Virus record (IMG/VR): IMGVR_UViG_3300037421_000080
Location: 42,086 to 106,085 of that record
Length of the DNA stretch: 64,000 nt
From: a virus
Taxonomy: Duplodnaviria > Heunggongvirae > Uroviricota > Caudoviricetes
Reading direction: 5' to 3' (one strand)
Part shown: positions 1 through 64,000 of the stretch, piece after piece
Numbering within the stretch: the first letter of the stretch is position 1
Layout of the letters: each line of letters opens with the position of its first letter
Made by a program: the position numbers and the translations under genes
Notes under the pieces: model-generated
What the model was told of the DNA's origin: nothing
What the model saw: the letters and a program-made list of their open reading frames with translations, nothing else
Databases searched by the model: none

Positions 1-1
1 C

Positions 2-247
2 ATGAGACTGAGCCTGTTCAGCCAGCAGCGTGGCCCGACTGGCGCTGGGGTCCAGACTAACTACAAGGAAGTAAGGTTCCCGGCGGTGTTTCTCGATGAG
101 GAGCCGTTTCGCTGGCCGCTGGGTACGGAGGCCAGCATTGTGGATATCAAGTGGCGAGCAGTCCCGTATACCCCGATGAACTTGTCGGGAGATGTTTCTG
201 CTCTCAGCTCCGGGGTCTATACCTGGCAGTACAATCCGACAAATTAA
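2..247 (+). CDS. 3' end of an upstream structural gene (partial; start outside window)
   Basis: Open frame from the window edge ending at TAA 245-247. Same strand and context as the tail genes. Confidence 0.35.
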   Translation: MRLSLFSQQRGPTGAGVQTNYKEVRFPAVFLDEEPFRWPLGTEASIVDIKWRAVPYTPMNLSGDVSALSSGVYTWQYNPTN

Positions 248-264
248 GGTAAGGAGATATACAC

Positions 265-891
265 ATGTCTGTTGCAGGAAGAGATTTTCAAATCCCAGGC
301 GAAAGTCTTGTATTCGTCAAAGGAAATGTTGTCTCCTACATCTCCGGTATGCTCGCCCTGGGCTTGGCGACTGACCAGATCACCGTCTCTCCGGAGTTCA
401 AGCATACGGATCTGGTGGTCAACGCCTGTGGCGAAGGCGTTCCCGATGTGCAGTGGATGCTGTCCGCCGTCAATATCTCGATGAATCTCATTCATTTTGA
501 CCAAACAGTCCTACAGGAGTGCATCCGCCTGTCGATGGGCGGGCAGGGGGCGATAGCTGCGCTAAATGCCGGGACCGATGGAACGATGGCACGGGCCGGT
601 CAGCGCCTGGGTGGAGGCTTCGCTAGGTTCGCCTCTGGGAATATGCTGATCGGACTCAATATCGTCTCTCCTGTTCAGGCCAATCCCTACCGTTTTCATT
701 ATTGCTACTTGGCTGGAACTCCAGTTGTGCTGCCCCTTGGGGTGGACGCGCAGGTGGCCCAATGCAATTGGAGATGTATACCATATTGCGTCGATCCGTT
801 TGGATCACTAAATGCTACCGACGGAACAACTAGCGGCACCGGTGCATTGGGATATAAGCTCTGGGATCATACGCTCGACGTGACGGTTTAG
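265..891 (+). CDS. putative major tail (tube) protein / major structural protein
   Basis: 208 aa. Very strong SD (AAGGAGAT, 7 nt spacer) and a hairpin immediately downstream. Position upstream of chaperone-frameshift and tape-measure genes. Function is positional inference only. Confidence 0.5.
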   Translation: MSVAGRDFQIPGESLVFVKGNVVSYISGMLALGLATDQITVSPEFKHTDLVVNACGEGVPDVQWMLSAVNISMNLIHFDQTVLQECIRLSMGGQGAIAALNAGTDGTMARAGQRLGGGFARFASGNMLIGLNIVSPVQANPYRFHYCYLAGTPVVLPLGVDAQVAQCNWRCIPYCVDPFGSLNATDGTTSGTGALGYKLWDHTLDVTV

Positions 892-906
892 TATAATCAA
901 CGGAAA

Positions 907-931
907 GAGGAACGGTCGTAACCCGTTCCTC
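907..931 (+). terminator. perfect 9-bp stem / 7-nt loop hairpin after the major tail gene (terminator/attenuator candidate; no U-tract)
   Basis: gaggaacgg-tcgtaac-ccgttcctc, 16 nt after the stop at 891. Confidence 0.3.
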
Positions 932-968
932 GATCCTAAACAACCTCTAGCTGAAAGGGAGCCAGAAG

Positions 969-1505
969 ATGTCTGAAAGCAATTATACCGAAATTCGATT
1001 TCGGAACCTAAAGTTTCTTGGATTTCCGAATCATGCGGTGGGGACAGATGCGAGTATTTGGTCGAAAGCGAAAAGATGGAAAGGCGGCAAGAAGTGGAAG
1101 AGGATGAAGATCAACAAGTGGGATAGGTATTGTACAGTGGTTTTGACCTATAAAGGGATCGAGAAAACATTCGGAGTCGCTGGCCTAGTTCTTCTTGCTT
1201 TTGTAGGGCCTAAACCGGAAGGCATGGTGATCAGACACTTTCCTGATCGAAACATAGAAAACAACTGCCTTGAGAATTTGAGCTACGGAACTCCGAAGCA
1301 GAATGGGGAAGACATGGTTGTCCACGGAATGAGCTTGAGGGGGGAGAAGAACCCCAAGGCAAAGTTGACTAAGGAAGAAGTTCTGGAGATACGTCAGCTC
1401 TATGCTACGGGCCGGTATTTTCAAAAGGATCTTGGCAAAAGGTTTGGGGTAGGTCAGGACATAATCAGCAGTATCCATCTGCGGAAGATTTGGAAGCATA
1501 TTTAG
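969..1505 (+). CDS. HNH homing endonuclease
   Basis: His-Me finger motif HFPDRNIENNCLENL...N. C-terminal NUMOD-like helix typical of phage HNH_3 endonucleases. Local GC clearly lower than the surroundings. Confidence 0.8.
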   Translation: MSESNYTEIRFRNLKFLGFPNHAVGTDASIWSKAKRWKGGKKWKRMKINKWDRYCTVVLTYKGIEKTFGVAGLVLLAFVGPKPEGMVIRHFPDRNIENNCLENLSYGTPKQNGEDMVVHGMSLRGEKNPKAKLTKEEVLEIRQLYATGRYFQKDLGKRFGVGQDIISSIHLRKIWKHI

Positions 1506-1514
1506 GAGATTTTC

Positions 1515-2036
1515 ATGTTCGGCTGGCTGAAGTCGTTGTTCCTCAAGGACCAGGATCGGTGGGATCTCTATTCTCCGAGAGAGAGACTCATCTATTCCTT
1601 CTCAGACGGCCGCACGATCCGCAAGGCTGACCCGATGGCCCTCTACAAGCGGTTCGCTGAGAAGTCGGTAGACCTCTCTGTTGCTTACAAGGTAGCGAAC
1701 TCCCTACATAAAGACGCCCCCAAGATGCATGACAAGCTGATGGAAGGATTGAGGGCAGTCTTCAGCCTGGAGCCGTACTCCGACAAGACGGGGGGCCTGA
1801 CAGATCCGGAGGTGGAAGACCTGTTCGGGCACTTCATGGCCTACTGCGAGCGGGTAAAAAAAAATTCCAAGATATCTGCGATTCCGTCAATGGCATCGAC
1901 GGATTCCGGGCCTACCTTGGCGTCCGAAGGCTCAGCTTCCTCCAGTTCTTTGCCTACTGGCTCAATCGGAGAAGGTCTGGATATCGCTTCTCCGACGCCG
2001 TCGCCACCGGAGTCGAAATCGCCCTCGGATCTTTAG
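1515..2036 (+). CDS. tail assembly chaperone (G-like; zero-frame product)
   Basis: Position between tail tube and tape measure. Contains slippery A_AAA_AAA. Zero-frame C-terminus is low-complexity S/P-rich. Confidence 0.5.
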   Translation: MFGWLKSLFLKDQDRWDLYSPRERLIYSFSDGRTIRKADPMALYKRFAEKSVDLSVAYKVANSLHKDAPKMHDKLMEGLRAVFSLEPYSDKTGGLTDPEVEDLFGHFMAYCERVKKNSKISAIPSMASTDSGPTLASEGSASSSSLPTGSIGEGLDIASPTPSPPESKSPSDL

Positions 2037-2139
2037 ATCCGGGTCTGGAGTTCTATCGTGCTGTATCCGATGGCGAGTCAGAGGCCATTCTGATGAAAGC
2101 AAAAAGAGACGCTGCTAGGATGGCGAGAAACAGAGGCTA
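1515..2139 (+). CDS. tail assembly chaperone GT-like fusion (join 1515..1861, -1 shift, 1862..2139)
   Basis: -1 frame from the slippery site ends at TAA 2137-2139, 5 nt before the tape-measure start. Classic G/GT arrangement. Confidence 0.45.
1856..1862 (+). other. -1 programmed ribosomal frameshift slippery heptamer A_AAA_AAA
   Basis: X_XXY_YYZ heptamer in frame of the 1515 ORF. The -1 frame stays open to 2139 and gives a natural-looking sequence (..FRAYLGVRRLSFLQFFAYWL..). Confidence 0.5.
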
Positions 2140-2143
2140 ATTT

Positions 2144-3454
2144 GTGGACTTTCCGGACCTTCTCAAGAAGCTGGAAGACTTCGGCAAGAAATTCGACAAT
2201 GGCGTCGAAAACCTTGCCAGGTTGTTCCTACACCCGGAGAAATTGTGGACTGGTCTTTCGTCTGGTCTGTCCAAGTTTAGTCACCAGGTAGGGCAGCATC
2301 TAGGAGGTGGCTCTGGTTTACCTCAACCTCAAGGAGGCTCTCAGGGTGGTGGGGCTCCCAATCTATGGGAGATCCTGAGGAGGGCGAATCCCAATCCGCA
2401 GCCGCCTCCGGATCCTTCCTACTTCAAGAAGCTGCTTGAGGGCTTTGGGAAGGCCATGCAGGCGACTCCAACAGAAAGGAGACAGCTTCGAGGAGCGGAG
2501 AAGGAGAGGGCTAATGCTGAATCGGAGGTGGAGCTAAGCCAGAAGAAGGTGAAGCATGCTCAGAAGTGGCTCGCTCGGGCTCAGTTGATCTCCCCCGAGC
2601 AGACGAAGTCTGCACAAGAGTCGCTGGAGCATCATCTAATAGGGCTGGATGAGGCCAAGTCAAAGGCGAAGAATGCACGTGATAATTATGCCCAGGCTCA
2701 AAGGTCCCAGTCCACCTTCGGGAAGATGGCGGGTAAGCTGGCCACAGGAGCAGAGTTCGCTACCCAGGCTGGCTTCGGTGGGATTGGTGGTTACCTTACG
2801 AAGCAGGCTACTTTTGCCCAGGCAGCCACGGGTGATCCGATGGCGATTGCCAGGTCTGCCGGAATTGCAATAGGGGGTGTGAGAGGCGCTGCCAAGGCTG
2901 GAGTTGGGGCAGCAACCAGCGAGCATGCGGACGAGGCGTTTGCTGGCGTGTTCAAGGGGTTGGATAAATTCTCGGATGCCTTGGGACCGGCTGGGCTGCC
3001 ATTAAAGGCGGTGGGGATGCTGGGAGAGGCTGTGTTCGGGACGGTTGGAAGTATTAGAGAGTGGGGAGACCATCTCCACCAGGCCAATATGCAGTTCGCG
3101 GAGTTCTCTGGAGGGATGGCTGCTATCCAAGCACAACAAACGGCAGCTGATATTGAATATTCTCAAAGACGTGGCGATGCTAGAGCAGCCTCTGCCGGGG
3201 TCCTTGCGAACCAGAGGAATGTGACTAGGAGCACCTGGGCTCCACTAGAGGATGCCTTTGCAGATTTCAAGAACAATTTGGGAGCAAAGCTTCTAAGCAT
3301 TATTGATGACATAGGAAGTGGAGTGAAAGCGATTCTGGACTTTCTACACATCCATCTGCCTCAGGAGGAGGCTTTGCCTGAATCGACCAGAGAGGCACTG
3401 ATGCGCCAGATGCAGGAGCTTCAGGATTTCGGCCTTGGCGGGGAGGAGGATTGA
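2144..3454 (+). CDS. tape measure protein (short, 436 aa)
   Basis: Follows the chaperone frameshift gene. Coiled-coil N-half and Gly/Ala-rich hydrophobic segment (GFGGIGGYLT...AIGGVRGAAKAGVGA) typical of TMPs. Confidence 0.5.
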   Translation: MDFPDLLKKLEDFGKKFDNGVENLARLFLHPEKLWTGLSSGLSKFSHQVGQHLGGGSGLPQPQGGSQGGGAPNLWEILRRANPNPQPPPDPSYFKKLLEGFGKAMQATPTERRQLRGAEKERANAESEVELSQKKVKHAQKWLARAQLISPEQTKSAQESLEHHLIGLDEAKSKAKNARDNYAQAQRSQSTFGKMAGKLATGAEFATQAGFGGIGGYLTKQATFAQAATGDPMAIARSAGIAIGGVRGAAKAGVGAATSEHADEAFAGVFKGLDKFSDALGPAGLPLKAVGMLGEAVFGTVGSIREWGDHLHQANMQFAEFSGGMAAIQAQQTAADIEYSQRRGDARAASAGVLANQRNVTRSTWAPLEDAFADFKNNLGAKLLSIIDDIGSGVKAILDFLHIHLPQEEALPESTREALMRQMQELQDFGLGGEED

Positions 3455-3455
3455 G

Positions 3456-4817
3456 ATGGCTTCTTTAATATATAACTCGGTGACTCTTCCCTATGTGGAT
3501 ACTGTCAATTTCAATGAAGTTGCCAGATCGGATGAAAGCAACACGGACTGGTACTTGACTGAGTTTGATATCCAGGTTCAATCCATTATCAGCCCCGCAT
3601 ACCTCTCTGTACTAGCCGCCGATGTATTTGGTTCTTTCTCAAATTCATCAAACCCCTGGAAAACGGCTGACTTGCTGGATATTTTGCGAGCACGCCTGTT
3701 GGAACGGAGACGGCCTTTCTCTTTTATTGTCAATGGTGTGAATGCCATTCCCCAGCCTCCTGTGGGCAATCGTGGTTCTGTGGACATAGACAATGGTCCG
3801 ATCCCTCAATCCTGCAATATCATCGCTCTTCCAGCTGGCAGCTTTCTGATCCAATATAGCATCAAAGCTTCTTATTGGGAGAACAACCTGAAATCGTCTG
3901 GTGTTCCCCACGTTACGAACATCAATGGCAATCCTATCCTGTACAACCGCTGGTCCGAATCCCAGACAATTGACAATTGCAACTATTCGACTTTCTCTCG
4001 GGAAGGGAAGTTTGTCATTAGATCAGACAACTCCGATGGGCAAGGGCCGGATTTTTACCGCAACAAAACATCGTTCCTCGGCATTCCTGATGGATGTGTG
4101 AGAGTCTCCTCTTACTACAAGCTTGACCCGAATGGCTTGGCGATGGACTATGCTATCACAGACAAGGAAGTCTACCGCAAGCCCCCCGACCCGGCCTCCG
4201 AAGCGAGAGGATGGGTCCAACAGGATCTGTCTCCATTTGGGGCGAAAAGGGTAATTACCTCCTACTGCTGGCTCAAAGGGAGCAAGACAGCAAACCAGGG
4301 TAGGCTAATGTCGAGAGCTATACGGCATTGCATGTCCAAGATTCTCTCCTGCACGTTCACTCCTGTGGTTATCCAAGAACCGGCTTTCCCTGGCGATCCG
4401 GGAACGACGAGGACTCATATAGCTAATCTCATCCCCATCCGGGATGTCATCAAGGCAGACACTTTTGAGAACATTGTGGAATGCACTTTGTCGGTGCTGG
4501 CCACTATCACGGTGCCTCCTGGAGTGGCTGTAAATAGATTGCTGGGGGGATTGGATCTTTCTGTCTCCGATGTACATGGAGGTCAAGGGATGTGTAGTCC
4601 ACCTAGAGATGACGACCCAGATTATCTTCCAATCATTGGCCAGTACGGAACTTACCAATTAGCGCAGAATATAGTCGGCGGAGTGTTACAAGCGGCGGCC
4701 TATTGGGATCCCTCTTTGAATAACTTTGTATCTGCATCCCAGAGGAAAGTGGTAGGCACAAATGTGTTCGTTCCTGGACAGCTAGGCAAAGTAGCAGATT
4801 CACGAAGGACTGGTTGA
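3456..4817 (+). CDS. tail protein (distal tail/baseplate candidate)
   Basis: ATG at 3456 with GGAGGA SD right after the TMP stop. The ORF-track start at 3435 overlaps the TMP. No family recognised. Confidence 0.5.
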   Translation: MASLIYNSVTLPYVDTVNFNEVARSDESNTDWYLTEFDIQVQSIISPAYLSVLAADVFGSFSNSSNPWKTADLLDILRARLLERRRPFSFIVNGVNAIPQPPVGNRGSVDIDNGPIPQSCNIIALPAGSFLIQYSIKASYWENNLKSSGVPHVTNINGNPILYNRWSESQTIDNCNYSTFSREGKFVIRSDNSDGQGPDFYRNKTSFLGIPDGCVRVSSYYKLDPNGLAMDYAITDKEVYRKPPDPASEARGWVQQDLSPFGAKRVITSYCWLKGSKTANQGRLMSRAIRHCMSKILSCTFTPVVIQEPAFPGDPGTTRTHIANLIPIRDVIKADTFENIVECTLSVLATITVPPGVAVNRLLGGLDLSVSDVHGGQGMCSPPRDDDPDYLPIIGQYGTYQLAQNIVGGVLQAAAYWDPSLNNFVSASQRKVVGTNVFVPGQLGKVADSRRTG

Positions 4818-5440
4818 TGCCTATTTTTCCGTCTCTTAACAGCGGTGTGCAGGCAGCTCCGCCGGCTGTTGGAGTAAAAGCTGCTGAAGTCAGTGTAGGC
4901 AAAGTCACAAATAGTGACATTGGGTTGGGAACCTATCCGAGCGTGATGGCCGCCGACCCTGGTCTTCATCCAGACTATGATATCTATTCGAGGTATGTCA
5001 AGGACAGGCATCGTTGGTATGGAGGAGTATCCTCACCAGGTGGTTTCCAGGGGAACTCCGCTGTGGTATTCCAACTGGCGGCACCAAAGCTTTTCTGGAT
5101 TTGTTATTGGACTGGATTGAAGGTGGGATACCAGCCCAAGATTCCTGACATTGTCCCTGTCGATCCAAAGTGGGTATTGATAGACGAAGAGTACACTTTG
5201 CACAATGTGGATACGGCGGGAAATGACTTCTCTCCGCTGTACCGGATCAGCGGGGTCTATATGTATGGTCACTTGAGTCCGGACCCGGAGACATTGAACA
5301 ATGCTCGATTTGGGATTCCGCCTTACTTGGCGAACGTATTTGATCGTACAATGCCTGTAACTTTGCGAACTGCGAATTTGATAGACGGAACAGCTACCTC
5401 GAAAATTCCAGGATTAGGAACTGTCGGCCTCGCGAAATAG
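4814..5440 (+). CDS. hypothetical tail-module protein
   Basis: Start overlaps the preceding stop (TGATG). 208 aa. Confidence 0.5.
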   Translation: MMPIFPSLNSGVQAAPPAVGVKAAEVSVGKVTNSDIGLGTYPSVMAADPGLHPDYDIYSRYVKDRHRWYGGVSSPGGFQGNSAVVFQLAAPKLFWICYWTGLKVGYQPKIPDIVPVDPKWVLIDEEYTLHNVDTAGNDFSPLYRISGVYMYGHLSPDPETLNNARFGIPPYLANVFDRTMPVTLRTANLIDGTATSKIPGLGTVGLAK

Positions 5441-5452
5441 AGGAGATAGATT

Positions 5453-6802
5453 ATGGCTACTAATAGATGGCTTGGCGGAGCGCCCCTCAATGCTCAGGTG
5501 AATCAATATGCAATCAGCGGCACTGGTGGAGGCACCGGGTTCACTGCCGGGGACCAGGTCACGTTCACCTATCTCAACGTTAATTACCCTAGTAACTCCA
5601 TAGCTTTCCCCTATACTTTGTCTACCGCCGATGTTGCGACTATTGGGGCCGTGATTTCCGGCCTGATGGTTGCCTACAACACTCTTCCTGCAGCCAACTA
5701 CCCCCAGTTCACGGAGCAGATTGCTAGCGGTTGGCAGTCTAGCGGAACCCTTCTCCTGATCGCCAACACGCCGGGCAAGCAATTCCGCTGCAATATATCC
5801 ACCAATAGCGCCACTGGAAAGATAGACAGGGTCGCGTCCTCCTCCGGAACACTCTTGACTCTCAATCAAGGGCCAAATGACTACGCCGTCAGCGGAAACT
5901 GGTCGCTGGGCGCTTATCCTGTTTCCGGCTCCGTGGTCGTGCTGGACCAGCCTGGAGCAATCAAGTACAATCTGGAGGCATCCTCGGGTGTTGTGTTTTC
6001 CGGGCTGGCTATCTTGCCAGGATTCTCCGCTGCTGGGAACTCCCAGCTTGGCTTGCTTCAGGTGAACGTCGATAACTCCCCCTATACCTATCCCGAGTAC
6101 CGCTCCACTTATCTGCGAGCGAACATGCAGATCCTGACCGTGAATACCGACGCTACACTCATGCGGATCGACCTGCAATCTGGATATGCGCCAGGTCCGG
6201 TGTCGGGGGCCTGCCTCGCGACCATCCTCAACACAGGGACGGGAACGGAGGCCAATCCAAACATGGAAGCTCTAGCCCTCAAGGGTCCCAATATATGGAA
6301 CACGATGAATGTGCTTGGTGGACAGGTGGGGAGTTGTGTTCTGGAAGGGGAGATCGCTGGCTTCTCCAATCTTCTAGTAGATGGTGGGGCAGCCGTCCGC
6401 TGCGGCGATGGCGTGACTTTCACCACTCCGGGGCTTGTAACGGTCAATAGTGGCTCTCTCCAGATCAATTCAGCAGCAGCTTCTGTGATTGTCAATGGCG
6501 GTAGCGTGATTGTTGCTGGGGTTGGGGCATACACCACGATCAGTGTCTGGGCCAATAGCACGTTGGCCTATGCTGCAACAGGCGTTATCACTACCCTGAA
6601 TGTCGCGGGAGCTGTTACGATCTCCCCGCCGCAGGCAACTAACGTGGTGGTCACTAATACCAACTTGTATGGTGCTGGCAGCTTGACCTACAACAGCCAC
6701 TTTGTAACGCTCACAAATCCAGCCAAGCTGGTAGGCACGAGCTTGCAGCAGTTTACTCTCAATATCGGAATCAATGCCTCTGTCCAGACGGCTGGACTGT
6801 GA
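5453..6802 (+). CDS. tail fiber/spike-like protein (beta-helix-like repeats)
   Basis: AGAGGAG SD. Repetitive Thr/Val/Gly/Asn-rich strands (..VTISPPQATNVVVTNTNLYGAGSLTYNS..) typical of beta-helical receptor-binding proteins. Confidence 0.5.
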   Translation: MATNRWLGGAPLNAQVNQYAISGTGGGTGFTAGDQVTFTYLNVNYPSNSIAFPYTLSTADVATIGAVISGLMVAYNTLPAANYPQFTEQIASGWQSSGTLLLIANTPGKQFRCNISTNSATGKIDRVASSSGTLLTLNQGPNDYAVSGNWSLGAYPVSGSVVVLDQPGAIKYNLEASSGVVFSGLAILPGFSAAGNSQLGLLQVNVDNSPYTYPEYRSTYLRANMQILTVNTDATLMRIDLQSGYAPGPVSGACLATILNTGTGTEANPNMEALALKGPNIWNTMNVLGGQVGSCVLEGEIAGFSNLLVDGGAAVRCGDGVTFTTPGLVTVNSGSLQINSAAASVIVNGGSVIVAGVGAYTTISVWANSTLAYAATGVITTLNVAGAVTISPPQATNVVVTNTNLYGAGSLTYNSHFVTLTNPAKLVGTSLQQFTLNIGINASVQTAGL

Positions 6803-6808
6803 TGAACC

Positions 6809-9373
6809 ATGCCAAATGCTCCTCCTTCGTTTCTGTTGACCTTCGCCGGCGTGCCCTTCGTTGCCGACAAGCCCACCAATTTCAATCTTGATATGGTGGA
6901 GGCATACCGTCGCCCAGACCAGGAGCCGGATCTTACCCACACTATCTCCCAGGATCTCATCGAGGAGATCGAGCGCCTTCTGAATACCCGTTACTTTCAG
7001 GACGTAATCGCGGAAGACAGTCGGCCTGGTGCTCCTCTGGATACTCTGGCAACCAGGGCTCCGGCCTATGAGCGAAATCCGTCTGACATCCACATTGGGG
7101 ACTGGTTCTACCCGACGGGTGCTCTCCGCTGGTCCACGTTCCGGGGCCTGATGACTTCCTCTCAGGTCAAGGCAGTTCTACAAGCCACTTGGGGCTCTCC
7201 CCTCAATACCCAATCCTCCTTGCAGGCTCCTGGCGGCCTGTTTGTGATGAACTTCTCCACACAGGGGCCTCCCCTTGCTCTGCCTCCGGGGAATACAATC
7301 CCGGTGCAGGGTTACTCCATCTCCTCCCCGATGTATATGCTTCCGCCCCGACCTCTGGGGGAACAAGGGACTACACTGAGTCAGGCTATCAAGGGCGGCG
7401 GAAGTCTGGATGGCCTCTACCTCATTACACTAGTTGATGAGCGTTACTTCTGGCGTCGACACCCGATCTCCTTCGACATCGACCAGAACTTCACATGGGC
7501 TGGAGTCCTCAAGACCATAGCGAACACTTTGGGGATTTCCCTATCCTATCAGTCCATTCCTGCTGCCTATGGGAGACCTGAGTCCGACTCCCAGCTTGAT
7601 GTCTCCTACGGCCCAGCCCCGGTGCTTCTCAACGCTATTGCCTGCACTCTTGGCTTGGTGCTGGTGCGGAGCTTGAATGCGACCTACCAGTTAATGTCCG
7701 CTCCGACCAGCTACAAGATCCTCCAGGCTAATCGAGGGCTAGCCCAGAACGTGGTGCGGGATGCAGGCGGAGATATCTTCGCTTCCGGAACTCTCTTGCC
7801 CGCTGGAGATTTGACCTACTCTCGTAATGCGATCATCCCCTCTTCTGTCAAGGTCACGTTCCCGATCTATGTTTACACGGATCAGAGTGGAGGCACGATA
7901 ACCCAGGGCGGTGGAGGAGCAGGACAGATAGGCCCGGTCCCTCACTACATGAATCCCCGCTATCAGAATCAGAGGCAGACAGTCTGGTGGGAGGATGACT
8001 ACGGTGGGAACTATACAGTCGATGTCCCTCTGCTCTCCGGGGGCTTGCAGTTCGCTCCCTACTATCTGCCTATTTCTGGAGTCTTCAATTCTGGCCTGAT
8101 CGGGGTTCTGGATGTAGCCAATGCCTTCTCCGGAGGGATCGTCAGCGGCGGCTCCTGGACGAACATATCCGGCGGAGCTAATACGACCACAACCTGGAGA
8201 CCGATCCAGACGATCTCCACGACTGCCAAGGCTCTCTACTCAGGCGAGACGGCTCCTACTCCCGTCAACGCCAGTGGGTTGATTGCAGCCGCAATGCAGG
8301 TCGCCCAGGACTTCTACGGCTGGCAAGCTGGCGTGGCCCTGGACGAAGCCTACCCTGGCACGGTCGCGTGGCAGCCAGAGGGTGGGCACGATATCCTCTG
8401 GCAATGGTCTGAGCGGGAGAACCGAGTCTGTACCCGTGTGTTCAAGGCTCCCTGGAACCAATACCCGTCCCAGCTCCAGTTCTCTCACGCCGAGCTAGTG
8501 AGCGGGCAGGCTGCGAGCGGAAGCCTGGTTCCCTACACCACGATACCTGGAGGCGTTGGGGGTCGGTCTGTGGCCCAGACGTGGCGGGACGCCCCCGCGT
8601 TTGCCAGCGGGGCGCCTACCACGCCCCTGATCGGAGGCAGCGGAAACATCGCCGCCCACGGGGCCGCCCTGGCGATGGCCAGCGGGGACTACTTCGCCTA
8701 CTTCGAGTCCCTTGACAAGTTCCCCACTCAGAACCGCTGGAAGGGCTGGGTCGGCAACGAGAAAATCCTGTTTGAGGGGACCTCCGGGCAGGGGGCGGAT
8801 CCGGGGCTCGGGGCCAACCCGATCCTCAGCGGCTACGGCTACAGGGTCAATATCGTGCAGAGGGGCATCGACGGGACGGTCCAGGTCCCGCACCTCGGGG
8901 CCGGGACAGTCAGCCAGACTATCCACGAGTATGTCACGCAGGCTCTGCCCGACACGGCCTACGGGGTTAACCTGGTCTCCCTGGAGCCCGGCCTGTTCGC
9001 CTACCCGCAGGAGGCGACCAGCGGGGGCATCGCCGGGGTGCGCATCGTTTGCCCCAGCCAGGTCGTCAAGGTCTGCGACGGGGTCGGGTTCACCCTGAGC
9101 GGCATCACCTACTACTCGGGCCGGGTGCAGAGGTTCGACTCCGTCCAGACCAGCGGGAACCAGTTTCTGAGCGGGGAGCTCTGCTGGGTGCTAGATGTCA
9201 TGTACAACCCCCTGAGCTCGGGACGGAACTATGTGGGTAAGATGTCCGACTACTTCGGGTTCACCAAGAGCGCTCCAGGCAAGAACGTGCCGACGGCTCC
9301 ACTCTACCTGGTTCAGCACGGGGTGATGAACGTCATCTGCGACGTGACCAGCGGATTGGTTGTGTTTCAATAA
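6809..9373 (+). CDS. large tail/baseplate protein (854 aa)
   Basis: Long ORF in the tail module. No family recognised. Confidence 0.55.
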   Translation: MPNAPPSFLLTFAGVPFVADKPTNFNLDMVEAYRRPDQEPDLTHTISQDLIEEIERLLNTRYFQDVIAEDSRPGAPLDTLATRAPAYERNPSDIHIGDWFYPTGALRWSTFRGLMTSSQVKAVLQATWGSPLNTQSSLQAPGGLFVMNFSTQGPPLALPPGNTIPVQGYSISSPMYMLPPRPLGEQGTTLSQAIKGGGSLDGLYLITLVDERYFWRRHPISFDIDQNFTWAGVLKTIANTLGISLSYQSIPAAYGRPESDSQLDVSYGPAPVLLNAIACTLGLVLVRSLNATYQLMSAPTSYKILQANRGLAQNVVRDAGGDIFASGTLLPAGDLTYSRNAIIPSSVKVTFPIYVYTDQSGGTITQGGGGAGQIGPVPHYMNPRYQNQRQTVWWEDDYGGNYTVDVPLLSGGLQFAPYYLPISGVFNSGLIGVLDVANAFSGGIVSGGSWTNISGGANTTTTWRPIQTISTTAKALYSGETAPTPVNASGLIAAAMQVAQDFYGWQAGVALDEAYPGTVAWQPEGGHDILWQWSERENRVCTRVFKAPWNQYPSQLQFSHAELVSGQAASGSLVPYTTIPGGVGGRSVAQTWRDAPAFASGAPTTPLIGGSGNIAAHGAALAMASGDYFAYFESLDKFPTQNRWKGWVGNEKILFEGTSGQGADPGLGANPILSGYGYRVNIVQRGIDGTVQVPHLGAGTVSQTIHEYVTQALPDTAYGVNLVSLEPGLFAYPQEATSGGIAGVRIVCPSQVVKVCDGVGFTLSGITYYSGRVQRFDSVQTSGNQFLSGELCWVLDVMYNPLSSGRNYVGKMSDYFGFTKSAPGKNVPTAPLYLVQHGVMNVICDVTSGLVVFQ

Positions 9374-10572
9374 TGCCTAGGATCACGGGATACGACCAGG
9401 CCACCTTCCCCGGCTGCTGCTGCGGCATACCGCCGAGCAGCGGCCTCGGTCCTCCGGGTCCGTGCTGTGCGGAGGTCTTGTGTTCCAGATGCAACGGCAG
9501 CTTCGCCAATACGTGCACCCTCCACGTGCCATTAGGCACATTCAACGCCACCGGCGACGCCAACCTGGACGGGGACTACACCCTCTACTTGATCCCCGTC
9601 GGCTTCGGGGTCGTGGACTGCGGCCAGTTCCCGCCCGGATCCCCTCCCGCCCTCTGGTGCTCCGGACCGGGGCAGTGCGGAGCGTCCCAGTGCCCTACCT
9701 ACGTCTCCCCCGAATTCAATGCGGGGGCGTACAAGGCGTTCTGGTTCCTGGCCTGCACCTACCCGATCGACGCGAACTTCTTTGCGTTTACCGGCAATGG
9801 TCCGGATCTTGGAAGCGGCTGGTGGCTCTCCCTGAGCATCTACACCGCTGGCCACCTGACGTGCGGCTCATACGGGGGCCCGGGGAGGGGCAACGATGAG
9901 ACGTTCTTTCAGACCTACCCAAACTTTGCCTGGAAATTTCCAACAGAGTCTGGTTGGGCTTGCAACAACGGCTCCAATCTCATGACGGCGATCGACGGAA
10001 CAGCATTTCCGGGTTGGTCGTTCGCCCCTTGGGATTTCCTGAGCGCCTATGTCCCCGGCAATTTAACTGTAGTGACCAAGGCCGGCAGCGCCTCCATGCT
10101 GGCAACTTTGGGGGGAACAAACGTCGATCTCAACCCCAACGGGGGGGTATTTCCCGATACGGTCTACCTAACGGTCACCAACCAGACCGGGTTCCCTTGC
10201 AGCATGTCCGGATCGTTCGCCCTGGCCAGGGAGTTCAGCAACGGGAGCTTCCCGAACTACCCGTCGTGGGTGGACGGAAGCCCCCCCTTCGCTGGGCCGC
10301 CTTGCCCCTCCTTTTTGGGGAGCCTCTGCACCGATTCAAACAGATGCGTCTATACGGTCGAGTTGACCTGCGGCTGCCCAGACGGGCCCTATGCACTTAA
10401 CATTTTCTCGGACAGCGGGGCGGGACCAGTTCTGATGGCCTCCTTCGCGCAGACCGGGCAGGAGTGCAACCCATTCATGATCTTGTTCGACTACAGCAAC
10501 GCCCCTACTACTACCGTTGACTGCCTGGGCAACCCCGTGGTCTTTACTTTCAAGGGATTAATCACCGAATGA
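9373..10572 (+). CDS. Cys-rich tail-associated protein
   Basis: TAATG start overlap. About 25 Cys. Several N-x-S/T motifs. Confidence 0.5.
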   Translation: MPRITGYDQATFPGCCCGIPPSSGLGPPGPCCAEVLCSRCNGSFANTCTLHVPLGTFNATGDANLDGDYTLYLIPVGFGVVDCGQFPPGSPPALWCSGPGQCGASQCPTYVSPEFNAGAYKAFWFLACTYPIDANFFAFTGNGPDLGSGWWLSLSIYTAGHLTCGSYGGPGRGNDETFFQTYPNFAWKFPTESGWACNNGSNLMTAIDGTAFPGWSFAPWDFLSAYVPGNLTVVTKAGSASMLATLGGTNVDLNPNGGVFPDTVYLTVTNQTGFPCSMSGSFALAREFSNGSFPNYPSWVDGSPPFAGPPCPSFLGSLCTDSNRCVYTVELTCGCPDGPYALNIFSDSGAGPVLMASFAQTGQECNPFMILFDYSNAPTTTVDCLGNPVVFTFKGLITE

Positions 10573-10940
10573 AACTCTTGCCCCCCTGCGAGCACAACCC
10601 CCTTCAAGCCCTAGTCGGGCCCTGGTCAGAGAAGCAGTGCCGGGTGTGCTGGAAGTTCCTGAATAGCGAGCGCCACCGCAGTCGCTGGGAGCAGCTGGCC
10701 GCCGAGCAACGGGGCGGACCGAGCCTGCTGAAGAGGGCTGGCCACTTCGCGCTGGCCGTGGGTAAGCACCTGCTCAACGGCATGAGGCTAGTCAGCACCG
10801 AGACGTACACTAGCCGGATGTCCATCTGTAAGCAGTGCCCCATGCTCAAGGCGGGCACCTGCCTGCACGGCAGCTGCGGCTGCGCAATCGCCAACAAGGC
10901 CCGCTGGGAGAGCGAGAGATGCCCGATCGACAAATGGTGA
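10569..10940 (+). CDS. small Cys-rich zinc-ribbon protein
   Basis: ATGA overlap with the upstream gene. EKQCRVCW motif shared with the next gene, plus a C-terminal Cys cluster. Confidence 0.45.
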   Translation: MKLLPPCEHNPLQALVGPWSEKQCRVCWKFLNSERHRSRWEQLAAEQRGGPSLLKRAGHFALAVGKHLLNGMRLVSTETYTSRMSICKQCPMLKAGTCLHGSCGCAIANKARWESERCPIDKW

Positions 10941-11959
10941 TAAGCCGCCCCTGTCGGTGCGACAACGCTATTGTGGGACCATATTATCTCGGCCAGTGCA
11001 GGATATGCTGGATCTGGAAGCACGAGGGGGCGCTCGGTCATAAATATCGGGAGGCGTGGAAGTTCTTCCTCTGGGACCAAGAGGGGGAGGGCTCCCCGCG
11101 ACGGATCCAGACCCTCCAGTTCAGCAGCGACTATCAGAGAATCAACCCCTCCCTGTCCTGGCACAAGGGCAAGCTCTGGCTGGCGTGGAGGCACGGGTGG
11201 GGATACGCCCAGATCGGCCTAGCGGAATTGAATCCAGACACCTGGGAAGTGTCCCACGAGCGGATCCTGGATGGACCGCGCATCACCGAGGACCAGCTGG
11301 GGAGGGAGGACCCCCGCCTCTGGCTCTGGCAGGGGAATCTGCACGTGACCTACTCGGGGCTGGAGAACGTCAGCAACGGCATGAGGACCAGCGTCTGCTC
11401 GGCCAGGATCGACAGGGAGCACCACCTGGTCGAGTCTCGTTACGAGCACTACGACAACCGGACCAGCTGGGAGAAGAACTGGGGGTTCTTCACCCAGGAC
11501 GAGAGGCGGTACTGCGTCTACAATATCGCCCCGCACCACGTGTTCCGCATGGACAGGAAGGTGACCGAAGAGTACAGGACCCCCTTCTCGCCGGCCTGGC
11601 ACCCCTGGAGCCTGCGCGGCGGTGCGAGCCCCTTGCTGGTGGGAGACGAATACTACTCCTTTTTCCACGGGGTCTGCCTCAGGGGGAGAACCGCCTACTG
11701 CGTGGGCCTTTACACTTTTGACGCCGAGCCCCCCTTTCGGCCACGGCGGATGGTCCAGTACCCCCTACTGCTGCCCGAGCTCAGGGACCGGGGGGGCAGG
11801 GGGTGCAAGGACGTGATCTACCCTGGCGGCGCCGTGCTGCACCGGGGGCTGTGGCTGATCGCGGCGGGGTACTACGATCGCGAGTGCCGCATGTACTCTC
11901 TGGACGCCCAAGAGGTGGAGGAATTGCTCAAGCCCATCCCCGAGGAGTATCTGCGATGA
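10934..11959 (+). CDS. GH130/DUF377-like beta-propeller glycoside phosphorylase/hydrolase-like protein with N-terminal zinc ribbon
   Basis: ATG 10934 overlaps the upstream stop. EDPRLW..Y motif and C-terminal GGAVL.RGLWLIAAGYYD block resemble GH130/DUF377 proteins. Confidence 0.4.
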   Translation: MVISRPCRCDNAIVGPYYLGQCRICWIWKHEGALGHKYREAWKFFLWDQEGEGSPRRIQTLQFSSDYQRINPSLSWHKGKLWLAWRHGWGYAQIGLAELNPDTWEVSHERILDGPRITEDQLGREDPRLWLWQGNLHVTYSGLENVSNGMRTSVCSARIDREHHLVESRYEHYDNRTSWEKNWGFFTQDERRYCVYNIAPHHVFRMDRKVTEEYRTPFSPAWHPWSLRGGASPLLVGDEYYSFFHGVCLRGRTAYCVGLYTFDAEPPFRPRRMVQYPLLLPELRDRGGRGCKDVIYPGGAVLHRGLWLIAAGYYDRECRMYSLDAQEVEELLKPIPEEYLR

Positions 11960-12615
11960 ATCTGCCACCGATGTACTGCATCACCTGTTCGGCTTCCGGC
12001 AGGACCGAGCGGACGGCCAGCCACTTTCAGCAGCACGGGTTGGACGTGACTTTCGTCGAGGGGATCCAGGGGTCCAAGTGGGGGCTACGGACCGTTCTGG
12101 AAGCCAACCCCGAGGACGGCTACATCATGTCGGCGGGGAACGTGGGCTGCACATTATCCCACTACATGCTCTGGCAAGCCCTGTTTCTGCTTGGAGTAGA
12201 GGCGGCGCTCATCTTCGAGGACGACGTGAGATTGGAGGTCGATTTCAAGAAGAGATTACAAAGAGCGCTGGGTCTACTGCCCGAGGATTGGCAGATGGCC
12301 TATGTCGGCTCGTTCGGGACGGAGTTCAAACCCATCCAGTGGGCCAGACCCCCCTGGGCCAGAGTTCTTGATCCCTTCGGCTTGCACTGCTATCTGGTGA
12401 GGAGATCTGTCCTCCCCATCCTACTTGAAACTAACCGAGAAGCCCGAACGCACATCGACATCCAAATCATTGAGAACAGTTTCCCCCGCTTGAGCTACTA
12501 CGTCTGCTGGCCGTCGCTGGCGGGCCAGCATAGTGGCGAGGGAAATTGGCCCCACACCACGGGGGATAACCTCCTGCCGTTCCCCGGAGAGAACCGTGCT
12601 CCAGCAGTGCCTTGA
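11956..12615 (+). CDS. glycosyltransferase family 25 (LPS/LOS-type)
   Basis: ATGA overlap. N-terminal I.L..A.ER......L...GL...F pattern and GCTLSHYMLWQ..IFEDD block characteristic of GT25 (Lic2A/LgtB-like). Confidence 0.65.
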   Translation: MNLPPMYCITCSASGRTERTASHFQQHGLDVTFVEGIQGSKWGLRTVLEANPEDGYIMSAGNVGCTLSHYMLWQALFLLGVEAALIFEDDVRLEVDFKKRLQRALGLLPEDWQMAYVGSFGTEFKPIQWARPPWARVLDPFGLHCYLVRRSVLPILLETNREARTHIDIQIIENSFPRLSYYVCWPSLAGQHSGEGNWPHTTGDNLLPFPGENRAPAVP

Positions 12616-13192
12616 GTCCATCGAATACGGCTGGTGCTCCATACAGAAGGCTCGTGAGTTGTGCCGCTTGATCGTCAAGACGAAGCCCGAGCTGGTCGTC
12701 GAGATTGGGGTATTCGGGGGGAAGTCCCTGGTGCCCCAGGCTCTGACCATGAAGTGGATGGGTCGAGGCAAGATCGTCGGGATCGACCCCTGGAGCAGAG
12801 AGGAGGCTCTGGTTGGCGACGAGGGCGAGGGGCACGCGAGGTGGTGGAGCGGGCTGGACTTTGAGGGGATCTACCGGTGTTGCCTCCGGGCGATCGAGAA
12901 CCACCAGGTCCAGGGCCACTGCGAGCTGCTGCGAATGACCAGCGAGCAGGCGGCTCTCAGGTTTTTACCGAGCAGCATAGACATCCTCCACATCGACGGG
13001 AACCACAGCGAGGGGGCGAGCTGCCGCGACGTGGAGCTGTGGGTCCCCAGGCTCAGGGGCGGTGGCCATCTCTGGTTCGACGACGCGGATTGGGCGTCGA
13101 CCCAGAGGGCGGTGGCCGTACTCAATAAGAAGCTGTCAAGAATCGAGAACGTAGGAAACTGCTTCCTCTATCAAAACATGGGGTCGCCATGA
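12596..13192 (+). CDS. class I SAM-dependent methyltransferase (TylF/MycF-like, Methyltransf_24)
   Basis: GTG start candidate at 12596. ELVVEIGVFGGKSL SAM-binding motif and IDILHIDGNHS..WFDDADW block typical of sugar O-methyltransferases. Confidence 0.55.
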   Translation: MLQQCLESIEYGWCSIQKARELCRLIVKTKPELVVEIGVFGGKSLVPQALTMKWMGRGKIVGIDPWSREEALVGDEGEGHARWWSGLDFEGIYRCCLRAIENHQVQGHCELLRMTSEQAALRFLPSSIDILHIDGNHSEGASCRDVELWVPRLRGGGHLWFDDADWASTQRAVAVLNKKLSRIENVGNCFLYQNMGSP

Positions 13193-13404
13193 TCATCGGT
13201 CTAGGCACTGGCGAGAAGGCTGTTTGCAGTTTATGCAACCTACCCATTAAGGGTATACTGGAATCGGACTTAAAACGCAAACTGAGGGAGCATCTGTCCA
13301 TCTACCACGGCAGAATGATGGTAACGATCAAGGAGCGGAAGGACGGAAACTGGGAGATGCATGGCATCCGCTGGAAGCATGACATGGACCGAGAGGGCCG
13401 CTAG
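13189..13404 (+). CDS. small hypothetical protein (CxxC)
   Basis: ATGA overlap. 71 aa. Confidence 0.4.
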   Translation: MIIGLGTGEKAVCSLCNLPIKGILESDLKRKLREHLSIYHGRMMVTIKERKDGNWEMHGIRWKHDMDREGR

Positions 13405-13754
13405 TGGCAGACCCGATCTATACCGACTACATTATGGCGATCGAGGAGGACTCGACCCTCTACTTCTCTGGGAATACTTCTGTTGGGGACGTTTCCTATC
13501 GCTTCCAGGCTATGCGACGGTTCAATGGCGTCTCTGGCCTGATAGCTCTTTATGTCTCGCCAAACAACAACGGTACTTCTGGAATCACGATCACCAACAG
13601 CGGCCTCGGACTCATGTCCTTCTTCATACCCGCCCTGTTCACCAGCGGTTGGGACCCAGGGGCCTATGCCTACGACCTCCAGGAAACCAGCGTAGGATCA
13701 CATGAGACGCTCCAGGAAGGCTACTTGTTAGTGGAGCCGGATACAGGAATCTGA
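13404..13754 (+). CDS. stand-alone fiber-domain protein (paralog of a domain inside the 1659-aa fiber)
   Basis: GTG start overlapping the TAG stop. The YRFQAMRRFNGVSGLIALYVSPNNNGTSGITITNSGLG..PGAYAYDL block aligns with MQFQAKHRFEGNSGLIECFGAPGYNGISGIAVINSGLG..PGSYAYDL in the giant fiber. Confidence 0.5.
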   Translation: MADPIYTDYIMAIEEDSTLYFSGNTSVGDVSYRFQAMRRFNGVSGLIALYVSPNNNGTSGITITNSGLGLMSFFIPALFTSGWDPGAYAYDLQETSVGSHETLQEGYLLVEPDTGI

Positions 13755-13757
13755 TCT

Positions 13758-16700
13758 ATGGCGACATTCGGGAATACAGCAGTTGGCGGATCTCAGGACG
13801 TCTATCCTATCGCCAACTACCTCTTCGCCTATGGGCCGTTCGTGCCCGCTGGTAATGGCACGATCCAGTCCCTTTCCATCAACATCAAGGACGTGGGAAC
13901 TGCATCAAACATCCAGTTGGCCCTCTATACAGGCAGCTCTACAGCTCCGGATACAGGCACGTTGGTGGCCAAGACGGCCAGCATAGCCATTGCCACTGGT
14001 CCGAACACAGGCGTCACGCTAACTACCCCGGCGATCACCGGCGGGATGAATTACTGGATCTGCATTGAATCGGACGGGACCTGCCATCCAGCTAGCACTT
14101 CCGGCTTCGGGCTTGGCTATGAATCCTATGCCTCGTCGGCATTTGGCGTTTGGCCAGCCATGATGCCGACGACCTCGTTCATCACCCACGATCTTGCTAT
14201 CACTGTCTATGGAACCTACACTCCGACCTCTGGGATTGTCCTCAGTCCAACTACGCTTGCTAATGGGGACAACGGCACGCCCTATCTCCAGACGCTTACT
14301 GCAACAGGCGGAACAGCTCCTTACGCCTTCACGCGAACAGCAGGGACACTACCTACTGGGGTAGTGCTGAGCACTGTCGGTGTACTGAGCGGAACGCCGT
14401 CCTCTACGGCTGCTTTCACATTCACAATAACAGCTACGGACAACGTTTCTGCGACTGGCCTCCAGGCGTATACCGTCACGATCAATGCAGCGGTGTCGAT
14501 AACGACGGCTTCCCCGTTGACGGGTGGTAACACAGGAGCGGCCTACAACCAGACTCTCGCAGCTACGGGAGGCAGTGCTTCCTACACATGGTCCACGACG
14601 AGTGGTACGTTGCCTACAGGAATAACCCTGAGCACGGCGGGAGTGCTGAGCGGCACGCCTACCGTAGTAGGGGTCTACACATTCGTGGCGACAGCGACGG
14701 ATACATTGGGCGGAGTCGGCAACAAGAGCTTCTCGCTGACCATCACGCAAGTTATCTTGCTGTCTCCAACTATGCTGCCTTCCGACACAGTCAATACTGC
14801 CTACAACCAGACGCTCACGGCTTCCGGTGGAACAGGACCGTACACCTTCGCCAAGACAGCTGGAACTCTGCCCACGGGCATCACTATCAGCACAGCAGGA
14901 GTGCTGAGCGGTACGCCTACTGTCCTAGGGATGTTTACCTTCACGATCACTGCCACGGATAGCCTCTCTGCCACTGGAGCCCAAGCTTACACGGTAAACA
15001 TCAATGCGGGGAAGACGGTCCTGCAAGCCTCCGACTTCACTTACCAAGGATTTTACTTTATCCCAGGCGACGACAGAGCTTACAATGTTGGCCTGACTCA
15101 TCGCTATGTGAATAATCAACTTCAACTTCTCATGGAGGATTTTAATAGTTACCAGTTTGATATAGTCGCTTTCACCTTACCGAGCGGGGGATTTGGTTCT
15201 ACCATCACTGATCCTTTCCTGTACAGATGGCCTGGTGCGGCCGTCTGGGCTTTTAAGCCAGCCACTCATGCTTCAAGCCACTTCACGAACATCTGGTACG
15301 AAGACCTGGGCAGTGGCAACAATCGGCTCTGGGGCAGCCAGGGGATTGTCTATCCGACCACTGGTGTGGATCCCACCGTCGGGCCTTACAATTCAGATTT
15401 CCTCTGCGAAGCGATCAGCGTCCGAACTTTGCACAATGACAACACAGTGACCGGAGCCGCAGGGCTCTGGGGCCTCCAGGATCCCTACAACGACACCTTC
15501 AAATTGGGCGGACCGAACAACGCAGGAATCAGCCAGCGGTGTCTCTATGGTAAAGTGCAGCCAATTCCCAGCTGGTTCCAGACTCTTTACAGTGTGCCTC
15601 CCTACTTGCTGGGAGCAGGCGGGCAGGCATCTTTGGCGGCACAGGCAGGTATCTGCTCTTTCGGCTTGTTTCTAGCAGCGGTTCCCCTCCTGACCACTTA
15701 CGTGCCGCCCTTGAACTATTCCTATGGAGGATACAACGGAGACGGAAGCGATTGGGTTGTTCCATCTACCGACTTCAAGATACTGGCCGACCATCGACTA
15801 GGCACCAGGCAGGGCGACTGGTACATAACACCGGGAACTCCGAGTACGTTCGATCGTGGGATCAAGATCACTTCGGAGCTGAACTACTATGACCACTCGC
15901 CGGGGGGGACTCAGGCTTACTACTTTGCCTTTCCCACATCGAACACAGCGACGATAACCAGTGATAATCCTGCGAAAGTGATATTCAACCTCCCCCAGCC
16001 CACGCCTCCTTATTTGCCATTCGTTGCTGGTGATTTCATTTACGTTCACGGCTTCTTACCTGTAGCGATCGCATCTGTAACCGATGCTCGCAACGTCACA
16101 CTGGTCTCCTCCTATGCTGGTGCTCCTCTGACGAACGTTGAGTGGGGCTTCCTTTGCAATCCAGCTAACTTGCTAGCCAATGGGGCGCAATGGACCTCTC
16201 CAGCCCCAGACGGATTCAACCGCTGGGCAGAGACCGATAGCTACTTCGGAGGAGCTGAATGGATTGACGGGTCCACCAAGACAGGCATTGTCTGTGTCGG
16301 ATCCTTCTCCAAAGGCAAGCAGTGGTATCCCTATGGATCACCTGAATCCGACGACAGCGGATTTGAGATTCATGTCTACGATCCAGCCGATCTAGGATCT
16401 GTGCTTGCAGGCAGCAAGAATCGCTGGAATGTGCAGCCTGCTTCCATGAAGGACATCACTGGAGACTTCCACGATAAGCTCGTAGGAGGAAGTCGCAACA
16501 CAAATATCTCTTGCCCGGTGGGCCAGACATTCGTTCCAGGGGTTGCAGATCCTACAATCGGAACATTGTACGTCTTAGTGAATGGTTGCTCTCTTGGGGG
16601 CAACCTCGGATCTATCCTGCTGGCCTACTCAGTCAACATGGGAGCCAGTGCCATCTCCCTCAGTCCATCTTCTTTGGTTAGCTGGACAATCAGCAAATCC

Positions 16701-18737
16701 GGCTACAGCCAGACAATCACCGCATCTGGTGGGACTTCGCCCTACACCTACGCGATCACTTCCGGCAATGCGCCCACGGGCTTGACTTTTAGCACTGCTG
16801 GTGTCTTCTCCGGAACGCCTACCGCTGCTGGCACCTTCGCCTTCACCGTCACCGCTACGGACAACGCCTCCCTAACCGGGAGCCGGAACTATAGCATCGT
16901 AATCAACCCAGCCATCGTCGTAGTGCCCACCAATCTTCCTGTTGGGACAGTCAGCGTCTCCTACAATCAGACTATCTCCACTACAGGGGGTACAGGGCCA
17001 TTTACATTCGCCAAGACAGCCGGCACGCTGCCAACGGGCCTGAGCATAAACGCCTTCGGGACATTGTTTGGGACTCCTACAGTCGCGGGCAGCTATACCT
17101 TCACAATCACAGCGACGGACACTCCGGGGGCTACCGGAGCCCGAGCCTATACAGTCGTCATCAACGGCCTGGTCATTACTCCAACATCTCTTCCCAACTG
17201 GACTGCGGGCAAATCAGGCTATCTCCAGACCCTCGTTGCCACGGGCGGGACCCCGGCCTACACCTATGCCACTGGAGGGCTACCGACTGGACTGACCCTG
17301 GTTGGCAGTACAGGAGTAATCTCTGGAACTCCCACAGTTGCCGGGACCTACCCCTTCACGGTGACAGTGACGGATTCCCTCTCTGTCATAGGATCCCAAA
17401 ATTACAGTGTCACGATCAACGCAGCGATTGTGCTAGCGCCCACAACCCTTCCAGCTGGGATCACTACAATCCCCTACAGCCAGACGGTGGCAGCTACGGG
17501 AGGGACAGGAACACTGACATTCTCTGTAACGGTGGGAGCCTTGCCAACTGGTCTGACCATAAGCACTGCTGGCGTCATCTCCGGGACCCCGAACGCAGCG
17601 GGTGCCTTTCCGTTCACGATCACTGCTACAGACACAGTTGGCGCTACGGGCATCCAGGCGTATTCAGTAGCCATCACGGTCATCCCGCCTCAGCCTGCTC
17701 CACCCATTGTGACACAGTATGTCAACTATGTCATGGTGCAGGGGACGGATACCGTCCTGCTCTACTCTGGAACTTCTCCTGTCGATGGATTCTCAATGCA
17801 GTTCCAGGCCAAGCACCGGTTCGAGGGGAACTCCGGACTTATCGAGTGCTTCGGGGCTCCGGGCTACAACGGCATCTCTGGCATAGCCGTAATCAACAGT
17901 GGGCTAGGGCAGGCTCAGATCATCCTGCCCAACTGGATGACCAGCGGTCGACCTCCTGGATCCTACGCTTATGACTTGCGGAGGACGGACGCCGGGAAGC
18001 AGAGGATATTGGAGATCGGGCTGCTGGAGATCCTGCCTAACACTAGCAATACGCCCGATCCTCCTAGAGTCATTCCAGCTGGATCGACTGTCCTCGTCTG
18101 GGACTCCTTGCAGGACATCGACGGGACTCTGCTTCTCAACCACGGAACCCAGTTCGGGCCTAGCTGGTATGCACCTTTTGGCGGAGCGGGGAAGGGCTTC
18201 GTCATCAAGGACAACCGCTGCTATTACACATTCGTGCAATCATCGGCGGCTGCCCTAATCAATGTGAACAACGCTCCAGTCAGTAATGTGGGGGGTGTCT
18301 CTGTCCCCGCGAACTGCACAATGGCGGTCGTAATCAACTTTGGTGGGAACCCAGCTACGGATATTGAAGTCATTGCTGTGGAGGACAGTCTGACCATTCC
18401 GGGCGATGGGATATTCATAAGGTTAAACTCTGGAACGAACAAGTTCGATATCTATGATGGGACTGCTGCTACGGTTCTGATCTCCATCCCGTTTACCGTG
18501 GGGCTCTACACGGATTATACGATCTCAGTCACCACTGCTGGATTCAATCCTCTGGCTCCGCAGCAGGGGGGCGGAACTATTACTGCTACGATCAATGGAG
18601 GCAGTAAGATCATCGCGACAGCAGCAAGCCGCATTGGGAGCACCAGTTATGGGTCCGGGTTTGGGGTTGGAGTGTCTCTGTTCTCCAGTAACAGCAACGG
18701 TGAGAACTTCCGGGTCTTGTCCATCGTACAGCCGTAG
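13758..18737 (+). CDS. giant tail fiber/adhesin with tandem putative-Ig (Cadg/He_PIG-like) repeats
   Basis: 1659 aa. At least 10 repeats of ..TLPTG(L/I)TLSTAGV(L/I)SGTPT..G.Y.FT.TATD.. Confidence 0.7.
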   Translation: MATFGNTAVGGSQDVYPIANYLFAYGPFVPAGNGTIQSLSINIKDVGTASNIQLALYTGSSTAPDTGTLVAKTASIAIATGPNTGVTLTTPAITGGMNYWICIESDGTCHPASTSGFGLGYESYASSAFGVWPAMMPTTSFITHDLAITVYGTYTPTSGIVLSPTTLANGDNGTPYLQTLTATGGTAPYAFTRTAGTLPTGVVLSTVGVLSGTPSSTAAFTFTITATDNVSATGLQAYTVTINAAVSITTASPLTGGNTGAAYNQTLAATGGSASYTWSTTSGTLPTGITLSTAGVLSGTPTVVGVYTFVATATDTLGGVGNKSFSLTITQVILLSPTMLPSDTVNTAYNQTLTASGGTGPYTFAKTAGTLPTGITISTAGVLSGTPTVLGMFTFTITATDSLSATGAQAYTVNINAGKTVLQASDFTYQGFYFIPGDDRAYNVGLTHRYVNNQLQLLMEDFNSYQFDIVAFTLPSGGFGSTITDPFLYRWPGAAVWAFKPATHASSHFTNIWYEDLGSGNNRLWGSQGIVYPTTGVDPTVGPYNSDFLCEAISVRTLHNDNTVTGAAGLWGLQDPYNDTFKLGGPNNAGISQRCLYGKVQPIPSWFQTLYSVPPYLLGAGGQASLAAQAGICSFGLFLAAVPLLTTYVPPLNYSYGGYNGDGSDWVVPSTDFKILADHRLGTRQGDWYITPGTPSTFDRGIKITSELNYYDHSPGGTQAYYFAFPTSNTATITSDNPAKVIFNLPQPTPPYLPFVAGDFIYVHGFLPVAIASVTDARNVTLVSSYAGAPLTNVEWGFLCNPANLLANGAQWTSPAPDGFNRWAETDSYFGGAEWIDGSTKTGIVCVGSFSKGKQWYPYGSPESDDSGFEIHVYDPADLGSVLAGSKNRWNVQPASMKDITGDFHDKLVGGSRNTNISCPVGQTFVPGVADPTIGTLYVLVNGCSLGGNLGSILLAYSVNMGASAISLSPSSLVSWTISKSGYSQTITASGGTSPYTYAITSGNAPTGLTFSTAGVFSGTPTAAGTFAFTVTATDNASLTGSRNYSIVINPAIVVVPTNLPVGTVSVSYNQTISTTGGTGPFTFAKTAGTLPTGLSINAFGTLFGTPTVAGSYTFTITATDTPGATGARAYTVVINGLVITPTSLPNWTAGKSGYLQTLVATGGTPAYTYATGGLPTGLTLVGSTGVISGTPTVAGTYPFTVTVTDSLSVIGSQNYSVTINAAIVLAPTTLPAGITTIPYSQTVAATGGTGTLTFSVTVGALPTGLTISTAGVISGTPNAAGAFPFTITATDTVGATGIQAYSVAITVIPPQPAPPIVTQYVNYVMVQGTDTVLLYSGTSPVDGFSMQFQAKHRFEGNSGLIECFGAPGYNGISGIAVINSGLGQAQIILPNWMTSGRPPGSYAYDLRRTDAGKQRILEIGLLEILPNTSNTPDPPRVIPAGSTVLVWDSLQDIDGTLLLNHGTQFGPSWYAPFGGAGKGFVIKDNRCYYTFVQSSAAALINVNNAPVSNVGGVSVPANCTMAVVINFGGNPATDIEVIAVEDSLTIPGDGIFIRLNSGTNKFDIYDGTAATVLISIPFTVGLYTDYTISVTTAGFNPLAPQQGGGTITATINGGSKIIATAASRIGSTSYGSGFGVGVSLFSSNSNGENFRVLSIVQP

Positions 18738-18747
18738 GATTTGAGTT

Positions 18748-21700
18748 ATGGCCAAGCTATCCATAGTCGCCGGAGCGACCTCTGAGACGGTTGATATATT
18801 CATCCAGGACAGCCGGCAGACAGTAGTCACCGGACTTCCTGGCCTGGTGTACAACTCCTCTGGCTTGACCTGTTATTACAACTTCCGCCGTGGAGCTTCT
18901 ACCTCTGTCACGCTGGTAACTCTTGTAGCAGCTACGTCAGCTTGGTCGAGCGGTGGTTTCAAGGAGATTGATTCCACAAATCAACCAGGGAAGTATCGCT
19001 TCGACATCCCCAATGCCCTCCTGGCCTCTGGGAACGGCCGCTACGTCGGCATCTACTTCCAAGGAGCGACGAATATGTCCCCCTGCTGGATAGAGATTGA
19101 GCTGACGGGACCAGACAACCAAGTAGCCACGAACTTCGGGCTGAGTGCTCTGCCGACTGCGAATCCAGGTGGATCGGGTGGGTTGGTAATTGACGGAGTC
19201 AATACGGCGGCGATCTCGTTCACTGCCGGTGTAACATTCAGCAACGCAGGAGGCGACGTTTTCACTATCACTAGTTCTGGGGGCAATGGCAACGGAATTG
19301 TGGTGGCAGGGAATGGATCAGGCAATGGCCTTAAGGTAACGGCAGGAGCAACCGGTACAGGGGCAATCTTCAATGGCGGGGCTACTTCGGGTGATGGGGT
19401 TGATATTATATGTCCAGCAAATGGCAGTGCAGCACTATCAATATTAGGCAATGGAGGGAATGCGGATGGTATGGTAGTCCAAGGCCACGGATCTGGAGAT
19501 GGAGCTCTTTTCAACAGTGGGGGCTCTGGGGGTAATGGCATCACTTGCCAGGCGCATGGCACAGGATCAGGCATCAGCGCTTTAGGAGGCACTGGAAATA
19601 CTGGGGATGGTATTCGGGCTAACACCAACTCGACCACGGGTCACGGAATCAATGCTATTGGTAATGGTGCGGGTCACGGATTCAAGAGCACTGGGGGAGC
19701 GACTGGATCAGGCATTAACGCCATTGGAGGAGCTACCTCCGGCCCAGGATTGACAATTACAGGCACAAACGACACTGCGATTTCAGTGGTAGCTGGAGGC
19801 ATCGCAGGAAATGGATTGTACATCGCTGGATCTGGTAGTGGGTCTGGCATCTATTGCACTCCTGGCTCCACAGGTGCCGGGATAGTTTTGTTAGGCGGAT
19901 CCTCTTCCGGTCAAGGAATGGTCATCGTCACTGCTTCTGGGAATGGTATCGACATCACCCCAGTTGGAGGGCATGGCGTCAATGTGGTAGCGAACGGTTC
20001 AGGAAATAACGGACTCAATCTTGTAGGAGCCGGAACAGGATCAGGCATCAAGACGGATAAAATCACAACCTCCGGGGCAGTCGTTTTCGGCTCCTCATTT
20101 ACTGTTACAACCACAACCACATTAACTGGAGCCGTCTCTGCCGCAGCTGGCGTAACATTCAGTAACGCATCCGGAGACGCTTTTGTTTGTTCTAGCTCTG
20201 GAGGAAATGGTAACGGAATTAACATCTCCGCTAACGGTTCTGGAACAGGAGTGAAGGTAGCAGCAGGAGCTACAGGTATCGGATTATCCGTAGCGGGGGG
20301 CAGCTCTTCCGGAGTAGGCATTTCTGTCACCACTACTTCTGGCAATGCAATTAACGTTCTGCCGACTGCTGGGCATGCTCTCGTATTGACGGCTAATGGC
20401 AATACAAAATATGGACTTCGAGCAACTGGCGGTTCCGGGGCAGCTAGCTACGGGGCAATCTTTGCCGCAGGAAGTGGATCAAATGGGGGAGGCATAAGCA
20501 TTGTTGGCGATGGAGGTGGGGATGGAATTGATATTTTAGCAGGTAGCACTACTGGTATCGGGGTGTCTATTGCTGGTGGGGGCACTTCTGGGGTGGGGTT
20601 GAGTATCACTACAACTTCCGGAGACGGGATCTCTATCTTGCCCACAGCGGGCCATGGGATTACAATAACGGCAAATGGCAACAAGAATGGTTTGAACATC
20701 TCTGGATCTGGATCAGGTCATGGCATCATATCCACAGCCGGAGCTACAGGCAATGCTCTCACTCTAGTTGGAGGTGGAACATCTGGGGACGGGCTCAACG
20801 TCACCACCACTCTCGGCCACGGCTTCAACATAACTGCCTCTGGCTCCGGTAAGCATGGCATCACTTCCACAGGAGCCGTCGCCGTCACCACCAGTCCAGC
20901 TGGACATGGCCTCAACCTGGTTGGTGGAGCCTCCTCGACCGGAGCTGGCGGGGCCGCTGGAATAGGCTTGAAAGCTATTGGCGGAGCAGGATCCGCCTCC
21001 ACCAACGGGGCTGGGGAGGGTATTACGCTCCTTGGTGGCGGAACCACCACCGTCTCCGGAGCGAATGGCCTGTCCTCTACTGGAACAGGGAACCTCAATG
21101 GCTTCTCTCTGGTCGGGGCCGGGACGGGCGTTGGCCTCTCAACGACTGTGAGCTTCGGCGCTGCCCTTGCCTCCACCTTCTGGAAGGATATAACAGCTTC
21201 CGACTTCTCGACTTTGAATAGTCCGGGCAACATCCTGGTGAACCAGCTGGGGGGCACATTCACCACGACCTCCTCCAGTATCTTCAACGCTGCCTCCCTC
21301 CAGAATGCTCCAACAGGCGGAGGTGGATCGACAGCCTTCGCTATCTGGTCTGACCTGCTTACCAATCCGGAGTTTGCCGTCCCCGGCAGCGTCGGGCAGC
21401 AGGTCGCCCTGTCCCTACCACGCATCACTCCGGGGGCCGTGGTAGTCAATAGCTATCTCGGGGCTACGGGAACAATCACGATCTATCGCTCCAGCGACAA
21501 CTTCGCCGCCGACGGCCGGTCCCTGGACATTCCAGGACCCAGTGTCAACTACTGGCCAAGCCTCTCCGGAGCTACTATAGCCCTGTATGTGGATGGCAGC
21601 CAGCTCTGTGTTGGGTCTGTGGTGACTCCGACGGGGAACCAGGTGATCCGCTTCGAGCCGAGTGCCCTCCAGACGGGCAGGTTCGCCCCGACAGTGCATT

Positions 21701-21792
21701 CCTATGTTGCCTGGGCGACACTCACTGATGGCCACTTCGTGCCTCTGGCCAGCGGACAGTTCGTGGTGCTCAACTCTCAGGGTGGGCCTTGA
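18748..21792 (+). CDS. tail fiber with long glycine-rich periodic repeats
   Basis: 1014 aa. Dozens of GNG.G..V.A.GSG.GL.. units. Opposite-strand ORFs here are shadow ORFs. Confidence 0.65.
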   Translation: MAKLSIVAGATSETVDIFIQDSRQTVVTGLPGLVYNSSGLTCYYNFRRGASTSVTLVTLVAATSAWSSGGFKEIDSTNQPGKYRFDIPNALLASGNGRYVGIYFQGATNMSPCWIEIELTGPDNQVATNFGLSALPTANPGGSGGLVIDGVNTAAISFTAGVTFSNAGGDVFTITSSGGNGNGIVVAGNGSGNGLKVTAGATGTGAIFNGGATSGDGVDIICPANGSAALSILGNGGNADGMVVQGHGSGDGALFNSGGSGGNGITCQAHGTGSGISALGGTGNTGDGIRANTNSTTGHGINAIGNGAGHGFKSTGGATGSGINAIGGATSGPGLTITGTNDTAISVVAGGIAGNGLYIAGSGSGSGIYCTPGSTGAGIVLLGGSSSGQGMVIVTASGNGIDITPVGGHGVNVVANGSGNNGLNLVGAGTGSGIKTDKITTSGAVVFGSSFTVTTTTTLTGAVSAAAGVTFSNASGDAFVCSSSGGNGNGINISANGSGTGVKVAAGATGIGLSVAGGSSSGVGISVTTTSGNAINVLPTAGHALVLTANGNTKYGLRATGGSGAASYGAIFAAGSGSNGGGISIVGDGGGDGIDILAGSTTGIGVSIAGGGTSGVGLSITTTSGDGISILPTAGHGITITANGNKNGLNISGSGSGHGIISTAGATGNALTLVGGGTSGDGLNVTTTLGHGFNITASGSGKHGITSTGAVAVTTSPAGHGLNLVGGASSTGAGGAAGIGLKAIGGAGSASTNGAGEGITLLGGGTTTVSGANGLSSTGTGNLNGFSLVGAGTGVGLSTTVSFGAALASTFWKDITASDFSTLNSPGNILVNQLGGTFTTTSSSIFNAASLQNAPTGGGGSTAFAIWSDLLTNPEFAVPGSVGQQVALSLPRITPGAVVVNSYLGATGTITIYRSSDNFAADGRSLDIPGPSVNYWPSLSGATIALYVDGSQLCVGSVVTPTGNQVIRFEPSALQTGRFAPTVHSYVAWATLTDGHFVPLASGQFVVLNSQGGP

Positions 21793-21799
21793 TTAGGAG

Positions 21800-22510
21800 A
21801 TGAAAATGCCGAGCAAAGGACTAGGGAGTCTGCTAGGTAAGCTAGTCAATCGCCTTCGCAAGCAACCGAAGCCTCCTCCAGTCTCCAAGAAGCCCATCAA
21901 GATCGAGGACGTGAGTCCTTTCGGGGGCAAGTTCGTGGGGCATCGGGGCTATGCTCTCGGGAGCACGGAAGAAGGGAAGATGGATCTATCCCCAGAGAAC
22001 AAGGCCAAGTGGAAGCAGGTATCAAGGGAGTCAGCGGAAGGATTCCTGAACGGAGAGCCTCTTTTTGTCCACTCAACCAATGTGGTCGCAGCGCAGTATT
22101 ATGCCGATGAGAACAAGATGCAGGTGGAGTTCAAGGGGGGCTCTGCCTATCTCTATAGCAATGTGAGCTTGGAGGAGGCATGGGACTTCCTAGAGGCTGG
22201 CAGCAAAGGATCTTGGATCTGGGATAAGCTAAGGGTGCGGGGTAGTAAGACAGCACATCGCAAACCTTATACAAAGATCAAGACTGGCTTCAAGGATCCT
22301 GCTAAGCTAGCGGAGCAGAAAGCCAGGGAGCGTGCTAAGTCCGATGCCAAGGCCAAGAAGGAATTTGACAGACTCTCCCGTCAGGTAGACGACGCTGCTT
22401 TCAAGAGGGCTCAAGCGGAAGCCATGAGAGCAGAACGAGCAGATGCAAAGGAGAATGCTGCCAATGCTAGGGCTCAGGCCGAGTTCAATCGTCGTCTGTT
22501 GAACGGGTGA
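21800..22510 (+). CDS. KTSC-domain protein with Lys/Ala/Glu-rich C-terminal tail
   Basis: AGGAGATGAAAATG SD. Block LFVHSTNVVAAQYYADENKMQVEFKGGSAYLYSNVSLEEAWDFLEAGSKGSWIW matches the KTSC domain. Confidence 0.55.
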   Translation: MKMPSKGLGSLLGKLVNRLRKQPKPPPVSKKPIKIEDVSPFGGKFVGHRGYALGSTEEGKMDLSPENKAKWKQVSRESAEGFLNGEPLFVHSTNVVAAQYYADENKMQVEFKGGSAYLYSNVSLEEAWDFLEAGSKGSWIWDKLRVRGSKTAHRKPYTKIKTGFKDPAKLAEQKARERAKSDAKAKKEFDRLSRQVDDAAFKRAQAEAMRAERADAKENAANARAQAEFNRRLLNG

Positions 22511-22513
22511 TGC

Positions 22514-23371
22514 CTAATAGCACGCCGTGTCTACCACTTCCCCACCAGCCCTCGTGCTGAGAGGGATCGTAGCTGCTGCTCCTCTATATCCTATCCATCG
22601 TACTGACCCATCCACAAAGGCCCAATTCCCGCCATCTCTATGTGGGCTCCAGAAGTGGGTAGAAGCGCAGGGATCCTCGTACTCCCCAGGTCCGTACACA
22701 TTAGGACCGGGACATGGCCCGTAAATGGGCACGTTGCTCTGGGTCGCCATCAGGTTATCGTAATCGCTGAAGGCCCACCAGCCCCAATACAGCTCCGGAG
22801 AAGGCGGTCTCTCGCCGATCATCAGAGTGGTTGAGGCACCGTCCCTCACATCCAGCAGCCTGATCCCCTTCGCCAGACTGGTATCAAATGCTCCGTTCGT
22901 TGGAGTAGCATCGCAGTTCATCGTTGTGCCCACCACACCGCAGTAACTAGTCATTCCAAACGTGCCTGTCTCCGCCCAGCTCGTTCCAGAGAAGCCGGTC
23001 ACCAGATCACGCGGATCGCTGGGGCACAGGAGCAGTGGGATCGCATTGCCGGAGAAGACCATGAAGGATACGTCATCCAGAGTGTAGTCCTGGAGATCCT
23101 TTTGGTCGATGAAGGGCAGGAGCCTCCACATCCAGCCCCGCCTATCGGTGAAGAAGCCTGGGTCGTCCCTTGCTGGCGGAAAGTAGCTGAACTGGTCGTG
23201 ATAGGCGTGAACGGCCATTGCGAGCTGCTTCATGCTGCTTTGGCAGGTGCAGCGGTTGGCTGCTTCCCGTATCTTCTGGACGGCAGGCAGGAGCAGGCCG
23301 ATCAGGATCGCTATGATGGCGATGGAGACGAGAAGCTCGAATATCGTGAAGGCAGGTCGAAGGATAGGCAT
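22514..23371 (-). CDS. DUF1559 / prepilin-type N-terminal methylation-domain protein (Planctomycetes H-X9-DG family)
   Basis: N-term FTIFELLVSIAIIAILIGLLLPAVQKIREAANR = class III signal/pseudopilin helix. C-term H..HRDGGNWAFVDGSVRWI = H-X9-DG motif. Confidence 0.75.
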   Translation of the reverse strand: MPILRPAFTIFELLVSIAIIAILIGLLLPAVQKIREAANRCTCQSSMKQLAMAVHAYHDQFSYFPPARDDPGFFTDRRGWMWRLLPFIDQKDLQDYTLDDVSFMVFSGNAIPLLLCPSDPRDLVTGFSGTSWAETGTFGMTSYCGVVGTTMNCDATPTNGAFDTSLAKGIRLLDVRDGASTTLMIGERPPSPELYWGWWAFSDYDNLMATQSNVPIYGPCPGPNVYGPGEYEDPCASTHFWSPHRDGGNWAFVDGSVRWIGYRGAAATIPLSTRAGGEVVDTACY

Positions 23372-23459
23372 TGAGGATCTCTCCGAAATAAGGTAGGCGA
23401 GAGCGAAGGGATTCGGAGAGGGAGGATTTTCATCTCGCGGGGTTTCGTTTCTCCTTTCT

Positions 23460-23489
23460 ATTGTATTTGATCGGGATAGGTTGGGTCAA
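23460..23489 (-). promoter_or_regulatory. sigma70-like promoter (TTGACC-18-TACAAT) for the DUF1559 gene
   Basis: On the minus strand: cgaTTGACCcaacctatcccgatcaaaTACAATag, about 90 nt upstream of the start codon. Confidence 0.4.
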
Positions 23490-24214
23490 TCGGTAGGAAC
23501 TTCTATCTTCAAACTCCACTCAAAGTGAGTCATCGGCAGCCATCCCTGGACGTAGACCGTATTGAAGAAGGCCGTGAAGGGAACAGGGAATTGCCAGTCC
23601 GCGAACTGTTTCAAGCCCTTGACCAGATCAGGATCCTCGGTGACTTTCGTTCCCAAGAGATCGTCCAGCTCTTGAGATATTTTGCTCTTCGTGACTCCAG
23701 ATTCAATCAATATGACATCAAGGATGGCAACTAGCCCGTAGAGGAGATGCTCCGTTCCGACATAGTTGTTGTTCCTACTGGAAGCGAAGTGCAAGGCATG
23801 CTCAATCACTTTTTTGGAAAGAGGCCCTTGGGGCAGCTTGGAGAAAATACCACCTTCCTGTTTTACAGGCAAGTAGCTCTCTGGCTTCCTTTCTCGGCAT
23901 GCCTTCTGAGTCAATTCTGGAGAGACGCCCATTCTTCGTAGGAGCGTTCCACCTACGCTGTTCTTGTCGTCACAGATGCCGTAGAGGATATGATTTGGTT
24001 GCACGGCGGACCAGCCCCATTCCTTGGCGACCTGGTTAGCCTTCTGCATCACCTTGCGGGCACGGTCGGTGAAGCGTTCGTACAAGTTTGTTCTCCGAAA
24101 ATGAGACCCGATCCCGCCAGCATATTTTCCCCTGCCGCGAAGCTGGTTTGGAGCCAGCTTTACTAGAACAGAGTTATTTCGCTGGCGGGGCAGCATGGTG
24201 AGGGTCCAGCCCAC
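23486..24214 (-). CDS. Clp N-terminal (Clp_N) double-repeat domain protein
   Basis: ERFTDRARKVM...EWGWSAVQPNHILYGI and a second repeat LSKKVIEHALHFASSRNNNYVGTEHLLYGLV match the ClpA/ClpC N-domain repeats. No AAA+ module. True start may be internal. Confidence 0.55.
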   Translation of the reverse strand: MGWTLTMLPRQRNNSVLVKLAPNQLRGRGKYAGGIGSHFRRTNLYERFTDRARKVMQKANQVAKEWGWSAVQPNHILYGICDDKNSVGGTLLRRMGVSPELTQKACRERKPESYLPVKQEGGIFSKLPQGPLSKKVIEHALHFASSRNNNYVGTEHLLYGLVAILDVILIESGVTKSKISQELDDLLGTKVTEDPDLVKGLKQFADWQFPVPFTAFFNTVYVQGWLPMTHFEWSLKIEVPTD

Positions 24215-24274
24215 AATCGCCCTGTCCGCAGGACCGGTGACCGCAGACAGGGTTGAGCCCGCACTTTGATTCCG

Positions 24275-25924
24275 TTATTCAACTGCAAAGTTCGAGATCA
24301 CAGTTGGCGTATCCGTGGAGAAACCTACACAATCAAGCATCCCCGAGTCGGATGGATCCGCCAGGGAGAATCCGTTGGAGGTCATGCCCACGACTACCAG
24401 CTTGGCCGGAATCCCCATCTTCTGGCGATACTGGTCCAATGCTTGGACTGGTTGGATTTCACCGGCCCATGTCTCGCTATCGGTGTAGATGCAGAACACA
24501 TCCACCTTCAGCTTCTGGTCCATCGCGTAGAGCATCGGTAGGGCGCAGTCGGTCCCGCCCATCGGTAGGGCAGCCATCGCCCGGCAAACATCGTCCAGCC
24601 GTTGGCGCGGGGAGATCGGCAGCGTGGTGATTCCGTTGTTGTACCCCATGCTGGAATACTGGCCCCGGCCCCCGTTGCGGCACCAGCCGTTGCTGGTGAA
24701 TGCGACGAAGGCGTGCTGGGGCTCCACCGCCGCAGTCACCAGGGCCATCGCCCCGCTGGCGACGCGGGCGCTCAGGAAAGTTCCGGCGATATGAGATCCT
24801 TCCATCGACCCGGAGACATCTAGGGCCAGCAGCCACCGCTTATTGGTGGGCTCTACAGAATCGAACGCCAGGTAAAAGGCGCCGTCTAGGGCGTCCACTA
24901 CCTGGGCCACTGGGCTCCATGTGTTCTGCCCCTTCTCTCCCCGGCCCTGAGCATAGGTTTTCAACGCCAAGAGAAGAGCCATCGGATGGACGCGGGCCTT
25001 GCGAATCCACTCCTTGTTTGACAGAGAGGAAACCACCTTGGCGGTCCCATCGGAGAGCGGATCCAGCAGACCAACTCGCGTCATGGTTGCCAGGTTGCGA
25101 ACCAGGGCCGTCAGGGGCATCTTCTCCAGCAAGGCTTCCCAGACGCTGGCTTCCGTCAGAAACTGCGTCGGGATGCACTCGCGGGGCAAGTTGTATTCCC
25201 GGATTAGCTTGCAGATCTCTTTCTTGTCCTTGGAGCGCTTGGCCTTTTCGAATGCCCAAATGATCTTGAGGGCATCTTCCGGATGCTCCTCCTCCCCGAT
25301 TCTCTCCCAGCCCTTGACTGCCCAGTGGAAGATGGAGTTCATCGGTTCGTTTGCCTGAGCATGGCAGAGGCGCAGAAGATCTCGATGGCTCCAGCCGTTG
25401 CGATTCTGGTACTTTACGACTCCATAGGCCAATTTATCCGGAGCCTGGGACGTGTACCATCCAGCGACCATCGAACGCAGGGAGCGTCCCCAGCCCCGGA
25501 AGTTCTGGACGGCCTCACAGAACTGGAAGATATGGGTTCCAATGCGGCAGATCTTCGGCAGAGCCTCCGCTACTCCGAACGTAGCTGCCTTTTTGTGGCC
25601 TGCTGCCATCGCCAGGGCGAAGATAGCTGGATCGTTTTTGGGGGCTTTGCCTCCATCGCTAATCTCCACGATCCGTTTGACAACGCGAGCTCCGTCTTCG
25701 TCGAGTAGCTTCTGGACGACCTTGGCGTTTTCGATGGTGAGCTTCTTCTCGGAAGCATAGAAGCTACCTTGGCTCGCGCCCAAAATGAGGAAGCGATCCA
25801 ACCGCTTCCAATCATCGACGGCGAAGGAGTAGCCCCCGGCCGAGTTCTGGACCATCGGCTTTCCCGGGATCGGCTCCGACTGAGGAGTAACGCGGGTGGA
25901 GAAGTGCTTGCTGTAAACGGTCAT
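24275..25924 (-). CDS. rsr: Ro60-like (Rsr) TROVE + vWA/MIDAS protein
   Basis: N-terminal TROVE block MVQNSAGGYSFAVDDWKRLDRFLILGASQGSFYASEK..VVKRIVEIS..PKNDPAIFALAMAA. C-terminal vWA with DVSGSMEG MIDAS. Start chosen at ATG 25924 (AAGGAGG SD) rather than the upstream in-frame Met. Confidence 0.75.
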   Translation of the reverse strand: MTVYSKHFSTRVTPQSEPIPGKPMVQNSAGGYSFAVDDWKRLDRFLILGASQGSFYASEKKLTIENAKVVQKLLDEDGARVVKRIVEISDGGKAPKNDPAIFALAMAAGHKKAATFGVAEALPKICRIGTHIFQFCEAVQNFRGWGRSLRSMVAGWYTSQAPDKLAYGVVKYQNRNGWSHRDLLRLCHAQANEPMNSIFHWAVKGWERIGEEEHPEDALKIIWAFEKAKRSKDKKEICKLIREYNLPRECIPTQFLTEASVWEALLEKMPLTALVRNLATMTRVGLLDPLSDGTAKVVSSLSNKEWIRKARVHPMALLLALKTYAQGRGEKGQNTWSPVAQVVDALDGAFYLAFDSVEPTNKRWLLALDVSGSMEGSHIAGTFLSARVASGAMALVTAAVEPQHAFVAFTSNGWCRNGGRGQYSSMGYNNGITTLPISPRQRLDDVCRAMAALPMGGTDCALPMLYAMDQKLKVDVFCIYTDSETWAGEIQPVQALDQYRQKMGIPAKLVVVGMTSNGFSLADPSDSGMLDCVGFSTDTPTVISNFAVE

Positions 25925-25968
25925 GCTAGCCTCCTTCGGCTGTAAAAGGAGAAAGAGAAGTATTCCCA

Positions 25969-26260
25969 TGGACAAAAACTTGTATCAAGGGGGTATCTTA
26001 ACAGGATAACCTTGACAACAAACGGCCCATAGGGAATGTCAAAAAGCGAGGACAAGTTTTTGCAATGGGGTACATTTTAGCAGATAACCCATTACTCCGG
26101 CCCTCACGAATACGCGATCAAATAGTGCGGACAAAAATTGCCGTTGGGTATGCCGGGACTTTCACCCAGCTGTCTTTTTGCAGAAGATAACCAACATGCG
26201 TCCGGCCCACACAAGCTTCGTTGTTTCAAAATAGCACGGACAAAAGTAGATGTCCGGTTT
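25969..26260. repeat. tandem array of ~78-bp imperfect repeat units (3 full + 1 partial) with conserved blocks GGACAA..TTG..GGGTA..GATAACC..CGGCCC
   Basis: Units start about 25972, 26052, 26130 and 26238. Noncoding, immediately 5' of rsr on the minus strand. Confidence 0.5.
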
Positions 26261-26291
26261 TACTGTGCAGCCATCACACTCCAGCTAGTTA

Positions 26292-26337
26292 CCCAGCTGC
26301 CGGGAATCGAACCCGGTCTAGTCCTTTTTCAGAGGAG
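26292..26337 (-). ncRNA. tRNA 3'-portion-like element: anticodon-type stem-loop (CU-GAA-AA, Phe-like), 4-nt variable region, T-arm (CCGGG-TTCGATT-CCCGG) and 7-nt 3' acceptor strand, but no 5' acceptor/D-arm partner
   Basis: Manual fold of the minus strand. Candidate attP-type tRNA fragment, tRNA pseudogene or Y-RNA module. Confidence 0.3.
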
Positions 26338-26362
26338 AACAGACACCAAACGGCCCGTGCAT

Positions 26363-26453
26363 TGGGGGCAATTGGGATCGAACCGATAATCCTGGACTTC
26401 GACTCGGTTTCCCGAATAAGCTAGTGTTCAGGTGCCCTACCAGGGCTGCCCCC
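26363..26453 (-). ncRNA. tRNA-like structured RNA candidate (possible Y-RNA-like tRNA mimic)
   Basis: 91 nt with a perfect 7-bp acceptor-like terminal stem GGGGGCA/TGCCCCC, a T-arm (ATCGG-TTCGATC-CCAAT, one C.A mismatch) abutting the 3' strand, a D-like hairpin GCCC-tGGta-GGGC and an internal GAAA tetraloop hairpin. No anticodon arm. Confidence 0.35.
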
Positions 26454-26839
26454 TGAAAATCCTCGGTAACTTTGGAAAGCAGATCCAGCGTAGGTTTTCA
26501 ACAAAGCAAGGCGCAGATAAAGTTCGCCAGTGGGTTTTACTGAATTTCTCTACGCTTTCTCCGATTCCCTCAGTCGCCGAAGTTGGGAAATCTCCCGCTC
26601 ATCAGAGATAATCCACTGACATCGACCCCGTACCTTGCAGTCGCGGTTCTGGGGGATGCTCCCAGCAGTCCAAGGTTATGAGCCTCGAATGGGCACTGGC
26701 CCAACCGCAGTCAATTGGCGGACAAGGTAATGCTAGAGGAGTAACAGCCAAGGTAATCCTCTAACTCCGGCCCGCCAGTATTCCATTATAGTATGACACC
26801 GAAACGGCGAAAAGGTTATGGGTTTCTTTCCTTTTTTTA

Positions 26840-27025
26840 TTATCGGCTCTGCTCCAAATCAGCCAAACGACGGTTGAAGAAAGCGATCGTCGTCTTCAAG
26901 TTCAAGATCTCCATCTGCTTCTTACGCTCTGGGTACAGCAGATTCTCTAGTCTTTGCACTTCCTTCTCCAGCTCGTCGACTCTGCGTCGGTGGGGGCAAT
27001 TAGGATCGCCGCAATCTCCGAACAT
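26840..27025 (-). CDS. small Cys/His zinc-binding protein
   Basis: 61 aa, CGDPNCPH motif. Confidence 0.4.
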   Translation of the reverse strand: MFGDCGDPNCPHRRRVDELEKEVQRLENLLYPERKKQMEILNLKTTIAFFNRRLADLEQSR

Positions 27026-27207
27026 TATAGGTGCTCCGCAGCAAGCTTCTTCTTGCCTTTGTCCGTGATCCGCCAGCTGAGTTCAACTAGTCCTTCCTTA
27101 GCCATGTCTTTTAGATGAGCTAGCTCGATCTCGTCATACTGGTCGTTATCGACACAGCCCTGGCACTCAACCAGTTCTTCAAGAATGGCTAGGTCTTCAA
27201 CTTTCAT
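27025..27207 (-). CDS. small hypothetical protein
   Basis: 60 aa. GGGAGTAGAAAATG SD. Confidence 0.4.
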   Translation of the reverse strand: MKVEDLAILEELVECQGCVDNDQYDEIELAHLKDMAKEGLVELSWRITDKGKKKLAAEHL

Positions 27208-27213
27208 TTTCTA

Positions 27214-27390
27214 CTCCCTCAACAAAAAATTAGGCCATGGCTCGACTACTTTCACGGTGATTTGATAAGTGTTGATAAACGTAGATGAAACCACCACGCA
27301 GTTCGTTTGTTCGAAATCGGCACTAAGAACCTCCATCGCTCCGTCAATCAAATCTCCGAGCAGGATATGAGGCTTCGTGAGGCTGACCAT
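27214..27390 (-). CDS. small hypothetical protein (58 aa; below the ORF-track cutoff)
   Basis: ATG 27390. Stop overlaps the SD of the next gene. Manual translation MVSLTKPHILLGDLIDGAMEVL... Confidence 0.3.
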
Positions 27391-27392
27391 AG

Positions 27393-27950
27393 CTACTCCA
27401 ATTCAACAACGCGGCCCACCTCAAGCCCCGCATCCTGCGTGAACAGGATCATCTGTATCTCCTTCGACAACTCCAGGATCATGGCCCGGAGCCGCTTCCT
27501 GTACATTGATCCATGAAGGTGTACGAAGGGTTCGTCCATTGCAAGGAACTGCCTCCGCTTTGGCTTGGCCAGCTTCAGGCACGCGAGTTGCAACGCAAAA
27601 GCAGCCACGCACACTGTCCCGCCGCCTGCCTCGTTCAGTGGATCCTCCAGCACTAGGTCATCCCGCTTGAACGTGAGCACGGCATCGGTCTTGCCTCTCT
27701 TGCGCTCGAACTTGATCTCAAATTGGTAACTCTCGTCCCCGAAGATCGCCTCCAGGCACTTGGTCACGACGGAGGCGATTTGACGATGGGCGCTGGCCTG
27801 GATCGTCTCGGCTACTCGCTGGGCTATCTCTTGGGCGGACAGGATCGCTACGACCTCGTCCTCTGCCTTCTCAAGCGCCTCCTGCTCACGCTGGGCTGTA
27901 CGCTCAGCGAGGCGGAAATCGGCAAGGAAGGAATCAAGAGGGTTGTTCAA
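27393..27950 (-). CDS. SbcC/Rad50-like ATPase, C-terminal half (coiled coil + signature + Walker B/D-loop)
   Basis: AGGGTVCVAAFALQLACL (degenerate signature, SGG..ALAL.LA) followed by QFLAMDEPF (Walker B). Coiled-coil N-terminus. Confidence 0.55.
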   Translation of the reverse strand: MNNPLDSFLADFRLAERTAQREQEALEKAEDEVVAILSAQEIAQRVAETIQASAHRQIASVVTKCLEAIFGDESYQFEIKFERKRGKTDAVLTFKRDDLVLEDPLNEAGGGTVCVAAFALQLACLKLAKPKRRQFLAMDEPFVHLHGSMYRKRLRAMILELSKEIQMILFTQDAGLEVGRVVELE

Positions 27951-28123
27951 GCTTGGTCTCTTCTATTGCTTTGCCAGCCATATAATCAGAAACAGCGACC
28001 CACGCGGCGACCCATCCAGCGGCAAAAGCGTCCGCCAGATCTGGATAGGTGTCCCGTGGAATGTTCATTAGCCACTTATCGTAGGCTTCGGATTCAGTTT
28101 GTGAGGCCATCGAATTCTCCTAG

Positions 28124-28339
28124 TCAGCACGAGCACCTCCACCCGCCATCTACACTATCGTCCTGCACATCCTCACTCCCCTCTTCCGCCACCATTTTGC
28201 CTCTGATGTACTCTGCGGCAGCCTCCCAGCCAGCAGCGAATGCTTCCTTCCTAATGGTGCTGAATTCTTCGTCCCAATATTCTCCTTCTTTTCCAAACCA
28301 CTTCCGGAACGCCTCTTCCCTCGGTGGGAACTTTGTCAT
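28124..28339 (-). CDS. small hypothetical protein
   Basis: 71 aa. Confidence 0.35.
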   Translation of the reverse strand: MTKFPPREEAFRKWFGKEGEYWDEEFSTIRKEAFAAGWEAAAEYIRGKMVAEEGSEDVQDDSVDGGWRCSC

Positions 28340-28348
28340 TTGAATCCT

Positions 28349-28606
28349 CTAATCGGAATCGCCATCATACTCGTTTGGGTAGAATGGCTCGTCGTGCTCT
28401 GGAAAGTTCGGATCGGAGTAATCGTCCCGATGGTACTCCTCGTAGGCGTCCCTGGCCTCCTTCTTCATCCGCTCGCAGCAGTCTGGAGGGTCGCGAACTA
28501 CTCGACCACAATATGGGCAATAGTCTCGCTCATCCAAAGTTATATCAGGCACGGATCTTCTCCTTCCTCTTGGATCTGAAAGCTTGCTCGGCCTTCTGGT
28601 ACTCAC
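28349..28606 (-). CDS. small zinc-ribbon protein with acidic tail
   Basis: 85 aa. CPYCGR..C motif. Confidence 0.4.
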   Translation of the reverse strand: MSTRRPSKLSDPRGRRRSVPDITLDERDYCPYCGRVVRDPPDCCERMKKEARDAYEEYHRDDYSDPNFPEHDEPFYPNEYDGDSD

Positions 28607-28796
28607 GCTCCAGCTTCTCTTCTTCTTTCTCCAGCTTCTTGTCCAGCTTCTCCGCTGCTTGGAGGTCGGGGCAGTTGAACGTCTCCTTCAATCGAGCAGC
28701 GATCTGGTTGAGCGAGCCCTGGGCCTGGTCCGCCTGCCGCCGCTCCTCCTCCACTTCCTCCTTGAGGCGGAGGAAGGTTTTGGGATCAAGAGGCAT
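28545..28796 (-). CDS. small coiled-coil protein
   Basis: 83 aa. Overlaps the previous gene by about 60 nt, so the start is uncertain. Confidence 0.3.
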   Translation of the reverse strand: MPLDPKTFLRLKEEVEEERRQADQAQGSLNQIAARLKETFNCPDLQAAEKLDKKLEKEEEKLEREYQKAEQAFRSKRKEKIRA

Positions 28797-28896
28797 TTTT
28801 CTTGAGTTTCATACCAGTTGGCCCACACTCCGTTCAGGGATTCGAGAAAGTGGAGGATCGGCTCGTCGGGGATGTCCTTGCATTGGATCGTTTTCT

Positions 28897-29811
28897 TCAC
28901 TTGTCCATGTTCCTTATAACGATCTCCCGGACCCTCTGCGGCACGCCCACCAAGGCTCGTTCCATCGCCTCTCGGAAGTCCAGTACCACGTCCGACAGAC
29001 TCCCCAGCTCCTCGATGAAATCATCCATGCCGGGGGAGGATTCCGGCATCAGCTCTTCCTTCTTGATGAGGATGTCTTTGGAGCAATCCAACTTGTATCT
29101 ACTTATGCTATTATCGGGATGGATAAGCCCCACGCTAGGCTCGTGCTTGTCCTGGTCGGAGCGCCGTCTCATAAGCGATCCGTTATTCCAGATCGTGGCC
29201 CCGCTCCTCAATCTCTGGCTAAAATGGATGTGATTGTCTCCGAATAGAAGCACATCGTACCCCTTGAATTTTTCCAGGCAGTTCTGGAGATTCTGGTCTT
29301 CGCTGGCGTCCTTGTGGTTTGTTCCGACAGTCCAGAGATAGCTGTGGACGACCGCGATCTCCATGACGGCATGGCTGCGATTCTTGAGGGGCGTGATTGG
29401 GAAACCGAACGGGAAGGCGTGAAGGCGGAGCACTCTGCCTCCCTTGGCGGGAACCTCAATGGGCTTGCCGGGGCGGAGGTGGTGGAGAACTCCAGCTTCT
29501 ACTAAGGTCCAGTAGGCGGATCGTTTGAGATCCTTGTAAGAATGGTTGGGCATCTCGTGGTTGCCACAGATGGAATAAGCTTCGGGAAGGTTCTTGATCG
29601 TCCAGTTGATCGTCTCAGCGGGGGTGTTGTATCTATCAAAAACGTCCCCTGCGATCAAGAGATGGCAATCGTGCTCTTGCTTCAGTTTAGCTAGCTCCAG
29701 CAGCGGCCGCTTCATTGCTTCCTGCCAATCGGGCTCCTCCGATCGGGCGATGGGGGGCCTCTGGCAGATGTGCAGGTCGGCGCAGGAAATGGCAAGAATT
29801 TCTTCACTCAT
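28897..29811 (-). CDS. sbcD: SbcD/Mre11-like metallophosphoesterase nuclease
   Basis: Calcineurin-like motifs CADLH (I), AGDVFD (II), GNHE (III), GDNH (V). Confidence 0.75.
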   Translation of the reverse strand: MSEEILAISCADLHICQRPPIARSEEPDWQEAMKRPLLELAKLKQEHDCHLLIAGDVFDRYNTPAETINWTIKNLPEAYSICGNHEMPNHSYKDLKRSAYWTLVEAGVLHHLRPGKPIEVPAKGGRVLRLHAFPFGFPITPLKNRSHAVMEIAVVHSYLWTVGTNHKDASEDQNLQNCLEKFKGYDVLLFGDNHIHFSQRLRSGATIWNNGSLMRRRSDQDKHEPSVGLIHPDNSISRYKLDCSKDILIKKEELMPESSPGMDDFIEELGSLSDVVLDFREAMERALVGVPQRVREIVIRNMDK

Positions 29812-30140
29812 GGATCTTCTGGGTCTATATGGAAGTCAGGTCTAACTACCAGGGGCATTATCCTAGCCCATTTCTTCCTGTCTGCTTTGTGCTTCTCTTG
29901 CAGCTCCGTCAGCGACGTTCCGAGGACTCTCGCAGCGTTCATCATCGCCTCCGCCCAAGTTGTCTCATTACTGGAGTCTTCGCACAAAGCAGCGATGCTG
30001 GCGGCAAGGGCGATATTGGCCTTTTCCAGACCAATGGCACATTCAATGAATTCAATCATATCAATTCTTGGAATCAGCATTAAGGCTCCTGTTAAGCCTT
30101 TTGCTTTTTCCAGGCAGTCTTCAAAACTGGGGATAGTCAT
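29808..30140 (-). CDS. hypothetical protein
   Basis: 110 aa, ATGA-coupled. Confidence 0.45.
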   Translation of the reverse strand: MTIPSFEDCLEKAKGLTGALMLIPRIDMIEFIECAIGLEKANIALAASIAALCEDSSNETTWAEAMMNAARVLGTSLTELQEKHKADRKKWARIMPLVVRPDFHIDPEDP

Positions 30141-30448
30141 AGGTCTAATTCCTTGAGCAGATTATGGACTTCCTCCCAAGTCCTGTTTGGATCGTCGTTC
30201 CATAGGACAAGATGATAAGAATAACTCAGATGGTTCATAATTCGAAGAACTGCCTCCTGCCTCTCTTTAGTCGAAAGCCCATAGCAGTAACTCAGCGCCG
30301 CTGTAAGACAATAAGAATAGGGAGAGTCAGATGAGTTGCAAGTGAGTTCTCCTGTCTTTGTCCTAGCGTTTGTGAATTGCGTCCACTTCTCCGGCTTGTC
30401 TAGCAGTTCCCATGCTTTCACTTCATCCTCCCCCCGCAGATCGGGCAT
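30137..30448 (-). CDS. hypothetical protein
   Basis: Start moved to the internal ATG 30448 to limit overlap with the upstream gene. Confidence 0.4.
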   Translation of the reverse strand: MPDLRGEDEVKAWELLDKPEKWTQFTNARTKTGELTCNSSDSPYSYCLTAALSYCYGLSTKERQEAVLRIMNHLSYSYHLVLWNDDPNRTWEEVHNLLKELDL

Positions 30449-31311
30449 AGTCCGCCGGATTTCTCCTTCAATTCTTTCTCTAGCCCTTCTGCCTCCTGCT
30501 TCCGTGTTAGTATCTCCGTGCTGCATTTATCCCAATATCCCATCAGACTATTCAGTTCATCCCGCTGCCTCCGTACGGCGATTAGCTTCTCCCCTGCCTC
30601 CACCGCTGCTCTACCCAGCTCTCCTATCTCGGCGGCGTCCTCTAGCGTCTCCTTGGCCTTTCTAGCTTGTTCCAATATCCTAGCTAGCTCTTCCCGCCTC
30701 GACGAGCAATCCCGCCACTCCTGTTCCTTCTCCTCCACCTCCTGCCAGTCCCTCTCCGCCTCCAGCACCCAGGCTAGCTCCTCTTTCTGCTTCTCCGCTG
30801 CTTTCAATCTGGACTCAGAGACACTGACGACCGACCGGGCCTGCCTTAGCTCGGAAGCCAGATTCGCCAGGGTAGAGTCGATCAGGGACAGGTTGACGAT
30901 GGCATTAAGCTGGCGGGAGACCTCTCCGGCTGTGTCGCTGAAAAAAAAGCTGGAGGCGTGTTGAGACTGGAAGTTGCCCTCATCGACGTTCAGGAAGTTG
31001 GCTATCTCCTCTGGCACATCCTGCCCAAAAGCTGAAAACGACTTCTCACCGATGTTATAGAGGTTCGCCCCCTTGCCCCGTTCCCTTGTCACCCATTTGC
31101 CATCCGCCTTGAGGGATACGGAGCAGTCCTTGGAGCCCTTGCGGATGAAGGAGTCGCCGGTGGGACGGTTGAGGCATACCCATCGGATAGCACGGAAGAT
31201 GGAACTTTTTCCCCGATCTGACGATCCCGATATGACTGAGATATTTGGATCGAGGGTAAGCTCAAACTTTTTATGCTTCTGGAAGTCTTCGAGGATGAGC
31301 TTCTCGATCAC
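30418..31311 (-). CDS. SbcC/Rad50-like ATPase, N-terminal half (Walker A + coiled coil ending in CxxC zinc hook)
   Basis: ISGSSDRGKSSIFRAIRW (Walker A). Long coiled coil. Terminates ...GGLCPICGGRMK (hook CPIC). Confidence 0.6.
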   Translation of the reverse strand: MIEKLILEDFQKHKKFELTLDPNISVISGSSDRGKSSIFRAIRWVCLNRPTGDSFIRKGSKDCSVSLKADGKWVTRERGKGANLYNIGEKSFSAFGQDVPEEIANFLNVDEGNFQSQHASSFFFSDTAGEVSRQLNAIVNLSLIDSTLANLASELRQARSVVSVSESRLKAAEKQKEELAWVLEAERDWQEVEEKEQEWRDCSSRREELARILEQARKAKETLEDAAEIGELGRAAVEAGEKLIAVRRQRDELNSLMGYWDKCSTEILTRKQEAEGLEKELKEKSGGLCPICGGRMK

Positions 31312-32687
31312 TTGCTTCCCTTGTTTAGCATGGGACTGGGAACTAATAGGGTTGGCATTGGGCCAGTGCCGCCCCCAGTGAAGTACGACTGGGGCAGCTT
31401 CCCATCCCAGGACTTGAGTCGATTCATCTCCAGGTCGATCTGCTTGAGGGTCAGATAGAAGTCCCTGTCCTTGGCGGCACGCTCTAGCTCGTAAGCCTTC
31501 GCCTCGGCAATCAGCTTGATTCCGTCCGCCTCTGCCTTCTTGGTCTTGAGGATAGCATCGGCCTTGCCCTGAGCCTCCAGGATCACCGTTTTGTTCCTCT
31601 CCACCTGAGCATTGGTCCCAGCGATGGCCACGGACTTCTCCTGCTCCGCGTTAAACACCTTGACCATCGTGTCGATGATGGACTTGTCCTTGTAGACAAA
31701 GCCGCCTGTGATGCCGAGGTTGGTTATCATCAGACCTCGCTCTTTGAAGAAGTCGCTCACAGCCTTGGTGGTCTTGTTGATGTGCGGTGTGGCATTCTTT
31801 CGCAGCTCGTCCATCGGCAGGTCAGTGACTTCTAATCCGAACACCGCTTGCAGCTTTGACCGGACCTCTGAGTCCATCACCTTCTCAAGAGAGCCATTGG
31901 GGTAGTTGTGCAGGAACTTCACGGCATCGTCCCGATTCGCTATGCGGGCAGTAATCGTCCAGCCGGTAGAGAACTCTACCTGGTCGGAAGTCATCACCCA
32001 GACAGCCTCGTTTTTGTTCGATGTACCTGTGTTTGGATCGGCAGTCCACTCCCTAGTAACCGGGGACTTGTCCACCTTGATGAGCAGGGCAGCATCCCGC
32101 CATTCCCCGTTGTTGCTAGACCGTCCTAGCTGGACCCATTGCTGGGGGAGCTGGACTTGCTTTGTGTAGACGAGGTTCGCCTTGAGGTACTCCTCATTGC
32201 TGCTGGTCGTCTGCTTTTTGCCGTCCCCGGTGAGGGGCAGCATGAAGGCTTCCTCGTTTGACTTGATGGTCTCCAGTTTTACTGGCTCGAACGGCTTCAC
32301 GCAGCCAGTCCCGGACAGGGGCAGAAGGCCAACGAGGACGAACAACGCGAGTTTCTTGGCCATGTTTCTGATGTCCCCCAGAAAAACGAAGAAGCACATG
32401 AGTGCGACGATACCCCACCCGGTAAGATACAGGTAATTGATCGTTAGATGCTCTCTCATCTGATCTCGCTGAGCAGCTACGCCCTTGCTCTCATCTAGCT
32501 GTTGCAAGGATCTCTCCGTCCTGTCCACTTGCTGGTCCTGCAAGTACAGGAGAGAGCCAACGGCATAGCCTGCGACCAGCACTATGCAGATAACGAACTT
32601 CTGCCAGTTTTCTACGAAGTAGATCATTGTTCCACCATCTTTCTGACTTGATTCAAAGCACAGTACCAGCCAACTGGCACGTTGCAA
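31308..32687 (-). CDS. SPFH/Band-7 domain membrane protein (possibly an N-terminal TM protein + lipoprotein fused in one ORF)
   Basis: Internal signal-peptide-like MAKKLALFVLVGLLPLSGTGC. C-terminal HflK/C-like A/E/K-rich helix. Confidence 0.5.
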   Translation of the reverse strand: MQRASWLVLCFESSQKDGGTMIYFVENWQKFVICIVLVAGYAVGSLLYLQDQQVDRTERSLQQLDESKGVAAQRDQMREHLTINYLYLTGWGIVALMCFFVFLGDIRNMAKKLALFVLVGLLPLSGTGCVKPFEPVKLETIKSNEEAFMLPLTGDGKKQTTSSNEEYLKANLVYTKQVQLPQQWVQLGRSSNNGEWRDAALLIKVDKSPVTREWTADPNTGTSNKNEAVWVMTSDQVEFSTGWTITARIANRDDAVKFLHNYPNGSLEKVMDSEVRSKLQAVFGLEVTDLPMDELRKNATPHINKTTKAVSDFFKERGLMITNLGITGGFVYKDKSIIDTMVKVFNAEQEKSVAIAGTNAQVERNKTVILEAQGKADAILKTKKAEADGIKLIAEAKAYELERAAKDRDFYLTLKQIDLEMNRLKSWDGKLPQSYFTGGGTGPMPTLLVPSPMLNKGSK

Positions 32688-32824
32688 TTCTCATCCTGAG
32701 CAAACTTGGAGTCATCTATGCCTTTTACTATCGTCCGCACCAGACGCTTCAGCTCGCAGTGCTCTCGCCAGAGATTATCCACTTGGCTGCCGTGGTTGGG
32801 GTAGGATCCGCTAATCTGGGCCAT
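32624..32824 (-). CDS. small hypothetical protein
   Basis: 66 aa. Confidence 0.35.
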   Translation of the reverse strand: MAQISGSYPNHGSQVDNLWREHCELKRLVRTIVKGIDDSKFAQDENCNVPVGWYCALNQVRKMVEQ

Positions 32825-33458
32825 CGAACTTTGCCTTTATCCATTCAGGATCTACGATTCTCAAAAATTCGGATAGAGGGAAAACAAGCAAGTCCTCGTT
32901 AGTTCTTTCGAGGAAGGCATAGGCAGCATCTATCTCGCCATCCAAATCCTCATACTCGTCACAAGGAAGCTGGCTAAATTCCTTCCAAGGCGTTATCGCT
33001 AGCGCTTCCCTTCGGTCCCTCTGGATTATCAGTAGCCAGGAAATCGACTTTGCAATAACAGCTTCCTTGGCGATCTTCTCGATCCACTTCTCGTACTGTT
33101 GCTTCTTACCACGCTTTGGTTTGTCTAGGATGTCCTGGATCGTGCAGCGGGAGTACCCTCTCTTGATTTCCACCGTGAACGCCTTGAGGAAGGGGATACC
33201 GATAGGGTCTACAGCGCATAGATCGCCTATCTGGTTGAATGTCTGCTGGTCATTCTTGCGGCGGGAGGTGGCCCTACCTCCCGATTGAGAAGTACGCCAG
33301 AAGATGTCGTCTCTTGGCACATCGAGATCCTGGGTCCACCACAGACTGAGGGTTTTGGCGAGCCGTCTCTCGAAGTCTGCTCCCTTGCTGGCTTTCAAAC
33401 TTTTCCCCTCTCGATGGCCTGAGTGGTGATTAACTCTACGTGGTGGATCTTCTCCCAA
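32811..33458 (-). CDS. PD-(D/E)XK-type nuclease (Holliday-junction-resolvase/VRR-NUC-like candidate)
   Basis: GD...(17)...EIK motif (IGDLCAVDPIG..FTVEIKRGY). Confidence 0.35.
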   Translation of the reverse strand: MGEDPPRRVNHHSGHREGKSLKASKGADFERRLAKTLSLWWTQDLDVPRDDIFWRTSQSGGRATSRRKNDQQTFNQIGDLCAVDPIGIPFLKAFTVEIKRGYSRCTIQDILDKPKRGKKQQYEKWIEKIAKEAVIAKSISWLLIIQRDRREALAITPWKEFSQLPCDEYEDLDGEIDAAYAFLERTNEDLLVFPLSEFLRIVDPEWIKAKFDGPD

Positions 33459-33613
33459 TCAAAACTTGGCCCGCTGATCCAATTTGTAGGGGCATACCAG
33501 CGAAGCCCCTTTTCATTGCTTCCTACGGCGCAGACCGAGAGGTCTTCCGGGTCTTCTGACCAGTAAATCCGGTACAGCCCGTGTTTGACACGTTCTATCT
33601 CATCCTTGTTCAT
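33395..33613 (-). CDS. small hypothetical protein
   Basis: 72 aa. Confidence 0.35.
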   Translation of the reverse strand: MNKDEIERVKHGLYRIYWSEDPEDLSVCAVGSNEKGLRWYAPTNWISGPSFDWEKIHHVELITTQAIERGKV

Positions 33614-33792
33614 TCAAATATCTCCATAACGAGCCAGGATCCAAACAGAGCGGCGATGATCGAGGGAATGACTATCGCCAGGCCCCAACCGGTGCCGAAC
33701 TTCTTGTCAATCTCTTCCACATGTCTACCGATGAAGAAGCCAATGATTGCCATCGCTACAGTCAGAACCCCAGTGGAGAAGAGAGGCTTCAC
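33610..33792 (-). CDS. small two-TM membrane protein (holin-like topology)
   Basis: 60 aa, two hydrophobic segments. Confidence 0.4.
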   Translation of the reverse strand: MKPLFSTGVLTVAMAIIGFFIGRHVEEIDKKFGTGWGLAIVIPSIIAALFGSWLVMEIFE

Positions 33793-34109
33793 TTCTTCTC
33801 CTCTGCCTCCAGGCGAGCCAGCTCCAGATGAAGATCCTTGATCCGGTCCTTCCGCCTCTTCAGCTTCGCTACTTCCTGGTGGGCTTTCAAATCGGCCAGT
33901 GAGGATGGAGCGTAATAGCCATCTGGCTTCCCTTGCTTTGGCTCAGGAGGCATACTCTCCCAGGGGATATCCAATTGTTCCACTTCATAGCCTAGCAACT
34001 TCAGGGCAGCAGCGATGTGTCTGTAATCAGTCAGCTTGCCGAGAAGCTTGTCACCTTGATAGATCGCGGTGTTGGCATAGAAACTGACCAAGGTGATCTT
34101 GGGGTTCAT
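33789..34109 (-). CDS. hypothetical protein
   Basis: 106 aa, ATGA-coupled. Confidence 0.45.
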   Translation of the reverse strand: MNPKITLVSFYANTAIYQGDKLLGKLTDYRHIAAALKLLGYEVEQLDIPWESMPPEPKQGKPDGYYAPSSLADLKAHQEVAKLKRRKDRIKDLHLELARLEAEEKK

Positions 34110-34588
34110 GAATCCTCCCCCAGCAGCTCTACTGTGTTCTCAAATATACGGATTATCTGAGGGCTCAGCTTGAACCGATCCCTGTTCAATTCAATGCTCT
34201 TACGGATGTTCCCGTCGTGGTGCCTCTTCGATGCAGCGGCCCAATCCGCGAACATCTCCAGCAGATCAATGAGGTTCATCTCATCCACCCCCTCCTTGAA
34301 ATGCTCTGGGTGGTGTCGATTGTGGGCGTAGTGATGCGCTAAGGCCGGAGCCATCGCCTTCTTGAATCCCTCATACTCGGGACTACCATAGGTCGAGGTT
34401 TGCAGCTTCGGGGTGTACTCCGTGAAAGCAGCCACTTCGGGAGGGGCCATCTTGGACTGATCGTGCCTCTCGCATCGGTTAAGCAGTTCCTTGATGAATC
34501 CATAGAGGAACTTCTGCACTGTTTGGATGTGTCTCATGGTCTCATAGTTAGTCGCTCGTTGCTCTAGGCTATCGTTGAATCGGCTCAT
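34106..34588 (-). CDS. hypothetical His-rich protein (HD..K / H..H.NRHHPEH motifs)
   Basis: 160 aa, conserved-looking His cluster. Confidence 0.45.
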   Translation of the reverse strand: MSRFNDSLEQRATNYETMRHIQTVQKFLYGFIKELLNRCERHDQSKMAPPEVAAFTEYTPKLQTSTYGSPEYEGFKKAMAPALAHHYAHNRHHPEHFKEGVDEMNLIDLLEMFADWAAASKRHHDGNIRKSIELNRDRFKLSPQIIRIFENTVELLGEDS

Positions 34589-35688
34589 TATTCACCATAC
34601 CTGTTCTTTCGATCTATTGAACATGCCTCTTCGATCTCGTCCCACACACCTTTTACTATCACCTTGAGCTCGTCCTCTCGACCCTCCTTCTCTATCTTCC
34701 TAGCCAGGCCGTCGATGCTGCCCTCCCATTTGAACTCGGGAGCCTTGATCTTGAGATTATCATCCTTGCTGCCCTCCTCGCCTTTGCTGCTGGGCCAATG
34801 CTTCTCCTCGACTAGCCAGTGGATACTGGTGCCGGTGTTGTCTATCCCATGATTCGGATAGAACCGGATGTCCACAGTTCTGTCCCTACCGAACAGCCTG
34901 GTCTTCTTCACGTGAACCCGAACAACCGAACCAACTACCCTCTTCTTCCCCATGGCCGACTTCTTAATTTTCCATGCCACGGAGAACCAGCATTCGACCA
35001 CGGCGAAGAAGGTCAGGGATCTCCCCCCGTTGCGAGTCTTGGGGTTGAATTGGGATCCAAAGCCAATGTTGTCCCTCGTCTGTTTAATCATCACAAGGAT
35101 ACTGCCGGGGCCTTCTAGGGCATTGTAGCTGGATCTCAGCCTCTGGGAGTTCTCCTTCGCTTTCCCAGCCCCGCCATAGCTTCCTTTCACCTTGCCATCT
35201 TCCTGCATTCTGGCCTTCTTGTTGCTCCTGGTCTTCCTGTCCTCGTTCTCGTCGCTGAGAGCGTCCTCGCTATCCAGCACTTCTATAAACGGCTTACCTT
35301 CGTCGGCCAAGTCTATGATGTGATCATAGAATTCTTGGATGGTCTTGGAGGAGCCTCCCTTCGGTTCTTGCAAGCGATCAGCCAAGCCCCCGAAGAACTT
35401 TCGTATGCTCATGCGAGCACCGCGTTCTGGGTTGTTGTGAATCAACTTATGCTTGGAGAAGGAGGGATTGATCGCGGCTTCTGCTAAAAGCTGGAGTGCT
35501 ATCCACGTTTTCAGCGATTGTGAGTCACCTACCATCAACATATAATCTTTTTTGCTTATGCACCAATCCGGATCCCCCGAGCATGCTAGATTGAACATCC
35601 AAACCCCGCTAGACAGACGGTCAGAGTCCACCTTCTTCTTCCTGGGCATCGCCTTGAGCTGGGCCTTCATCGCTTCGAGTTCGTTCAT
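34588..35688 (-). CDS. RecA-family recombinase-like protein (Sak4/UvsX-like, degenerate Walker A)
   Basis: MLMVGDSQSLKTWIALQLLAEAA (P-loop-like), FIEVLDSEDAL (Walker B-like), GSILVMIKQTRDNIGFGSQFNPKTRNGG..LTFFAVVECWF (RecA L2/strand-like). Confidence 0.4.
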   Translation of the reverse strand: MNELEAMKAQLKAMPRKKKVDSDRLSSGVWMFNLACSGDPDWCISKKDYMLMVGDSQSLKTWIALQLLAEAAINPSFSKHKLIHNNPERGARMSIRKFFGGLADRLQEPKGGSSKTIQEFYDHIIDLADEGKPFIEVLDSEDALSDENEDRKTRSNKKARMQEDGKVKGSYGGAGKAKENSQRLRSSYNALEGPGSILVMIKQTRDNIGFGSQFNPKTRNGGRSLTFFAVVECWFSVAWKIKKSAMGKKRVVGSVVRVHVKKTRLFGRDRTVDIRFYPNHGIDNTGTSIHWLVEEKHWPSSKGEEGSKDDNLKIKAPEFKWEGSIDGLARKIEKEGREDELKVIVKGVWDEIEEACSIDRKNRYGE

Positions 35689-35900
35689 GCTTCAATCTCG
35701 ATCTTCCCGTCTTTATCAGGAGCTGGGATAGGCCCCCAGCGCTCTCCTGTCCATTCCTCTCTGTACTCTGGGATTTCAGAACTGCCTGTATAAACACACT
35801 GGAACCCGTCATCAAAATAGATTACAAATGAATGTCCAGCGGGATTTTCCCTCCACCAGTACCAGCCCGGCTTCGTGGGGAATTCTTTGGTCCAGTTCAT
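35685..35900 (-). CDS. small hypothetical protein (PGWYWW motif)
   Basis: Start set at ATG 35900 (ATGA overlap with the upstream gene). Confidence 0.4.
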   Translation of the reverse strand: MNWTKEFPTKPGWYWWRENPAGHSFVIYFDDGFQCVYTGSSEIPEYREEWTGERWGPIPAPDKDGKIEIEA

Positions 35901-36100
35901 ACCCTTCTCCTCCCTGCCTGATACTCTCTGCATCCATCCTCTCTCTTCTTCCTCTCTTCCTCGGGGTCCCGCACGAACAGCCACTTTCCATTCACGAACA
36001 CTACGGGCACTAGCTTCATGTTGACTATCCGAGCGGATTTCAGGGCGGGCGATAGATGGTTGAACTCAGCTTGAGTCATCTCGATGGAATCGGTCGGCAT
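35897..36100 (-). CDS. small hypothetical protein
   Basis: 67 aa. Confidence 0.35.
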   Translation of the reverse strand: MPTDSIEMTQAEFNHLSPALKSARIVNMKLVPVVFVNGKWLFVRDPEEERKKREDGCREYQAGRRRV

Positions 36101-36250
36101 GCTACACTCCTTTGTAAAGATAAGACTGGCAGTACCCCGATTACAGCTGCCGCTTGTATCCGTCGCATGCTAGCTTGACCGGACCATGCAAGAGCTGGGC
36201 TCGGGACTGCCTTCTCGTGAGTCGGAATACATCCGATAGACTGCCAGCCA

Positions 36251-36321
36251 AGGCCCCCAGAAGGATTTGAACCCTCGCATCCTGGATACAAGCCAGGCGC
36301 TCTACCTCTGAGCTATAGGGG
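36251..36321 (-). tRNA. tRNA-Thr (anticodon UGU)
   Basis: Manual fold. Acceptor GCCCCUA/UGGGGGC 7 bp, D-arm GCUC-AGAGGUA-GAGC, anticodon arm CCUGG-CUUGUAU-CCAGG, variable AUGC, T-arm GAGGG-UUCAAAU-CCUUC, discriminator C. CCA not encoded. Confidence 0.8.
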
Positions 36322-36397
36322 CAAACAGCGGAGGCTAGTAACCAGCCGCCCCCGCTGAGTCCTGTACAGACACAATCTGAACAGAGACCGGTTCGTA

Positions 36398-37723
36398 TCA
36401 ATCGTCGTCCTCATCGAGAGGATCGTCCAGGTCATCGTCTTCTTCGTCCCTGGCTTTCTTCTTCCGGGCAGGCGGCGAGTCCTCATCATCCAAGTCATCG
36501 GTACCAAGATCGTCATCATCCTTGACAGCAGCCTTTTTCTTCTTGGGGGCAGGAGCATCGTCCTCCTCGTCCTGGGTCTTCTTCTTGGCCCTGGCGGGAG
36601 GAGCATCCTCGTCCTCATCTTTGGGAGTTGCCTTGACCTTCTTTTTCTTCTGGACATCGGAGGGAGCAATTCCATTCACCACGTCCCCGTCCAGATCGTC
36701 CTCCAGCTTGAGGCTGGTCCCATCCCCGGAGATCTTGAGTATCTTGTGCTCCCGGCCTTTGTAGATGACCATCTCGTCTACTTCCAGGTCGAGATCCTCG
36801 GCAGTAGGATCTTTTGCCTTTCTCTTGGAGGACTGGGCTTCGCTATCGCCTGCGTCGTCCTCCTCGTCCTGGGTCTTCTTCTTGGCCCTGGCTGGTGGGG
36901 CACTGTCTTCATCATCGAGCTTGCGACGCTTGGAGGATTGATCCTCCCCGTTTTCTTCTTTTGGCTTCCTCTTGGTGCGGCCATCAAGCATTGCCTCCAC
37001 CTCATCATAGCCGGGGTCGATCAGGCAGGCATCAAGGCAGGGCGCTGAGTCGAGGAGCTTCTCCGGGTATTCATAGTCCCGAGACTTCAAGTCAATGCGA
37101 GTGGCGGCGTTGTAGGTCTGTCCGTTTCCTCTGGGCAGCGGCTTGACTACCATCCTGGCCTTGTATCCCTTGTCCAGAGTGAAAGGATGATCCTCCCACT
37201 CGACGCTGTTGATTGCATCCGCCATGACCTCGGCGAAGCCCTGCCCCCGATTCTTGTCGTGGGTATCCAGGAACTTCGGCTTGTTCTTGGCGTCGCCCGG
37301 CTTGTCGTTTACCAGCCATACGTGACGGGTCTTATCCCGGAGAGCATCCCGAAGATCGGGATCCATTGTGCCGCCTTCCTTGCGAAGCTTATCGCAGATA
37401 GCACATGGTTCATTGAAGCAGAAGGCCCGGCAGGCAATGGGCTTGCTCTTCCCGGAGATGTCCGGTATCCAGTGGACCTTGTAGGTCATCTCAAAGACCT
37501 CAAAGCCCTCATCAGCCCCTCTCTCGGCCATCTTCTCTCGGACGGCACCAGCCCTGGATGGCATGAAGTCGAGCTCGTGCGTGCCCTGCTCCAGTTTGTA
37601 CCTCTCGTATCCTTGCGGGATGCGGATGCAGGATTCTTGCCCGCTATCCTGCTGCTTGACCCAATCACTGGCGCTCTGGCGCCTTGATTCCCTTTTCTCT
37701 CGCTCTCTTCGGTCTACTGGCAT
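36398..37723 (-). CDS. putative ssDNA-binding protein (gp32-like zinc motif) with highly acidic, triply repeated C-terminal tail
   Basis: H-x12-C-x3-C-x4-C-x2-C cluster (HWIPDISGKSKPIACRAFCFNEPCAIC). C-terminus has 3 copies of (D/S)(A/S)PPARAKKKTQDEEDDA and ends DEDDD. Confidence 0.4.
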   Translation of the reverse strand: MPVDRREREKRESRRQSASDWVKQQDSGQESCIRIPQGYERYKLEQGTHELDFMPSRAGAVREKMAERGADEGFEVFEMTYKVHWIPDISGKSKPIACRAFCFNEPCAICDKLRKEGGTMDPDLRDALRDKTRHVWLVNDKPGDAKNKPKFLDTHDKNRGQGFAEVMADAINSVEWEDHPFTLDKGYKARMVVKPLPRGNGQTYNAATRIDLKSRDYEYPEKLLDSAPCLDACLIDPGYDEVEAMLDGRTKRKPKEENGEDQSSKRRKLDDEDSAPPARAKKKTQDEEDDAGDSEAQSSKRKAKDPTAEDLDLEVDEMVIYKGREHKILKISGDGTSLKLEDDLDGDVVNGIAPSDVQKKKKVKATPKDEDEDAPPARAKKKTQDEEDDAPAPKKKKAAVKDDDDLGTDDLDDEDSPPARKKKARDEEDDDLDDPLDEDDD

Positions 37724-37737
37724 AGCGGAATTCTCCT

Positions 37738-38082
37738 TTAGGTGGTAGAAGTGGCTTCTTTCGTGTTCTTGTCATATTCGGGGCAGACGGCGAAGAAGAC
37801 CTTGCGGCGATCTTCCTTGCTCATGCTGAAACCTATTTTCTTGAGCAGCTTTGAGGCAGCGAGTTTCCGCCCGGTTCTCTTGCAGAAGTTATCTTTCAGG
37901 GAACAGATTGCTTGGGCATTCCAAGAGGACAAGTAATCCCCATTCCCAAATGTTGCTACCGACCGCACCCATGCCTCGGTGAGTCTTCTGGGCTTTCTCA
38001 CCTCGTCGTACTTGGCCTCTACGTCCTCATGGTCGTGCCGGACTCCAACTACCATCTCTTGGCCATTCAGTTGAAGTTTCAT
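37738..38082 (-). CDS. hypothetical protein
   Basis: 114 aa. Confidence 0.45.
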   Translation of the reverse strand: MKLQLNGQEMVVGVRHDHEDVEAKYDEVRKPRRLTEAWVRSVATFGNGDYLSSWNAQAICSLKDNFCKRTGRKLAASKLLKKIGFSMSKEDRRKVFFAVCPEYDKNTKEATSTT

Positions 38083-38618
38083 TCCTTCCTCCGGTTGAAA
38101 GCCTTATCGGCTTTAGCATCTTTGTACTCACGGGGCTGCTTCGGAGCAGCCCAGTAGTCGCTAAGGAGAAGCTCCACCGCCTTCTCGATCATGCTCTTCC
38201 TCTGGCGGTAGCTCTCCACCACGCCCTTGGCGACGCTCTCCTTCTCGTCCGTCTCGATGCACTTCTGCTGGGCTTCCCGGATTGTGTTAAGCATTCTAGC
38301 ATGAGCCTTACGGTAGCCGTCCTGGGTGATTATCGCAGCCTCGATCTCCTTCTCCCGGCCTTTGTCCAGCCCATAGCTCTGAGGGTCAGCACGGATGTCC
38401 AGGTTGATCTTCGCCTCTTCCCCCTCGAACCGGGCCTTGGCCTCTGCCTTCACCAGCTCTAGATTCGCCTTGGCCTCCGCCGCCTCCCGCTCACAGCGAG
38501 CCAGGATGTCGGCGTGCTCTCGGAAGAGCTGCGGTTGCTTGGCGACCTCCTCGTCTAGGCGGAACTTGTCAATCTCAAGGAGCTGGAAGGCACGGTCGTG
38601 TTCTGGCATTCTATTCAT
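38079..38618 (-). CDS. hypothetical coiled-coil protein
   Basis: 179 aa. Confidence 0.45.
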   Translation of the reverse strand: MNRMPEHDRAFQLLEIDKFRLDEEVAKQPQLFREHADILARCEREAAEAKANLELVKAEAKARFEGEEAKINLDIRADPQSYGLDKGREKEIEAAIITQDGYRKAHARMLNTIREAQQKCIETDEKESVAKGVVESYRQRKSMIEKAVELLLSDYWAAPKQPREYKDAKADKAFNRRKE

Positions 38619-38785
38619 CCCTTCTTGATTCGATGTAGCGGATTGCTTCCTCAGCCGATTTGAAGGCCGGAGGGAAACGGGGGCCTACATAGAATGATGC
38701 TCTCCATATCCCACAATCCTTCCACACGTCATAGAGAAAGCACATCCAGTATGTAGAACTGATTTTCCTCCAATTATTTTCCATC

Positions 38786-38998
38786 TCAACACCCGAGCGT
38801 ATTGTGGCAATAGTAGCAGCAGGACCCGGTTATGGCCGATGCCGACTGAGTTCTCCCACATCTAGAGCATCTCATTCCAGGACTGCCATCTGGCCTTCGA
38901 TTGTTCTCGTTTCGCTCGCGCTCCCTGCGAGCCTTCTCGACTTCAATCGGATCGAAGGCATTATCTTCTTTCCCCCAGTTCATTTCACTTCCCCGCAT
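38786..38998 (-). CDS. small zinc-ribbon protein
   Basis: CSRCGR...CCYYCHNTLGC. Confidence 0.35.
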   Translation of the reverse strand: MRGSEMNWGKEDNAFDPIEVEKARRERERNENNRRPDGSPGMRCSRCGRTQSASAITGSCCYYCHNTLGC

Positions 38999-39209
38999 AT
39001 TCGTGCATTGTTTCTATTGTTTTCTGGATCAAGCTTCGCACTGATTCGCTAGTGAATTCTTCCCCCGAATTCTCGCAGACCAGCCAGTAGGGATCGTGCT
39101 CCGGGCCGAAGAACTGGACTAAGTAGGTGCAACCCTTTGGCACGATCCGGTCCAGAACCTCGCCGATGACTTCTTTCAGTTTTATCTCTTCCCGCCGTTT
39201 CATTCTCAC
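38985..39209 (-). CDS. small hypothetical protein
   Basis: 74 aa. Confidence 0.4.
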   Translation of the reverse strand: MRMKRREEIKLKEVIGEVLDRIVPKGCTYLVQFFGPEHDPYWLVCENSGEEFTSESVRSLIQKTIETMHEYAGK

Positions 39210-39442
39210 TTCCTCGCATCTGGGAATTTTTCCATCAAGGCAGCGTAGTTCCGGCAGATGGCCAGGTAGGTCTCCCGATCCAGATCGGCGGCGAAGGAGG
39301 CATCGGCCATTTGCATGATCATGTTGAACTGGCCGCCCTTGCGAACCCGCTCATACTTGGTGAAGTCTTCTTTCGTGATTTCTTCAAACGATTTCATCCC
39401 TTCCTCTTTTCTGTAGCCAAAGTGTTGATGGAAGCCAAGCAT
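39206..39442 (-). CDS. small hypothetical protein
   Basis: 78 aa. Confidence 0.4.
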   Translation of the reverse strand: MLGFHQHFGYRKEEGMKSFEEITKEDFTKYERVRKGGQFNMIMQMADASFAADLDRETYLAICRNYAALMEKFPDARK

Positions 39443-39666
39443 TATTTTTCCTCCAGCAGCCGTCCGACGTTAGGCATATCCCAGATATCCTTGTGCTCTC
39501 CCAAGAGTTTCAGAATTCCCTTGATCGAATCGTTGAAACTCTGGTTCCCGCGGACCTGCTCCAACCGGAGGAAGAGCGATTCGATGTCTTGCTGCTTGAG
39601 GCCATGCTTCTTGGCCCAGCTCACTATCGTCGCCAGGACACCGACGGAAGTTTGCTTGCTGATCAT
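39442..39666 (-). CDS. small hypothetical protein
   Basis: 74 aa. Confidence 0.4.
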   Translation of the reverse strand: MISKQTSVGVLATIVSWAKKHGLKQQDIESLFLRLEQVRGNQSFNDSIKGILKLLGEHKDIWDMPNVGRLLEEK

Positions 39667-39839
39667 CTCGCTTCCCTCTCCTTGAGAACTTTCTTTGCTT
39701 GAGCCACGGTAGATGCATAAGCAAGCTTGATAGCCTCCTCAACAACTGCTCCTGTGGTAAGCCCAGCCTTTACGCCACGCAAGCGAATAGCCATCTGAAT
39801 CTCAGGGGGAATATCCACAATCATTCGGATGCGTTTCAT
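39663..39839 (-). CDS. ribbon-helix-helix (CopG/Arc-like) DNA-binding protein, 58 aa (below the ORF-track cutoff)
   Basis: Manual translation MKRIRMIVDIPPEIQMAIRLRGVKAGLTTGAVVEEAIKLAY... ATGA overlap with the downstream gene. Confidence 0.45.
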   Translation of the reverse strand: MKRIRMIVDIPPEIQMAIRLRGVKAGLTTGAVVEEAIKLAYASTVAQAKKVLKEREAR

Positions 39840-39858
39840 GCCCTATTATCGTAGGTTC

Positions 39859-40803
39859 TTAGCGCCCTTCAAGTACCTCATAGCATGCTCGCACCAATCC
39901 GCCTCTGCCTGATTGGAAGAAGTCAGCCTCAAAGGAATAGAGGATTTTACAGCACCATTTCGAGTTCCGTCCCGCCTTCAAGATCTCCGTTGTAGCGCAG
40001 GCAAGCACCATCCGCCTCAGCTGCTCCGGGTCTTCTCCCTCCAGTCCTTTGAGGATCTCAGCCACAGAAGACCACGTGCTCTTCTCCCAAAGGAGCGCCT
40101 TCACTAGATCGAAGGCAGCTCTCTTGGTGTCTGTCTTCGCTATGGCATCCAGCTGATCCTGCTCCGTGGGCAGGCCGGAGATTTGGTGAAGGAGGACGAG
40201 GGCCTTGCGAGCGGAGCCTTCGGAGTTCTCGGCGATCAGAGTTGTCACTTTTTCTGGAAGAGTCAGTTGCTCCTCTTCGACTACTCTAGCTAAGATTTGA
40301 AGTATGCTCTTCTCGTTGAGGGGTTTCAGGTTGACAATTGTGCAGCGGCCCCGAACTGCCTTGATGACTTTGTCTGGATCAGTGGTAGCTAGCAGGAAGT
40401 AGACGTGAGAAGGGGTGTTCTCCAGAATATCCAAGAGGGCTTGCTGTGCGAATTGTGCTCTCGACAAAGCCTGGACTTCCTCTAGCAGCCACACTCGACA
40501 CGGCCCTGCGAAGGGCGAAAGAGCCATTCGGGATTCTATTTCCCGAACAGCGGTGATGGGCTTCTCAACCGACCCGCAGTTCACTATCGCAAAGTCAGCA
40601 TCGCTACAGCCCAGCTTCACTCTGATGATTTTGGCCAGGGTCGATTTGCCGACTCCCGTATTTCCAGCGAGCAGCAAGACGTGAGGGAGCTTCCCCTTCT
40701 TCAGCATATTGAAAAGACATTCAACTGCTTCGTTTTGGCCTACCACGTCCTTGAACTTGGTGGGTCGCCACTTGCGATACAGTTCCGTCGCTTCCTTACT
40801 CAT
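39859..40803 (-). CDS. AAA+ clamp loader subunit (DnaX/RFC-small/gp44-like)
   Basis: WRPTKFKDVVGQ..LLLAGNTGVGKSTLAKI (Walker A), clamp-loader box organisation. Confidence 0.7.
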   Translation of the reverse strand: MSKEATELYRKWRPTKFKDVVGQNEAVECLFNMLKKGKLPHVLLLAGNTGVGKSTLAKIIRVKLGCSDADFAIVNCGSVEKPITAVREIESRMALSPFAGPCRVWLLEEVQALSRAQFAQQALLDILENTPSHVYFLLATTDPDKVIKAVRGRCTIVNLKPLNEKSILQILARVVEEEQLTLPEKVTTLIAENSEGSARKALVLLHQISGLPTEQDQLDAIAKTDTKRAAFDLVKALLWEKSTWSSVAEILKGLEGEDPEQLRRMVLACATTEILKAGRNSKWCCKILYSFEADFFQSGRGGLVRACYEVLEGR

Positions 40804-41060
40804 CTTTTTCTTGCCTCGACGAGGTCGATATTGCTTCCATCACAATCTGGACAGATAGCGTATGCACTTACTTTAGGATCTGGTAAGCCGGGGCCAGAGA
40901 AGCAGCCTCCCGCGATCCCGCCGCAGTCTTTGCATACCTTCCGCCAAAACTTTACTCCGGGGCCGGAAGGGAAGGAGACCTCGGTGTATCCGTCCTGGCA
41001 CTTGTCACAGCCGGAATTGCAGTGGGGGCATTTGGCCTTCAAGAGAGCCTCATGATCCAA
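40800..41060 (-). CDS. small Cys-rich zinc-binding protein
   Basis: CPHCNSGCDKC..CKDCGG..CPDCDG. Confidence 0.4.
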   Translation of the reverse strand: MDHEALLKAKCPHCNSGCDKCQDGYTEVSFPSGPGVKFWRKVCKDCGGIAGGCFSGPGLPDPKVSAYAICPDCDGSNIDLVEARKR

Positions 41061-41065
41061 GTCAA

Positions 41066-41287
41066 TCAGTTTGATTCCACCACTTCCTTCTCAATTTTGT
41101 TGGCCAACTCACGCAGCAGCTCCACTTCGTACAGAGGATCGAATGGCGAAGAGTGCATCACTCCTTCCTTGTGCCAGAGGATGATCGTGAAGTCCGCGTC
41201 CTCGGGAATCTTGTCCACAATGTACTCAGTGAGGCGATCCATGTACTTGTCTTTCTGCTTGTCGGACATCCTTGAAAAGAGTCTCAT
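41066..41287 (-). CDS. small hypothetical protein
   Basis: Start set at ATG 41287 (ATGA-coupled). The ORF-track start at 41371 would overlap the upstream gene by 88 nt. Confidence 0.35.
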   Translation of the reverse strand: MRLFSRMSDKQKDKYMDRLTEYIVDKIPEDADFTIILWHKEGVMHSSPFDPLYEVELLRELANKIEKEVVESN

Positions 41288-41505
41288 TCCAGTAACTCCG
41301 TGAGACATTCTTCGACTTCTTCCTTGCTCGGGTAACCGAACAGCCCAGCGGTGCTCCAGAGAGATGCCCAATCCAAAGCATGAGGATCTCGCATCTGTAA
41401 TTGAATACTTCTACGGGCTAAATCCTTGCTGAGAAACGCAGCTAGGTTTTCTATGAAAACCTCTTTCCTTCTGCACTTCTCTTTCAAAGCTTTAGACATT
41501 GTCAT
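41284..41505 (-). CDS. small hypothetical protein
   Basis: 73 aa. Confidence 0.4.
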   Translation of the reverse strand: MTMSKALKEKCRRKEVFIENLAAFLSKDLARRSIQLQMRDPHALDWASLWSTAGLFGYPSKEEVEECLTELLE

Positions 41506-41777
41506 TCCGCGTCTTCCTTTCCAAGAGGGTTTATTGCCCCGTCAAAGTCCATCTGCCCGACTGCCCATCCCAAGTTGTATGTCGGGTCACCGAGGAACTC
41601 GATTGTTGGCAGCTTACTTTTGTCTAATACTGGTGGATCTCCTTCTCCCTTAGCTGCCTTGTATCCCTTCTCGAACTCCTTCGTCTTGCCGTTAGCGACG
41701 GGACAGTGGAATTCGTGCTTTCCATCGGAATGAAGGCAGAATCTACATGTGAAATCCATCACTCTACAACCTCCCAT
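41502..41777 (-). CDS. small Cys/His-rich protein
   Basis: 91 aa. Confidence 0.4.
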   Translation of the reverse strand: MGGCRVMDFTCRFCLHSDGKHEFHCPVANGKTKEFEKGYKAAKGEGDPPVLDKSKLPTIEFLGDPTYNLGWAVGQMDFDGAINPLGKEDAE

Positions 41778-41989
41778 TCGCCAAGATAGTCTTCGTCATA
41801 CAGGTGCATACACTGATTCTGCACTATGCCAGGATGCCCTGGAACATCCCGATACTCAACGAACTTGCTCTTATCAGTGTTGTAGGGGTTGTAGACGATC
41901 CAACCTACTGGATATTGATTACCGTGCCAGCTAATCGGCCTCACTTTCTTCCCTTGCTTGGCGAGAGTCAACGCTTCGATGATGTTCAT
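41759..41989 (-). CDS. DUF2829-like protein (Tad2 anti-Thoeris family candidate)
   Basis: N-terminus MNIIEALTLAKQGKKVRPISWHGNQY matches the DUF2829 M.F.EAL.ALK.GKKV.R..W pattern. 76 aa. Confidence 0.4.
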   Translation of the reverse strand: MNIIEALTLAKQGKKVRPISWHGNQYPVGWIVYNPYNTDKSKFVEYRDVPGHPGIVQNQCMHLYDEDYLGEWEVVE

Positions 41990-42357
41990 TTCTTCTCCTT
42001 GAACAAGTACACCTTGGTCTTGATACCCGCCTTCTTCGCCATCTCGATTGTGGACTTTGTTCCAGGGCTAGTTCCCGACCAGAACGCCACGACGCATCCC
42101 TTCCCCTCCATCATCGCTATCATCTCCGCGTTTCTCACTATCCCAGCTTGCTTGCCCTTCTTCCACTCCGGATGGTGGATTGACTGCATAATCCTTCGCT
42201 CGAAGCACCACTTCTCCGCGAGGTTGTCCGCACCCCTGGCCCCTCCGTGGATCACCAGGATCTTTTTCTTGTCTAGCTTGGAGGTCAAATGGTCCAGCGT
42301 CTTGGCGAGGAAGTCGTAGTCATCGAAGGATCTGGAGCCGCAGACGAGAAGTTTCAT
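41986..42357 (-). CDS. DUF2493 / SLOG-family Rossmann protein
   Basis: MKLLVCGSRSF..ILVIHGGARGADNLAEKW..AGIVRNAEMI..VVAFWSG.SPGT...I..AKKAGI matches DUF2493 throughout. Confidence 0.65.
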   Translation of the reverse strand: MKLLVCGSRSFDDYDFLAKTLDHLTSKLDKKKILVIHGGARGADNLAEKWCFERRIMQSIHHPEWKKGKQAGIVRNAEMIAMMEGKGCVVAFWSGTSPGTKSTIEMAKKAGIKTKVYLFKEKK

Positions 42358-43707
42358 CAGAAGCCAAACCCCCGAGCTAGTTCTGCTTTCTTCAAGCGCC
42401 GATGCCCCATTTCAATGTATTCCTCTGATAAGTCTATCCCGATAAACCTCCTACCGCGAGTGATCGCTACAATGCCTGCGGTTGCCGATCCCGAGAATGG
42501 ATCGCAGATAATCGCTGGCACCGGATCACTTGCGTTGCATTTGCAAGTGGGCTCCCATCCAATTGTCTTCGTGGTCGAAACGTGACGTTCGAGGTCACGA
42601 TTGCCGATTACAGAACCTAGGGTAGTTTTGGTTGAAGTTCCGGACCTTTGGAATCTTGGATCCAATTGTCCTATTTTTCTGTTTTTGAGTATCTCTTTGA
42701 TCTTGCTTTCCCTTCCCGGCCGAGTAGGAGTGCGAGTCTTTTCTAGTATTCGCTTCCACGGGGATCCACAGGCTTTGCAAATTCCTTTTTGGCTAGATCC
42801 CGCCAAAATACAGCGCAACGCAAGCTTTTTGGGGAAGGGAGCGAAGTGGGCCTCCTTCAAGCCGCCTTCATGAGACATGTGCCAGACATCACGACAGAAA
42901 CTTTTGTTTTGGTCGTTTGGATCATGCTTGGTTCCTATTCCTCCGGTAATGAACCCATTCTTTTTCAACTCGACCTTCTTGTTGTTGCCGGCACTTCTCT
43001 CCCAATTCCAGTTGCTCTTTGACCTCTCCATAATCGCCACGTGGTCGAAGTAGTATTTAGACTTCTTGGCGAATAGGAATATGTGTTCGTGGGATTTAGT
43101 ACAGCGATTCGTTACGCTCTCAGGCATGGCCCCGGCTTTGCTCCAGATGATTTCTTGGCGGAGGATCCAACCGTCAGCTTGCATTGCGAAAGCAAATCGC
43201 CAAGGAACGCCTATTAGGTTTCCCGATTGTAAATCACCGAGCAAAGGCAGATGATTGTCGTTATCCTCTCCATACCTTCTACCAACATTTCCACTTTGTT
43301 TGGTTCTTTTTGAAGAAGAATTGTAGCTGTCACCGAGATTCACCCAACATGTCCCAGTGGGATGAAGAACTCTACAAATCTCCCGAAATATCTCGACTAG
43401 CTTTTGTACGAATTCTTCGGGAGTTTCTTCTTGGCCCAGTTCAAGTGGTTTATCCGGATGATCGTCGGGGAGATAACTACGAAGACGCCAGTCAATAAGG
43501 GGGACTAGTAACGACACAATTTACACTTTCATCAGGTAAAGTTTTCAACATGTCGATAACGTCCCCCTGGAGCAACCTACTATGCTTCGTTCGGCGCTCT
43601 TTCATGATATCACCTCCTTTCTGGAGCGTAGAGTGCTTGGTCTTCCTTACGATGCCTTTGGTGCCCACACACCCTCCCGAATTTCGTGCCAAGGGGCTTT
43701 GTTCCAC
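42357..43707 (-). pseudogene. DNA N6-/N4-methyltransferase (DPPY, ParB-MTase type) interrupted by a +1/-1 frame change right after the SPPY motif
   Basis: N-piece 43492..43707 ends ..DESVNCVVTSPPY*. Continuation 42357..43517 in another frame carries ...DPFSGSATAGIVAITRGRRFIGIDLSEEY (motif I region). C5 run and TATTGAC at the junction. Confidence 0.55.
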
Positions 43708-45143
43708 CAGTTACCTTCCGGGAAGACCGGTGAGCAGTCCACCTCCGCCTTCAGAGGCACTATTATCCAGGGCCAAGCCTTCGGGAGATCCACCGTCATC
43801 ACCTGCTTAGTCAGATTGAGGAACTCCTGGGTCTCCTCCTCCGGCACGTCGCCCAGCACGCAGTCGTGCACCTGGGACACGATCAGGGACCTCATCTTCC
43901 TCTTCCGCAGTATCTTCTGGATCCGGATGATGCACCAGAGCAGGCAGTGGAATGCTGGGCCCTGCACAAGGTAGTTGAGTATCTGATTCTTGGTGTATAA
44001 TCCTTCTACCACGAACCCAGTTATCAGTCGGAAGTAGCCGTTCTTGCGGTAGTCTTCCAGTACCAGGTCGCTCTTCTCGCGATAGACGTGGAAGTCTTCC
44101 TCAAACTTCAGCTCCATCTTTCTGAGATGGTACTCGAAAGTTCCAGGCAGAGGCGGCGGGGCATCCTTCTTGGTGCTACATGGTCCTAGCTCGGAGATGC
44201 CCTTCTGGGATAGCCACTCTTTTAGTGCTATCCCCTCGACTTCCATCCCAGCATCGTCCAGGCATGCCCAGACTGCCTTGGCCATCTTCTTGTAGTACGA
44301 ACCGTAGAGCTTGGGAAACACGAATCCATCCTTGCCCTTGTACCTCGTTTTTTTAGTGATCTGACTACCCTTGCACAGGAACATCTCCGCTGCCTTGTCG
44401 CGATGGATATCCGCCTTCGGGTCAGAGGCGTAGTGAATCATCTTGGGGTCCTCCCAAATGCAGGCCGCAAGATTCCACTCATGTGAGCCAAAGTCTATTT
44501 CCGCGAATCGACAGCCAGAGCGGGGGATGAATGCTTGCCTTGTTATCTTTCCCTGATCGCTATCTCGACCGGGGCAATTCATCAAATTGGGAGATTTTGA
44601 CGAGCTCCTATAACTACGAGCTCCACCTTTCTCTTCCTCGTCCCCCCCAGTGAGATTGAAGAAGGCATGGACCAGACTATCCACTGCCTCCCGACGGATG
44701 CTCTTGAGATAGTCGCAGGAGGTCTTGTAATCACCAGCCTTCTCCATCTCACGGAGGAAGGGAATGTTCATCTTGGCGAGAGCTGCCTTGTTCACCTGCG
44801 GCCTGGCGCCCTGCTTCAGCTTCCCCTCGCTGTCGTAGCTCTTCTCGGTGTAGCTCTGGCATTTGTAACCGAGGACGTTGAAGAGCATATGTCCCAGCTG
44901 CACGGGGCTGTCCAGGTTGGCCTTCTGCCCGTACACCTTCTGCCACTTGGTGAAGATCTCGTCTTGCTTGAGCTTGTCCTGGAGACGGCGGATTTTGGAT
45001 TCGGTCCAGGATATAGCACGCTCAAGGTACTCTGTGTCGACACGGATTCCGGCTGCTTCTACCTCCGCTAGCACAATCGAGCCTTCGTGAAAGAGCTGAT
45101 ATGCGGTAGGAGAGGCGACGACTTGTTTCATTGTTTTGGCCAC
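43647..45143 (-). CDS. family A DNA polymerase, polymerase (fingers/palm) domain only
   Basis: Motif A EIDFGSHEWNLAA, motif B TRYKGKDGFVFPKLYGSYY, motif C VHDCVLGDV. Confidence 0.75.
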   Translation of the reverse strand: MAKTMKQVVASPTAYQLFHEGSIVLAEVEAAGIRVDTEYLERAISWTESKIRRLQDKLKQDEIFTKWQKVYGQKANLDSPVQLGHMLFNVLGYKCQSYTEKSYDSEGKLKQGARPQVNKAALAKMNIPFLREMEKAGDYKTSCDYLKSIRREAVDSLVHAFFNLTGGDEEEKGGARSYRSSSKSPNLMNCPGRDSDQGKITRQAFIPRSGCRFAEIDFGSHEWNLAACIWEDPKMIHYASDPKADIHRDKAAEMFLCKGSQITKKTRYKGKDGFVFPKLYGSYYKKMAKAVWACLDDAGMEVEGIALKEWLSQKGISELGPCSTKKDAPPPLPGTFEYHLRKMELKFEEDFHVYREKSDLVLEDYRKNGYFRLITGFVVEGLYTKNQILNYLVQGPAFHCLLWCIIRIQKILRKRKMRSLIVSQVHDCVLGDVPEEETQEFLNLTKQVMTVDLPKAWPWIIVPLKAEVDCSPVFPEGNWWNKAPWHEIREGVWAPKAS

Positions 45144-45475
45144 GCCTTAGCCCAAGCCTCGTCCGAAATCGCGTGCGGATCTTTGTCCAACACTACGCTC
45201 TGCAAATCTAGGAAGTGCTGAGTAGTATCCGTAAGGGTCAAATGCCCCTCTCGGATCTCGATATGGAACTTGCCAACTTTCTCTATCTCAATAGTCGCCT
45301 TGAGTCCTTCGAGGATGTGAGTCCGCAGTTTGCTATTCATCTTCTTCCTCTCCACGAGACCTGTTCCCAATATGCCTACTAATCTTTGCGAGTATTTCAT
45401 CATACAGTCCGCGAGGCATGTCAGTAGCGATCTCGACCAGGTCGCCCTTCTCGTTCCACAGCCGCAGAATCCCAA
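45128..45475 (-). CDS. hypothetical protein
   Basis: 115 aa. True start may be internal (MMKYSQ..). Confidence 0.4.
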   Translation of the reverse strand: MGFCGCGTRRATWSRSLLTCLADCMMKYSQRLVGILGTGLVERKKMNSKLRTHILEGLKATIEIEKVGKFHIEIREGHLTLTDTTQHFLDLQSVVLDKDPHAISDEAWAKAWPKQ

Positions 45476-45523
45476 TACAGCTGCCCGGCCAAAGCTTCTT
45501 GAGATCGCGGTAAGGGGCTATCT

Positions 45524-45766
45524 TCACGGCTTCTTCCTCATCTTCACTACCCACTCCGTTGCCTGGTTGTGGTCCATCTTGTCTACGATCGAGCTAAGGA
45601 CTGCAATGGCGCAGGGGCCGCAGAAGTCAACAGGCTCGCACACGTCTTCCATACCGCCAGCAGCATCTGCTCTGCGATCCACTGTGGCGTAAATCGTCTT
45701 CCCTTCGCAGTCCTTGTCGATGCGCTTGCCGCAGCGGTCGCATTCAAATATCTTTCTAGTGCTCAT
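45524..45766 (-). CDS. small zinc-ribbon protein
   Basis: CDRCGK...CGPC. Confidence 0.4.
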   Translation of the reverse strand: MSTRKIFECDRCGKRIDKDCEGKTIYATVDRRADAAGGMEDVCEPVDFCGPCAIAVLSSIVDKMDHNQATEWVVKMRKKP

Positions 45767-46115
45767 CCAGCATCTCCTTGATCCGGGGCGGCTGCCATCC
45801 TTCCGGCTTGAGCCTCTTGCCGTCCTCCCGAATTGGACCGGTGGTTTTCAACATGTTCGTCCGGTGGACTTCGTTGAAGAATGGCTCCAGGTCGATGCCA
45901 AAAGATACGGCCGTGCCAAACACGACGTAGAGGAGATCGCACATGCCGTCAATGGCTTCGACTAGATCGCCGTTCTTGATAGCGTTCACAGTCTCGATTG
46001 CTTCCTCATGAATCAGATTGGCTCTGAGTTGGGGAAAGCGGATTCCGGGAGATTTGCCTATCTCGCAATTCGTCGCTGCGTGGAATTCCTCGACCTGCTT
46101 TTGCATCGGATTCAT
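45756..46115 (-). CDS. MazG-like all-alpha NTP pyrophosphohydrolase
   Basis: Start set at ATG 46115 (ATGA overlap). EEAIE..D..EA.D...DLLYVV pattern. Confidence 0.5.
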   Translation of the reverse strand: MNPMQKQVEEFHAATNCEIGKSPGIRFPQLRANLIHEEAIETVNAIKNGDLVEAIDGMCDLLYVVFGTAVSFGIDLEPFFNEVHRTNMLKTTGPIREDGKRLKPEGWQPPRIKEMLDEH

Positions 46116-46366
46116 GAGTTCTCCCTGATCCACTTTTCTACTTCGTCCGTTACTTCGAGATATTCTCGGCTCGGGGTCATTGTAATTTCCTGACCAGGAA
46201 CATAGGCTGCCCACACTTTGTCTCGTAGAACTTTTGGAAGTTTGAACCAATGCTCTTTGCATCCCCACATGGCAGGCGGACATTGCTTAGGACATCCAGG
46301 CCAGTGACAATGGTGATTCCGGAACTGCTTCTGCTTGCGGACGTAGTTGGCCTTGGATTCTTTCAC
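46112..46366 (-). CDS. small Cys/His zinc-binding protein
   Basis: GTG start. HHCHWPGCPKQC..C.EH. Confidence 0.4.
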   Translation of the reverse strand: MKESKANYVRKQKQFRNHHCHWPGCPKQCPPAMWGCKEHWFKLPKVLRDKVWAAYVPGQEITMTPSREYLEVTDEVEKWIRENS

Positions 46367-46835
46367 TTATGATATTCCTTCTCTTCGTCCTCGGCCCATG
46401 CCCTAGCCTCCACTTCCGCCTCTTCCCTCGTCTCGTACTTCCCGGAGCGGGCACCTTTACTAGTTGCAGCGTCCAAAGGACCACAGGGCTGTTTGCTCAG
46501 TACCCTGCCGCCCACTCCGGGGATTCACGTCACTGAGCGTATAGCTTCTCTGCGACGGTGACAATCCGAACAGTTACAATAGTAGTCATGCTCCATCTCC
46601 ACATCACCTCCTCAAAATCACCTATGTACGCGGTTGACGCTTTCCCTAACTCTTTGTTTTTCAAGCTAGTTACTACAATTTTACGCTCGTATTAGGTAGT
46701 ATCCAGCCTATCCTTGGTATGGTGGTAGGAAGAGGTGGTGGGTGGCATAGTCCATACAGTCCCGTTGTAGTATGGTGAACTGGGAGTCAATCTGGGCTCT
46801 GGTGGTCCAGTCGCTACTTGGGGCTGTGAGCTTCA

Positions 46836-48083
46836 TCATGTTTTCGCTAGGTCTTTCGGGAAAAGGTCAATTCCCATCTTCTTCGCCTGCCTCACCCCCA
46901 CGAACCATTCCAGCAAGGCATCGGTTCCGCAGTACATCAGCATCTGATCCAGCGGCACCTCTCGTATCCGGTTATGCTCATTCGACCCACTAGACTTGAA
47001 GAAGGGCTTCATCCTCCCTTTACCCGCCACATAGCCCAGGTTCACAAATGTCTGGAACTCAAGACTCGCCACGCCCATCCTGTTGTCCAGCACATGGGCT
47101 CCAATCATCCCACACCACACCCAGTTCTTCACCCGCACTCCCTGCCGGAGCAGCCAGCGGATTTCGTGTTTGATGTTGAAGCCGATCTTGGGCACGTCGG
47201 AGCGGATGAAGTCCAGCGTCGCCTCTATCGCCCGCCCCTGCCACGGATAGGCTATCGAGGTCCGCCCGTCGCTTATGGCACAGCACAGGATGAAGGAGTC
47301 AGCTCTATCCGGCTTCAGGGGGCTGTTCTCGATGTCCCACGCCAGCGGCCTGCCGCTCTCCATCATCTCCTGGATCGCGTCTGCTGCCTCGTCGTCCTTG
47401 TAGATCCGCCTGACCTTGGATGGATAGTCGGGCAACGCTTTCCAGGGCTTCTCCATCTTCTTGCAGGCAGCCTCCAGGTGCCTCTCGAACAGGAGCTTCC
47501 TTACCTCATTCTGCTTCTTGCTGCCATAGTCGTCTCGGAGGATGTAGGAGGGATGCCAGGTGGGACACACCCAGGCATTGATCTGCTGACACGGTATCCG
47601 CCAGCCATCCCAGCGGGAAATCATGCCCACGTTGCTGCCCCAGAGCCAGCCCAGGATTGACTTCACTGCCGAGCCGCCCAGGGGGATGATTACGTTGGGC
47701 TTTAGCTCCTGGATGGTTTTTACAACATTGGGCCTGCAAAAACTGATCTCTTTATCAGTGGGGGTGCGGTTCTTGCCTTCGCGTGTCATGGGTCGGCAGA
47801 TGCAACTGTTGTATAGCCAGCAATCTCGGTCCATGTCCACATCGAATTTCTCTAACGTCTCTTTGAGGAGCTGCCCAGACTTGCCAATGAAGGGACGGTT
47901 CTGTTCAGATTCGTTGTACCCAGGGGCTTCGCCACATATAAGTATTCGTTTATACCCCTCCCCAAAGACTTTCATCTTCGGGGACTTGCAGTGACGATAG
48001 AGTCCGCACGAGCCACACTGAGCAACTAGCGGAATTGTGACCCTGCCAGAATCAGCGAGGGGCTGGGGGAAGAAGCCTCTCAT
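46836..48083 (-). CDS. DNA polymerase N-terminal module: UDG family-4-like domain fused to 3'-5' exonuclease domain
   Basis: ILICGEAPGYNESEQNRPFIGKSGQLL (UDG-4 motif) then LAWDIEN (Exo I, DxE). Ends where the pol-domain gene begins. Confidence 0.6.
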   Translation of the reverse strand: MRGFFPQPLADSGRVTIPLVAQCGSCGLYRHCKSPKMKVFGEGYKRILICGEAPGYNESEQNRPFIGKSGQLLKETLEKFDVDMDRDCWLYNSCICRPMTREGKNRTPTDKEISFCRPNVVKTIQELKPNVIIPLGGSAVKSILGWLWGSNVGMISRWDGWRIPCQQINAWVCPTWHPSYILRDDYGSKKQNEVRKLLFERHLEAACKKMEKPWKALPDYPSKVRRIYKDDEAADAIQEMMESGRPLAWDIENSPLKPDRADSFILCCAISDGRTSIAYPWQGRAIEATLDFIRSDVPKIGFNIKHEIRWLLRQGVRVKNWVWCGMIGAHVLDNRMGVASLEFQTFVNLGYVAGKGRMKPFFKSSGSNEHNRIREVPLDQMLMYCGTDALLEWFVGVRQAKKMGIDLFPKDLAKT

Positions 48084-48292
48084 TAATCATGTTCCCAATC
48101 GCCGAGCTTTGCGTCTGCTGTCGAATAGACATAATAGCAGCCATTGACAACATACCTCGGAACCCCTCTGGATCTCTGATTCCTCGTCGGTTGCAGGCAT
48201 TCCAATCGTATCGGCGCTTTTCCGGTTTGCTTTTCCCAAGCTTCCCATACAGTTAGAGCTGGCCTTTTTGTTGGCTTCGTAATGTGCGTCAC
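48083..48292 (-). CDS. small hypothetical protein
   Basis: 69 aa. Confidence 0.35.
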   Translation of the reverse strand: MTHITKPTKRPALTVWEAWEKQTGKAPIRLECLQPTRNQRSRGVPRYVVNGCYYVYSTADAKLGDWEHD

Positions 48293-48657
48293 ACCAGGCC
48301 CACTCCGTCCAATTTCAACAACTCAAGAAGCCGCTTGTTATCCCGTTTCAACGTCTGGATTTGCTGCTCCTGAGTCCGCAGGCACCGGATCAAGTCGGTG
48401 AGTTCGATAGGTAAGAAATCCATCGAGGAAGTGAGTGCGAATATCTGATTAGACTCGTCCGGGATGTAGCGACCCTTGAGGGAGATATACTGCTTCCGCT
48501 TCCCGCTTGAATCATAATCCCCAGTCTCCAGCTCTAGGCAAAGGCCGTACATGAGATGAGGAATCAAGCTACCGATGGCAGGCTCTGGCCAGTCCCTTCC
48601 GCTAGGAGGCATATCTATGCGGATCCGTGCCGTGACTGTGCTGGCGATGATGTCCAT
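48289..48657 (-). CDS. hypothetical protein
   Basis: 122 aa. Confidence 0.45.
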   Translation of the reverse strand: MDIIASTVTARIRIDMPPSGRDWPEPAIGSLIPHLMYGLCLELETGDYDSSGKRKQYISLKGRYIPDESNQIFALTSSMDFLPIELTDLIRCLRTQEQQIQTLKRDNKRLLELLKLDGVGLV

Positions 48658-48658
48658 C

Positions 48659-48865
48659 TCACTCCCCGATATGCTCGAACTCCATCAGCATCCGCCTGAT
48701 CTCCATCTCGCTCTTCTCAGCTTCCTTGAGCAGCCAGCGGGCGGAGTCGGAAAGGAACTTCACCTCGGCGCAAATAGAGCAGTATCGGTTCTTACAGCGG
48801 AAATCATCGAAGATCAGGCTCTCCAGATAGTCCCTCTCATCATCGGTCATCCGATTCCTCCTCAT
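48659..48865 (-). CDS. small hypothetical protein (CxxC)
   Basis: 68 aa. Confidence 0.35.
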   Translation of the reverse strand: MRRNRMTDDERDYLESLIFDDFRCKNRYCSICAEVKFLSDSARWLLKEAEKSEMEIRRMLMEFEHIGE

Positions 48866-49946
48866 TCTCTTGTTCCGGCTCCTCTGTCTGGGCTCTTTCC
48901 TCTTCCTCAGCCTGCTCCTCAGGTCGTGTCAGCACGGCCACCCAGGCGAACTTCCCCGCTCCGTTCACCTTGATCTTGTCCTGGCTGATCTCGCATTGGG
49001 GATACTCCCGAGCCAGCTTGATCAGCAGGTTCGGAGCAATCACGAAGTCTATCGGAGGACCGGCGTACTTGGCTCGCTTAGGCTCTGTATGGGAGCCTGT
49101 GATCCCAATGCCCTCCACCACTACTCGATCCGGTCGCAGCTTCACCGTGACGTAGTTGAACTCGCCGTTCTCCGAGGAGAAGATATTGGCTCGCTCCGTC
49201 GCATCTACCAGCTTGTTGGGCAGATGGCTCGCAACCCCTTTCATTGAGAACATCTCGGTCAGCTCGGGGAAGTCGTCGATGAACCGTCGGCAGGAGAGCA
49301 TGACACCTTCTGCACTCCGGAAGTGCAGCCAGCCGTCCGTCACGGCCATCTCCACAGGGGCTATCTTATCCAGCTCCGAGATGGACTTGCTCCGCACCAG
49401 CACCGATTCCTCTACGCCCGTCTTCAGGGTCCAGCGACAAGCCTGGTAGTTATCGCAGGTCTCTACCCACTTGGGATGGACGTGGACACAGGTCAGACCT
49501 GCACCGTGCTTCTCGTCGGGCCGGGCGCACTGGCTGACGACTCGGATAGCCTCCGCGAACTCGGGGTGGAGGGGTTTCCACTCCTGCGGCTTGTCCACAG
49601 CCCGGACCAGATCGAGGAGGGAGGTCTCCTGCTCTAGCAATAGGGAAGACTTCTTCCCGCCCTTGCCGTTGAGGATCAGCTTATCCTTCCTCATTTCCAG
49701 CGTCAATTCAGCATCCTCCAGGCGTCGCAGGAGCTCTGATAGGGGACGGGCCGAGACAGCTCCCGTGAACTCCGCTGAGAGCATGCTAGGTCCTCTACAG
49801 GCCGTTTCCTCGTTGCAGGTGTAGACCTTCCCACCTCGGAAGACGTAGCACGAGCTCTGCTGGGTCTTGTCCTTGTTAGTTAGGCCGGGCTGCATCACTT
49901 CGAGATGGCGGAGGAACTCCTCGCGGTTCACTTTCAGAGTGGTCAT
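48840..49946 (-). CDS. dnaN: DnaN-like beta sliding clamp with acidic C-terminal tail
   Basis: N-terminus MTTLKVNREEFLRHLEVMQPGL resembles the DnaN start. ..EMAVTDGWLHFRS corresponds to the ..ATDGHRLA motif. Three-domain length. Confidence 0.55.
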   Translation of the reverse strand: MTTLKVNREEFLRHLEVMQPGLTNKDKTQQSSCYVFRGGKVYTCNEETACRGPSMLSAEFTGAVSARPLSELLRRLEDAELTLEMRKDKLILNGKGGKKSSLLLEQETSLLDLVRAVDKPQEWKPLHPEFAEAIRVVSQCARPDEKHGAGLTCVHVHPKWVETCDNYQACRWTLKTGVEESVLVRSKSISELDKIAPVEMAVTDGWLHFRSAEGVMLSCRRFIDDFPELTEMFSMKGVASHLPNKLVDATERANIFSSENGEFNYVTVKLRPDRVVVEGIGITGSHTEPKRAKYAGPPIDFVIAPNLLIKLAREYPQCEISQDKIKVNGAGKFAWVAVLTRPEEQAEEEERAQTEEPEQENEEESDDR

Positions 49947-50106
49947 CAGCTTTCCTCAAGTCGGTTCTTTCGCTGCGGTTGATCGTAACGCTTCGGGGAG
50001 CCTGGATGCCTATCCGTATCTTGTTGCGGTCGATGTCCGTGATGGTGACAACGATGTTGTCGCCAATGCAGATGGATTCACCAAGTTTGCGAGTTAGGAC
50101 CAGCAT
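49876..50106 (-). CDS. csrA: carbon storage regulator CsrA homolog
   Basis: MLVLTRKLGESICIGDNIVVTITDIDRNKIRIGIQAPRSVTINRSE is near-consensus CsrA. Confidence 0.8.
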   Translation of the reverse strand: MLVLTRKLGESICIGDNIVVTITDIDRNKIRIGIQAPRSVTINRSERTDLRKADDHSESEPRGVPPPSRSDAARPN

Positions 50107-50134
50107 GTCTTCTCCTTCCGTGGTTAAAAGCTCC

Positions 50135-50734
50135 CTATCTACTATCGGGGATAGGAGTATACCGCCAGCGGGAGGTCAGCTGCCAGGACCTGTTGTTTTT
50201 CTGGGGAGAGTACTCAATCTTGATAGGCACAGTAGCGAGCAAACCGAGGAGGTTCCCAACCAGAAAGCCCTTCCCTTCCAGGAGGACAAGAGGCTTCTTC
50301 CAGTACTCCCCGGAGCTAAAGCGCCAGACAGCCTCGGGATGGCGCTCCTTGAGTGTAAGAAAGGCTTCGGCCTCCACGAATACTCGCAGATCGCCGCTTC
50401 GGAGGGAGACCAGCTGGTTAAACTCGTCCCCACCTACGAACTTGGCTCGCTCTACCTCGCAGGTGAGTCTTCTGGGGAGAATATCCCCCAAGCTCATTGG
50501 AGTGGCCTTGGCATACTCTGTGTCGGAGATTAGAGCATCCCAGTGCTTCTGTTCTATAGAGCTACGTTCCTTGTTTGACAGGCGAGTCAGGAGCATGTCG
50601 TCAGAGAGGAAGCCTGTCTCCTGGGCTGTCTTGAGCAGGCGACAGCGCATCTCACTGGGCTTGGTGAGAATGGACTTCAACAGTTCCTCGAAGGACTTGG
50701 CCTTCTGGGGAATTGAGTTGGCAACTTTGATCAA
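50135..50734 (-). CDS. hypothetical protein
   Basis: 199 aa. Confidence 0.45.
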   Translation of the reverse strand: MIKVANSIPQKAKSFEELLKSILTKPSEMRCRLLKTAQETGFLSDDMLLTRLSNKERSSIEQKHWDALISDTEYAKATPMSLGDILPRRLTCEVERAKFVGGDEFNQLVSLRSGDLRVFVEAEAFLTLKERHPEAVWRFSSGEYWKKPLVLLEGKGFLVGNLLGLLATVPIKIEYSPQKNNRSWQLTSRWRYTPIPDSR

Positions 50735-50980
50735 TTAGCACACCTGTTCTTGGAGTGTTCCCCAGCACTCACCGCAGAGTAGCCAGCAGTTCGAGCAGCG
50801 GAAGGCATTCATCTCAGGGGAGGAGGCGCCTACTCCAACTTCTGTCCCAGTGTTCGGGCAGATCTGGCTGACAGGAACCGGATTCTGTAGCTGGCGAGTG
50901 AATGGCTTGTGGCAGCGGCAGCAGGTGGTTTGCTCAGCCATTGAGTAGCTCCTTGATCTGACTTCTGATCTCTTTTCCAT
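50735..50980 (-). CDS. small Cys-rich protein
   Basis: CCRCHK..C...CSNCWLLCGEC. Confidence 0.35.
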   Translation of the reverse strand: MEKRSEVRSRSYSMAEQTTCCRCHKPFTRQLQNPVPVSQICPNTGTEVGVGASSPEMNAFRCSNCWLLCGECWGTLQEQVC

Positions 50981-51458
50981 CTATTGGTTTCAATTTGAAT
51001 TTCTGGGCGATTCTCTTGATCTTGCTCTCCCGACCCTTGAGCCAGATCTCATTCTGGTGACTGTTTCGCTTCTTCCTTCTCCTCGCTAGCTCCTCTGGAG
51101 AGCAATCCAGCAGGAACAACTTTAGCTTTACACACTCGATGTTCTGGACTACATCAAGAAAGCTCTGACCGAAGAGACGATCCCCCTCGAACAATACCGT
51201 CCAATCAGGGTTGTGTTTGGCCCAATGATGGAGAACCTTCACTGCATCGGGCTGAACAGACATAGATAGCCGATCCGTCCCAGCGAAGACATTCTCTCCC
51301 CGGTAGTCGCCCAGGACGAACACCTTGGCATCTTCTATGCGGCCGTAGACTAGGGAGCCGATCTTCTCATGCTTGATAGGGCCGAGGAGCTCGATGAGAG
51401 AACGCATCAGCGTGGTCTTGCCGCAGCCAGGATTGCCTCCGATGCCGATCACGATCAT
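50934..51458 (-). CDS. P-loop kinase-like protein (Walker A GGNPGCGKTT; nucleotide/DNA-base kinase candidate)
   Basis: 174 aa, N-terminal P-loop, small kinase-fold size. First gene of the enzyme cassette. Confidence 0.55.
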   Translation of the reverse strand: MIVIGIGGNPGCGKTTLMRSLIELLGPIKHEKIGSLVYGRIEDAKVFVLGDYRGENVFAGTDRLSMSVQPDAVKVLHHWAKHNPDWTVLFEGDRLFGQSFLDVVQNIECVKLKLFLLDCSPEELARRRKKRNSHQNEIWLKGRESKIKRIAQKFKLKPIDGKEIRSQIKELLNG

Positions 51459-52390
51459 CTGGTGAGATCCCCCATCCGTATTTTCTTGGCTCGGGCTAGC
51501 TCCTCAGCAGCAGAGCCGCAGGAAACCATGCCTTGTCTGTAATAACAAACAAGGCTGATCCGTTCAAAGGCTCCCTCTATCCCAATCAGTGGGGTGTTCC
51601 CATGCCACTCATGGACATCCGCCAAGAGCAGACTTCGTGTCCTCATATCCACCGCTACTCGGTACTTCGGAAAGCAGAGGTAACAGCCAGAGTAGTGCCC
51701 TGCCCGGAGAGCCGTCATAACCCCGAAGCCCTCGGTCAGATCACCCTTGTCTTTATGCAAAGCTGTGACCCAATTCTTGTTCACTGTGATTGTGGTGAAG
51801 GCGGTCTTATGAATCACGAAGTCTGGAGAGGTCTGCTTCACTACCTTCAGCTGGGCAGCATAGCGGCCTGGAACGTTCTTCTTGAATGCCTCATCTATTG
51901 CTCGGATCAAGGGCATGGCAGCTTGGAACTTCTCCGGTTGGTATAGATTGAAGGCTGTCAGGCGACAGTAGGGAATGCGAGGATAGCGATCATAGAAGCC
52001 GATGATGCCACTATGGACCGCTTGAGCGTAGTTCGTGTTGGAGACAGTGCCATCTTGTTTCATCGGTCGAAGTCTGGTCCCATCCATGACAGCAGCCTTT
52101 TTGGCTCGATTCCCTTTCCGCTCAGAGACCTTCTCTGGAATGATCCCAGCAGCCATCCCTCTGTTCTCACTGGTGCTTGCTGCTTTCCGTAGACCGGGGA
52201 AGGCAGCCTTGCAAGCAGGAGCAGGGAGAATGTTATGGAGATGGATGAGGAGAACATCACCATTGGGCTTGAGGACTTTCACATCGTCCTCTGCGATGAG
52301 CCGATCGTAGTGAGATTCGTCGAGGAAGGTGCCTGCCAGTTTATCTATTTCCTCATCAGGCAGAGCGTGATTCAACTTTATCGTTTTCAT
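51455..52390 (-). CDS. hypothetical protein with HxD...H...R pattern (possible 2OG-Fe(II)/TET-JBP-like dioxygenase)
   Basis: ALHKDKGD (HxD) then HEWHGNTP and a distal R (RISLVCYYR). Weak, by-eye only. Confidence 0.3.
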   Translation of the reverse strand: MKTIKLNHALPDEEIDKLAGTFLDESHYDRLIAEDDVKVLKPNGDVLLIHLHNILPAPACKAAFPGLRKAASTSENRGMAAGIIPEKVSERKGNRAKKAAVMDGTRLRPMKQDGTVSNTNYAQAVHSGIIGFYDRYPRIPYCRLTAFNLYQPEKFQAAMPLIRAIDEAFKKNVPGRYAAQLKVVKQTSPDFVIHKTAFTTITVNKNWVTALHKDKGDLTEGFGVMTALRAGHYSGCYLCFPKYRVAVDMRTRSLLLADVHEWHGNTPLIGIEGAFERISLVCYYRQGMVSCGSAAEELARAKKIRMGDLTR

Positions 52391-53051
52391 TCTTCAATTC
52401 CCGATATGCTCGCTTCAACACTTTGAACACAGTGTCTGTCAACGTCTTGGTGCCATAGTGCCCACCCAAGTATTTTACTATCTTCTCGAAGGCCCCAATA
52501 TTGTCAGACGAAAGGAACAGCTGGATCATGCGCACATGAGAGGGCTGTAGATCAGGTAATGACTCTGGAGTAAGCTCCCCATCTCCCTCTACATCCAGTT
52601 CCAGATCATCGGGGTTCAGTCCTCCCTCAGCTACCTTGGAGAAGAGCGAGGCTAGTGCCTTGTTCCCCGTTGTAACATCCCTGATGAGGCTAGCGAACTT
52701 CCCCTTGTTCGTTGTAGCCATTGTACCTACAGAGTCATAGGAGGCGAGTAGCTTCTTGGCCTCTTCCTCTGTCACGTCCAGGACTGCGACGTGTACCTTC
52801 TGGTTGGGAGGGTACTCCTCCTGGCGTAGATGGCCGTCGATCAGCATGAATGTTCCGTCAGGCAGCTCGCGAACGATCTGGATACCTGCAATACCGATTT
52901 CGGAGAGGAGGCCACGGAAGGCTTCTCGCTGATCTTCCGGATGTTCTCTCCAGTTCCATGGGCAGGCTCTCAGCTCTCCCGCCTTGACGCGGACCACCTT
53001 CTTGATGCGATCCCGAATCATCATTTTGTGTTCCTTTGGAATGGGAGGCAT
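52356..53051 (-). CDS. ParB/Srx-like nuclease-domain protein
   Basis: FMLIDGHLRQEE ParB N-domain motif. Confidence 0.5.
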   Translation of the reverse strand: MPPIPKEHKMMIRDRIKKVVRVKAGELRACPWNWREHPEDQREAFRGLLSEIGIAGIQIVRELPDGTFMLIDGHLRQEEYPPNQKVHVAVLDVTEEEAKKLLASYDSVGTMATTNKGKFASLIRDVTTGNKALASLFSKVAEGGLNPDDLELDVEGDGELTPESLPDLQPSHVRMIQLFLSSDNIGAFEKIVKYLGGHYGTKTLTDTVFKVLKRAYRELKNENDKVESRSA

Positions 53052-53869
53052 TTACCTAGTTTGTCCGCCAAAGGCCCCCATCCAACTAAAGCATGTTTCA
53101 GCTCTCTAGTATCTATCCCAATGGGGTAGTGGCCGTGTAGATATGATTTCATCTTACAAAGTATGGTCTCTGCTTCCTGTGTTCCACAAGGCCGATCAAA
53201 ACTGGGGGGGGCTAATCTGTGTTGGAATTGTTTATTGAGCCAGCCCACAGTTTCTTTGAGAACCCATTCAGGTTTAACTATTTTTGCTCCCTCTGCTGGC
53301 TCTTTGTAGAAGTTCAGGTCGTCAATGCTGAACTCAATCGAGACACCCATCACTCGCTCTAGCAAATCTCCCATCTTGAACGCAATCCAGGGGCCGTAGA
53401 GAGGCCAGCCTAGTATCCACTTCTTTAGTGTAACAAAATCCCCCGAATCCTCCAAGGACTTTATAGCTAGGCCGGGAATCGGGAACTTCTTTCTCATCCA
53501 ATTGATAGAATGTTGTGAAGCATTTCCTCGGAAGTGCCGTCTCTCTCTTCCCCTCGGCCACTTCTCATCTTGGAACTTCTGGACAGTGTCCCAAAAGTCC
53601 TCAGAATCCGCGATTTTGGAGGCGACACCAGCATGGTAGCACATGCTATAGGCCAATAGCCAGCGACGGAGTAGCTTAGGCCCGAGCTCCGCCTTGTAGA
53701 GGATGACATACACTGGATCCAGGTCTAGTGTATCCAGCAAGGCGTTGCCAAATTCCAATACTGTCATGCGCTTGTTTTCAAAGAACATCAAGGAGCTTCC
53801 TGGCTGCAAATCCGGCAGCAATGGTGCCAAGCTTCCCAGCACCAGTGACAGCCCAGGTTCTGGGTCCAA
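53021..53869 (-). CDS. hypothetical enzyme-like protein in cassette (aGPT-pyrophosphorylase-like role is conjecture)
   Basis: 282 aa, no motif recognised. Confidence 0.45.
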   Translation of the reverse strand: MDPEPGLSLVLGSLAPLLPDLQPGSSLMFFENKRMTVLEFGNALLDTLDLDPVYVILYKAELGPKLLRRWLLAYSMCYHAGVASKIADSEDFWDTVQKFQDEKWPRGRERRHFRGNASQHSINWMRKKFPIPGLAIKSLEDSGDFVTLKKWILGWPLYGPWIAFKMGDLLERVMGVSIEFSIDDLNFYKEPAEGAKIVKPEWVLKETVGWLNKQFQHRLAPPSFDRPCGTQEAETILCKMKSYLHGHYPIGIDTRELKHALVGWGPLADKLGKCLPFQRNTK

Positions 53870-54602
53870 TTGATTCCATCAGGCAGGGATCACTGCCATT
53901 CTTCTTGCAGTAAGGGCGGAGGCCTAGCTTGGTTTTCAACAGCGGTAGGGGAGCAGGCAATGCTTCTTGACAGCGATCAAGGCACTGCTTTGTTCTCACT
54001 TGGGTCCAGTTGGCATGGAGGAGTGCGGAGCCATCCCCTATCCAAATCTCCTGAGGGCCTTGCTGGTGGGCAACGATCTGCTTGTACGGAGCCCAGGGCT
54101 TTATAAATGGTGAAATCTGGCCTGACAGCCTGAATGATACACCCTGCTTGGGCGTAGCTTTGATCGCTTTGGCCAGCTCTCCAATCCAGCATCCAGTGGC
54201 TAGAACCAACAGCCTTCCTTGGTACTCCGAGCCATCGGTGCAATACACAACTGGGTGTTCCTCTGATGTTTTGATCTTGCTTGCCTTGGCCTTTGTCTTG
54301 GGAATAGAAACTACCTTGTCTGTATCTACTCTCCAGACAGTTTCTTGGATCTGCTTGGGCCAGATGGTGAACTTCCTCTCAATCAATCCCCAGACATCAT
54401 CCAGCAGCTCCATTGCTGATTCAGACTCTTCTTTCTGCATGCTTGCAAACCAAGATGGCTTGAGGTGCCCTCCTGAAGGTCCAGTACCTGCCATGGGGCG
54501 ACCGTCGTCTAGCAACAATACCTTGGCTCTACTCTTTCTCAAGGCCAGTGTAATGGTGGAACCAATGATCCCCCCACCAACCACGATAGCATCGTACATC
54601 AT
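53778..54602 (-). CDS. FAD-dependent oxidoreductase (DAO/glycine-oxidase-like, short)
   Basis: N-terminal YDAIVVGGGIIGSTITLAL dinucleotide-binding motif. Confidence 0.65.
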   Translation of the reverse strand: MMYDAIVVGGGIIGSTITLALRKSRAKVLLLDDGRPMAGTGPSGGHLKPSWFASMQKEESESAMELLDDVWGLIERKFTIWPKQIQETVWRVDTDKVVSIPKTKAKASKIKTSEEHPVVYCTDGSEYQGRLLVLATGCWIGELAKAIKATPKQGVSFRLSGQISPFIKPWAPYKQIVAHQQGPQEIWIGDGSALLHANWTQVRTKQCLDRCQEALPAPLPLLKTKLGLRPYCKKNGSDPCLMESIGPRTWAVTGAGKLGTIAAGFAARKLLDVL

Positions 54603-54607
54603 TATTC

Positions 54608-55774
54608 TCAGATGAAGCGGTCGAACTCGCCCACTGATACTATCGGCATCCCAGCCTCCTGCTTCCTCTTGATCTCGATGGCTTCCAGATTTGTATTGTG
54701 CCTCAAGCAGTGGAAGTTGCAGTGTTTGGAAGGATCAAGATACTCCATCACCCGCTGACGCAGTGCACCATCCCAGGCCTCCTTGAAACTCTGGTTGACT
54801 ATACCCCCTACCTTCATCCTCTCCTTGCCACGCCAGTAGGGGCAGACGAATATCCCGGTTGGAGTAACAGTTGTTCTCAGATGGGTTGATGGGCATTTGC
54901 AATAGTCTTTGGATTGAGGCACCTCAACTCCATCCAGGGAGGGTTGTAGGTTGATCGCACGGATCACCTTGAACTTGTCTGTCTCCAGAGAGTCTAGGGA
55001 GGCAACTTCCCGAGCAGCCTGCTCCATCAAGTGCTTTGGGTGCTTCACCAAAGCATGATCCACGCCTTCCCGAAACTGGTAGGAGGGCTTGACCTCAAAG
55101 TAGTCGCACCCGATCTCCCTGGCCAACAGGGCTGCGGCATAGATCTCCCCGATGTTGCTCTCAATATCCCTGCCATCTGCCGGAGTCTGAATCAAGAAGG
55201 AGAAGCCCAGCTTGCCCTTCTTCTTGGCAGCCAGCAACCTCATATTGCTGACAACTTTGTCAAACTTGCTCTTCCCAGTTCCTCCCTTGGTTGGCCTGAG
55301 TACGCTAAACATCCGCTCCGTAGCAGCATCCATCGAGACACGAGTCCACTGTGCATACTCGGAGATAGGCCCCAAATATCTGTCGATGAAGCTGCCATTT
55401 GTTGTGATCCCGATGTGCACATCATTCTTCCCCAGCAGCTCGATAAGCTCTCCGGACTTTCGGTGGGCCAGGGGCTCACCTCCACCAATCAAAATAACTG
55501 CTTTCACTCCGCAGTCAATGAATTCTTGTCCTAGCTTCATCAAGCGTTCATCGGAGAAGCGGTTACCTAGAGCGATCACATCTTCGCTAATGCAACCAGG
55601 GCAGGCCAAATCACAAATCGCTGTTGGGTCTAGCTCCACAACAAACGGTGAATCGTTTCCCTCTTCCCAATCTGTATTGCTGATTCTCTCCAAGACTGGG
55701 AGCTGGTAGAGCTTGTTATTGAGCTTCATGATATCAGACATTTTGCTCTTTCTCCTCCTTTGATTGTCAGCCAC
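54608..55774 (-). CDS. radical SAM enzyme (with C-terminal Cys-rich auxiliary region)
   Basis: CDLACPGC (CxxxCxxC) and VILIGGGEPL glycine-rich SAM motif. C-terminal CKCP...CPYW...CNFHC cysteines. Confidence 0.8.
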   Translation of the reverse strand: MADNQRRRKSKMSDIMKLNNKLYQLPVLERISNTDWEEGNDSPFVVELDPTAICDLACPGCISEDVIALGNRFSDERLMKLGQEFIDCGVKAVILIGGGEPLAHRKSGELIELLGKNDVHIGITTNGSFIDRYLGPISEYAQWTRVSMDAATERMFSVLRPTKGGTGKSKFDKVVSNMRLLAAKKKGKLGFSFLIQTPADGRDIESNIGEIYAAALLAREIGCDYFEVKPSYQFREGVDHALVKHPKHLMEQAAREVASLDSLETDKFKVIRAINLQPSLDGVEVPQSKDYCKCPSTHLRTTVTPTGIFVCPYWRGKERMKVGGIVNQSFKEAWDGALRQRVMEYLDPSKHCNFHCLRHNTNLEAIEIKRKQEAGMPIVSVGEFDRFI

Positions 55775-56661
55775 TCTTCGATATGATCCTTCACCACGTC
55801 AGCTGGGTTGTGGTGGGGGGATGTGTAGAAGAATCCCTCATCTAGCCAAGGATCATAGGGCAGTGGCTTCGGCCAGGCACGGGATTTGAAGTCGAACTCA
55901 CGGAGCAGATCCTTGGCAGACAGACTGCTGCCATCGAAGGAAGCTTCCAAGAACAACTTACACCACAGGACCGAGTTCAGCAGCTCCTCAGGCGAGTCAG
56001 GCATAAAGAAGTGCCTGAACTCCACCGTGTCCGTCTGGAGCATCTGGCGCAGATTCACACAGGGCCGAGGCGTAAGAGCCCAGAGAAGCTTGCCTGTCTT
56101 CTCATGTTTGACCTCCGCCTCGAAGAACTCCTTCGAGGAGGCTGCCTGCATCTGGAGTGCTAGTCTGCTCTTTGGTACCAGTGTATGATGGTCCTTCTTA
56201 CGAACCCGGTGGCACAGCCTCTCTCCCTTGGAGGCGTGGAGCGACGGGACGGGTATTGGATCAATGACGGGAAGTAGTTCAGGCATGACCTGATGGACAA
56301 AAGCCTGGAGTCTCTTTAGCCTCTTCAGATCTTCCCTTAGCCCAGGTACGCGGACGTTGACGTTAAGTCCTGTGCGATAGTTGTGAGTAGCTTCCGGCCA
56401 GCGCTTCTTGATCAAGACCATCTGGTCCGATGGCCCGCTCGGCTCAAGAGATGGCCTTGTTAAGATTTCACCACCAAGATGGTATGACTTCCCCTTTCCA
56501 TCGACAGCCACACCGTTGGAGTTGACACTGGTGTAGTTGCCGTCATCAATTGCCATCCCAAAGGGAAGAGGATCTAGGCGAGGCCAATCGATCATTTCTA
56601 ACTCACTGCCGTAAGTCATGCGTTTCTTTTCGGTGCAGACGTATTTGTGACTGGTGGCCAA
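55726..56661 (-). CDS. amidoligase-like (GS-like carboxylate-amine ligase, Amidoligase_2-like) protein
   Basis: N-terminal YGSELEM (G.E.E) motif and size (~300 aa). Weak, by-eye only. Confidence 0.3.
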   Translation of the reverse strand: MATSHKYVCTEKKRMTYGSELEMIDWPRLDPLPFGMAIDDGNYTSVNSNGVAVDGKGKSYHLGGEILTRPSLEPSGPSDQMVLIKKRWPEATHNYRTGLNVNVRVPGLREDLKRLKRLQAFVHQVMPELLPVIDPIPVPSLHASKGERLCHRVRKKDHHTLVPKSRLALQMQAASSKEFFEAEVKHEKTGKLLWALTPRPCVNLRQMLQTDTVEFRHFFMPDSPEELLNSVLWCKLFLEASFDGSSLSAKDLLREFDFKSRAWPKPLPYDPWLDEGFFYTSPHHNPADVVKDHIEEWLTIKGGERAKCLIS

Positions 56662-56735
56662 GTCTTGTCCCCTTGTGAAGAGAGGGGGCGCTTACTTCGG
56701 CCCCCTCTCTTCTATAAACCACATTCCCCGGGCTG

Positions 56736-58805
56736 TTACTTGTTCCGAGGGGCATTGGGCTTCAGGCCCCACTTGCCATCCTCTTCAACAAGCCACTCCC
56801 CGAGGCCATCATTCCTCTGGGCCCAGAACTTGAGATGGCGTACCACTCGCGCTGGCTTGAGTCCGCACTCCTCGGCGATCTTCTGGGGGGTTCGCTTGTT
56901 ACCAGACAACGCCGCATTGATCAGGGCCGGATCCTTTCCAAGCTGGCACCCAAAGCGATCCCGTTCAGCGCTTTCCTTTTTCTCTTTAGGAGCCTTCTTC
57001 ACCTTCGGCTCCTTGGCAACCTTGGCGGGCCGCTCCTTCTTGCCCTTGACGGCCTTCCCGTTGCTCTCCCCGTTGGAAGTAGCATACTGGATCGACCGCC
57101 CCTCCCCTGCTGCCTTGCCGATGGCGACCATGAGCTTGTAGTCGTCACTGCCCTCTTCGGGCTGGGTCCAGTCCTCGATGAGGGCCTGGAAATCCTTGCC
57201 GTCGTTCAGCTTGGCCAGCAGTCGCTCGGGAGACATCTCCTCGGCAGCAGCCACATTGCCAATCGCCCGGAGCATCCGTCGAACACTTTTCTCCTGAACC
57301 TGCATCGTATCCTCACTTTCGATGAAATCCGCGACTGGTGTATTATCGGTCGCAGAGAGCCTTGGAACCAGGCGGCTGAGCCCATTGCTCTCCGCCAAAT
57401 TGACAACTTGCTTTGCGTTGCTTTCACTTTCCTCGCGGCCCATCGTCTCCCGCAGGTGGGCCTCAGCGACCTCGAATGCTCTGGCGAGGGATTTGAGGTC
57501 GCTCTTGTTGACAATCCGCTCGCTGGTGGCCATCTTCGCCATCACCGTGAACCGGCTTTCCGGTCCAGTCACGCGAGCGACCCGATAGCGGCCGCACGTG
57601 CTACGCCAGATATCATATTGAGCGTGCCCATTTTGGAAAGTATCCTGTTCCGGAATCTCACTCCAGGACAGCAGGGCAGGGGGCGGATTGACGCCCTGCT
57701 TGATCTGGCGCTTGGCGTTGAGGATTGCCTTCTCCAGGCGCTGGGGAGTGAGCCATGCCCTGGCAACCCCGGACTCAGACAGGATAACGTCCGCATCGGT
57801 CCGCTCCAGGACAGCACCACCGTGCGACCAGACCAGAGCATCCACTTTCTCCTGGATCTCGCGGCGGGTGAACTTGTTTAGCTCGCTGTCGAAGTTGGGT
57901 CTGCCTTCTATCTCGCGATCGTCAAGATCGTATTCGTCGTCTTCTTCGTCCTCGACAAAATCCGCTTCAGCCTTCTCCAATGCTTCCCGGATCTGCCCGT
58001 CCTCGACATCGTCGGCGGGATCGTTGCCGTCCACGAAGTCTGGCTCCCCCTTTGACACAGCCGCTCGATCGGCGGAATGAAGCCCACAATCTTCGATAGT
58101 TTCATCGGAATCTTCGACGAAATCAGGCCCGTCTCTCTCAACAAATTTATCAGCAAGTTCGTTTAGGGATTGCTCTTTGATGATTACATCAGCAATATCC
58201 CCTAATTCGCCATCGCATAGATCATCGACTTTGGGGATGGTAGTAAGATCTGAAAAAGTCTTGCCAATCGCTTCTTCCAATTCAGCCATTAGCGGCTGGT
58301 CTTCCATCTCGCTAGGGTCGAGTTTGGAATCGGGCGTGCGGTTGGCGAAGTCTTCCAGCATCCCCTTGTCCGGATCAAGCTGGGTCAATGGCTTCTCGAA
58401 GCTCATGCTAACCGCGACAGGAGCGTCGTCGGCTAGCGCCTCTTCAATAGCCGCCTGCTTCTGCTCCTCGGTTAGCGGGACAGGGATACTTTCCTGCTCA
58501 TCGCCGGGATACGGAGGGCCAACTCGAGTGGGTGTCTCAATCACGTAGGTCTGCCCTACGTCACCACACATGTCTGGCAAATGCCCCGCGTCCTTCGCCA
58601 GGATCTCCTGGGCCTTGGCCTTGCACTCTGGCACGCTGCCCCGGAATACCTCCGTGCCGTTCTCCAGCAGCCGGTAGCCATCTCGCACCCGGCGGATCTC
58701 CCAGGGGCCAGAGCGATAGCCTCGCTCAAAATCAGGGTGCTTCTCCCATACGATCTCAGTCATCGGAATCACTTCCTTTCTAACTTTGCCGTTGTGAAAA
58801 TCCAA
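56736..58805 (-). CDS. large acidic protein (689 aa) with repeated PDFVED-type acidic motifs and a Lys-rich segment
   Basis: ..GPDFVEDSDE..EPDFVDGNDP..EADFVEDEEDDEYDLDD... C-terminal half contains a KKERPAKVAKEPKVKKAPKEKKE basic patch. Confidence 0.55.
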   Translation of the reverse strand: MDFHNGKVRKEVIPMTEIVWEKHPDFERGYRSGPWEIRRVRDGYRLLENGTEVFRGSVPECKAKAQEILAKDAGHLPDMCGDVGQTYVIETPTRVGPPYPGDEQESIPVPLTEEQKQAAIEEALADDAPVAVSMSFEKPLTQLDPDKGMLEDFANRTPDSKLDPSEMEDQPLMAELEEAIGKTFSDLTTIPKVDDLCDGELGDIADVIIKEQSLNELADKFVERDGPDFVEDSDETIEDCGLHSADRAAVSKGEPDFVDGNDPADDVEDGQIREALEKAEADFVEDEEDDEYDLDDREIEGRPNFDSELNKFTRREIQEKVDALVWSHGGAVLERTDADVILSESGVARAWLTPQRLEKAILNAKRQIKQGVNPPPALLSWSEIPEQDTFQNGHAQYDIWRSTCGRYRVARVTGPESRFTVMAKMATSERIVNKSDLKSLARAFEVAEAHLRETMGREESESNAKQVVNLAESNGLSRLVPRLSATDNTPVADFIESEDTMQVQEKSVRRMLRAIGNVAAAEEMSPERLLAKLNDGKDFQALIEDWTQPEEGSDDYKLMVAIGKAAGEGRSIQYATSNGESNGKAVKGKKERPAKVAKEPKVKKAPKEKKESAERDRFGCQLGKDPALINAALSGNKRTPQKIAEECGLKPARVVRHLKFWAQRNDGLGEWLVEEDGKWGLKPNAPRNK

Positions 58806-58986
58806 AACAACCCAGGGTCTCCGGTGAGGCTAGTTCCTGAATCGAAGCGCACTTTTCGTCATCAAGTGCCTCTTCCAAAAACAACTGAGCGACCTCCTCG
58901 TCCTTGAAGGGACCATAGACCTTCGCCCCTCCTTGTTTCTTGCTGATAGCCACATTCACCACAAATTGCTTGCTCATCGGAATCAC
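58780..58986 (-). CDS. small hypothetical protein
   Basis: 68 aa. Confidence 0.35.
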   Translation of the reverse strand: MIPMSKQFVVNVAISKKQGGAKVYGPFKDEEVAQLFLEEALDDEKCASIQELASPETLGCFGFSQRQS

Positions 58987-59019
58987 TTCCTTTCGTTCGA
59001 GAGCGATTTCAAGTTTAGC

Positions 59020-59187
59020 CTACTCCAGAAACGTGACTTTCCCAGGCTGCGGGACGGTGCAGCGATATGCTTTGCCGCACTTCTTGCAGCCGTGGTTCCT
59101 CGGCCGCTCCCGCAGCTTGGCGAACCGGTGGGTCACTTTGACCGTCTCGCCACAACAGGGGGTTCTGCCTTCGATCGGGTTCTTCAT
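59020..59187 (-). CDS. small zinc-ribbon protein (55 aa; below the ORF-track cutoff)
   Basis: Codon-by-codon manual translation MKNPIEGRTPCCGETVKVTHRFAKLRERPRNHGCKKCGKAYRCTVPQPGKVTFLE. Replaces the Gly/Arg-rich 59015..59437 shadow ORF. Confidence 0.35.
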   Translation of the reverse strand: MKNPIEGRTPCCGETVKVTHRFAKLRERPRNHGCKKCGKAYRCTVPQPGKVTFLE

Positions 59188-59223
59188 TGGACATCTCCTG
59201 TTTGATTATCGGGTGAATGTTCA

Positions 59224-59559
59224 TCACACAACCAAGATTTGAACACCAAGCTCCCGAAGACTCTTCAAAGCTGCCTGAAAAGCCTCTTCCCGTTCGGGAA
59301 CAGCCCAAACCTCGACTTCGTACAAGCGGCTCTGGTCTTCCTTCGGGATAGACACCCGGCACGATCCTAAGCCATGCCCACCGACGCTTCCTTCCAAGAC
59401 GAAATCCTTTTCCGTGACCGAGAACCCCGCGTCCCACGGCATCGGGATGTCCTCTATCGTAGGTCGGATGTCAACTTGGGCCGACTCGAACAGATTCACG
59501 ATGATCTCGTCGGGGATGGGCTTGGCGTTGTCGAACACTAGTCGGCAAGTCGTTGTCAT
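59224..59559 (-). CDS. hypothetical protein
   Basis: Start at ATG 59559 with AAGGGAG SD. Conserved upstream motif at 59589-59636. Confidence 0.45.
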   Translation of the reverse strand: MTTTCRLVFDNAKPIPDEIIVNLFESAQVDIRPTIEDIPMPWDAGFSVTEKDFVLEGSVGGHGLGSCRVSIPKEDQSRLYEVEVWAVPEREEAFQAALKSLRELGVQILVV

Positions 59560-59588
59560 CGGGTTCACTCCCTTTTGGGCGACCTTTC

Positions 59589-59636
59589 TTGTCTCCACTA
59601 TCTTATTCGCTGGCCGCTTCGGGGCATTTGATCGTG
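59589..59636 (-). promoter_or_regulatory. conserved upstream element GATCAAATGC-N12-AGCGAATAAGATAGTG (copy 1)
   Basis: Near-identical copy at 60096-60145. Both lie about 30-80 nt upstream of minus-strand start codons. Confidence 0.4.
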
Positions 59637-59638
59637 GG

Positions 59639-59860
59639 CTAGAAATACCGACCAACTTTTGCTTTTTTGTATACCTGTACGCCTGTTTCGGTCATCCGCA
59701 CCCTCCCCTGGTGCTCCTCGACGATTCCCTCGGTCTCCAGTGCGTCCCAGTCGCTCCGAGACGCGTCGCAGCGTCGAAGAAGGATATCTAGGAGGCTGGC
59801 CTCCATGTCTCGCCGTATAAGCGACCGTAGGAAGCACAGCTGGGGGGTTGAGAGGGTCAT
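59639..59860 (-). CDS. small hypothetical protein
   Basis: 73 aa. Confidence 0.4.
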   Translation of the reverse strand: MTLSTPQLCFLRSLIRRDMEASLLDILLRRCDASRSDWDALETEGIVEEHQGRVRMTETGVQVYKKAKVGRYF

Positions 59861-59876
59861 GGGGTGCTCCTAGCTG

Positions 59877-60068
59877 CTACCGTTCGGAGCGAATCGTAAC
59901 GCGATCGTCGGTCTCGACACCGGTACTGCCGTGTGTTTCCGACTTTCCGTCGTATCCGTGATGGGGCGCATCCCAGATCAACGGCCGCGAAAACAGCTTT
60001 TGCACAGCCCGTTGGGCCGCCATCACAGTTGCAAACCGCCGACCCGGAAGAAAAGTCGTTTTCCACAT
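59877..60068 (-). CDS. small hypothetical protein
   Basis: 63 aa. Conserved upstream motif at 60096-60145. Confidence 0.35.
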   Translation of the reverse strand: MWKTTFLPGRRFATVMAAQRAVQKLFSRPLIWDAPHHGYDGKSETHGSTGVETDDRVTIRSER

Positions 60069-60095
60069 CTCTCGTCTCCCCTGGGCGATCCCTTT

Positions 60096-60145
60096 GTTTC
60101 CTTCACTATCTTATTCGCTCACTGGTCGGGAGCATTTGATCCCTT
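60096..60145 (-). promoter_or_regulatory. conserved upstream element GATCAAATGC-N13-AGCGAATAAGATAGTG (copy 2)
   Basis: See copy 1. Confidence 0.4.
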
Positions 60146-60312
60146 TGGGGATTTTCTTTCTCATCCGGGCCTTTCGACGCCTCTGCTCCTCGCGGAACTG
60201 CTTCACGTCGTAGGCCCGGTTCCGCAGGACGGCTTCGTGGACCGACTTCCAGTAGGCATCTATCTCGGCTTGCGTTTTGGGGACCATTAGATTTGCTTAT
60301 ATTGCAAGGAGA

Positions 60313-60504
60313 CTAGTTCTGCTCCGCCTCTTCCCTCAACTCAATCTTTCGGCTGTCGATGAGGCACTCCCCTAGCCGCACCAGGACAGCCATCGGGCAG
60401 TCCTTCGCCATCTCTTCCAGCATGTGGCGGACGACACGCTCGGAAAACTTTTCAGAGGGAGCCCTACGAACGTGCTCAGTAAAATCTCTCAGGCGGTCAG
60501 TCAT
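60313..60504 (-). CDS. small hypothetical protein
   Basis: 63 aa. Confidence 0.35.
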   Translation of the reverse strand: MTDRLRDFTEHVRRAPSEKFSERVVRHMLEEMAKDCPMAVLVRLGECLIDSRKIELREEAEQN

Positions 60505-60713
60505 GGGGTTCCTCGTAGCGGATTACGCCTCACGGGACGATCTTGCAGCCGTCCAGCAAGCCGTCGTCGGGGAACTCAATCTCACCATGCCAGTCGATCT
60601 TGAAATCGTCCAGCCAGTGAGGGAACTCCTCGTCGATGGGTGGGATCTTCTCGCTAATGAGCGTGACGTAGATCGTGCGGACGGGGGCGAAGGGGATGGG
60701 GAGTAGTCATCGG

Positions 60714-60977
60714 TCATTTGCCCATCGCCTTCATTGCTGCGTTCCAACCTTCCTCGAAGCAGATTTCGCCGAAGTCGAAATTCATCAGCTCTTCAGGATT
60801 GCTCTCTTTCCATTCATTGATCGCTTGCTCCAGCTCTTTGCTCCAGAATGTGGACCGGACGGCGTGCTCGTCCCGAAAAAGGTCGATGGCTCGATTCTCT
60901 TCTTCGGGTAGGGGAAATACGATGATTCTTCTGCCGTTTTTGTCTCTGGTTATTTGGTACGACTTGCTCAATATCAT
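60714..60977 (-). CDS. hypothetical protein
   Basis: Start at ATG 60977 with GGAGAG SD. The ORF-track start at 61046 would overlap the helicase gene. Confidence 0.45.
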   Translation of the reverse strand: MILSKSYQITRDKNGRRIIVFPLPEEENRAIDLFRDEHAVRSTFWSKELEQAINEWKESNPEELMNFDFGEICFEEGWNAAMKAMGK

Positions 60978-60985
60978 ATTCTCTC

Positions 60986-62389
60986 CTAAAAAACGCTGTG
61001 GACTGCTGGGTTGGCAATATCGAGGCAGGAGGCAGCATAGCAGCATCGGCTCTCCAAGAACCTGCCTCGACGGCGAAGCATACAGTTGATCCGGATGATC
61101 CCCTGCTTCCTATCATCCTCCGTCGTGTTGATGCCGTACATCGCCGTGCAATAGGCATTCTTGGCCTTGCTTCCGGAGAAGTGCTTCTTCTTAAGGAAGG
61201 GGGCATTGTATGCCTCTGCGTTGCCCTGGGCCGCCGTGACCAGACAGATAGGGAATTCTTGGCTCAACGCCCGGAGCTTCTTGTGGATGTGGACGATTTG
61301 CTCCCGCTCCTCCCGGAGCCAAGAGGGGGCTGCTAGGATGTCTGCATAGTCAATCACCACTATTTCCGGGGGCCAACCTTGCCTAGTTAGGCTGCGGACC
61401 TGGGAGCGTATCTCTTCGACCTTGAGCGTGGACGTTGGGAAGCATCCCAGCTTCCAGTAGGAGTCAAACGATTTGATCCTCTTTTCACAGGTGTAATTAG
61501 CCCTCTCCACCAGATCCCTCCACGTCAGACTCTTCTCATAGATTCTCTTCTCGGTGACTACTCGGCCTTCTGGTTTGCCGTTATCATTCGAGATGAAGAT
61601 ATCAGTAGGGTAGTCAATCTCTCCGGCATGGATAGGGCGCCCACACATTCGGATCATGAACCGCTCCATTGCTTGGTCGCGAGTCATATCCCCGGCCTCG
61701 AAGTATAGCGCTCGCCTTCGCTGGCACGCCGCTCGATAGATCACATCGTGGAGCATGAACGATTTCCCTGCCTTGTCGCTTCCGGTGAAAATGACGAAGG
61801 CGTTCTTGCAGAAATCTCCCCCGAATAGATCGCCAAGGCCCTCTGTGTACTCTACAACGGGATCCGCTTTGCTGTATTCCAAGCAGGACCGCATTGCGTC
61901 CACATCTTGAAGCACGTCGATGAATGGGCTAGCATCCTCGCTTTCCAAGGAGAAGGAAGAGAGGCGCTCGCTTGCCTTGACATAATCTTTGTTCTCAAGG
62001 TCTGTTGCCACAGATTCGTTTAGCTTCTTAATCGCAACCTCCTTAAAATGAGACTTTGCTTGATCTACAGCAAAATCAATGTTCAAGTCGGGAGGGGGCA
62101 GGTAGTTGTTATTTAAGGATCTTAAGTATGCCTCCAACATCTCCGATTCTTCCTTCGCCATCTTTCTGGCCTTGTCCCGAAAGATGCGTTCGATGTTGCT
62201 CTTTGGCGCTTCTCCGTATTGTTCATAATGTTCAATGCACCACCGAGCTATTTTGTTTACCGTCTTGTTCTTGAAGCATTCTTTGCTCCACACTGGAATT
62301 ATACGCGATAAAACGTCGTTGGATACCACCATGTACGTCAAAACGGCATTTTCCTTGTCGGAATTGTATTCCTCGATTCTAAGCTTCAT
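60986..62389 (-). CDS. dnaB: DnaB-family replicative helicase
   Basis: Walker A FVIFTGSDKAGKSFMLHDV. Walker B IVVIDYADIL. Overall size and order of the DnaB C-terminal RecA-fold motifs. Confidence 0.7.
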   Translation of the reverse strand: MKLRIEEYNSDKENAVLTYMVVSNDVLSRIIPVWSKECFKNKTVNKIARWCIEHYEQYGEAPKSNIERIFRDKARKMAKEESEMLEAYLRSLNNNYLPPPDLNIDFAVDQAKSHFKEVAIKKLNESVATDLENKDYVKASERLSSFSLESEDASPFIDVLQDVDAMRSCLEYSKADPVVEYTEGLGDLFGGDFCKNAFVIFTGSDKAGKSFMLHDVIYRAACQRRRALYFEAGDMTRDQAMERFMIRMCGRPIHAGEIDYPTDIFISNDNGKPEGRVVTEKRIYEKSLTWRDLVERANYTCEKRIKSFDSYWKLGCFPTSTLKVEEIRSQVRSLTRQGWPPEIVVIDYADILAAPSWLREEREQIVHIHKKLRALSQEFPICLVTAAQGNAEAYNAPFLKKKHFSGSKAKNAYCTAMYGINTTEDDRKQGIIRINCMLRRRGRFLESRCCYAASCLDIANPAVHSVF

Positions 62390-63667
62390 CTAATCAATCT
62401 CCTTGATTGCCTTGGCGTAGGAATCCCATTTGCCCGAATGGCCGCAGTACTCAATGGACTGCCTTCTGCCCCAGCTCTGAAATCGCTTGTGCTCGAAGTC
62501 GAAGATCTCCCGTTTAAGGTCTCCATCCCAGCCATCCCATCCAGCATTCTTCTCATGCAGCGTGCGAAACCACCACTCGACGAATCCAGGAGGCATGCAG
62601 TAGGATAGGTTCTCGATGAACCCAGCTAGGTTCTCCGGCGGGTTCTTGAGCAGCGGGTCTGCCTTCTTGCCGAACTTGCGGAGGTTGTCCAGTGAGGTCT
62701 GTACAACGAAGGGTAGGTCTTGGGTCTGGGGCCATGCTAGATCGGAGATGCGTTCCAGAATCTCCTTAGCGTCCGGGGAAAGAACCACTTCCGTAGGGAG
62801 ATAGAGATCTGCCTTGTCCTCTATCCACTGAAACACTTTTCTTTTGCAGAAGTCGTCGATGGAATCTAGATGGGGTAGCTTTTTGCTCTTGTAGCAATCC
62901 ACGAACGTCTCACAGCATTTGATGGCTCTTTCAATCCGGGGGAAGTCCTTGATCCTTTTTTGAAGAACGGAGAGCTTCCTACATCCAGAGGATTCGGAGT
63001 TGTGGTTCCACCCACTCCGGGAAGAGCCATTCATCTTCTTTACTACTTCATAGATTCGGCGAACGGCCTGTTTCATCTCCGTGGAATATTCTACCTTTGG
63101 AAGAAGCCCATTCAGAGCAGGGGGATCGGAAGCTCGCAGCTTCCCTTCTTCCTTTTTTCTAGATACTACGTTAGTAGTATCTTTATTCACGGCGTAAAAA
63201 CCCCCTGGCCGCTCAGGGTAAAAACCCCCTGACTGGTCCGGGTGTTTTCCCGCCGACTGGCTTGTGCTCTCTTCGAGGTCGTCCAGGTCGGTTTCTAGCT
63301 TCTCAATGTTGATGTGGAGCCAGCGGACACCGGGGATCCCATGCCTAATTCTAATGACGTACCGCTTCTTCTTTAGCGCTTCGATGTGATATTTCTGCTC
63401 CTCGGTTGTCCATTCTAATTGGGAGTCTTTTAGGAATCCTTCCGTGCATTTGAAGAACTCCTTCTTGACGCCTTCTTTGTACTCGATATCTTTTTTGGTG
63501 GTGCTTGGGAGTGATGCGATATTGATTATGTCTTGCAGAAAGAGAGCGGTTGTTTTGTTCATCAGTTTTGTATAGGGGCGGAAGAACAGGAAGTAGTTTA
63601 ATGCGCTCTTCGCCCGTTGGATATGTTGCCGGTAGACTGATTGGGGAATAGAAGATTTGTCAGGCAT
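62390..63667 (-). CDS. hypothetical replication-module protein (no primase/loader motifs recognised)
   Basis: 425 aa directly upstream of and abutting the helicase gene. GAGGAGAAAATG SD. Confidence 0.5.
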   Translation of the reverse strand: MPDKSSIPQSVYRQHIQRAKSALNYFLFFRPYTKLMNKTTALFLQDIINIASLPSTTKKDIEYKEGVKKEFFKCTEGFLKDSQLEWTTEEQKYHIEALKKKRYVIRIRHGIPGVRWLHINIEKLETDLDDLEESTSQSAGKHPDQSGGFYPERPGGFYAVNKDTTNVVSRKKEEGKLRASDPPALNGLLPKVEYSTEMKQAVRRIYEVVKKMNGSSRSGWNHNSESSGCRKLSVLQKRIKDFPRIERAIKCCETFVDCYKSKKLPHLDSIDDFCKRKVFQWIEDKADLYLPTEVVLSPDAKEILERISDLAWPQTQDLPFVVQTSLDNLRKFGKKADPLLKNPPENLAGFIENLSYCMPPGFVEWWFRTLHEKNAGWDGWDGDLKREIFDFEHKRFQSWGRRQSIEYCGHSGKWDSYAKAIKEID

Positions 63668-63826
63668 TTTCTCCTCTGGGACAGGATAAAGGCCGTCAAG
63701 GTCGGCCGTTGAGCAGGGACAAAAACGGAGTTGGGGCGGGCTTGTCCCAGAAGCCCTTTTCAGGATTCTGCTGGCTGGCCGACCAGCAGGCCTTAGCCCC
63801 CTCCCTTAGCCGCCGTAACCTTTCTT

Positions 63827-64000
63827 GATTATACCCTACTTGGTAGGGGTTGGATCAAGCTTATTTTCGCCTGCCGGTTCCAGCGACTTCCGGTACAGAT
63901 CGTCCAGCTGGCTCAGCAGCCAGAACACACTGGAGTTGCTCGCCTCGAACGACAACACCAGATCGCCGCAAGGGATGCTCAGCCTCCCGCTCCACAGCAC
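63827..64000 (-). CDS. 3' end of a minus-strand gene (partial; start outside window)
   Basis: Open frame from the window edge to TAG at 63827-63829. Translation ...FWLLSQLDDLYRKSLEPAGENKLDPTPTK. Confidence 0.35.

Follow-up and report, generated by a model that had tools for sequence, protein, structure and literature searches.

Results

In a tailed, uncultivated phage of ~137 kb, whose host is probably a member of the Planctomycetes, three consecutive genes (C, D and E) encode a GH130-like protein, a GT25 glycosyltransferase and an O-methyltransferase-like protein, and the case for their joint glycan function is strong. The genes belong to an accessory cassette in the tail module. Its best-supported reading, given slightly less than even confidence, is that it glycosylates virion proteins.

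Gene Order and the Inserted Block

The window, i.e., the whole analyzed stretch of 64,000 nucleotides, contains genes A-F (9373-13404) directly behind a hub-like gene (854 aa, 6809-9373), the final structural gene of the conserved backbone ahead of the insertion. All of these genes are consecutive and on the + strand, and every start overlaps the preceding stop. The hub gene and A (399 aa, 9373-10572) share TAATG, A and B (123 aa, 10569-10940) share ATGA, B and C (341 aa, 10934-11959) share the 7-nt overlap ATGGTGA, and C and D (219 aa, 11956-12615) again share ATGA. Gene E (198 aa, 12596-13192) starts with GTG preceded by GGAGAG; an alternative GTG at 12533 would give 219 aa (12533-13192). 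Gene F (71 aa, 13189-13404) overlaps E by ATGA and closes the block. It is followed on the same strand by the backbone gene G (116 aa, 13404-13754) and fiber H (1659 aa, 13758-18737), and then by a gene for a 1014-aa protein (18748-21792). No promoter or terminator signals exceeding shuffled controls were found inside the cassette.

For gene A, the ATG at 9373 was taken as the start because the homologs P0162 and P0163 keep the N-terminal Cys cluster; the JGI start, 51 codons downstream, was rejected on the same grounds.

Block A-F is an accessory, high-GC3 cassette inserted straight after the hub/spike gene. The GC3 values of A-E were 0.74-0.86 (0.77 for A), compared to 0.50-0.73 for the remaining backbone structural genes of the module. 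Relatives L061 and L062 show the order hub, G, KTSC without the block. Homologs of G occur in L013, L061 and L062, and in the cassette-free relatives G directly follows the hub gene. Protein F, which shows a CxxC...H...H pattern and has no family match in Pfam, PHROG, NCBIfam or PADLOC, is missing from relatives without the cassette.

The sequence-only reading had described three coupled genes for carbohydrate-active or methylating enzymes lying between tail proteins and the giant fibers. The coordinates and overlapping starts and stops proved right, the assignment of C, D and E to carbohydrate-active and methylating families holds, and the location after the hub and before the fibers was confirmed. 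The upstream tail protein, originally an inference, now has support from its fold. This 854-aa protein has 119 homologs, every one unannotated, and its gene region is syntenic with L059, L061 and L062. Its AF2 model reached pLDDT 73, and nearly all top Foldseek matches in PDB were hub or spike proteins (Pvc8 6j0m, 9gtr, 7aef, MuSo2 3cdd, Mu gp44 1wru/9ki1, AFP 6rbk, VgrG), with E values of 5e-6 to 1e-3 and low TM-scores. These matches point to a baseplate hub or central-spike-like protein of the VgrG/Mu gp44/Pvc8 type.

The term giant fiber was apt for the 1659-aa protein, which carries He_PIG (PF05345, E 4e-87) in seven stretches, corresponding to seven Ig-like repeats, and contains 13.9% Thr. 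The domain of G recurs near its C-terminus (residues ~1316-1414). Together with the 1014-aa protein, this fiber is a lineage-specific insertion, and both are absent in L059, L061 and L062.

Protein C

Protein C consists of a zinc ribbon (approximately residues 5-28) followed by a five-bladed beta-propeller of the GH130 superfamily. Its Glyco_hydro_130 score in Pfam was 24.1 bits, slightly under the cut-off of 26, yet the profile search of PDB sequences (E 4e-14 to 4e-16), hhalign (probability 99.4%) and the AF2 model (pLDDT 86; Foldseek E 2.5e-12 to beta-1,2-mannobiose phosphorylase) agreed with the GH130-like assignment made earlier. Homology to the GH130 beta-1,2-mannoside phosphorylases is confirmed.

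Residues conserved in the C family are N71, S73, R86, E125-D126-P-R128, E180-K181-N182-W183, H245, Y255 and D315. The catalytic Asp is retained, as is part of the phosphate site, and the E125/K181 pair is typical of beta-1,2-specific GH130 enzymes. The family does not conserve the phosphate-binding Arg of the phosphorylase HRP motif (R202 of Uhgb_MS), and its L2 loop region is shorter than that of GH130 phosphorylases. As judged from sequence and profile alignment, the missing HRP Arg combined with the kept catalytic Asp suggests transfer over breakdown, although other conserved basic residues (R176, R228) could substitute for this Arg. C is predicted to be an inverting (beta-manno-type) glycosyl transferase or phosphorylase. 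Beta-1,2 GH130 enzymes accept GDP-mannose too, and transferase-type GT108/GH130 enzymes have fewer phosphate contacts and a short L2 loop (PMC12814180).

With 1,345 cluster representatives at E<=1e-30, the C family is a large, previously undescribed, virus-wide branch of the GH130 fold. N-terminal Cys clusters are usual among its members, and fusions with methyltransferases or glycosyltransferases are frequent. The best viral structural matches of C were multi-domain giant-virus proteins with LicD/fukutin, pyruvyl-transferase or fucosyltransferase domains.

Proteins D and E

The GT25 assignment of D held, with 63.6 bits for Glyco_transf_25 (PF01755) against a cut-off of 24. D also matched phrog_2835 (glucosyltransferase) and contains the FEDD (DxD-type) motif of this GT-A family. 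The best PDB sequence matches were human procollagen galactosyltransferase 1 (E 5e-11), mimivirus R655 and a bacterial GT25 enzyme; around the motif, LIFEDDVRLE aligned with LVFEDDLRFE.

Protein E scored 69.8 bits for Methyltransf_24 (PF13578; cut-off 26.3). In an alignment of 12 sequences, E36, G38, D64, D134, H137, D162 and D163 were invariant. The profile of E matched 6g7d/6g80/6h40 at E 1e-13, and the remaining PDB matches were O-methyltransferases only (CCoAOMT-type, the sugar O-methyltransferases NovP and MycF, also CmcI). E is a SAM-dependent, O-methyltransferase-like enzyme of class I in the Methyltransf_24 family. The earlier label of a TylF-like O-methyltransferase was right as to O-methyltransferase and too specific as to TylF, which gave no match; the sole related one was CmcI/rhamnosyl-O-MT, at 18.8 bits and below its cut-off of 23.2. 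E shares 42% identity with the methyltransferase beside the GH130-like gene of L001 and 38% with the fused one of P0008.

Zinc Ribbon and the Cys-Rich Proteins A and B

As proposed from the sequence, two Cys-rich proteins precede the enzymes (5.8%, i.e., 23 Cys, in A and 7.3% in B). The QCR(V/I)CW ribbon attributed to both of them and to C was found in B and C, whereas the N-terminal Cys cluster of A is different. In the ribbon alignment, RPCxCDN..GP.Y...QCR(V/I)CW was common to B, C and relatives elsewhere.

B combines the N-terminal ribbon (PPCEHN..VGP....QCRVCW) with a C-terminal DUF6171 Cys cluster (Pfam 29.6 bits, cut-off 27; phrog_13558, E 1.9e-13). Its whole length matches the N-termini of P0048, P0077, P0028, P0046, P0043 and P0148, and B-like genes occur in L014, L020, L021, L059 and L060. 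B is a free-standing version of the N-terminal module fused to the GH130-like domain in other family members.

A is also rich in Gly, Pro and Asn, has only three homologs, and gave no match in Pfam, PHROG, NCBIfam or PADLOC. It may be a structural protein or a substrate. The two closest relatives keep A and B together behind the hub gene. In L059, where both are retained, the same ribbon precedes a different, GT-A-like domain.

This architecture was also considered in terms of enzymes carried by the virion. The ribbon would attach B and the enzymes to the hub/spike, as adaptors or N-terminal domains place effectors on VgrG, and the enzymes would act in the newly infected cell. Effector genes typically lie immediately downstream of vgrG, and the cassette directly follows a VgrG/gp44-like hub gene. 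A small conserved module at the N-terminus, followed by C-terminal catalytic domains that can be exchanged, resembles polymorphic cargo or receptor-binding proteins, and in siphovirus-like loci the GH130-like gene follows Dit and Tal, the usual place of the receptor-binding protein. However, a three-step glycan-building set (two transferases and a methyltransferase) is atypical as an effector, its order and composition vary freely, unlike structural genes, and Pfam, PHROG and further family searches detected neither a PAAR-like nor a known adaptor family. This arrangement is considered improbable.

Fusions and Gene Neighborhoods of Relatives

Fusions join the three activities directly. L015 encodes a 784-aa protein with GH130-like, GT25 and Methyltransf_24 domains in the order C-D-E as in the phage, and P0090 (979 aa) combines GH130-like, FkbM, GT25 and Methyltransf_24 domains. 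The presence of C, D and E in one chain in these two proteins indicates that the trio works as a unit. In both, and in P0054, the D-type GT25 lies C-terminal to the GH130-like domain. Among the 63 longest relatives of C, Methyltransf_21 was present in 28 and Methyltransf_24 in 10; Mannosyl_trans3, GT2, GT25, TOD1/MUCI70 and pyruvyl transferase domains also occurred.

Neighbors were surveyed in 19 distinct (deduplicated) phage-like loci comprising 114 neighbor genes. In these loci the GH130-like gene lay within the tail module, with tape measure, tail fiber, Mtd_N and virion structural proteins among its neighbors, and in 11 of 19 a methyltransferase adjoined it or was fused to it. Gene order and content varied, with the methyltransferase on either side and GT25 optional; in L013, the closest relative, the GH130-like gene occurs alone, without GT25 or methyltransferase.

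These data bear on a catabolic role, in which C, as a depolymerase or the product of an auxiliary metabolic gene, would be a true GH130 phosphorylase or beta-mannosidase that breaks down a mannoside of the host or the environment, with D and E as unrelated neighbors. The nearest solved relatives are indeed beta-1,2-mannoside phosphorylases, and the family keeps K181/N182, H245 and Y255 besides the catalytic Asp. Against this stand the repeated covalent fusions with methyltransferases and glycosyltransferases, the loss of the phosphate-binding HRP Arg and the lack of a signal peptide. Sugar-uptake or phosphomannomutase partners, as found with the Listeria Lin0857-like gene, were absent; no transporter, mutase or hydrolase was among the families reported for the 114 neighbors. 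An anabolic role is favored because the partners of C are always transferases, the HRP Arg is missing and the L2 region is shorter. Degradation is considered quite improbable.

Glycosylation of DNA was regarded as barely credible. The glycosyltransferases would decorate hydroxymethylated bases made by the phage Tet/JBP oxygenase, as Tet_JBP, ADDT, FAD-oxidoreductase and radical-SAM genes occur at 51.4-55.8 kb in the window and phage GT-A enzymes are able to glycosylate 5hmC (bioRxiv 10.1101/2023.12.21.572611). DNA hypermodification genes, however, cluster together (same source), and the Tet_JBP cluster is ~38 kb away, on the opposite strand and of the amino-acid-transferase type. The Pfam and top PHROG families reported for the 114 neighbors included no Tet or thymidylate synthase, but tail genes instead.

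Among the distant bacterial relatives of C, some adjoin flagellin (L046) or belong to a GTA tail cluster (L038). The majority of these distant relatives lie in polysaccharide-type clusters with PS_pyruv_trans (9 neighbors), GT1/GT4 (~10) and sulfotransferases. The best-known role of GT25 enzymes is LOS/LPS core synthesis, from which the family takes its name. Given these two links, a lipid-linked or free glycan acceptor fits as well as a protein.

Modification of host-envelope glycans by a moron-like module is a serious rival, although an unlikely one on balance. The enzymes would act at the cytoplasmic face on lipid-linked precursors of LPS, LOS or another envelope glycan, and a changed or masked receptor would lead to superinfection exclusion or keep progeny from re-adsorbing to debris. 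As soluble proteins, the enzymes could act peripherally on undecaprenyl-linked intermediates. Receptor-modifying morons are often located beside host-recognition genes, and the cassette is an accessory insertion of distinct composition adjoining such genes. On the other hand, the genes are overlap-coupled within a late structural operon, with no independent expression, an integrase is near one or two related loci only (L002), and flippase, Gtr-type or acyltransferase membrane partners were not found. The ribbon, common to B and retained with A despite the swap of catalytic domain, is more easily explained by a protein target.

Discussion

In the preferred reading, virion-protein glycosylation, three soluble cytoplasmic enzymes would act on one glycan. 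With a sugar-1-phosphate or nucleotide sugar as donor, C would perform inverting transfer, most likely of a beta-linked mannose-type residue; D would add a second sugar from a nucleotide sugar; and E would O-methylate the chain with SAM, perhaps capping it. The ribbon, at the N-terminus of C and free-standing in B, may be a docking module through which interchangeable catalytic domains reach a shared target. Action inside the cell is indicated by the dependence on SAM and activated sugars, by the Cys4-type ribbons and by the absence of predicted membrane or signal segments in the cassette enzymes.

The substrate is the most tentative element. The most likely targets would be late-made virion proteins of the tail tip, i.e., A, the hub or the He_PIG fibers, which would be glycosylated and O-methylated within the infected cell ahead of assembly. 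N-x-S/T sequons were not significantly enriched in A (6 observed vs. 3.5 expected, p 0.11) or in the fibers.

Several known systems offer comparisons. The GH130 beta-1,2-mannoside phosphorylases Teth514_1788/1789, Lin0857 and Uhgb_MS have dual phosphorylase/GDP-mannose transferase activity (PMC12814180). C shares with this group the five-bladed propeller, the EDPR catalytic Asp, the beta-1,2 pair (Glu before Asp, Lys of K-N), the YHG-type His, the Tyr after it and the C-terminal Asp, and its best PDB profile and fold matches lie there. It differs in identity of only 13-16%, a Pfam score under the cut-off, the unconserved HRP Arg, the shorter L2 region, the N-terminal zinc ribbon, and a tail-module context with frequent fusions in place of catabolic operons.

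The GT108 enzymes MTP1-4 of Leishmania (PDB 6q4w-6q50) use a GH130-like fold for synthesis and matched C by Foldseek at E 7e-10 to 2e-7. According to work cited in PMC12814180, the strict transferases MTP1 and MTP2 lack the Arg present in all GH130 phosphorylases. Unlike C, these enzymes serve eukaryotic cytosolic mannogen metabolism without ribbon or fusions, and in sequence they are no closer to C than bacterial GH130 enzymes.

In cluster O Corndog-type mycobacteriophages, an O-methyltransferase and three glycosyltransferases modify capsid and tail tube, targets demonstrated by mass spectrometry (Freeman et al. 2023, as described in PMC11600133). Both systems are tailed phages with glycosyltransferase and O-methyltransferase genes in tandem, and action on virion structural proteins is known there and proposed here. 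The enzyme families differ, with no GH130-fold enzyme reported for the mycobacteriophages, as does the host phylum, and no homology between the enzymes was detected as far as tested. The parallel, already drawn in the sequence-only reading, is one of gene-cassette logic only.

Giant viruses provide a further likeness, as L015 and P0090, like giant-virus multi-domain enzymes, carry a sugar methyltransferase and several transferase domains on a single chain. Chlorovirus PBCV-1 A064R has two glycosyltransferase domains and a methyltransferase domain. The characterized giant-virus enzymes have GT-A/GT-B folds, unlike the GH130-fold C, and the matched giant-virus propeller proteins are uncharacterized. 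Protein D aligns with solved GT25 structures over residues 51-123 alone and shares the GT25 core and EDD motif with mimivirus R655 and with COLGALT1, a protein-glycosylating member of the family.

Gene Organization of the Cassette

According to the ORF calls, the plus strand of the window carries a single dense gene run from 5.4 to 22.5 kb. Genes for a 449-aa protein (5453–6802) and for the 854-aa hub-like protein (6809–9373) are followed by six genes, designated A–F. The start of A (399 aa, 9373–10572) overlaps the hub stop as TAATG, B (123 aa, 10569–10940) is joined to A by an ATGA overlap, the ATG of C (341 aa, 10934–11959) lies 7 nt within B, and D (219 aa, 11956–12615) again begins in an ATGA overlap. 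Gene E (198 aa) extends from a GTG at 12596, preceded by GGAGAG, to 13192, with an alternative GTG at 12533, and F (71 aa, 13189–13404) overlaps it by ATGA. The run continues on the same strand with G (116 aa, 13404–13754), the 1659-aa He_PIG fibre protein H (13758–18737), a 1014-aa protein (18748–21792), and a KTSC-domain protein (21800–22510).

The span singled out by the sequence-only reading, 9373–13192, corresponds exactly to the interval from the start of A to the stop of E, and the translational coupling it claimed for the enzyme genes is in keeping with the ATGA overlap of C and D and with the position of the E start within D. Scans for promoter and terminator consensus sequences within the cassette yielded none above shuffled controls. 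No function could be assigned to A, C, or F from PHROG, NCBIfam, or PADLOC, and the GenBank phage collection contained no match to the cassette or to C in searches at the DNA and protein levels.

An HNH endonuclease gene is located within the structural module at 969–1505 (plus strand), and its placement differs in two relatives (L061 and L062). Protein G is homologous to a domain near the C-terminus of H (residues about 1316–1414; window 17700–18000), which, together with the occurrence of G as a backbone gene in relatives, suggests a common attachment or adaptor domain.

Predicted Activities of D and E

Protein D matched the GT25 model PF01755 with 63.6 bits (Pfam cut-off 24), and its FEDD motif, of the DxD type, aligned with FEDD of the human procollagen galactosyltransferase COLGALT1. 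Matches to mimivirus R655 and to one bacterial GT25 protein were also obtained. D is thus clearly predicted to be a GT25 glycosyltransferase, as had been proposed.

Protein E matched Methyltransf_24 with 69.8 bits (Pfam cut-off 26.3) and is clearly a predicted member of that family. Its Gly-rich SAM motif reads VEIGVFGGKS, and residues D64, D134, N136, H137, D162, and D163 are invariant or nearly so in the alignment. When a profile of 12 orthologues was compared with the PDB, entries 6g7d, 6g80, and 6h40 were found at E 1e-13; 6g7d is an enzyme which we take to be the mycobacterial mannoside 1-O-methyltransferase MeT1 of M. hassiacum. Further PDB matches were almost all O-methyltransferases, namely CCoAOMT-type enzymes, the sugar methyltransferases NovP and MycF, and CmcI. 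The TylF-family structures NovP and MycF reached E values of only 0.009–0.09, and the TylF model PF05711 did not match E at E ≤ 0.1 (Pfam), weak TylF matches being confined to one fused relative and one neighbour at another locus. The earlier designation as a TylF-like O-methyltransferase therefore stands for the methyltransferase and is too specific in its TylF label.

Relationship of Protein C to GH130

The Pfam score of C for GH130 (PF04041) was 24.1 bits, below the cut-off of 26, although homology to GH130 is clear because hhalign aligned C with Lin0857-type phosphorylases at a probability of 99.4% over 284 columns. The AF2 model of C is a five-bladed beta-propeller (pLDDT 86, pTM 0.84). 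Its top Foldseek matches in the PDB were 7fip, 7fir, and 9gph (E 2.5e-12; TM 0.63–0.71), followed by other GH130 enzymes and by Leishmania GT108 mannosyltransferases. The likeness of C to GT108, which transfers mannosyl groups from GDP-mannose, is one of fold only (Foldseek). The earlier assignment as GH130/DUF377-like was accordingly upheld by hhalign and by AF2/Foldseek, while the Pfam gathering threshold was not reached.

The active-site mapping was built from plasmid-derived GH130 genes, with the hydrolase-type first set left out. Over 97 sequences of the family of C, invariant or nearly invariant positions were N71, S73, R86, E125-D126-P127-R128, E180-K181-N182-W183, H245, Y255, and D315; D126, K181, H245, and Y255 were conserved in all 97, and N182 was also present. 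D126 aligned to the EDPR/EDAR motif of Teth514 and Lin0857-type enzymes and by alignment would be the GH130 catalytic acid (proton donor), with H245 and Y255 as the putative phosphate-site His and Tyr. E125 and K181 aligned to the E136/K184 pair, which, according to PMC12814180, sets beta-1,2 rather than beta-1,4 specificity.

The Arg of the phosphorylase HRP motif corresponds to N197 or A199 in C, both variable positions; A199 is replaced by R in 5 of the 97 sequences (by alignment only). This Arg was equated with R202 of Uhgb_MS because it lies 18 residues after the Lys, and the segment of C beyond the HRP position is shorter than in Lin0857. The phosphorylase-type phosphate site thus appears incomplete in C, with the HRP Arg absent, and conserved R176 or R228 might substitute for it. 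PMC12814180 describes an HRP-type Arg in all GH130 phosphorylases, the lack of an equivalent in the strict GT108 transferases MTP1 and MTP2, a 16-fold drop of phosphorylase activity in R202A, and the use of GDP-mannose also by beta-1,2-type GH130 enzymes.

Membership of C in the hydrolase subgroup GH130_3 was considered and rejected, since K181, H245, and Y255 are kept and a signal-like hydrophobic segment is absent; Bacteroides GH130_3-like sequences carry K-S-G and WGE at these positions. A catabolic role of C is regarded as quite improbable. On the basis of the active-site alignment, the points from PMC12814180, and the fusion partners of its relatives, we infer that C performs inverting transfer of a mannose-type sugar from a sugar-1-phosphate or nucleotide sugar and not mannoside breakdown. 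C looks like a protein re-purposed from breakdown to synthesis.

Cysteine-Rich Proteins A and B

The N-terminal part of B forms a putative zinc ribbon, PPCEHN..VGP....QCRVCW, and the same ribbon recurs at the N-terminus of C (RPCRCDN..VGP....QCRICW) and in aligned relatives. Residues 76–123 of B correspond to the Cys cluster DUF6171 (PF19668; 29.6 bits, Pfam cut-off 27), for which there is no described function and no mention was found in the literature search. B also matched phrog_13558, and its equivalent forms the N-terminal domain in six members of the family of C.

Protein A holds 23 Cys residues, and its N-terminal cluster is unlike the ribbon of B and C. The ribbon had been described as common to both Cys-rich proteins and C; this holds for B and fails for A. 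Only two real homologs of A were found (P0162 and P0163), both of which keep the N-terminal Cys cluster. The public JGI call for A (P0161, 348 aa) starts 51 codons downstream of the ATG at 9373 (window 9373–9525) and is probably too short, because the homologs keep this upstream Cys-rich segment; the true start is therefore placed at ATG 9373.

N-glycosylation sequons were also considered as evidence for A and discarded, as six N-x-S/T sites compared with 3.5 by shuffling were not significant (p 0.11). Sequons exceeded the shuffle expectation in P0162 (7 vs 3.3, p 0.04) and P0163 (8 vs 2.9, p 0.004).

Family of C and Domain Fusions

A word-indexed search retrieved 15 relatives of C. The exhaustive profile search returned 6,482 cluster representatives at E ≤ 1e-3, of which 1,345 were found at E ≤ 1e-30. 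Domains and Cys residues were counted on the best 160 sequences. At least four Cys residues precede the propeller in 139/156 of the best relatives (median 9), and 63 of the best 160 exceed 500 aa, Pfam GH130 being found at E ≤ 1e-3 in 37 of these long relatives. Among domains fused in the 63, Methyltransf_21 (FkbM-type) occurred in 28 and Methyltransf_24 in 10 (Pfam), and further partners were Mannosyl_trans3, GT2, GT25, TOD1/MUCI70, and polysaccharide pyruvyl transferase.

The 979-aa protein P0090 combines GH130-like, FkbM, GT25, and Methyltransf_24 domains, and a viral contig (L015) encodes a 784-aa GH130-like/GT25/Methyltransf_24 protein in the domain order C-D-E. Because relatives fuse them in this way, with B heading the six members already described, C, D, E, and B are shown to be components that act as one unit. 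No description of the family was found in the literature search. It is large and undescribed: a widespread, unannotated GH130 fold with a zinc ribbon, linked in viral structural modules to enzymes that transfer methyl or glycosyl groups.

The best viral structural matches of C surpassed any GH130 entry of the PDB (E 3.5e-17, TMq 0.72; BFVD) and comprised multi-domain giant-virus proteins and two uncultured Caudovirales proteins. The propeller proteins A0A481Z9G3, A0A481ZE78, A0A481Z388, A0A1V0SDN7, Q8QNP4, A0A3G5AG18, and A0A3G5AFP7 belong to pithovirus-like, mimivirus-like, and other giant viruses and to Ectocarpus virus EsV-1, and are uncharacterised; some of them also bear LicD/fukutin, pyruvyl-transferase, or fucosyltransferase domains.

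Genomic Neighbourhoods of C Relatives

Relatives of C were found on 26 viral contigs of IMG/VR, and 18 more were found among the species-representative genomes, the closest of these being Planctomycetaceae, Nitrospira, Gemmataceae, and Gemmatales MAGs. On one contig (L002), genes from capsid to tail completion precede proteins of ~520, ~300, and 537 aa and a GH130-like/methyltransferase fusion; the three are read as tape-measure-, Dit-, and Tal-sized, labels taken from gene size and order without a family match. On another (L003), head-tail joining genes are followed by proteins of 577, 295, and 706 aa (729 by our own ORF call) and a GH130-like/FkbM fusion, and in a third (L005) tail tube, assembly chaperone, and a 520-aa protein precede the GH130-like gene. 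On such contigs, the relatives of C sit in the tail module.

The neighbour survey covered 114 proteins at 19 distinct loci. Structural neighbours included several tape-measure PHROGs, a tail fibre protein, virion structural proteins, and Mtd_N, and enzyme neighbours included Methyltransf_24 (9), GT25 (4), GT2 (3), Glyco_transf_7C (2), FkbM, and one sulfotransferase. At 11 of the 19 loci the GH130-like gene is either fused with a methyltransferase or has one as its neighbour, on one side or the other.

More distant relatives on bacterial contigs are accompanied by pyruvyl transferases, GT1/GT4, GT34, and sulfotransferases. These bacterial contexts, like the GT25 assignment of D, fit equally well with the main rival explanation, in which the enzymes modify glycans of the host envelope, a serious contender that is nevertheless judged unlikely. 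One distant relative lies near a flagellin gene in a Thiohalobacterales MAG (L046:1268-2104), and another belongs to a gene-transfer-agent tail cluster of an alphaproteobacterial MAG (L038:358-10804), where it follows a host-specificity/TIM-barrel tail protein of GTA type.

Insertion and Exchange of the Cassette

The window belongs to a 136,935-bp JGI metagenome contig. In L061 and L062, related contigs of 106–142 kb, the backbone leads from capsid through genes for proteins of 208 aa, HNH, 173, 436, 460, 208, and ~470 aa to the hub homolog, G, and KTSC, after which the opposite-strand module comes. Because the hub homolog directly adjoins G in these relatives, A–F represent an insertion between hub and G; H and the 1014-aa protein form another one, located between G and KTSC. 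The hub homologs of the relatives are 350–450 residues longer at the C-terminus than the hub of the window.

GC3 values of A–E were 0.77, 0.86, 0.86, 0.74, and 0.83, respectively, compared with 0.50–0.73 for the remaining structural genes of the backbone in this module and an overall window GC of 0.544. Since GC3 lies above that of the other backbone genes, the values fit a foreign, higher-GC source of the cassette.

In a closer relative (L059; GCA_040384425.1, contig JAWVGW010008001.1, 8207–10490), hub, A, B, and KTSC are kept, and between B and KTSC lie the same ribbon fused to a different, GT-A-like domain (301 aa, 'SDD' motif) and a 457-aa GT2-type protein. This is, as judged from the gene content, an exchange of the catalytic domain behind a constant ribbon. 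Because L059 exchanges the enzyme and only the GH130-like gene is present in a further relative (L013), the block behaves as a swappable glycan module on a conserved scaffold of A, B, and ribbon.

A PDB sequence search with the 854-, 460-, and 436-aa structural proteins gave no match. The 854-aa protein is recognised as a probable hub by the AF2 fold search only (model pLDDT 73; E 5e-6 to 1e-3), in which almost all matches were baseplate hub or central-spike proteins (Pvc8, Streptomyces and Algoriphagus CIS spikes, the MuSo2 43-kDa protein, Mu gp44, AFP, and VgrG). TM-scores were low, as is expected with a multi-domain protein such as the hub. That the enzymes are cargo loaded on the spike is considered improbable.

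Just past the structural module, a minus-strand gene (22514–23371) encodes a DUF1559 (SBP_bac_10) protein whose N-terminus bears a methylation motif of the prepilin type. The family is typical of Planctomycetes, where it has undergone enormous expansion, and the gene serves as a host clue and is a possible moron. The minus-strand half holds a replication and DNA-modification module; a Ro60/TROVE and vWA protein (24275–25975; PF05731 E 4e-48, PF25045 E 6e-62) and a tRNA-Thr(TGT) (36252–36322) are also encoded on this strand.

The DNA-modification genes comprise a Tet/JBP 2OG oxygenase (51455–52390), an ORF without a family (52356–53051), an ADDT amino-acid:DNA transferase (53021–53869), an FAD oxidoreductase (53778–54602), and a radical SAM enzyme (54608–55774), all on the minus strand. 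This cluster (51455–55774) points to phage DNA with hypermodified pyrimidines, and its Tet/ADDT/radical-SAM content would suit a role of the cassette enzymes in glycosylating DNA. DNA-modification genes, including a glycosyltransferase with 5mYOX/Tet or thymidylate-synthase-type genes, normally cluster (10.1101/2023.12.21.572611), whereas Tet_JBP lies 38 kb from the cassette on the other strand, and no such family was among those reported for the 114 neighbours at 19 loci. Such a role is held to be extremely improbable.

Proposed Function

Proteins A–F contain no hydrophobic segment with KD(19) ≥ 1.6 and no membrane- or signal-like segment. For this reason, and because SAM and activated sugars are needed and the ribbons are of Cys4 type, they are placed in the cytoplasm of the infected cell. 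The cassette may serve to glycosylate and O-methylate proteins of the tail tip or fibres, a reading held tentatively, with confidence just short of even. It is favoured because of late expression, coupled by overlaps, as part of the structural operon and because the position downstream of the hub or Tal gene is constant across many phages. The ribbon, common to B and kept with A across the catalytic swap, suggests protein docking and would dock the enzymes onto their protein target. The multi-domain giant-virus proteins with sugar-related domains (LicD/fukutin, pyruvyl-transferase, or fucosyltransferase) among the best viral fold matches of C count in the same direction, as does the precedent of virion glycosylation in cluster O mycobacteriophages, as described second-hand in PMC11600133.

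The sequence-only reading, which had proposed virion proteins or host-surface glycans as targets, was largely correct in its observations and reasonable in its interpretation, whose key point, the substrate, is a candidate.

Significance and Comparison with Known Systems

It is possible, though doubtful, that GH130-fold glycosyltransferases targeted by ribbons to virion proteins build methylated glycans across the virosphere, on particles of many uncultivated tailed phages through tail modules and on giant-virus particles through multi-domain proteins. If this is true, the enzymatic glycosylation of virions would be frequent far beyond actinobacteriophages, and a new glycosyltransferase family and a new substrate-docking principle would be at hand. 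Confirmation would add this family together with a probable targeting domain, would account for the way in which phages infecting glycan-rich bacteria, e.g., Planctomycetes, tune tail-tip or fibre surfaces, and would provide a marker for annotating glycan decoration modules in viral metagenomes. The L015 and P0090 fusions are handy single-chain targets for biochemistry.

The cassette differs from seroconversion modules (GtrABC/O-acetyltransferase), which have membrane parts and lie near int/att: A–F are devoid of hydrophobic segments that reach the above KD(19) value, no such Pfam families occur in the cassette, and it sits within the structural operon. To our knowledge, some mycobacteriophages are as yet the only tailed phages for which glycosylation of the particle by virus-encoded enzymes has been demonstrated, and in them it alters antibody recognition. 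Compared with these, the cassette points to a different and apparently far more widespread enzyme set. Its sequence clusters number at least 1,345, its phage tail-module contexts are spread over several bacterial phyla, and giant viruses encode structural relatives. We rate it as belonging among virus-encoded glycan decoration modules, already known as a kind.

What the first reader, a model, noticed from the sequence alone, without database searches (positions are those of the whole stretch)
24275..25924. Phage-encoded Ro60/Rsr ortholog (TROVE + vWA)
Full-length TROVE domain with the conserved N-terminal block, plus a vWA domain with a DVSGSM MIDAS motif. Ro60 orthologs are RNA-quality-control/RNP proteins that bind Y RNAs. 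They are patchily distributed in bacteria and rare in phages. The gene sits immediately downstream, on the minus strand, of a noncoding island containing repeat units and tRNA-like elements, matching the usual rsr-Y RNA linkage. A Clp-N-domain gene lies on its other side.
Basis: partly seen in the sequence, partly recalled or inferred. Interest (0 to 1): 0.7.

Follow-up and report, generated by a model that had tools for sequence, protein, structure and literature searches.

The report
Phage Ro60 gene with Y-RNA array
A phage-like genome, probably of a planctomycete host, carries a complete Ro60 RNA-binding ring protein and, just upstream on the same strand, six Y RNAs and two tRNA-shaped elements; this is a clear but not unprecedented example of a known protein-RNA partnership.

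Summary
ORF 24275-25924 (-) is a full-length Ro60/Rsr: Pfam TROVE (3e-48) and Ro60-type vWA (5e-62), a match to Xenopus Ro60 (2e-126), an intact MIDAS motif, and a predicted closed ring (TM about 0.8 to solved Ro60).

The 860-nt island upstream on the same strand is a dense RNA array. It holds six Y-RNA modules:
- one YrlA-type module with T arm, closed acceptor-like stem and D arm
- one module with a T-arm-like hairpin only
- three compact stem-loops of about 65 nt
- one module with a long loop

A non-canonical tRNA(CAU)-like cloverleaf and a second, unverified tRNA-shaped element are interleaved.

Covariance models built from these modules hit 177 sites in 80 bacterial rsr loci. All are on the rsr strand, with strong compensatory pairing. 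A model built only from cellular relatives recovers the window's modules.

Verdict: a new member of a known kind, of moderate interest. No virion hallmark gene was identified in the window, so "phage" is likely but not proven.

The parts
24275..25924 (-). rsr / Ro60 gene (549 aa): TROVE HEAT-repeat ring plus Ro60-type vWA domain with MIDAS motif
   Evidence: Pfam TROVE 3.4e-48 and vWA_Ro60 5.3e-62. PDB Ro60 matches at 2e-126. AF2 model pLDDT 86, TM 0.78-0.84 to 1yvp/2i91/9nep. K171, R175 and H188 align with Xenopus K170, R174 and H187.
25930..25937 (-). Shine-Dalgarno-like GAAGGAGG, 5 nt before the ATG
   Evidence: read from the sequence
25964..26034 (-). Y RNA module E: compact, 5' GGGCCGUUUG ... 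GGUUAUC ... UUUUGUCC 3'
   Evidence: R2 25.9 bits over the full model. R3 14.8 bits. Fold z-score -4.4. This is one of the weaker calls.
26044..26109 (-). Y RNA module D: compact, GGGCCGGAG ... GGGUUAUC ... CUUGUCC; 8-bp lower stem with a bulged C
   Evidence: R2 65.1 bits. The independent model R3 gives 33.8 bits, E 2.6e-6. Fold z-score -3.8. Rfam sbRNA model RF01656 gives 20.5 bits, below threshold.
26123..26214 (-). Y RNA module C: the effector loop carries a T-arm-like hairpin, CUGGG-UGAAAGU-CCCGG
   Evidence: R2 43.7 bits. R3 33.8 bits, E 2.6e-6. Similar GGGUGNAAGUCCC hairpins occur in relatives' modules.
26232..26362 (-). Y RNA module B, YrlA type: Ro-binding stem, then V region, T arm (CCGGG-UUCGAUU-CCCGG), closed 7-bp acceptor-like stem (CAGCUGG-GUAA-CUAGCUG) and D arm (GUGU-GAUGGCU-GCAC)
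   Evidence: R3, built only from 23 modules of cellular relatives, gives 61.1 bits, E 5.3e-13, over the full model 1-135. This is the best hit in the whole window.
26363..26453 (-). tRNA-shaped element 2 (unverified): 7-bp acceptor GGGGGCA/UGCCCCC, D-like hairpin GCCC-UGGUA-GGGC, T arm AUCGG-UUCGAUC-CCAAU, and a long GAAA-capped hairpin in place of an anticodon arm. Its 3' end abuts module B.
   Evidence: Sequence and fold. Not called by ARAGORN or Rfam. No homologue in 169 loci.
26509..26633 (-). Y RNA module F: GGGGUCGAUG ... GGAUUAUC ... long non-tRNA-like loop ... CUUUAUCUGC
   Evidence: R2 23.3 bits over the full model. R3 14.5 bits. This is a weaker call; its position and strand fit the array.
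26640..26709 (-). tRNA-like element 1: 70-nt cloverleaf with anticodon loop CUCAUAA (CAU), 4-nt D loop and non-canonical T loop AGCAUCC
   Evidence: ARAGORN calls it tRNA-Met(CAT) only at the relaxed 80% threshold. It is homologous to L083:3837-3906, which lies between Y modules, and to elements in three IMG/VR phage tRNA clusters. RNAalifold gives a cloverleaf with 13 of 22 pairs compensatory.
26714..26779 (-). Y RNA module A: compact, GGGCCGGAG ... CCUUGUCC
   Evidence: R2 53.7 bits. R3 29.4 bits, E 3e-5. Rfam RF01656 32.1 bits, below threshold. Fold z-score -3.6.
26785..26790 (-). perfect TATAAT, 6-7 nt before the first base of module A; candidate -10 box for an array-rsr transcript (inference only)
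   Evidence: Read from the sequence. The scan tool listed only a weaker site at 26866-26839.
24220..24252 (-). 12-bp GC-rich hairpin 22 nt after the rsr stop codon, with no U tract; role unknown
   Evidence: read from the sequence
23486..24214 (-). Clp_N double-repeat protein: a neighbour, not shown to belong to the system
   Evidence: Pfam Clp_N 1.9e-14. phrog_35667. Absent next to rsr in L083 and L084.

Best explanation
The locus is a Ro60-Y RNA ribonucleoprotein cassette carried by a phage-like genome whose host is probably a planctomycete. The gene encodes a complete Ro60 ring. The island upstream encodes at least four, and probably six, Y RNAs. In each, the paired 5' and 3' ends form the Ro60-binding stem (5' GGGCCG(G/U)..., bulged C, 3' UUGUCC). 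The distal loops differ: one is a YrlA-type permuted tRNA mimic, one has a T-arm-like hairpin only, three are minimal stem-loops and one is a long loop. The most likely mode of action is as follows; these steps are inferred, not shown. The array and rsr are transcribed together from a promoter just before module A. The closely packed modules are released by host tRNA-processing enzymes, helped by the two interleaved tRNA-shaped elements, which act as RNase P / 3'-end processing punctuation. Each Y RNA then docks on the outer face of the Ro60 ring. There it gates the central cavity and, through its distal module, tethers Ro60 to a host partner such as PNPase or another 3'-5' exoribonuclease, as in D. 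radiodurans RYPER and as reported in vitro for Thermus phage phiLo. The expected outcome during infection is remodelling, decay or quality control of structured RNAs (rRNA, tRNA). Shown here: the protein's identity and fold, the RNA family membership with covariation, and the linkage. Inferred: co-transcription, processing, partners and the benefit to the phage. The confidence given applies to the identity of the parts (Ro60 plus linked Y RNAs); the processing and partner steps taken alone are nearer 0.4.
For: Protein: Pfam, PDB, NCBIfam and PHROG matches; invariant MIDAS and RNA-binding residues; predicted closed ring with TM about 0.8 to solved Ro60-RNA complexes. RNA: six full-length hits of model R2 in 0.86 kb on the rsr strand, with the next best hit at 2.7 bits. 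Model R1, built from modules A and D only, found 59 sites in 80 bacterial rsr loci, all on the rsr strand and mostly within 700 nt upstream. In that alignment 95.9% of cells are paired, 15 of 16 pairs show compensatory changes, and slid controls give about 40%. R2 found 177 such sites outside the window (181 hits in all), again all on the rsr strand. R3, built without any window sequence, ranks the six modules as the six best hits in the 64-kb window, with B at E 5e-13 including T, AS and D arms. The same models hit the Y RNAs next to Ro in Mycobacterium phage Catera and Gordonia phage Sixama. Packing: gaps of 0-17 nt between elements, except 55 nt before tRNA-shaped element 2. Processing idea: tRNA and Y modules abut or alternate in L095, L083 and Sixama; M. 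smegmatis YrlA and YrlB come from one precursor, and YrlA with a 7-bp acceptor-like stem is an RNase P substrate (PMC4201824; bioRxiv 10.1101/312249). Function: RYPER and phiLo Ro60-Yrl-PNPase complexes (PMC4201824, PMC12135203).
Against: There are no expression data. No Rfam family reaches threshold on the island. Modules E and F are weak (E about 0.03-0.14 in large searches). Model R2 is not independent of A, C and D. The A4 and A5 alignments were fitted to the model, which inflates pairing counts. The window modules have GCCGGAG or GCCGUUUG rather than the published GNCGAAN0-1G. No RtcB, PNPase or other known partner gene was found among the window ORFs scanned. tRNA-shaped element 2 has no homologue. 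The promoter call is by eye, and planctomycete promoters are poorly known. No terminase, portal or capsid gene was recognised.
Confidence: 0.85

Rival explanations
1. The window is not a virus but a cellular genomic island or degraded prophage of a planctomycete, so this is an ordinary bacterial rsr-Y RNA locus.
For: The closest Ro60 proteins (60-65% identity) that carry names are from Planctomycetes/Gemmataceae and Chloroflexi MAGs. A DUF1559 plus N-methylation-motif gene, a family expanded in planctomycetes, lies 1 kb away. No terminase, portal or capsid was identified, and the + strand ORFs have no PHROG, Pfam, NCBIfam or GenBank-phage match.
Against: The window holds long co-directional blocks with a self-contained replication and recombination set: DnaB-like helicase, split PolA with UDG-exonuclease, clamp loader, UvsX/RecA-like, SbcCD-like and a phage PDDEXK nuclease. 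It also holds an HNH endonuclease, methyltransferases, a Tet/JBP + P-loop kinase + amino-acid:DNA transferase + radical SAM cluster typical of phage DNA hypermodification, large Ig-repeat and Gly-rich fibre-like proteins, and strong hits to PHROGs of unknown function. No housekeeping gene was seen. The database records a 136,935-bp contig for this protein.
Confidence: 0.12
2. The two tRNA-shaped elements are working tRNAs (for example a phage tRNA-Met/Ile2 with anticodon CAU) that merely share a tRNA/Y-RNA gene cluster. They are not processing signals for the Y RNAs.
For: rsr-Y arrays in many relatives and in phage Sixama sit among genuine tRNA genes. The element 1 family has an invariant CUCAUAA anticodon arm. 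In three IMG/VR phages it carries an encoded CCA end and lies in tRNA clusters without Y modules. ARAGORN calls the L083 copy tRNA-Met at default settings.
Against: The window copy fails ARAGORN default settings and the Rfam tRNA model even at E<=10. It has no nucleotides 8-9, a 4-nt D loop without GG and a T loop AGCAUCC, so the D-T elbow contacts of a decoding tRNA look absent (sequence). Element 2 has no anticodon loop at all. The two roles are not mutually exclusive.
Confidence: 0.25
3. The island is decayed tRNA-cluster debris or a set of repeats/terminators, and rsr is a passenger gene acquired from the host with no dedicated RNAs.
For: Rfam finds nothing at gathering thresholds. Folding z-scores of some units are unremarkable (C -1.3, F -1.4, element 1 -0.8).
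Against: Strand-specific, rsr-adjacent hits of the same structured motif occur across many phyla, with compensatory changes in 15 of 16 pairs. An independent model recovers the modules. Both sequence motifs of the Ro-binding helix are kept in five of the six units (GGGCCG and UUGUCC; module F has variant motifs).
Confidence: 0.03
4. Same parts, different purpose. The cassette is a counter-defence device that protects or helps repair phage and host tRNAs against host anticodon nucleases. The tRNA-mimicking Y RNAs would act as decoys or as guides for repair enzymes, rather than directing RNA decay through an exoribonuclease.
For: Comparative work places phage TROVE proteins among RNA-repair systems (PMC7824862). 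In Salmonella rsr-yrlBA is co-operonic with rtcBA, which is induced by damaged tRNAs (PMC7790460). One module is a tRNA mimic and two further tRNA-shaped RNAs are present. rsr is embedded in tRNA clusters in many relatives.
Against: No RtcB, RNA ligase or polynucleotide kinase-phosphatase was found among the window ORFs scanned. The only kinase hit belongs to the DNA-modification cluster. There is no direct evidence for decoy activity of any Y RNA.
Confidence: 0.2

Closest known systems
Mycobacteriophage cluster C (Bxz1/Catera-type) and Gordonia phage Sixama Ro-like proteins with adjacent YrlA-type RNAs (Pedulla 2003 as cited in, and Chen et al. 2014, PMC4201824)
   Same: A phage-borne full-length Ro60 with several Y modules on the same strand, including one YrlA-type tRNA mimic. 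The models built here hit 3 modules upstream of Catera Ro, and about 8 in Sixama interleaved with tRNAs.
   Different: Only 46-48% protein identity. The host phylum differs. The window protein is closer to planctomycete and Chloroflexi cellular Rsr (60-65%), which suggests a separate acquisition. The interleaved elements here are non-canonical tRNA shapes rather than normal tRNAs.
Thermus phage phiLo Ro60 with Yrl1/Yrl2 (PMC12135203; PDB 9KOP)
   Same: A phage Ro60 with Y-like RNAs in the upstream non-coding region. That paper reports in-vitro Ro60-Yrl-host PNPase complexes, which supply the mechanism proposed here.
   Different: Very distant protein: 17% identity and TM 0.52-0.59 to the model, against 40-42% identity and TM about 0.8 to vertebrate Ro60. 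Two RNAs there, six here.
Bacterial rsr-Y RNA loci: D. radiodurans Rsr/Yrn1/PNPase (RYPER), Salmonella rsr-yrlBA-rtcBA, M. smegmatis yrlA-yrlB-rsr
   Same: Same protein family (2nvo, 2e-110). Y RNAs within 4 kb on the same strand. YrlA order is 5' stem-V-T-AS-D-3' stem. A 7-bp acceptor-like stem as in M. smegmatis YrlA. Multiple Y RNAs come from one precursor (PMC4201824, bioRxiv 10.1101/312249).
   Different: No rtcBA or RtcR in the window. The 5' motif is GCCGGAG or GCCGUUUG instead of GNCGAA(N)G. There are more modules than in the studied species, although relatives found here have up to 9-12.
Metazoan Y RNAs and nematode stem-bulge RNAs (Rfam RF00019, RF01656)
   Same: An 8-bp lower stem with a bulged C. 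5' GG(G/U)CCG(A/G) and 3' UUG(U/A)CC. A GGGUUAUC-type motif at the top of the upper stem. Modules A and D give subthreshold hits to RF01656. The protein is 40-42% identical to vertebrate Ro60.
   Different: Below Rfam thresholds, with no RF00019 hit. Encoded in a tandem array next to the protein gene rather than as separate Pol III genes.

Membership tests
Ro60 / Rsr (TROVE + vWA ring protein) | TROVE domain followed by a Ro60-type vWA domain, full length | tested here: met
   Pfam TROVE 3.4e-48 and vWA_Ro60 5.3e-62. A single alignment covers residues 14-548 against Xenopus Ro60 6-535.
Ro60 / Rsr (TROVE + vWA ring protein) | MIDAS motif DxSxS...T...D (definition as in PMC11277228) | tested here: met
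   D369-V-S371-G-S373, T458-D459 and T481-D482. All are invariant in 26 homologues and aligned to the same motifs in Xenopus Ro60.
Ro60 / Rsr (TROVE + vWA ring protein) | Closed HEAT-repeat ring capped by the vWA domain | tested here: met
   AF2 model with pLDDT 86.2 and pTM 0.81. Foldseek TM 0.78-0.84 over 541-555 columns to 1yvp, 2i91 and 9nep, and 0.71-0.77 to 2nvo. This is a prediction, not a solved structure.
Ro60 / Rsr (TROVE + vWA ring protein) | Conserved RNA-contact residues (His187, whose H187S mutant loses Y RNA binding per PMC11277228; Lys170/Arg174 from my own recollection of the Ro60 literature) | tested here: met
   K171, R175 and H188 align with Xenopus K170, R174 and H187. K171 and R175 are invariant in A1.
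Ro60 / Rsr (TROVE + vWA ring protein) | NCBIfam equivalog NF041674 'RNA-binding protein Rsr' at its curated cut-off | tested here: not met
   505.7 bits (E 1e-151), against a cut-off of 900. It is a clear homologue but falls outside that narrowly trained equivalog.
Ro60 / Rsr (TROVE + vWA ring protein) | Binds Y RNA and misfolded RNA | not testable with these tools
   Needs EMSA or RIP.
Bacterial Y RNA (Ro60-binding module) | 5' and 3' ends pair into a long stem carrying the Ro60 site; the structure is conserved | tested here: met
   Folds of the individual modules. Six full-length CM hits. 95.9% paired with 15 of 16 pairs compensatory in 62 sequences (the alignment was fitted to the model).
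Bacterial Y RNA (Ro60-binding module) | 5'-strand motif GNCGAAN0-1G (Chen et al. 2014) | tested here: inconclusive
   The window modules read GCCGGAG (A, D), GCCGGACG (C), GCCGUUUG (B, E) and GUCGAUG (F). Each departs from the published motif. GGGCCGGAG is the second commonest form among 147 modules of relatives (28, against 34 with GGGCCGAAG).
Bacterial Y RNA (Ro60-binding module) | Encoded within about 4 kb of rsr on the same strand | tested here: met
   All six lie 40-855 nt upstream of the rsr ATG on the - strand. The same rule holds for the 177 R2 hits outside the window, in 80 loci.
YrlA subfamily (tRNA-mimicking Y RNA) | Effector module with T stem-loop, closed acceptor-like stem and D stem-loop, in that order | tested here: met
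   Module B scores 61.1 bits, E 5.3e-13, over the full model R3, which was built from relatives only. The alignment shows the T arm with UUCGAUU loop, the 7-bp AS and a D arm with GG. Modules A, C, D, E and F lack the full set.
YrlA subfamily (tRNA-mimicking Y RNA) | L-shaped fold, and tRNA-type modifications by TruB/DusA | not testable with these tools
   Needs structure probing or modification mapping.
Canonical tRNA (for the two tRNA-shaped elements) | Passes standard tRNA detectors | tested here: not met
   ARAGORN at default settings finds only tRNA-Thr at 36252-36322. The Rfam tRNA model gives no hit on the island even at E<=10. Element 1 is called only at the relaxed 80% threshold. Element 2 appears only, and inconsistently, at 70%.
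Canonical tRNA (for the two tRNA-shaped elements) | Cloverleaf supported by covariation | tested here: met
   Met for element 1 only: the RNAalifold consensus of three divergent copies is a cloverleaf, with 13 of 22 pairs compensatory. Element 2 has no homologues, so it is untested.
Tailed phage genome | Virion hallmark genes (terminase, portal, major capsid) | tested here: inconclusive
   None was recognised in the 64-kb window by Pfam, PHROGs, NCBIfam or tblastn against GenBank phages. The window is under half of the 137-kb contig recorded for this protein.
Tailed phage genome | Phage-type replication, recombination and DNA-modification modules | tested here: met
   DnaB-like helicase (phrog_19), UvsX-like (phrog_97), PolA, clamp loader, phage PDDEXK nuclease, Tet/JBP + kinase + ADDT cluster, and phrog_24024, phrog_6364 and phrog_16743.

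The most novel reading that the evidence does not exclude
The island is a single polycistronic precursor in which non-decoding tRNA mimics serve as built-in RNase P / 3'-processing signals. They release a set of six different Y RNA adaptors, letting one phage Ro60 ring be directed to several host partners or gated differently during infection. The alternating tRNA / Y RNA arrays seen next to rsr in many bacteria and phages would then be an unrecognised, general way of making Y RNAs with the tRNA maturation machinery.
Probability: 0.2. Interest if true: 0.65.

Novelty: new member of a known kind. Interest (0 to 1): 0.4.

Why it matters
Ro60-Y RNA particles are conserved from bacteria to humans, where Ro60 is a major autoantigen, yet their function in bacteria is understood in only two or three species and in phages hardly at all. 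This locus adds a Ro60 that is unusually close to the vertebrate protein (40-42% identity). It sits in a phage-like genome from a poorly studied host phylum, with a compact and diverse set of six Y RNAs, so it could serve as a small model for how one ring uses several RNA adaptors. The comparative by-product may matter more than the locus. Y-RNA modules of this type occur as arrays of up to 9-12 copies, always on the rsr strand. They are often inside tRNA gene clusters and sometimes alternate strictly with tRNAs. No Rfam family captures them, so they go unannotated even in deposited phage genomes.

Tried and rejected
- Rfam at gathering thresholds found only tRNA-Thr. In E-value mode it gave no Y_RNA hit, only subthreshold sbRNA, tmRNA-T-arm and mascRNA matches.
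- A search of IMG/VR for close relatives of the protein found none.
- Virion genes were sought by tblastn of ORFs 2144-3454 and 3435-4817 against GenBank phages (no match), by PHROGs at E<=0.05 and by NCBIfam. ORF 5453-6802 has only 3 homologues in 5.8 billion proteins. A single-sequence AF2 model of ORF 2144-3454 was unusable, with pLDDT 50 and all helix. No virion gene was identified.
- A by-eye resemblance of module F's CUGAUGAG...GAAA to a hammerhead core was dropped, because the stem II spacing is wrong and Rfam gives no hit.
- I first read 51455-52390 as a DpdA/queuine transglycosylase from a weak PHROG hit. Pfam shows it is a Tet/JBP dioxygenase.
- An exact search for the D arm of tRNA-shaped element 2 found no homologue in any fetched locus.
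- Two papers, Sim 2009 and the 2020 Annual Review, were not held. The K170/R174 role therefore rests on my memory.
- Clp_N as a functional partner was rejected: it is not conserved next to rsr in the closest relatives.
Full report
**1. The gene**

The ORF listing shows a 566-aa frame at 24275..25975 (-) from a TTG. The internal ATG at 25924 is preceded by GAAGGAGG five nt upstream.

Database matches:
- Pfam: vWA_Ro60 5.3e-62 over the whole profile, and TROVE 3.4e-48.
- PHROGs: phrog_850 'RNA-binding protein', 2.1e-86.
- NCBIfam: the Rsr equivalog scores 505.7 bits, below its narrow 900-bit cut-off.
- Solved structures: Xenopus Ro60 (1yvp) 2e-126, human RO60 (9nen) 8e-124 and D. radiodurans Rsr (2nvo) 2e-110, each as one stretch across residues 14-548.

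The MIDAS signature DxSxS...T...D (definition from PMC11277228) is present as DVSGSM 369-374, GGTDC 456-460 and YTDSET 480-485. It is invariant in 26 homologues. K171, R175 and H188 align with Xenopus K170, R174 and H187. The H187S mutant is reported to lose Y RNA binding (PMC11277228). The role of K170/R174 is from my memory.

An AlphaFold2 model from the 26-sequence alignment has pLDDT 86 and pTM 0.81. It superposes on Ro60 structures over about 550 columns with TM 0.78-0.84 and 40-42% identity. Against Deinococcus Rsr the TM is 0.71-0.77. Against the only solved phage Ro60 (Thermus phage phiLo, 9kop) the TM is only 0.52-0.59, at 17% identity.

**2. The island**

On the - strand between the upstream 61-aa ORF (stop at 26840) and rsr there are 915 nt without a credible ORF. 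GGGCCG occurs at 26773, 26356, 26208, 26103 and 26028. TTGTCC occurs at 26725, 26243, 26134, 26055 and 25975. These form five ordered pairs in 0.8 kb, against 12 and 10 occurrences on that strand in the remaining 63 kb.

Each pair closes a stem: 8 bp, then a bulged C, then GG and an upper stem often ending in GGUUAUC. This is the architecture of the Ro60-binding helix of Y RNAs (5' GGUCCGA / 3' UUGACC in vertebrates; PMC4201824 and bioRxiv 10.1101/312249).

Rfam has nothing at threshold. In E-value mode, modules A and D give subthreshold matches (32.1 and 20.5 bits; threshold 38) to RF01656, a nematode sRNA family. I recall its members being regarded as stem-bulge RNAs homologous to Y RNAs. 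Module B's hairpin matches tmRNA and tRNA T arms.

**3. Testing the RNA family with outside sequences**

A scan of one genome per species returned 80 loci with Ro60 homologues of 50-59% identity. They come from Chloroflexota, Armatimonadota, Verrucomicrobiota, Myxococcota, Gemmatimonadota, Planctomycetota, Actinomycetota and others.

- Model R1, built from modules A and D alone, found 59 sites in those loci. Every one is on the rsr strand, and nearly all lie within about 700 nt upstream of rsr.
- On the resulting alignment 95.9% of cells are paired, and 15 of 16 pairs show changes on both sides. Partners slid by 1-3 columns give 36-44%. The caveat is that the alignment was fitted to the model.
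- The rebuilt model R2 found 181 sites at E<=0.1, four of them in the window. All are on the rsr strand.
- The family consensus is NNNGCGGGCCG(A/G)AG-stem-GGGUUAUC ... CCC-stem-CA(N)CAACUUG(Y)CCGC.
- Among 147 modules of relatives, GGGCCGAAG (34) and GGGCCGGAG (28, the form in the window's A and D) are the commonest 5' motifs, and 121 carry the G(G/U)UUA(U/C)C motif.
- Run without filters on 25800-27200, R2 gives six full-length matches on the - strand: D 65.1, A 53.7, C 43.7, E 25.9, F 23.3 and B 20.5 bits. The next best hit scores 2.7 bits. Module F (26509-26633) had escaped inspection by eye.

**4. The YrlA-type module**

Many long modules in the relatives have a canonical T arm (GGUUCGAGUCC) and D arm (GUAGCUCAGUGGUAGAGC) separated by a closed stem. 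That is the T-AS-D order that defines YrlA (PMC4201824; bioRxiv 10.1101/312249).

Model R3 was built from 23 such modules with no window sequence. It was then run on the whole 64-kb window. The six modules are the six best hits. B scores 61.1 bits, E 5.3e-13, aligned over the full model, with T arm CCGGG-UUCGAUU-CCCGG, a 7-bp acceptor-like stem with GUAA loop, and D arm GUGU-GAUGGCU-GCAC. C, D and A reach E 3e-6 to 3e-5. E and F reach 0.11-0.14.

So:
- B is a YrlA-type Y RNA.
- C carries only a T-arm-like hairpin (CUGGG-UGAAAGU-CCCGG). The published M. smegmatis YrlB is also said to have a possible T arm.
- A, D and E are minimal Y RNAs.
- F has a long loop that is not tRNA-like.

**5. The tRNA-shaped elements**

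Between A and F lies a 70-nt cloverleaf (26640-26709) with anticodon loop CUCAUAA. ARAGORN calls it tRNA-Met(CAT) only at a relaxed threshold.

Its counterpart was found in L083, an MGE-like contig (T5orf172, GIY-YIG/NUMOD3, ParB, integrase) that carries one of the closest Ro60 proteins (63%). There a 70-nt 'tRNA-Met' lies between Y modules 2 and 3. The two share identical D arm (GGGCCAGUGCCC) and anticodon arm (GGCUCAUAACC) but have entirely different, still pairing, acceptor and T stems.

The same signature occurs in three IMG/VR phage contigs inside tRNA clusters. There it has an encoded CCA and no Y modules in the fetched stretch. RNAalifold on the three variants returns a cloverleaf with 13 of 22 pairs compensatory. 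It is a real, conserved, non-canonical tRNA-like RNA: no nucleotides 8-9, a 4-nt D loop and T loop AGCAUCC.

The second element (26363-26453) has a 7-bp acceptor stem, a D-like hairpin with GG, a good T arm with loop UUCGAUC, and a long GAAA-capped hairpin in place of the anticodon arm. Its last base abuts module B. It has no homologue in 169 loci and is not called by any detector. I list it as unverified.

**6. Layout**

5' to 3' on the - strand:
- TATAAT (26790-26785)
- A (26779-26714)
- 4-nt gap
- tRNA-like 1 (26709-26640)
- 6-nt gap
- F (26633-26509)
- 55-nt gap containing a hairpin
- tRNA-shaped 2 (26453-26363)
- 0-nt gap
- B (26362-26232)
- 17-nt gap
- C (26214-26123)
- 13-nt gap
- D (26109-26044)
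- 9-nt gap
- E (26034-25964)
- 39 nt including the Shine-Dalgarno sequence
- rsr

A 12-bp hairpin follows rsr (24252-24220), then the Clp_N gene.

The packing, the single plausible promoter and the precedent of M. smegmatis (YrlA and YrlB processed from one precursor upstream of rsr; PMC4201824) make co-transcription and processing the likeliest reading. This is an inference.

**7. How usual this is**

Ro60 is found in 358 GenBank phage records: 212 Mycobacterium, 115 Streptomyces, 11 Gordonia, 10 Microbacterium and a handful from Agrobacterium, Sinorhizobium, Vibrio and Myxococcus phages. All are at 48% identity or less to this protein. Chen et al. 2014 reported YrlA-like RNAs in 254 bacteria and 22 phages. 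A 2025 paper solved phiLo Ro60 and showed binding to two upstream Y-like RNAs and host PNPase (PMC12135203).

Applying my models:
- Catera has three modules upstream of Ro.
- Sixama has about eight, abutting tRNA genes.
- In cellular relatives arrays reach 9-12 modules (L082, L039, L073).
- In many Verrucomicrobiota, Chloroflexota and Gemmatimonadota, rsr and its Y arrays are embedded in same-strand tRNA clusters.
- L095 shows strict alternation: tRNA-Gly | Y | tRNA-Pro | Y | tRNA-Met | Y | rsr.

The window's six modules plus tRNA-shaped spacers are therefore a good example of a recurrent design, not an outlier.

**8. Is it a phage?**

The window has a + strand block (1-22510) of mostly unmatchable ORFs. 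It ends with a 1659-aa Ig-repeat protein and a 1014-aa glycine-rich protein.

The - strand block carries:
- DnaB-like helicase
- PolA split from a UDG + 3'-5' exonuclease
- clamp loader
- UvsX/RecA-like protein
- SbcCD-like pair
- phage PDDEXK nuclease
- methyltransferases
- an HNH endonuclease
- a Tet/JBP dioxygenase + P-loop nucleotide kinase + amino-acid:DNA transferase + FAD oxidoreductase + radical SAM cluster of the kind used by phages to hypermodify DNA
- one tRNA-Thr

.

No terminase, portal or capsid gene was recognised. I rate 'phage or phage-like element' at about 0.85. A DUF1559 / N-methylation-motif gene and the named closest Ro60 homologues (Planctomycetes, Gemmataceae) point to a planctomycete host. 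They also suggest acquisition of rsr from a cellular lineage rather than from actinophages.

**9. Mechanism and verdict**

Shown:
- a complete Ro60
- a set of RNAs belonging to the rsr-linked Y RNA family, one of them a YrlA-type tRNA mimic
- tight same-strand linkage

Inferred from the studied systems:
- The RNAs bind the outer face of the ring through the GGGCCG/UUGUCC helix.
- They gate the cavity and tether Ro60 to host factors such as PNPase.
- The tRNA-shaped spacers and B's 7-bp acceptor-like stem recruit RNase P and 3' processing to cut the precursor.

The benefit to the phage is open: RNA turnover for nucleotide supply, quality control of its own RNAs, or defence of the tRNA pool.

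It is a new member of a known kind. Its interest is moderate, and it is raised somewhat by the general pattern of unannotated Y-RNA/tRNA arrays that it led to.

Noticed in passing
window 50934-55774 (-): A cluster typical of phage DNA hypermodification: P-loop nucleotide kinase3, Tet/JBP 2OG-Fe dioxygenase (also phrog_24024, 2.8e-80), a methyltransferase-like ORF, amino-acid:DNA transferase (ADDT), FAD oxidoreductase and a radical SAM enzyme. The modified base was not worked out.
   Followed up: partly
window 22514-23371 (-): A DUF1559 protein with an N-terminal prepilin-type methylation motif sits in a phage-like genome, two genes from rsr. This family is hugely expanded in planctomycetes. 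It is a host clue and an odd cargo gene.
   Followed up: no
L047, L051, L067, L070, L033, L020, L078, L074, L095, L088 (Gordonia phage Sixama): In many bacteria and in a deposited phage, rsr and its Y-RNA modules sit inside same-strand tRNA gene clusters. In L095 and Sixama, tRNAs and Y modules alternate and abut base to base. None of these Y modules is annotated in the phage records.
   Followed up: partly
L082 4716-6064, L039, L073 1588-2937: Tandem arrays of 8-12 Y-RNA modules lie next to a single rsr gene in Chloroflexota and Rhodomicrobiaceae MAGs. In L082 they are mostly downstream of rsr.
   Followed up: partly
L085 507-535, L086 1639-1667, L087 91-119 (IMG/VR contigs of 120, 122 and 36 kb): The non-canonical tRNA(CAU)-like element with invariant GGGCCAGUGCCC and GGCUCAUAACC also occurs in phage tRNA clusters. 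There it has a CGCGGGA.../...UCCCGCC-A-CCA acceptor end reminiscent of initiator tRNA, and ARAGORN does not call it.
   Followed up: partly
window 43647-48083 (-): DNA polymerase A is split. The polymerase domain is at 43647-45143, and the UDG-family domain fused to the 3'-5' exonuclease is at 46836-48083. A PRA-PH/MazG-like pyrophosphohydrolase (45756-46283) lies between them.
   Followed up: no
window 2144-10572 (+) and 18748-21792 (+): A run of large ORFs has no match in Pfam, PHROGs, NCBIfam or GenBank phages. ORF 5453-6802 has only three homologues among 5.8 billion proteins. This looks like a very poorly sampled virus lineage.
   Followed up: partly
window 21800-22510 (+): A KTSC-domain protein with a long Lys/Ala/Glu-rich tail lies at the junction of the two strand blocks.
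   Followed up: no
L083 4054-4983: In the MGE-like relative, a GIY-YIG/NUMOD3 homing-endonuclease-type ORF is inserted between the Y-RNA array and rsr.
   Followed up: no
window 26454-26508 (-): A 55-nt spacer between module F and tRNA-shaped element 2 folds into its own hairpin (UGAAAACCU...AGGAUUUUCA). It is the only sizeable gap in the array, and its role is unknown.
   Followed up: no
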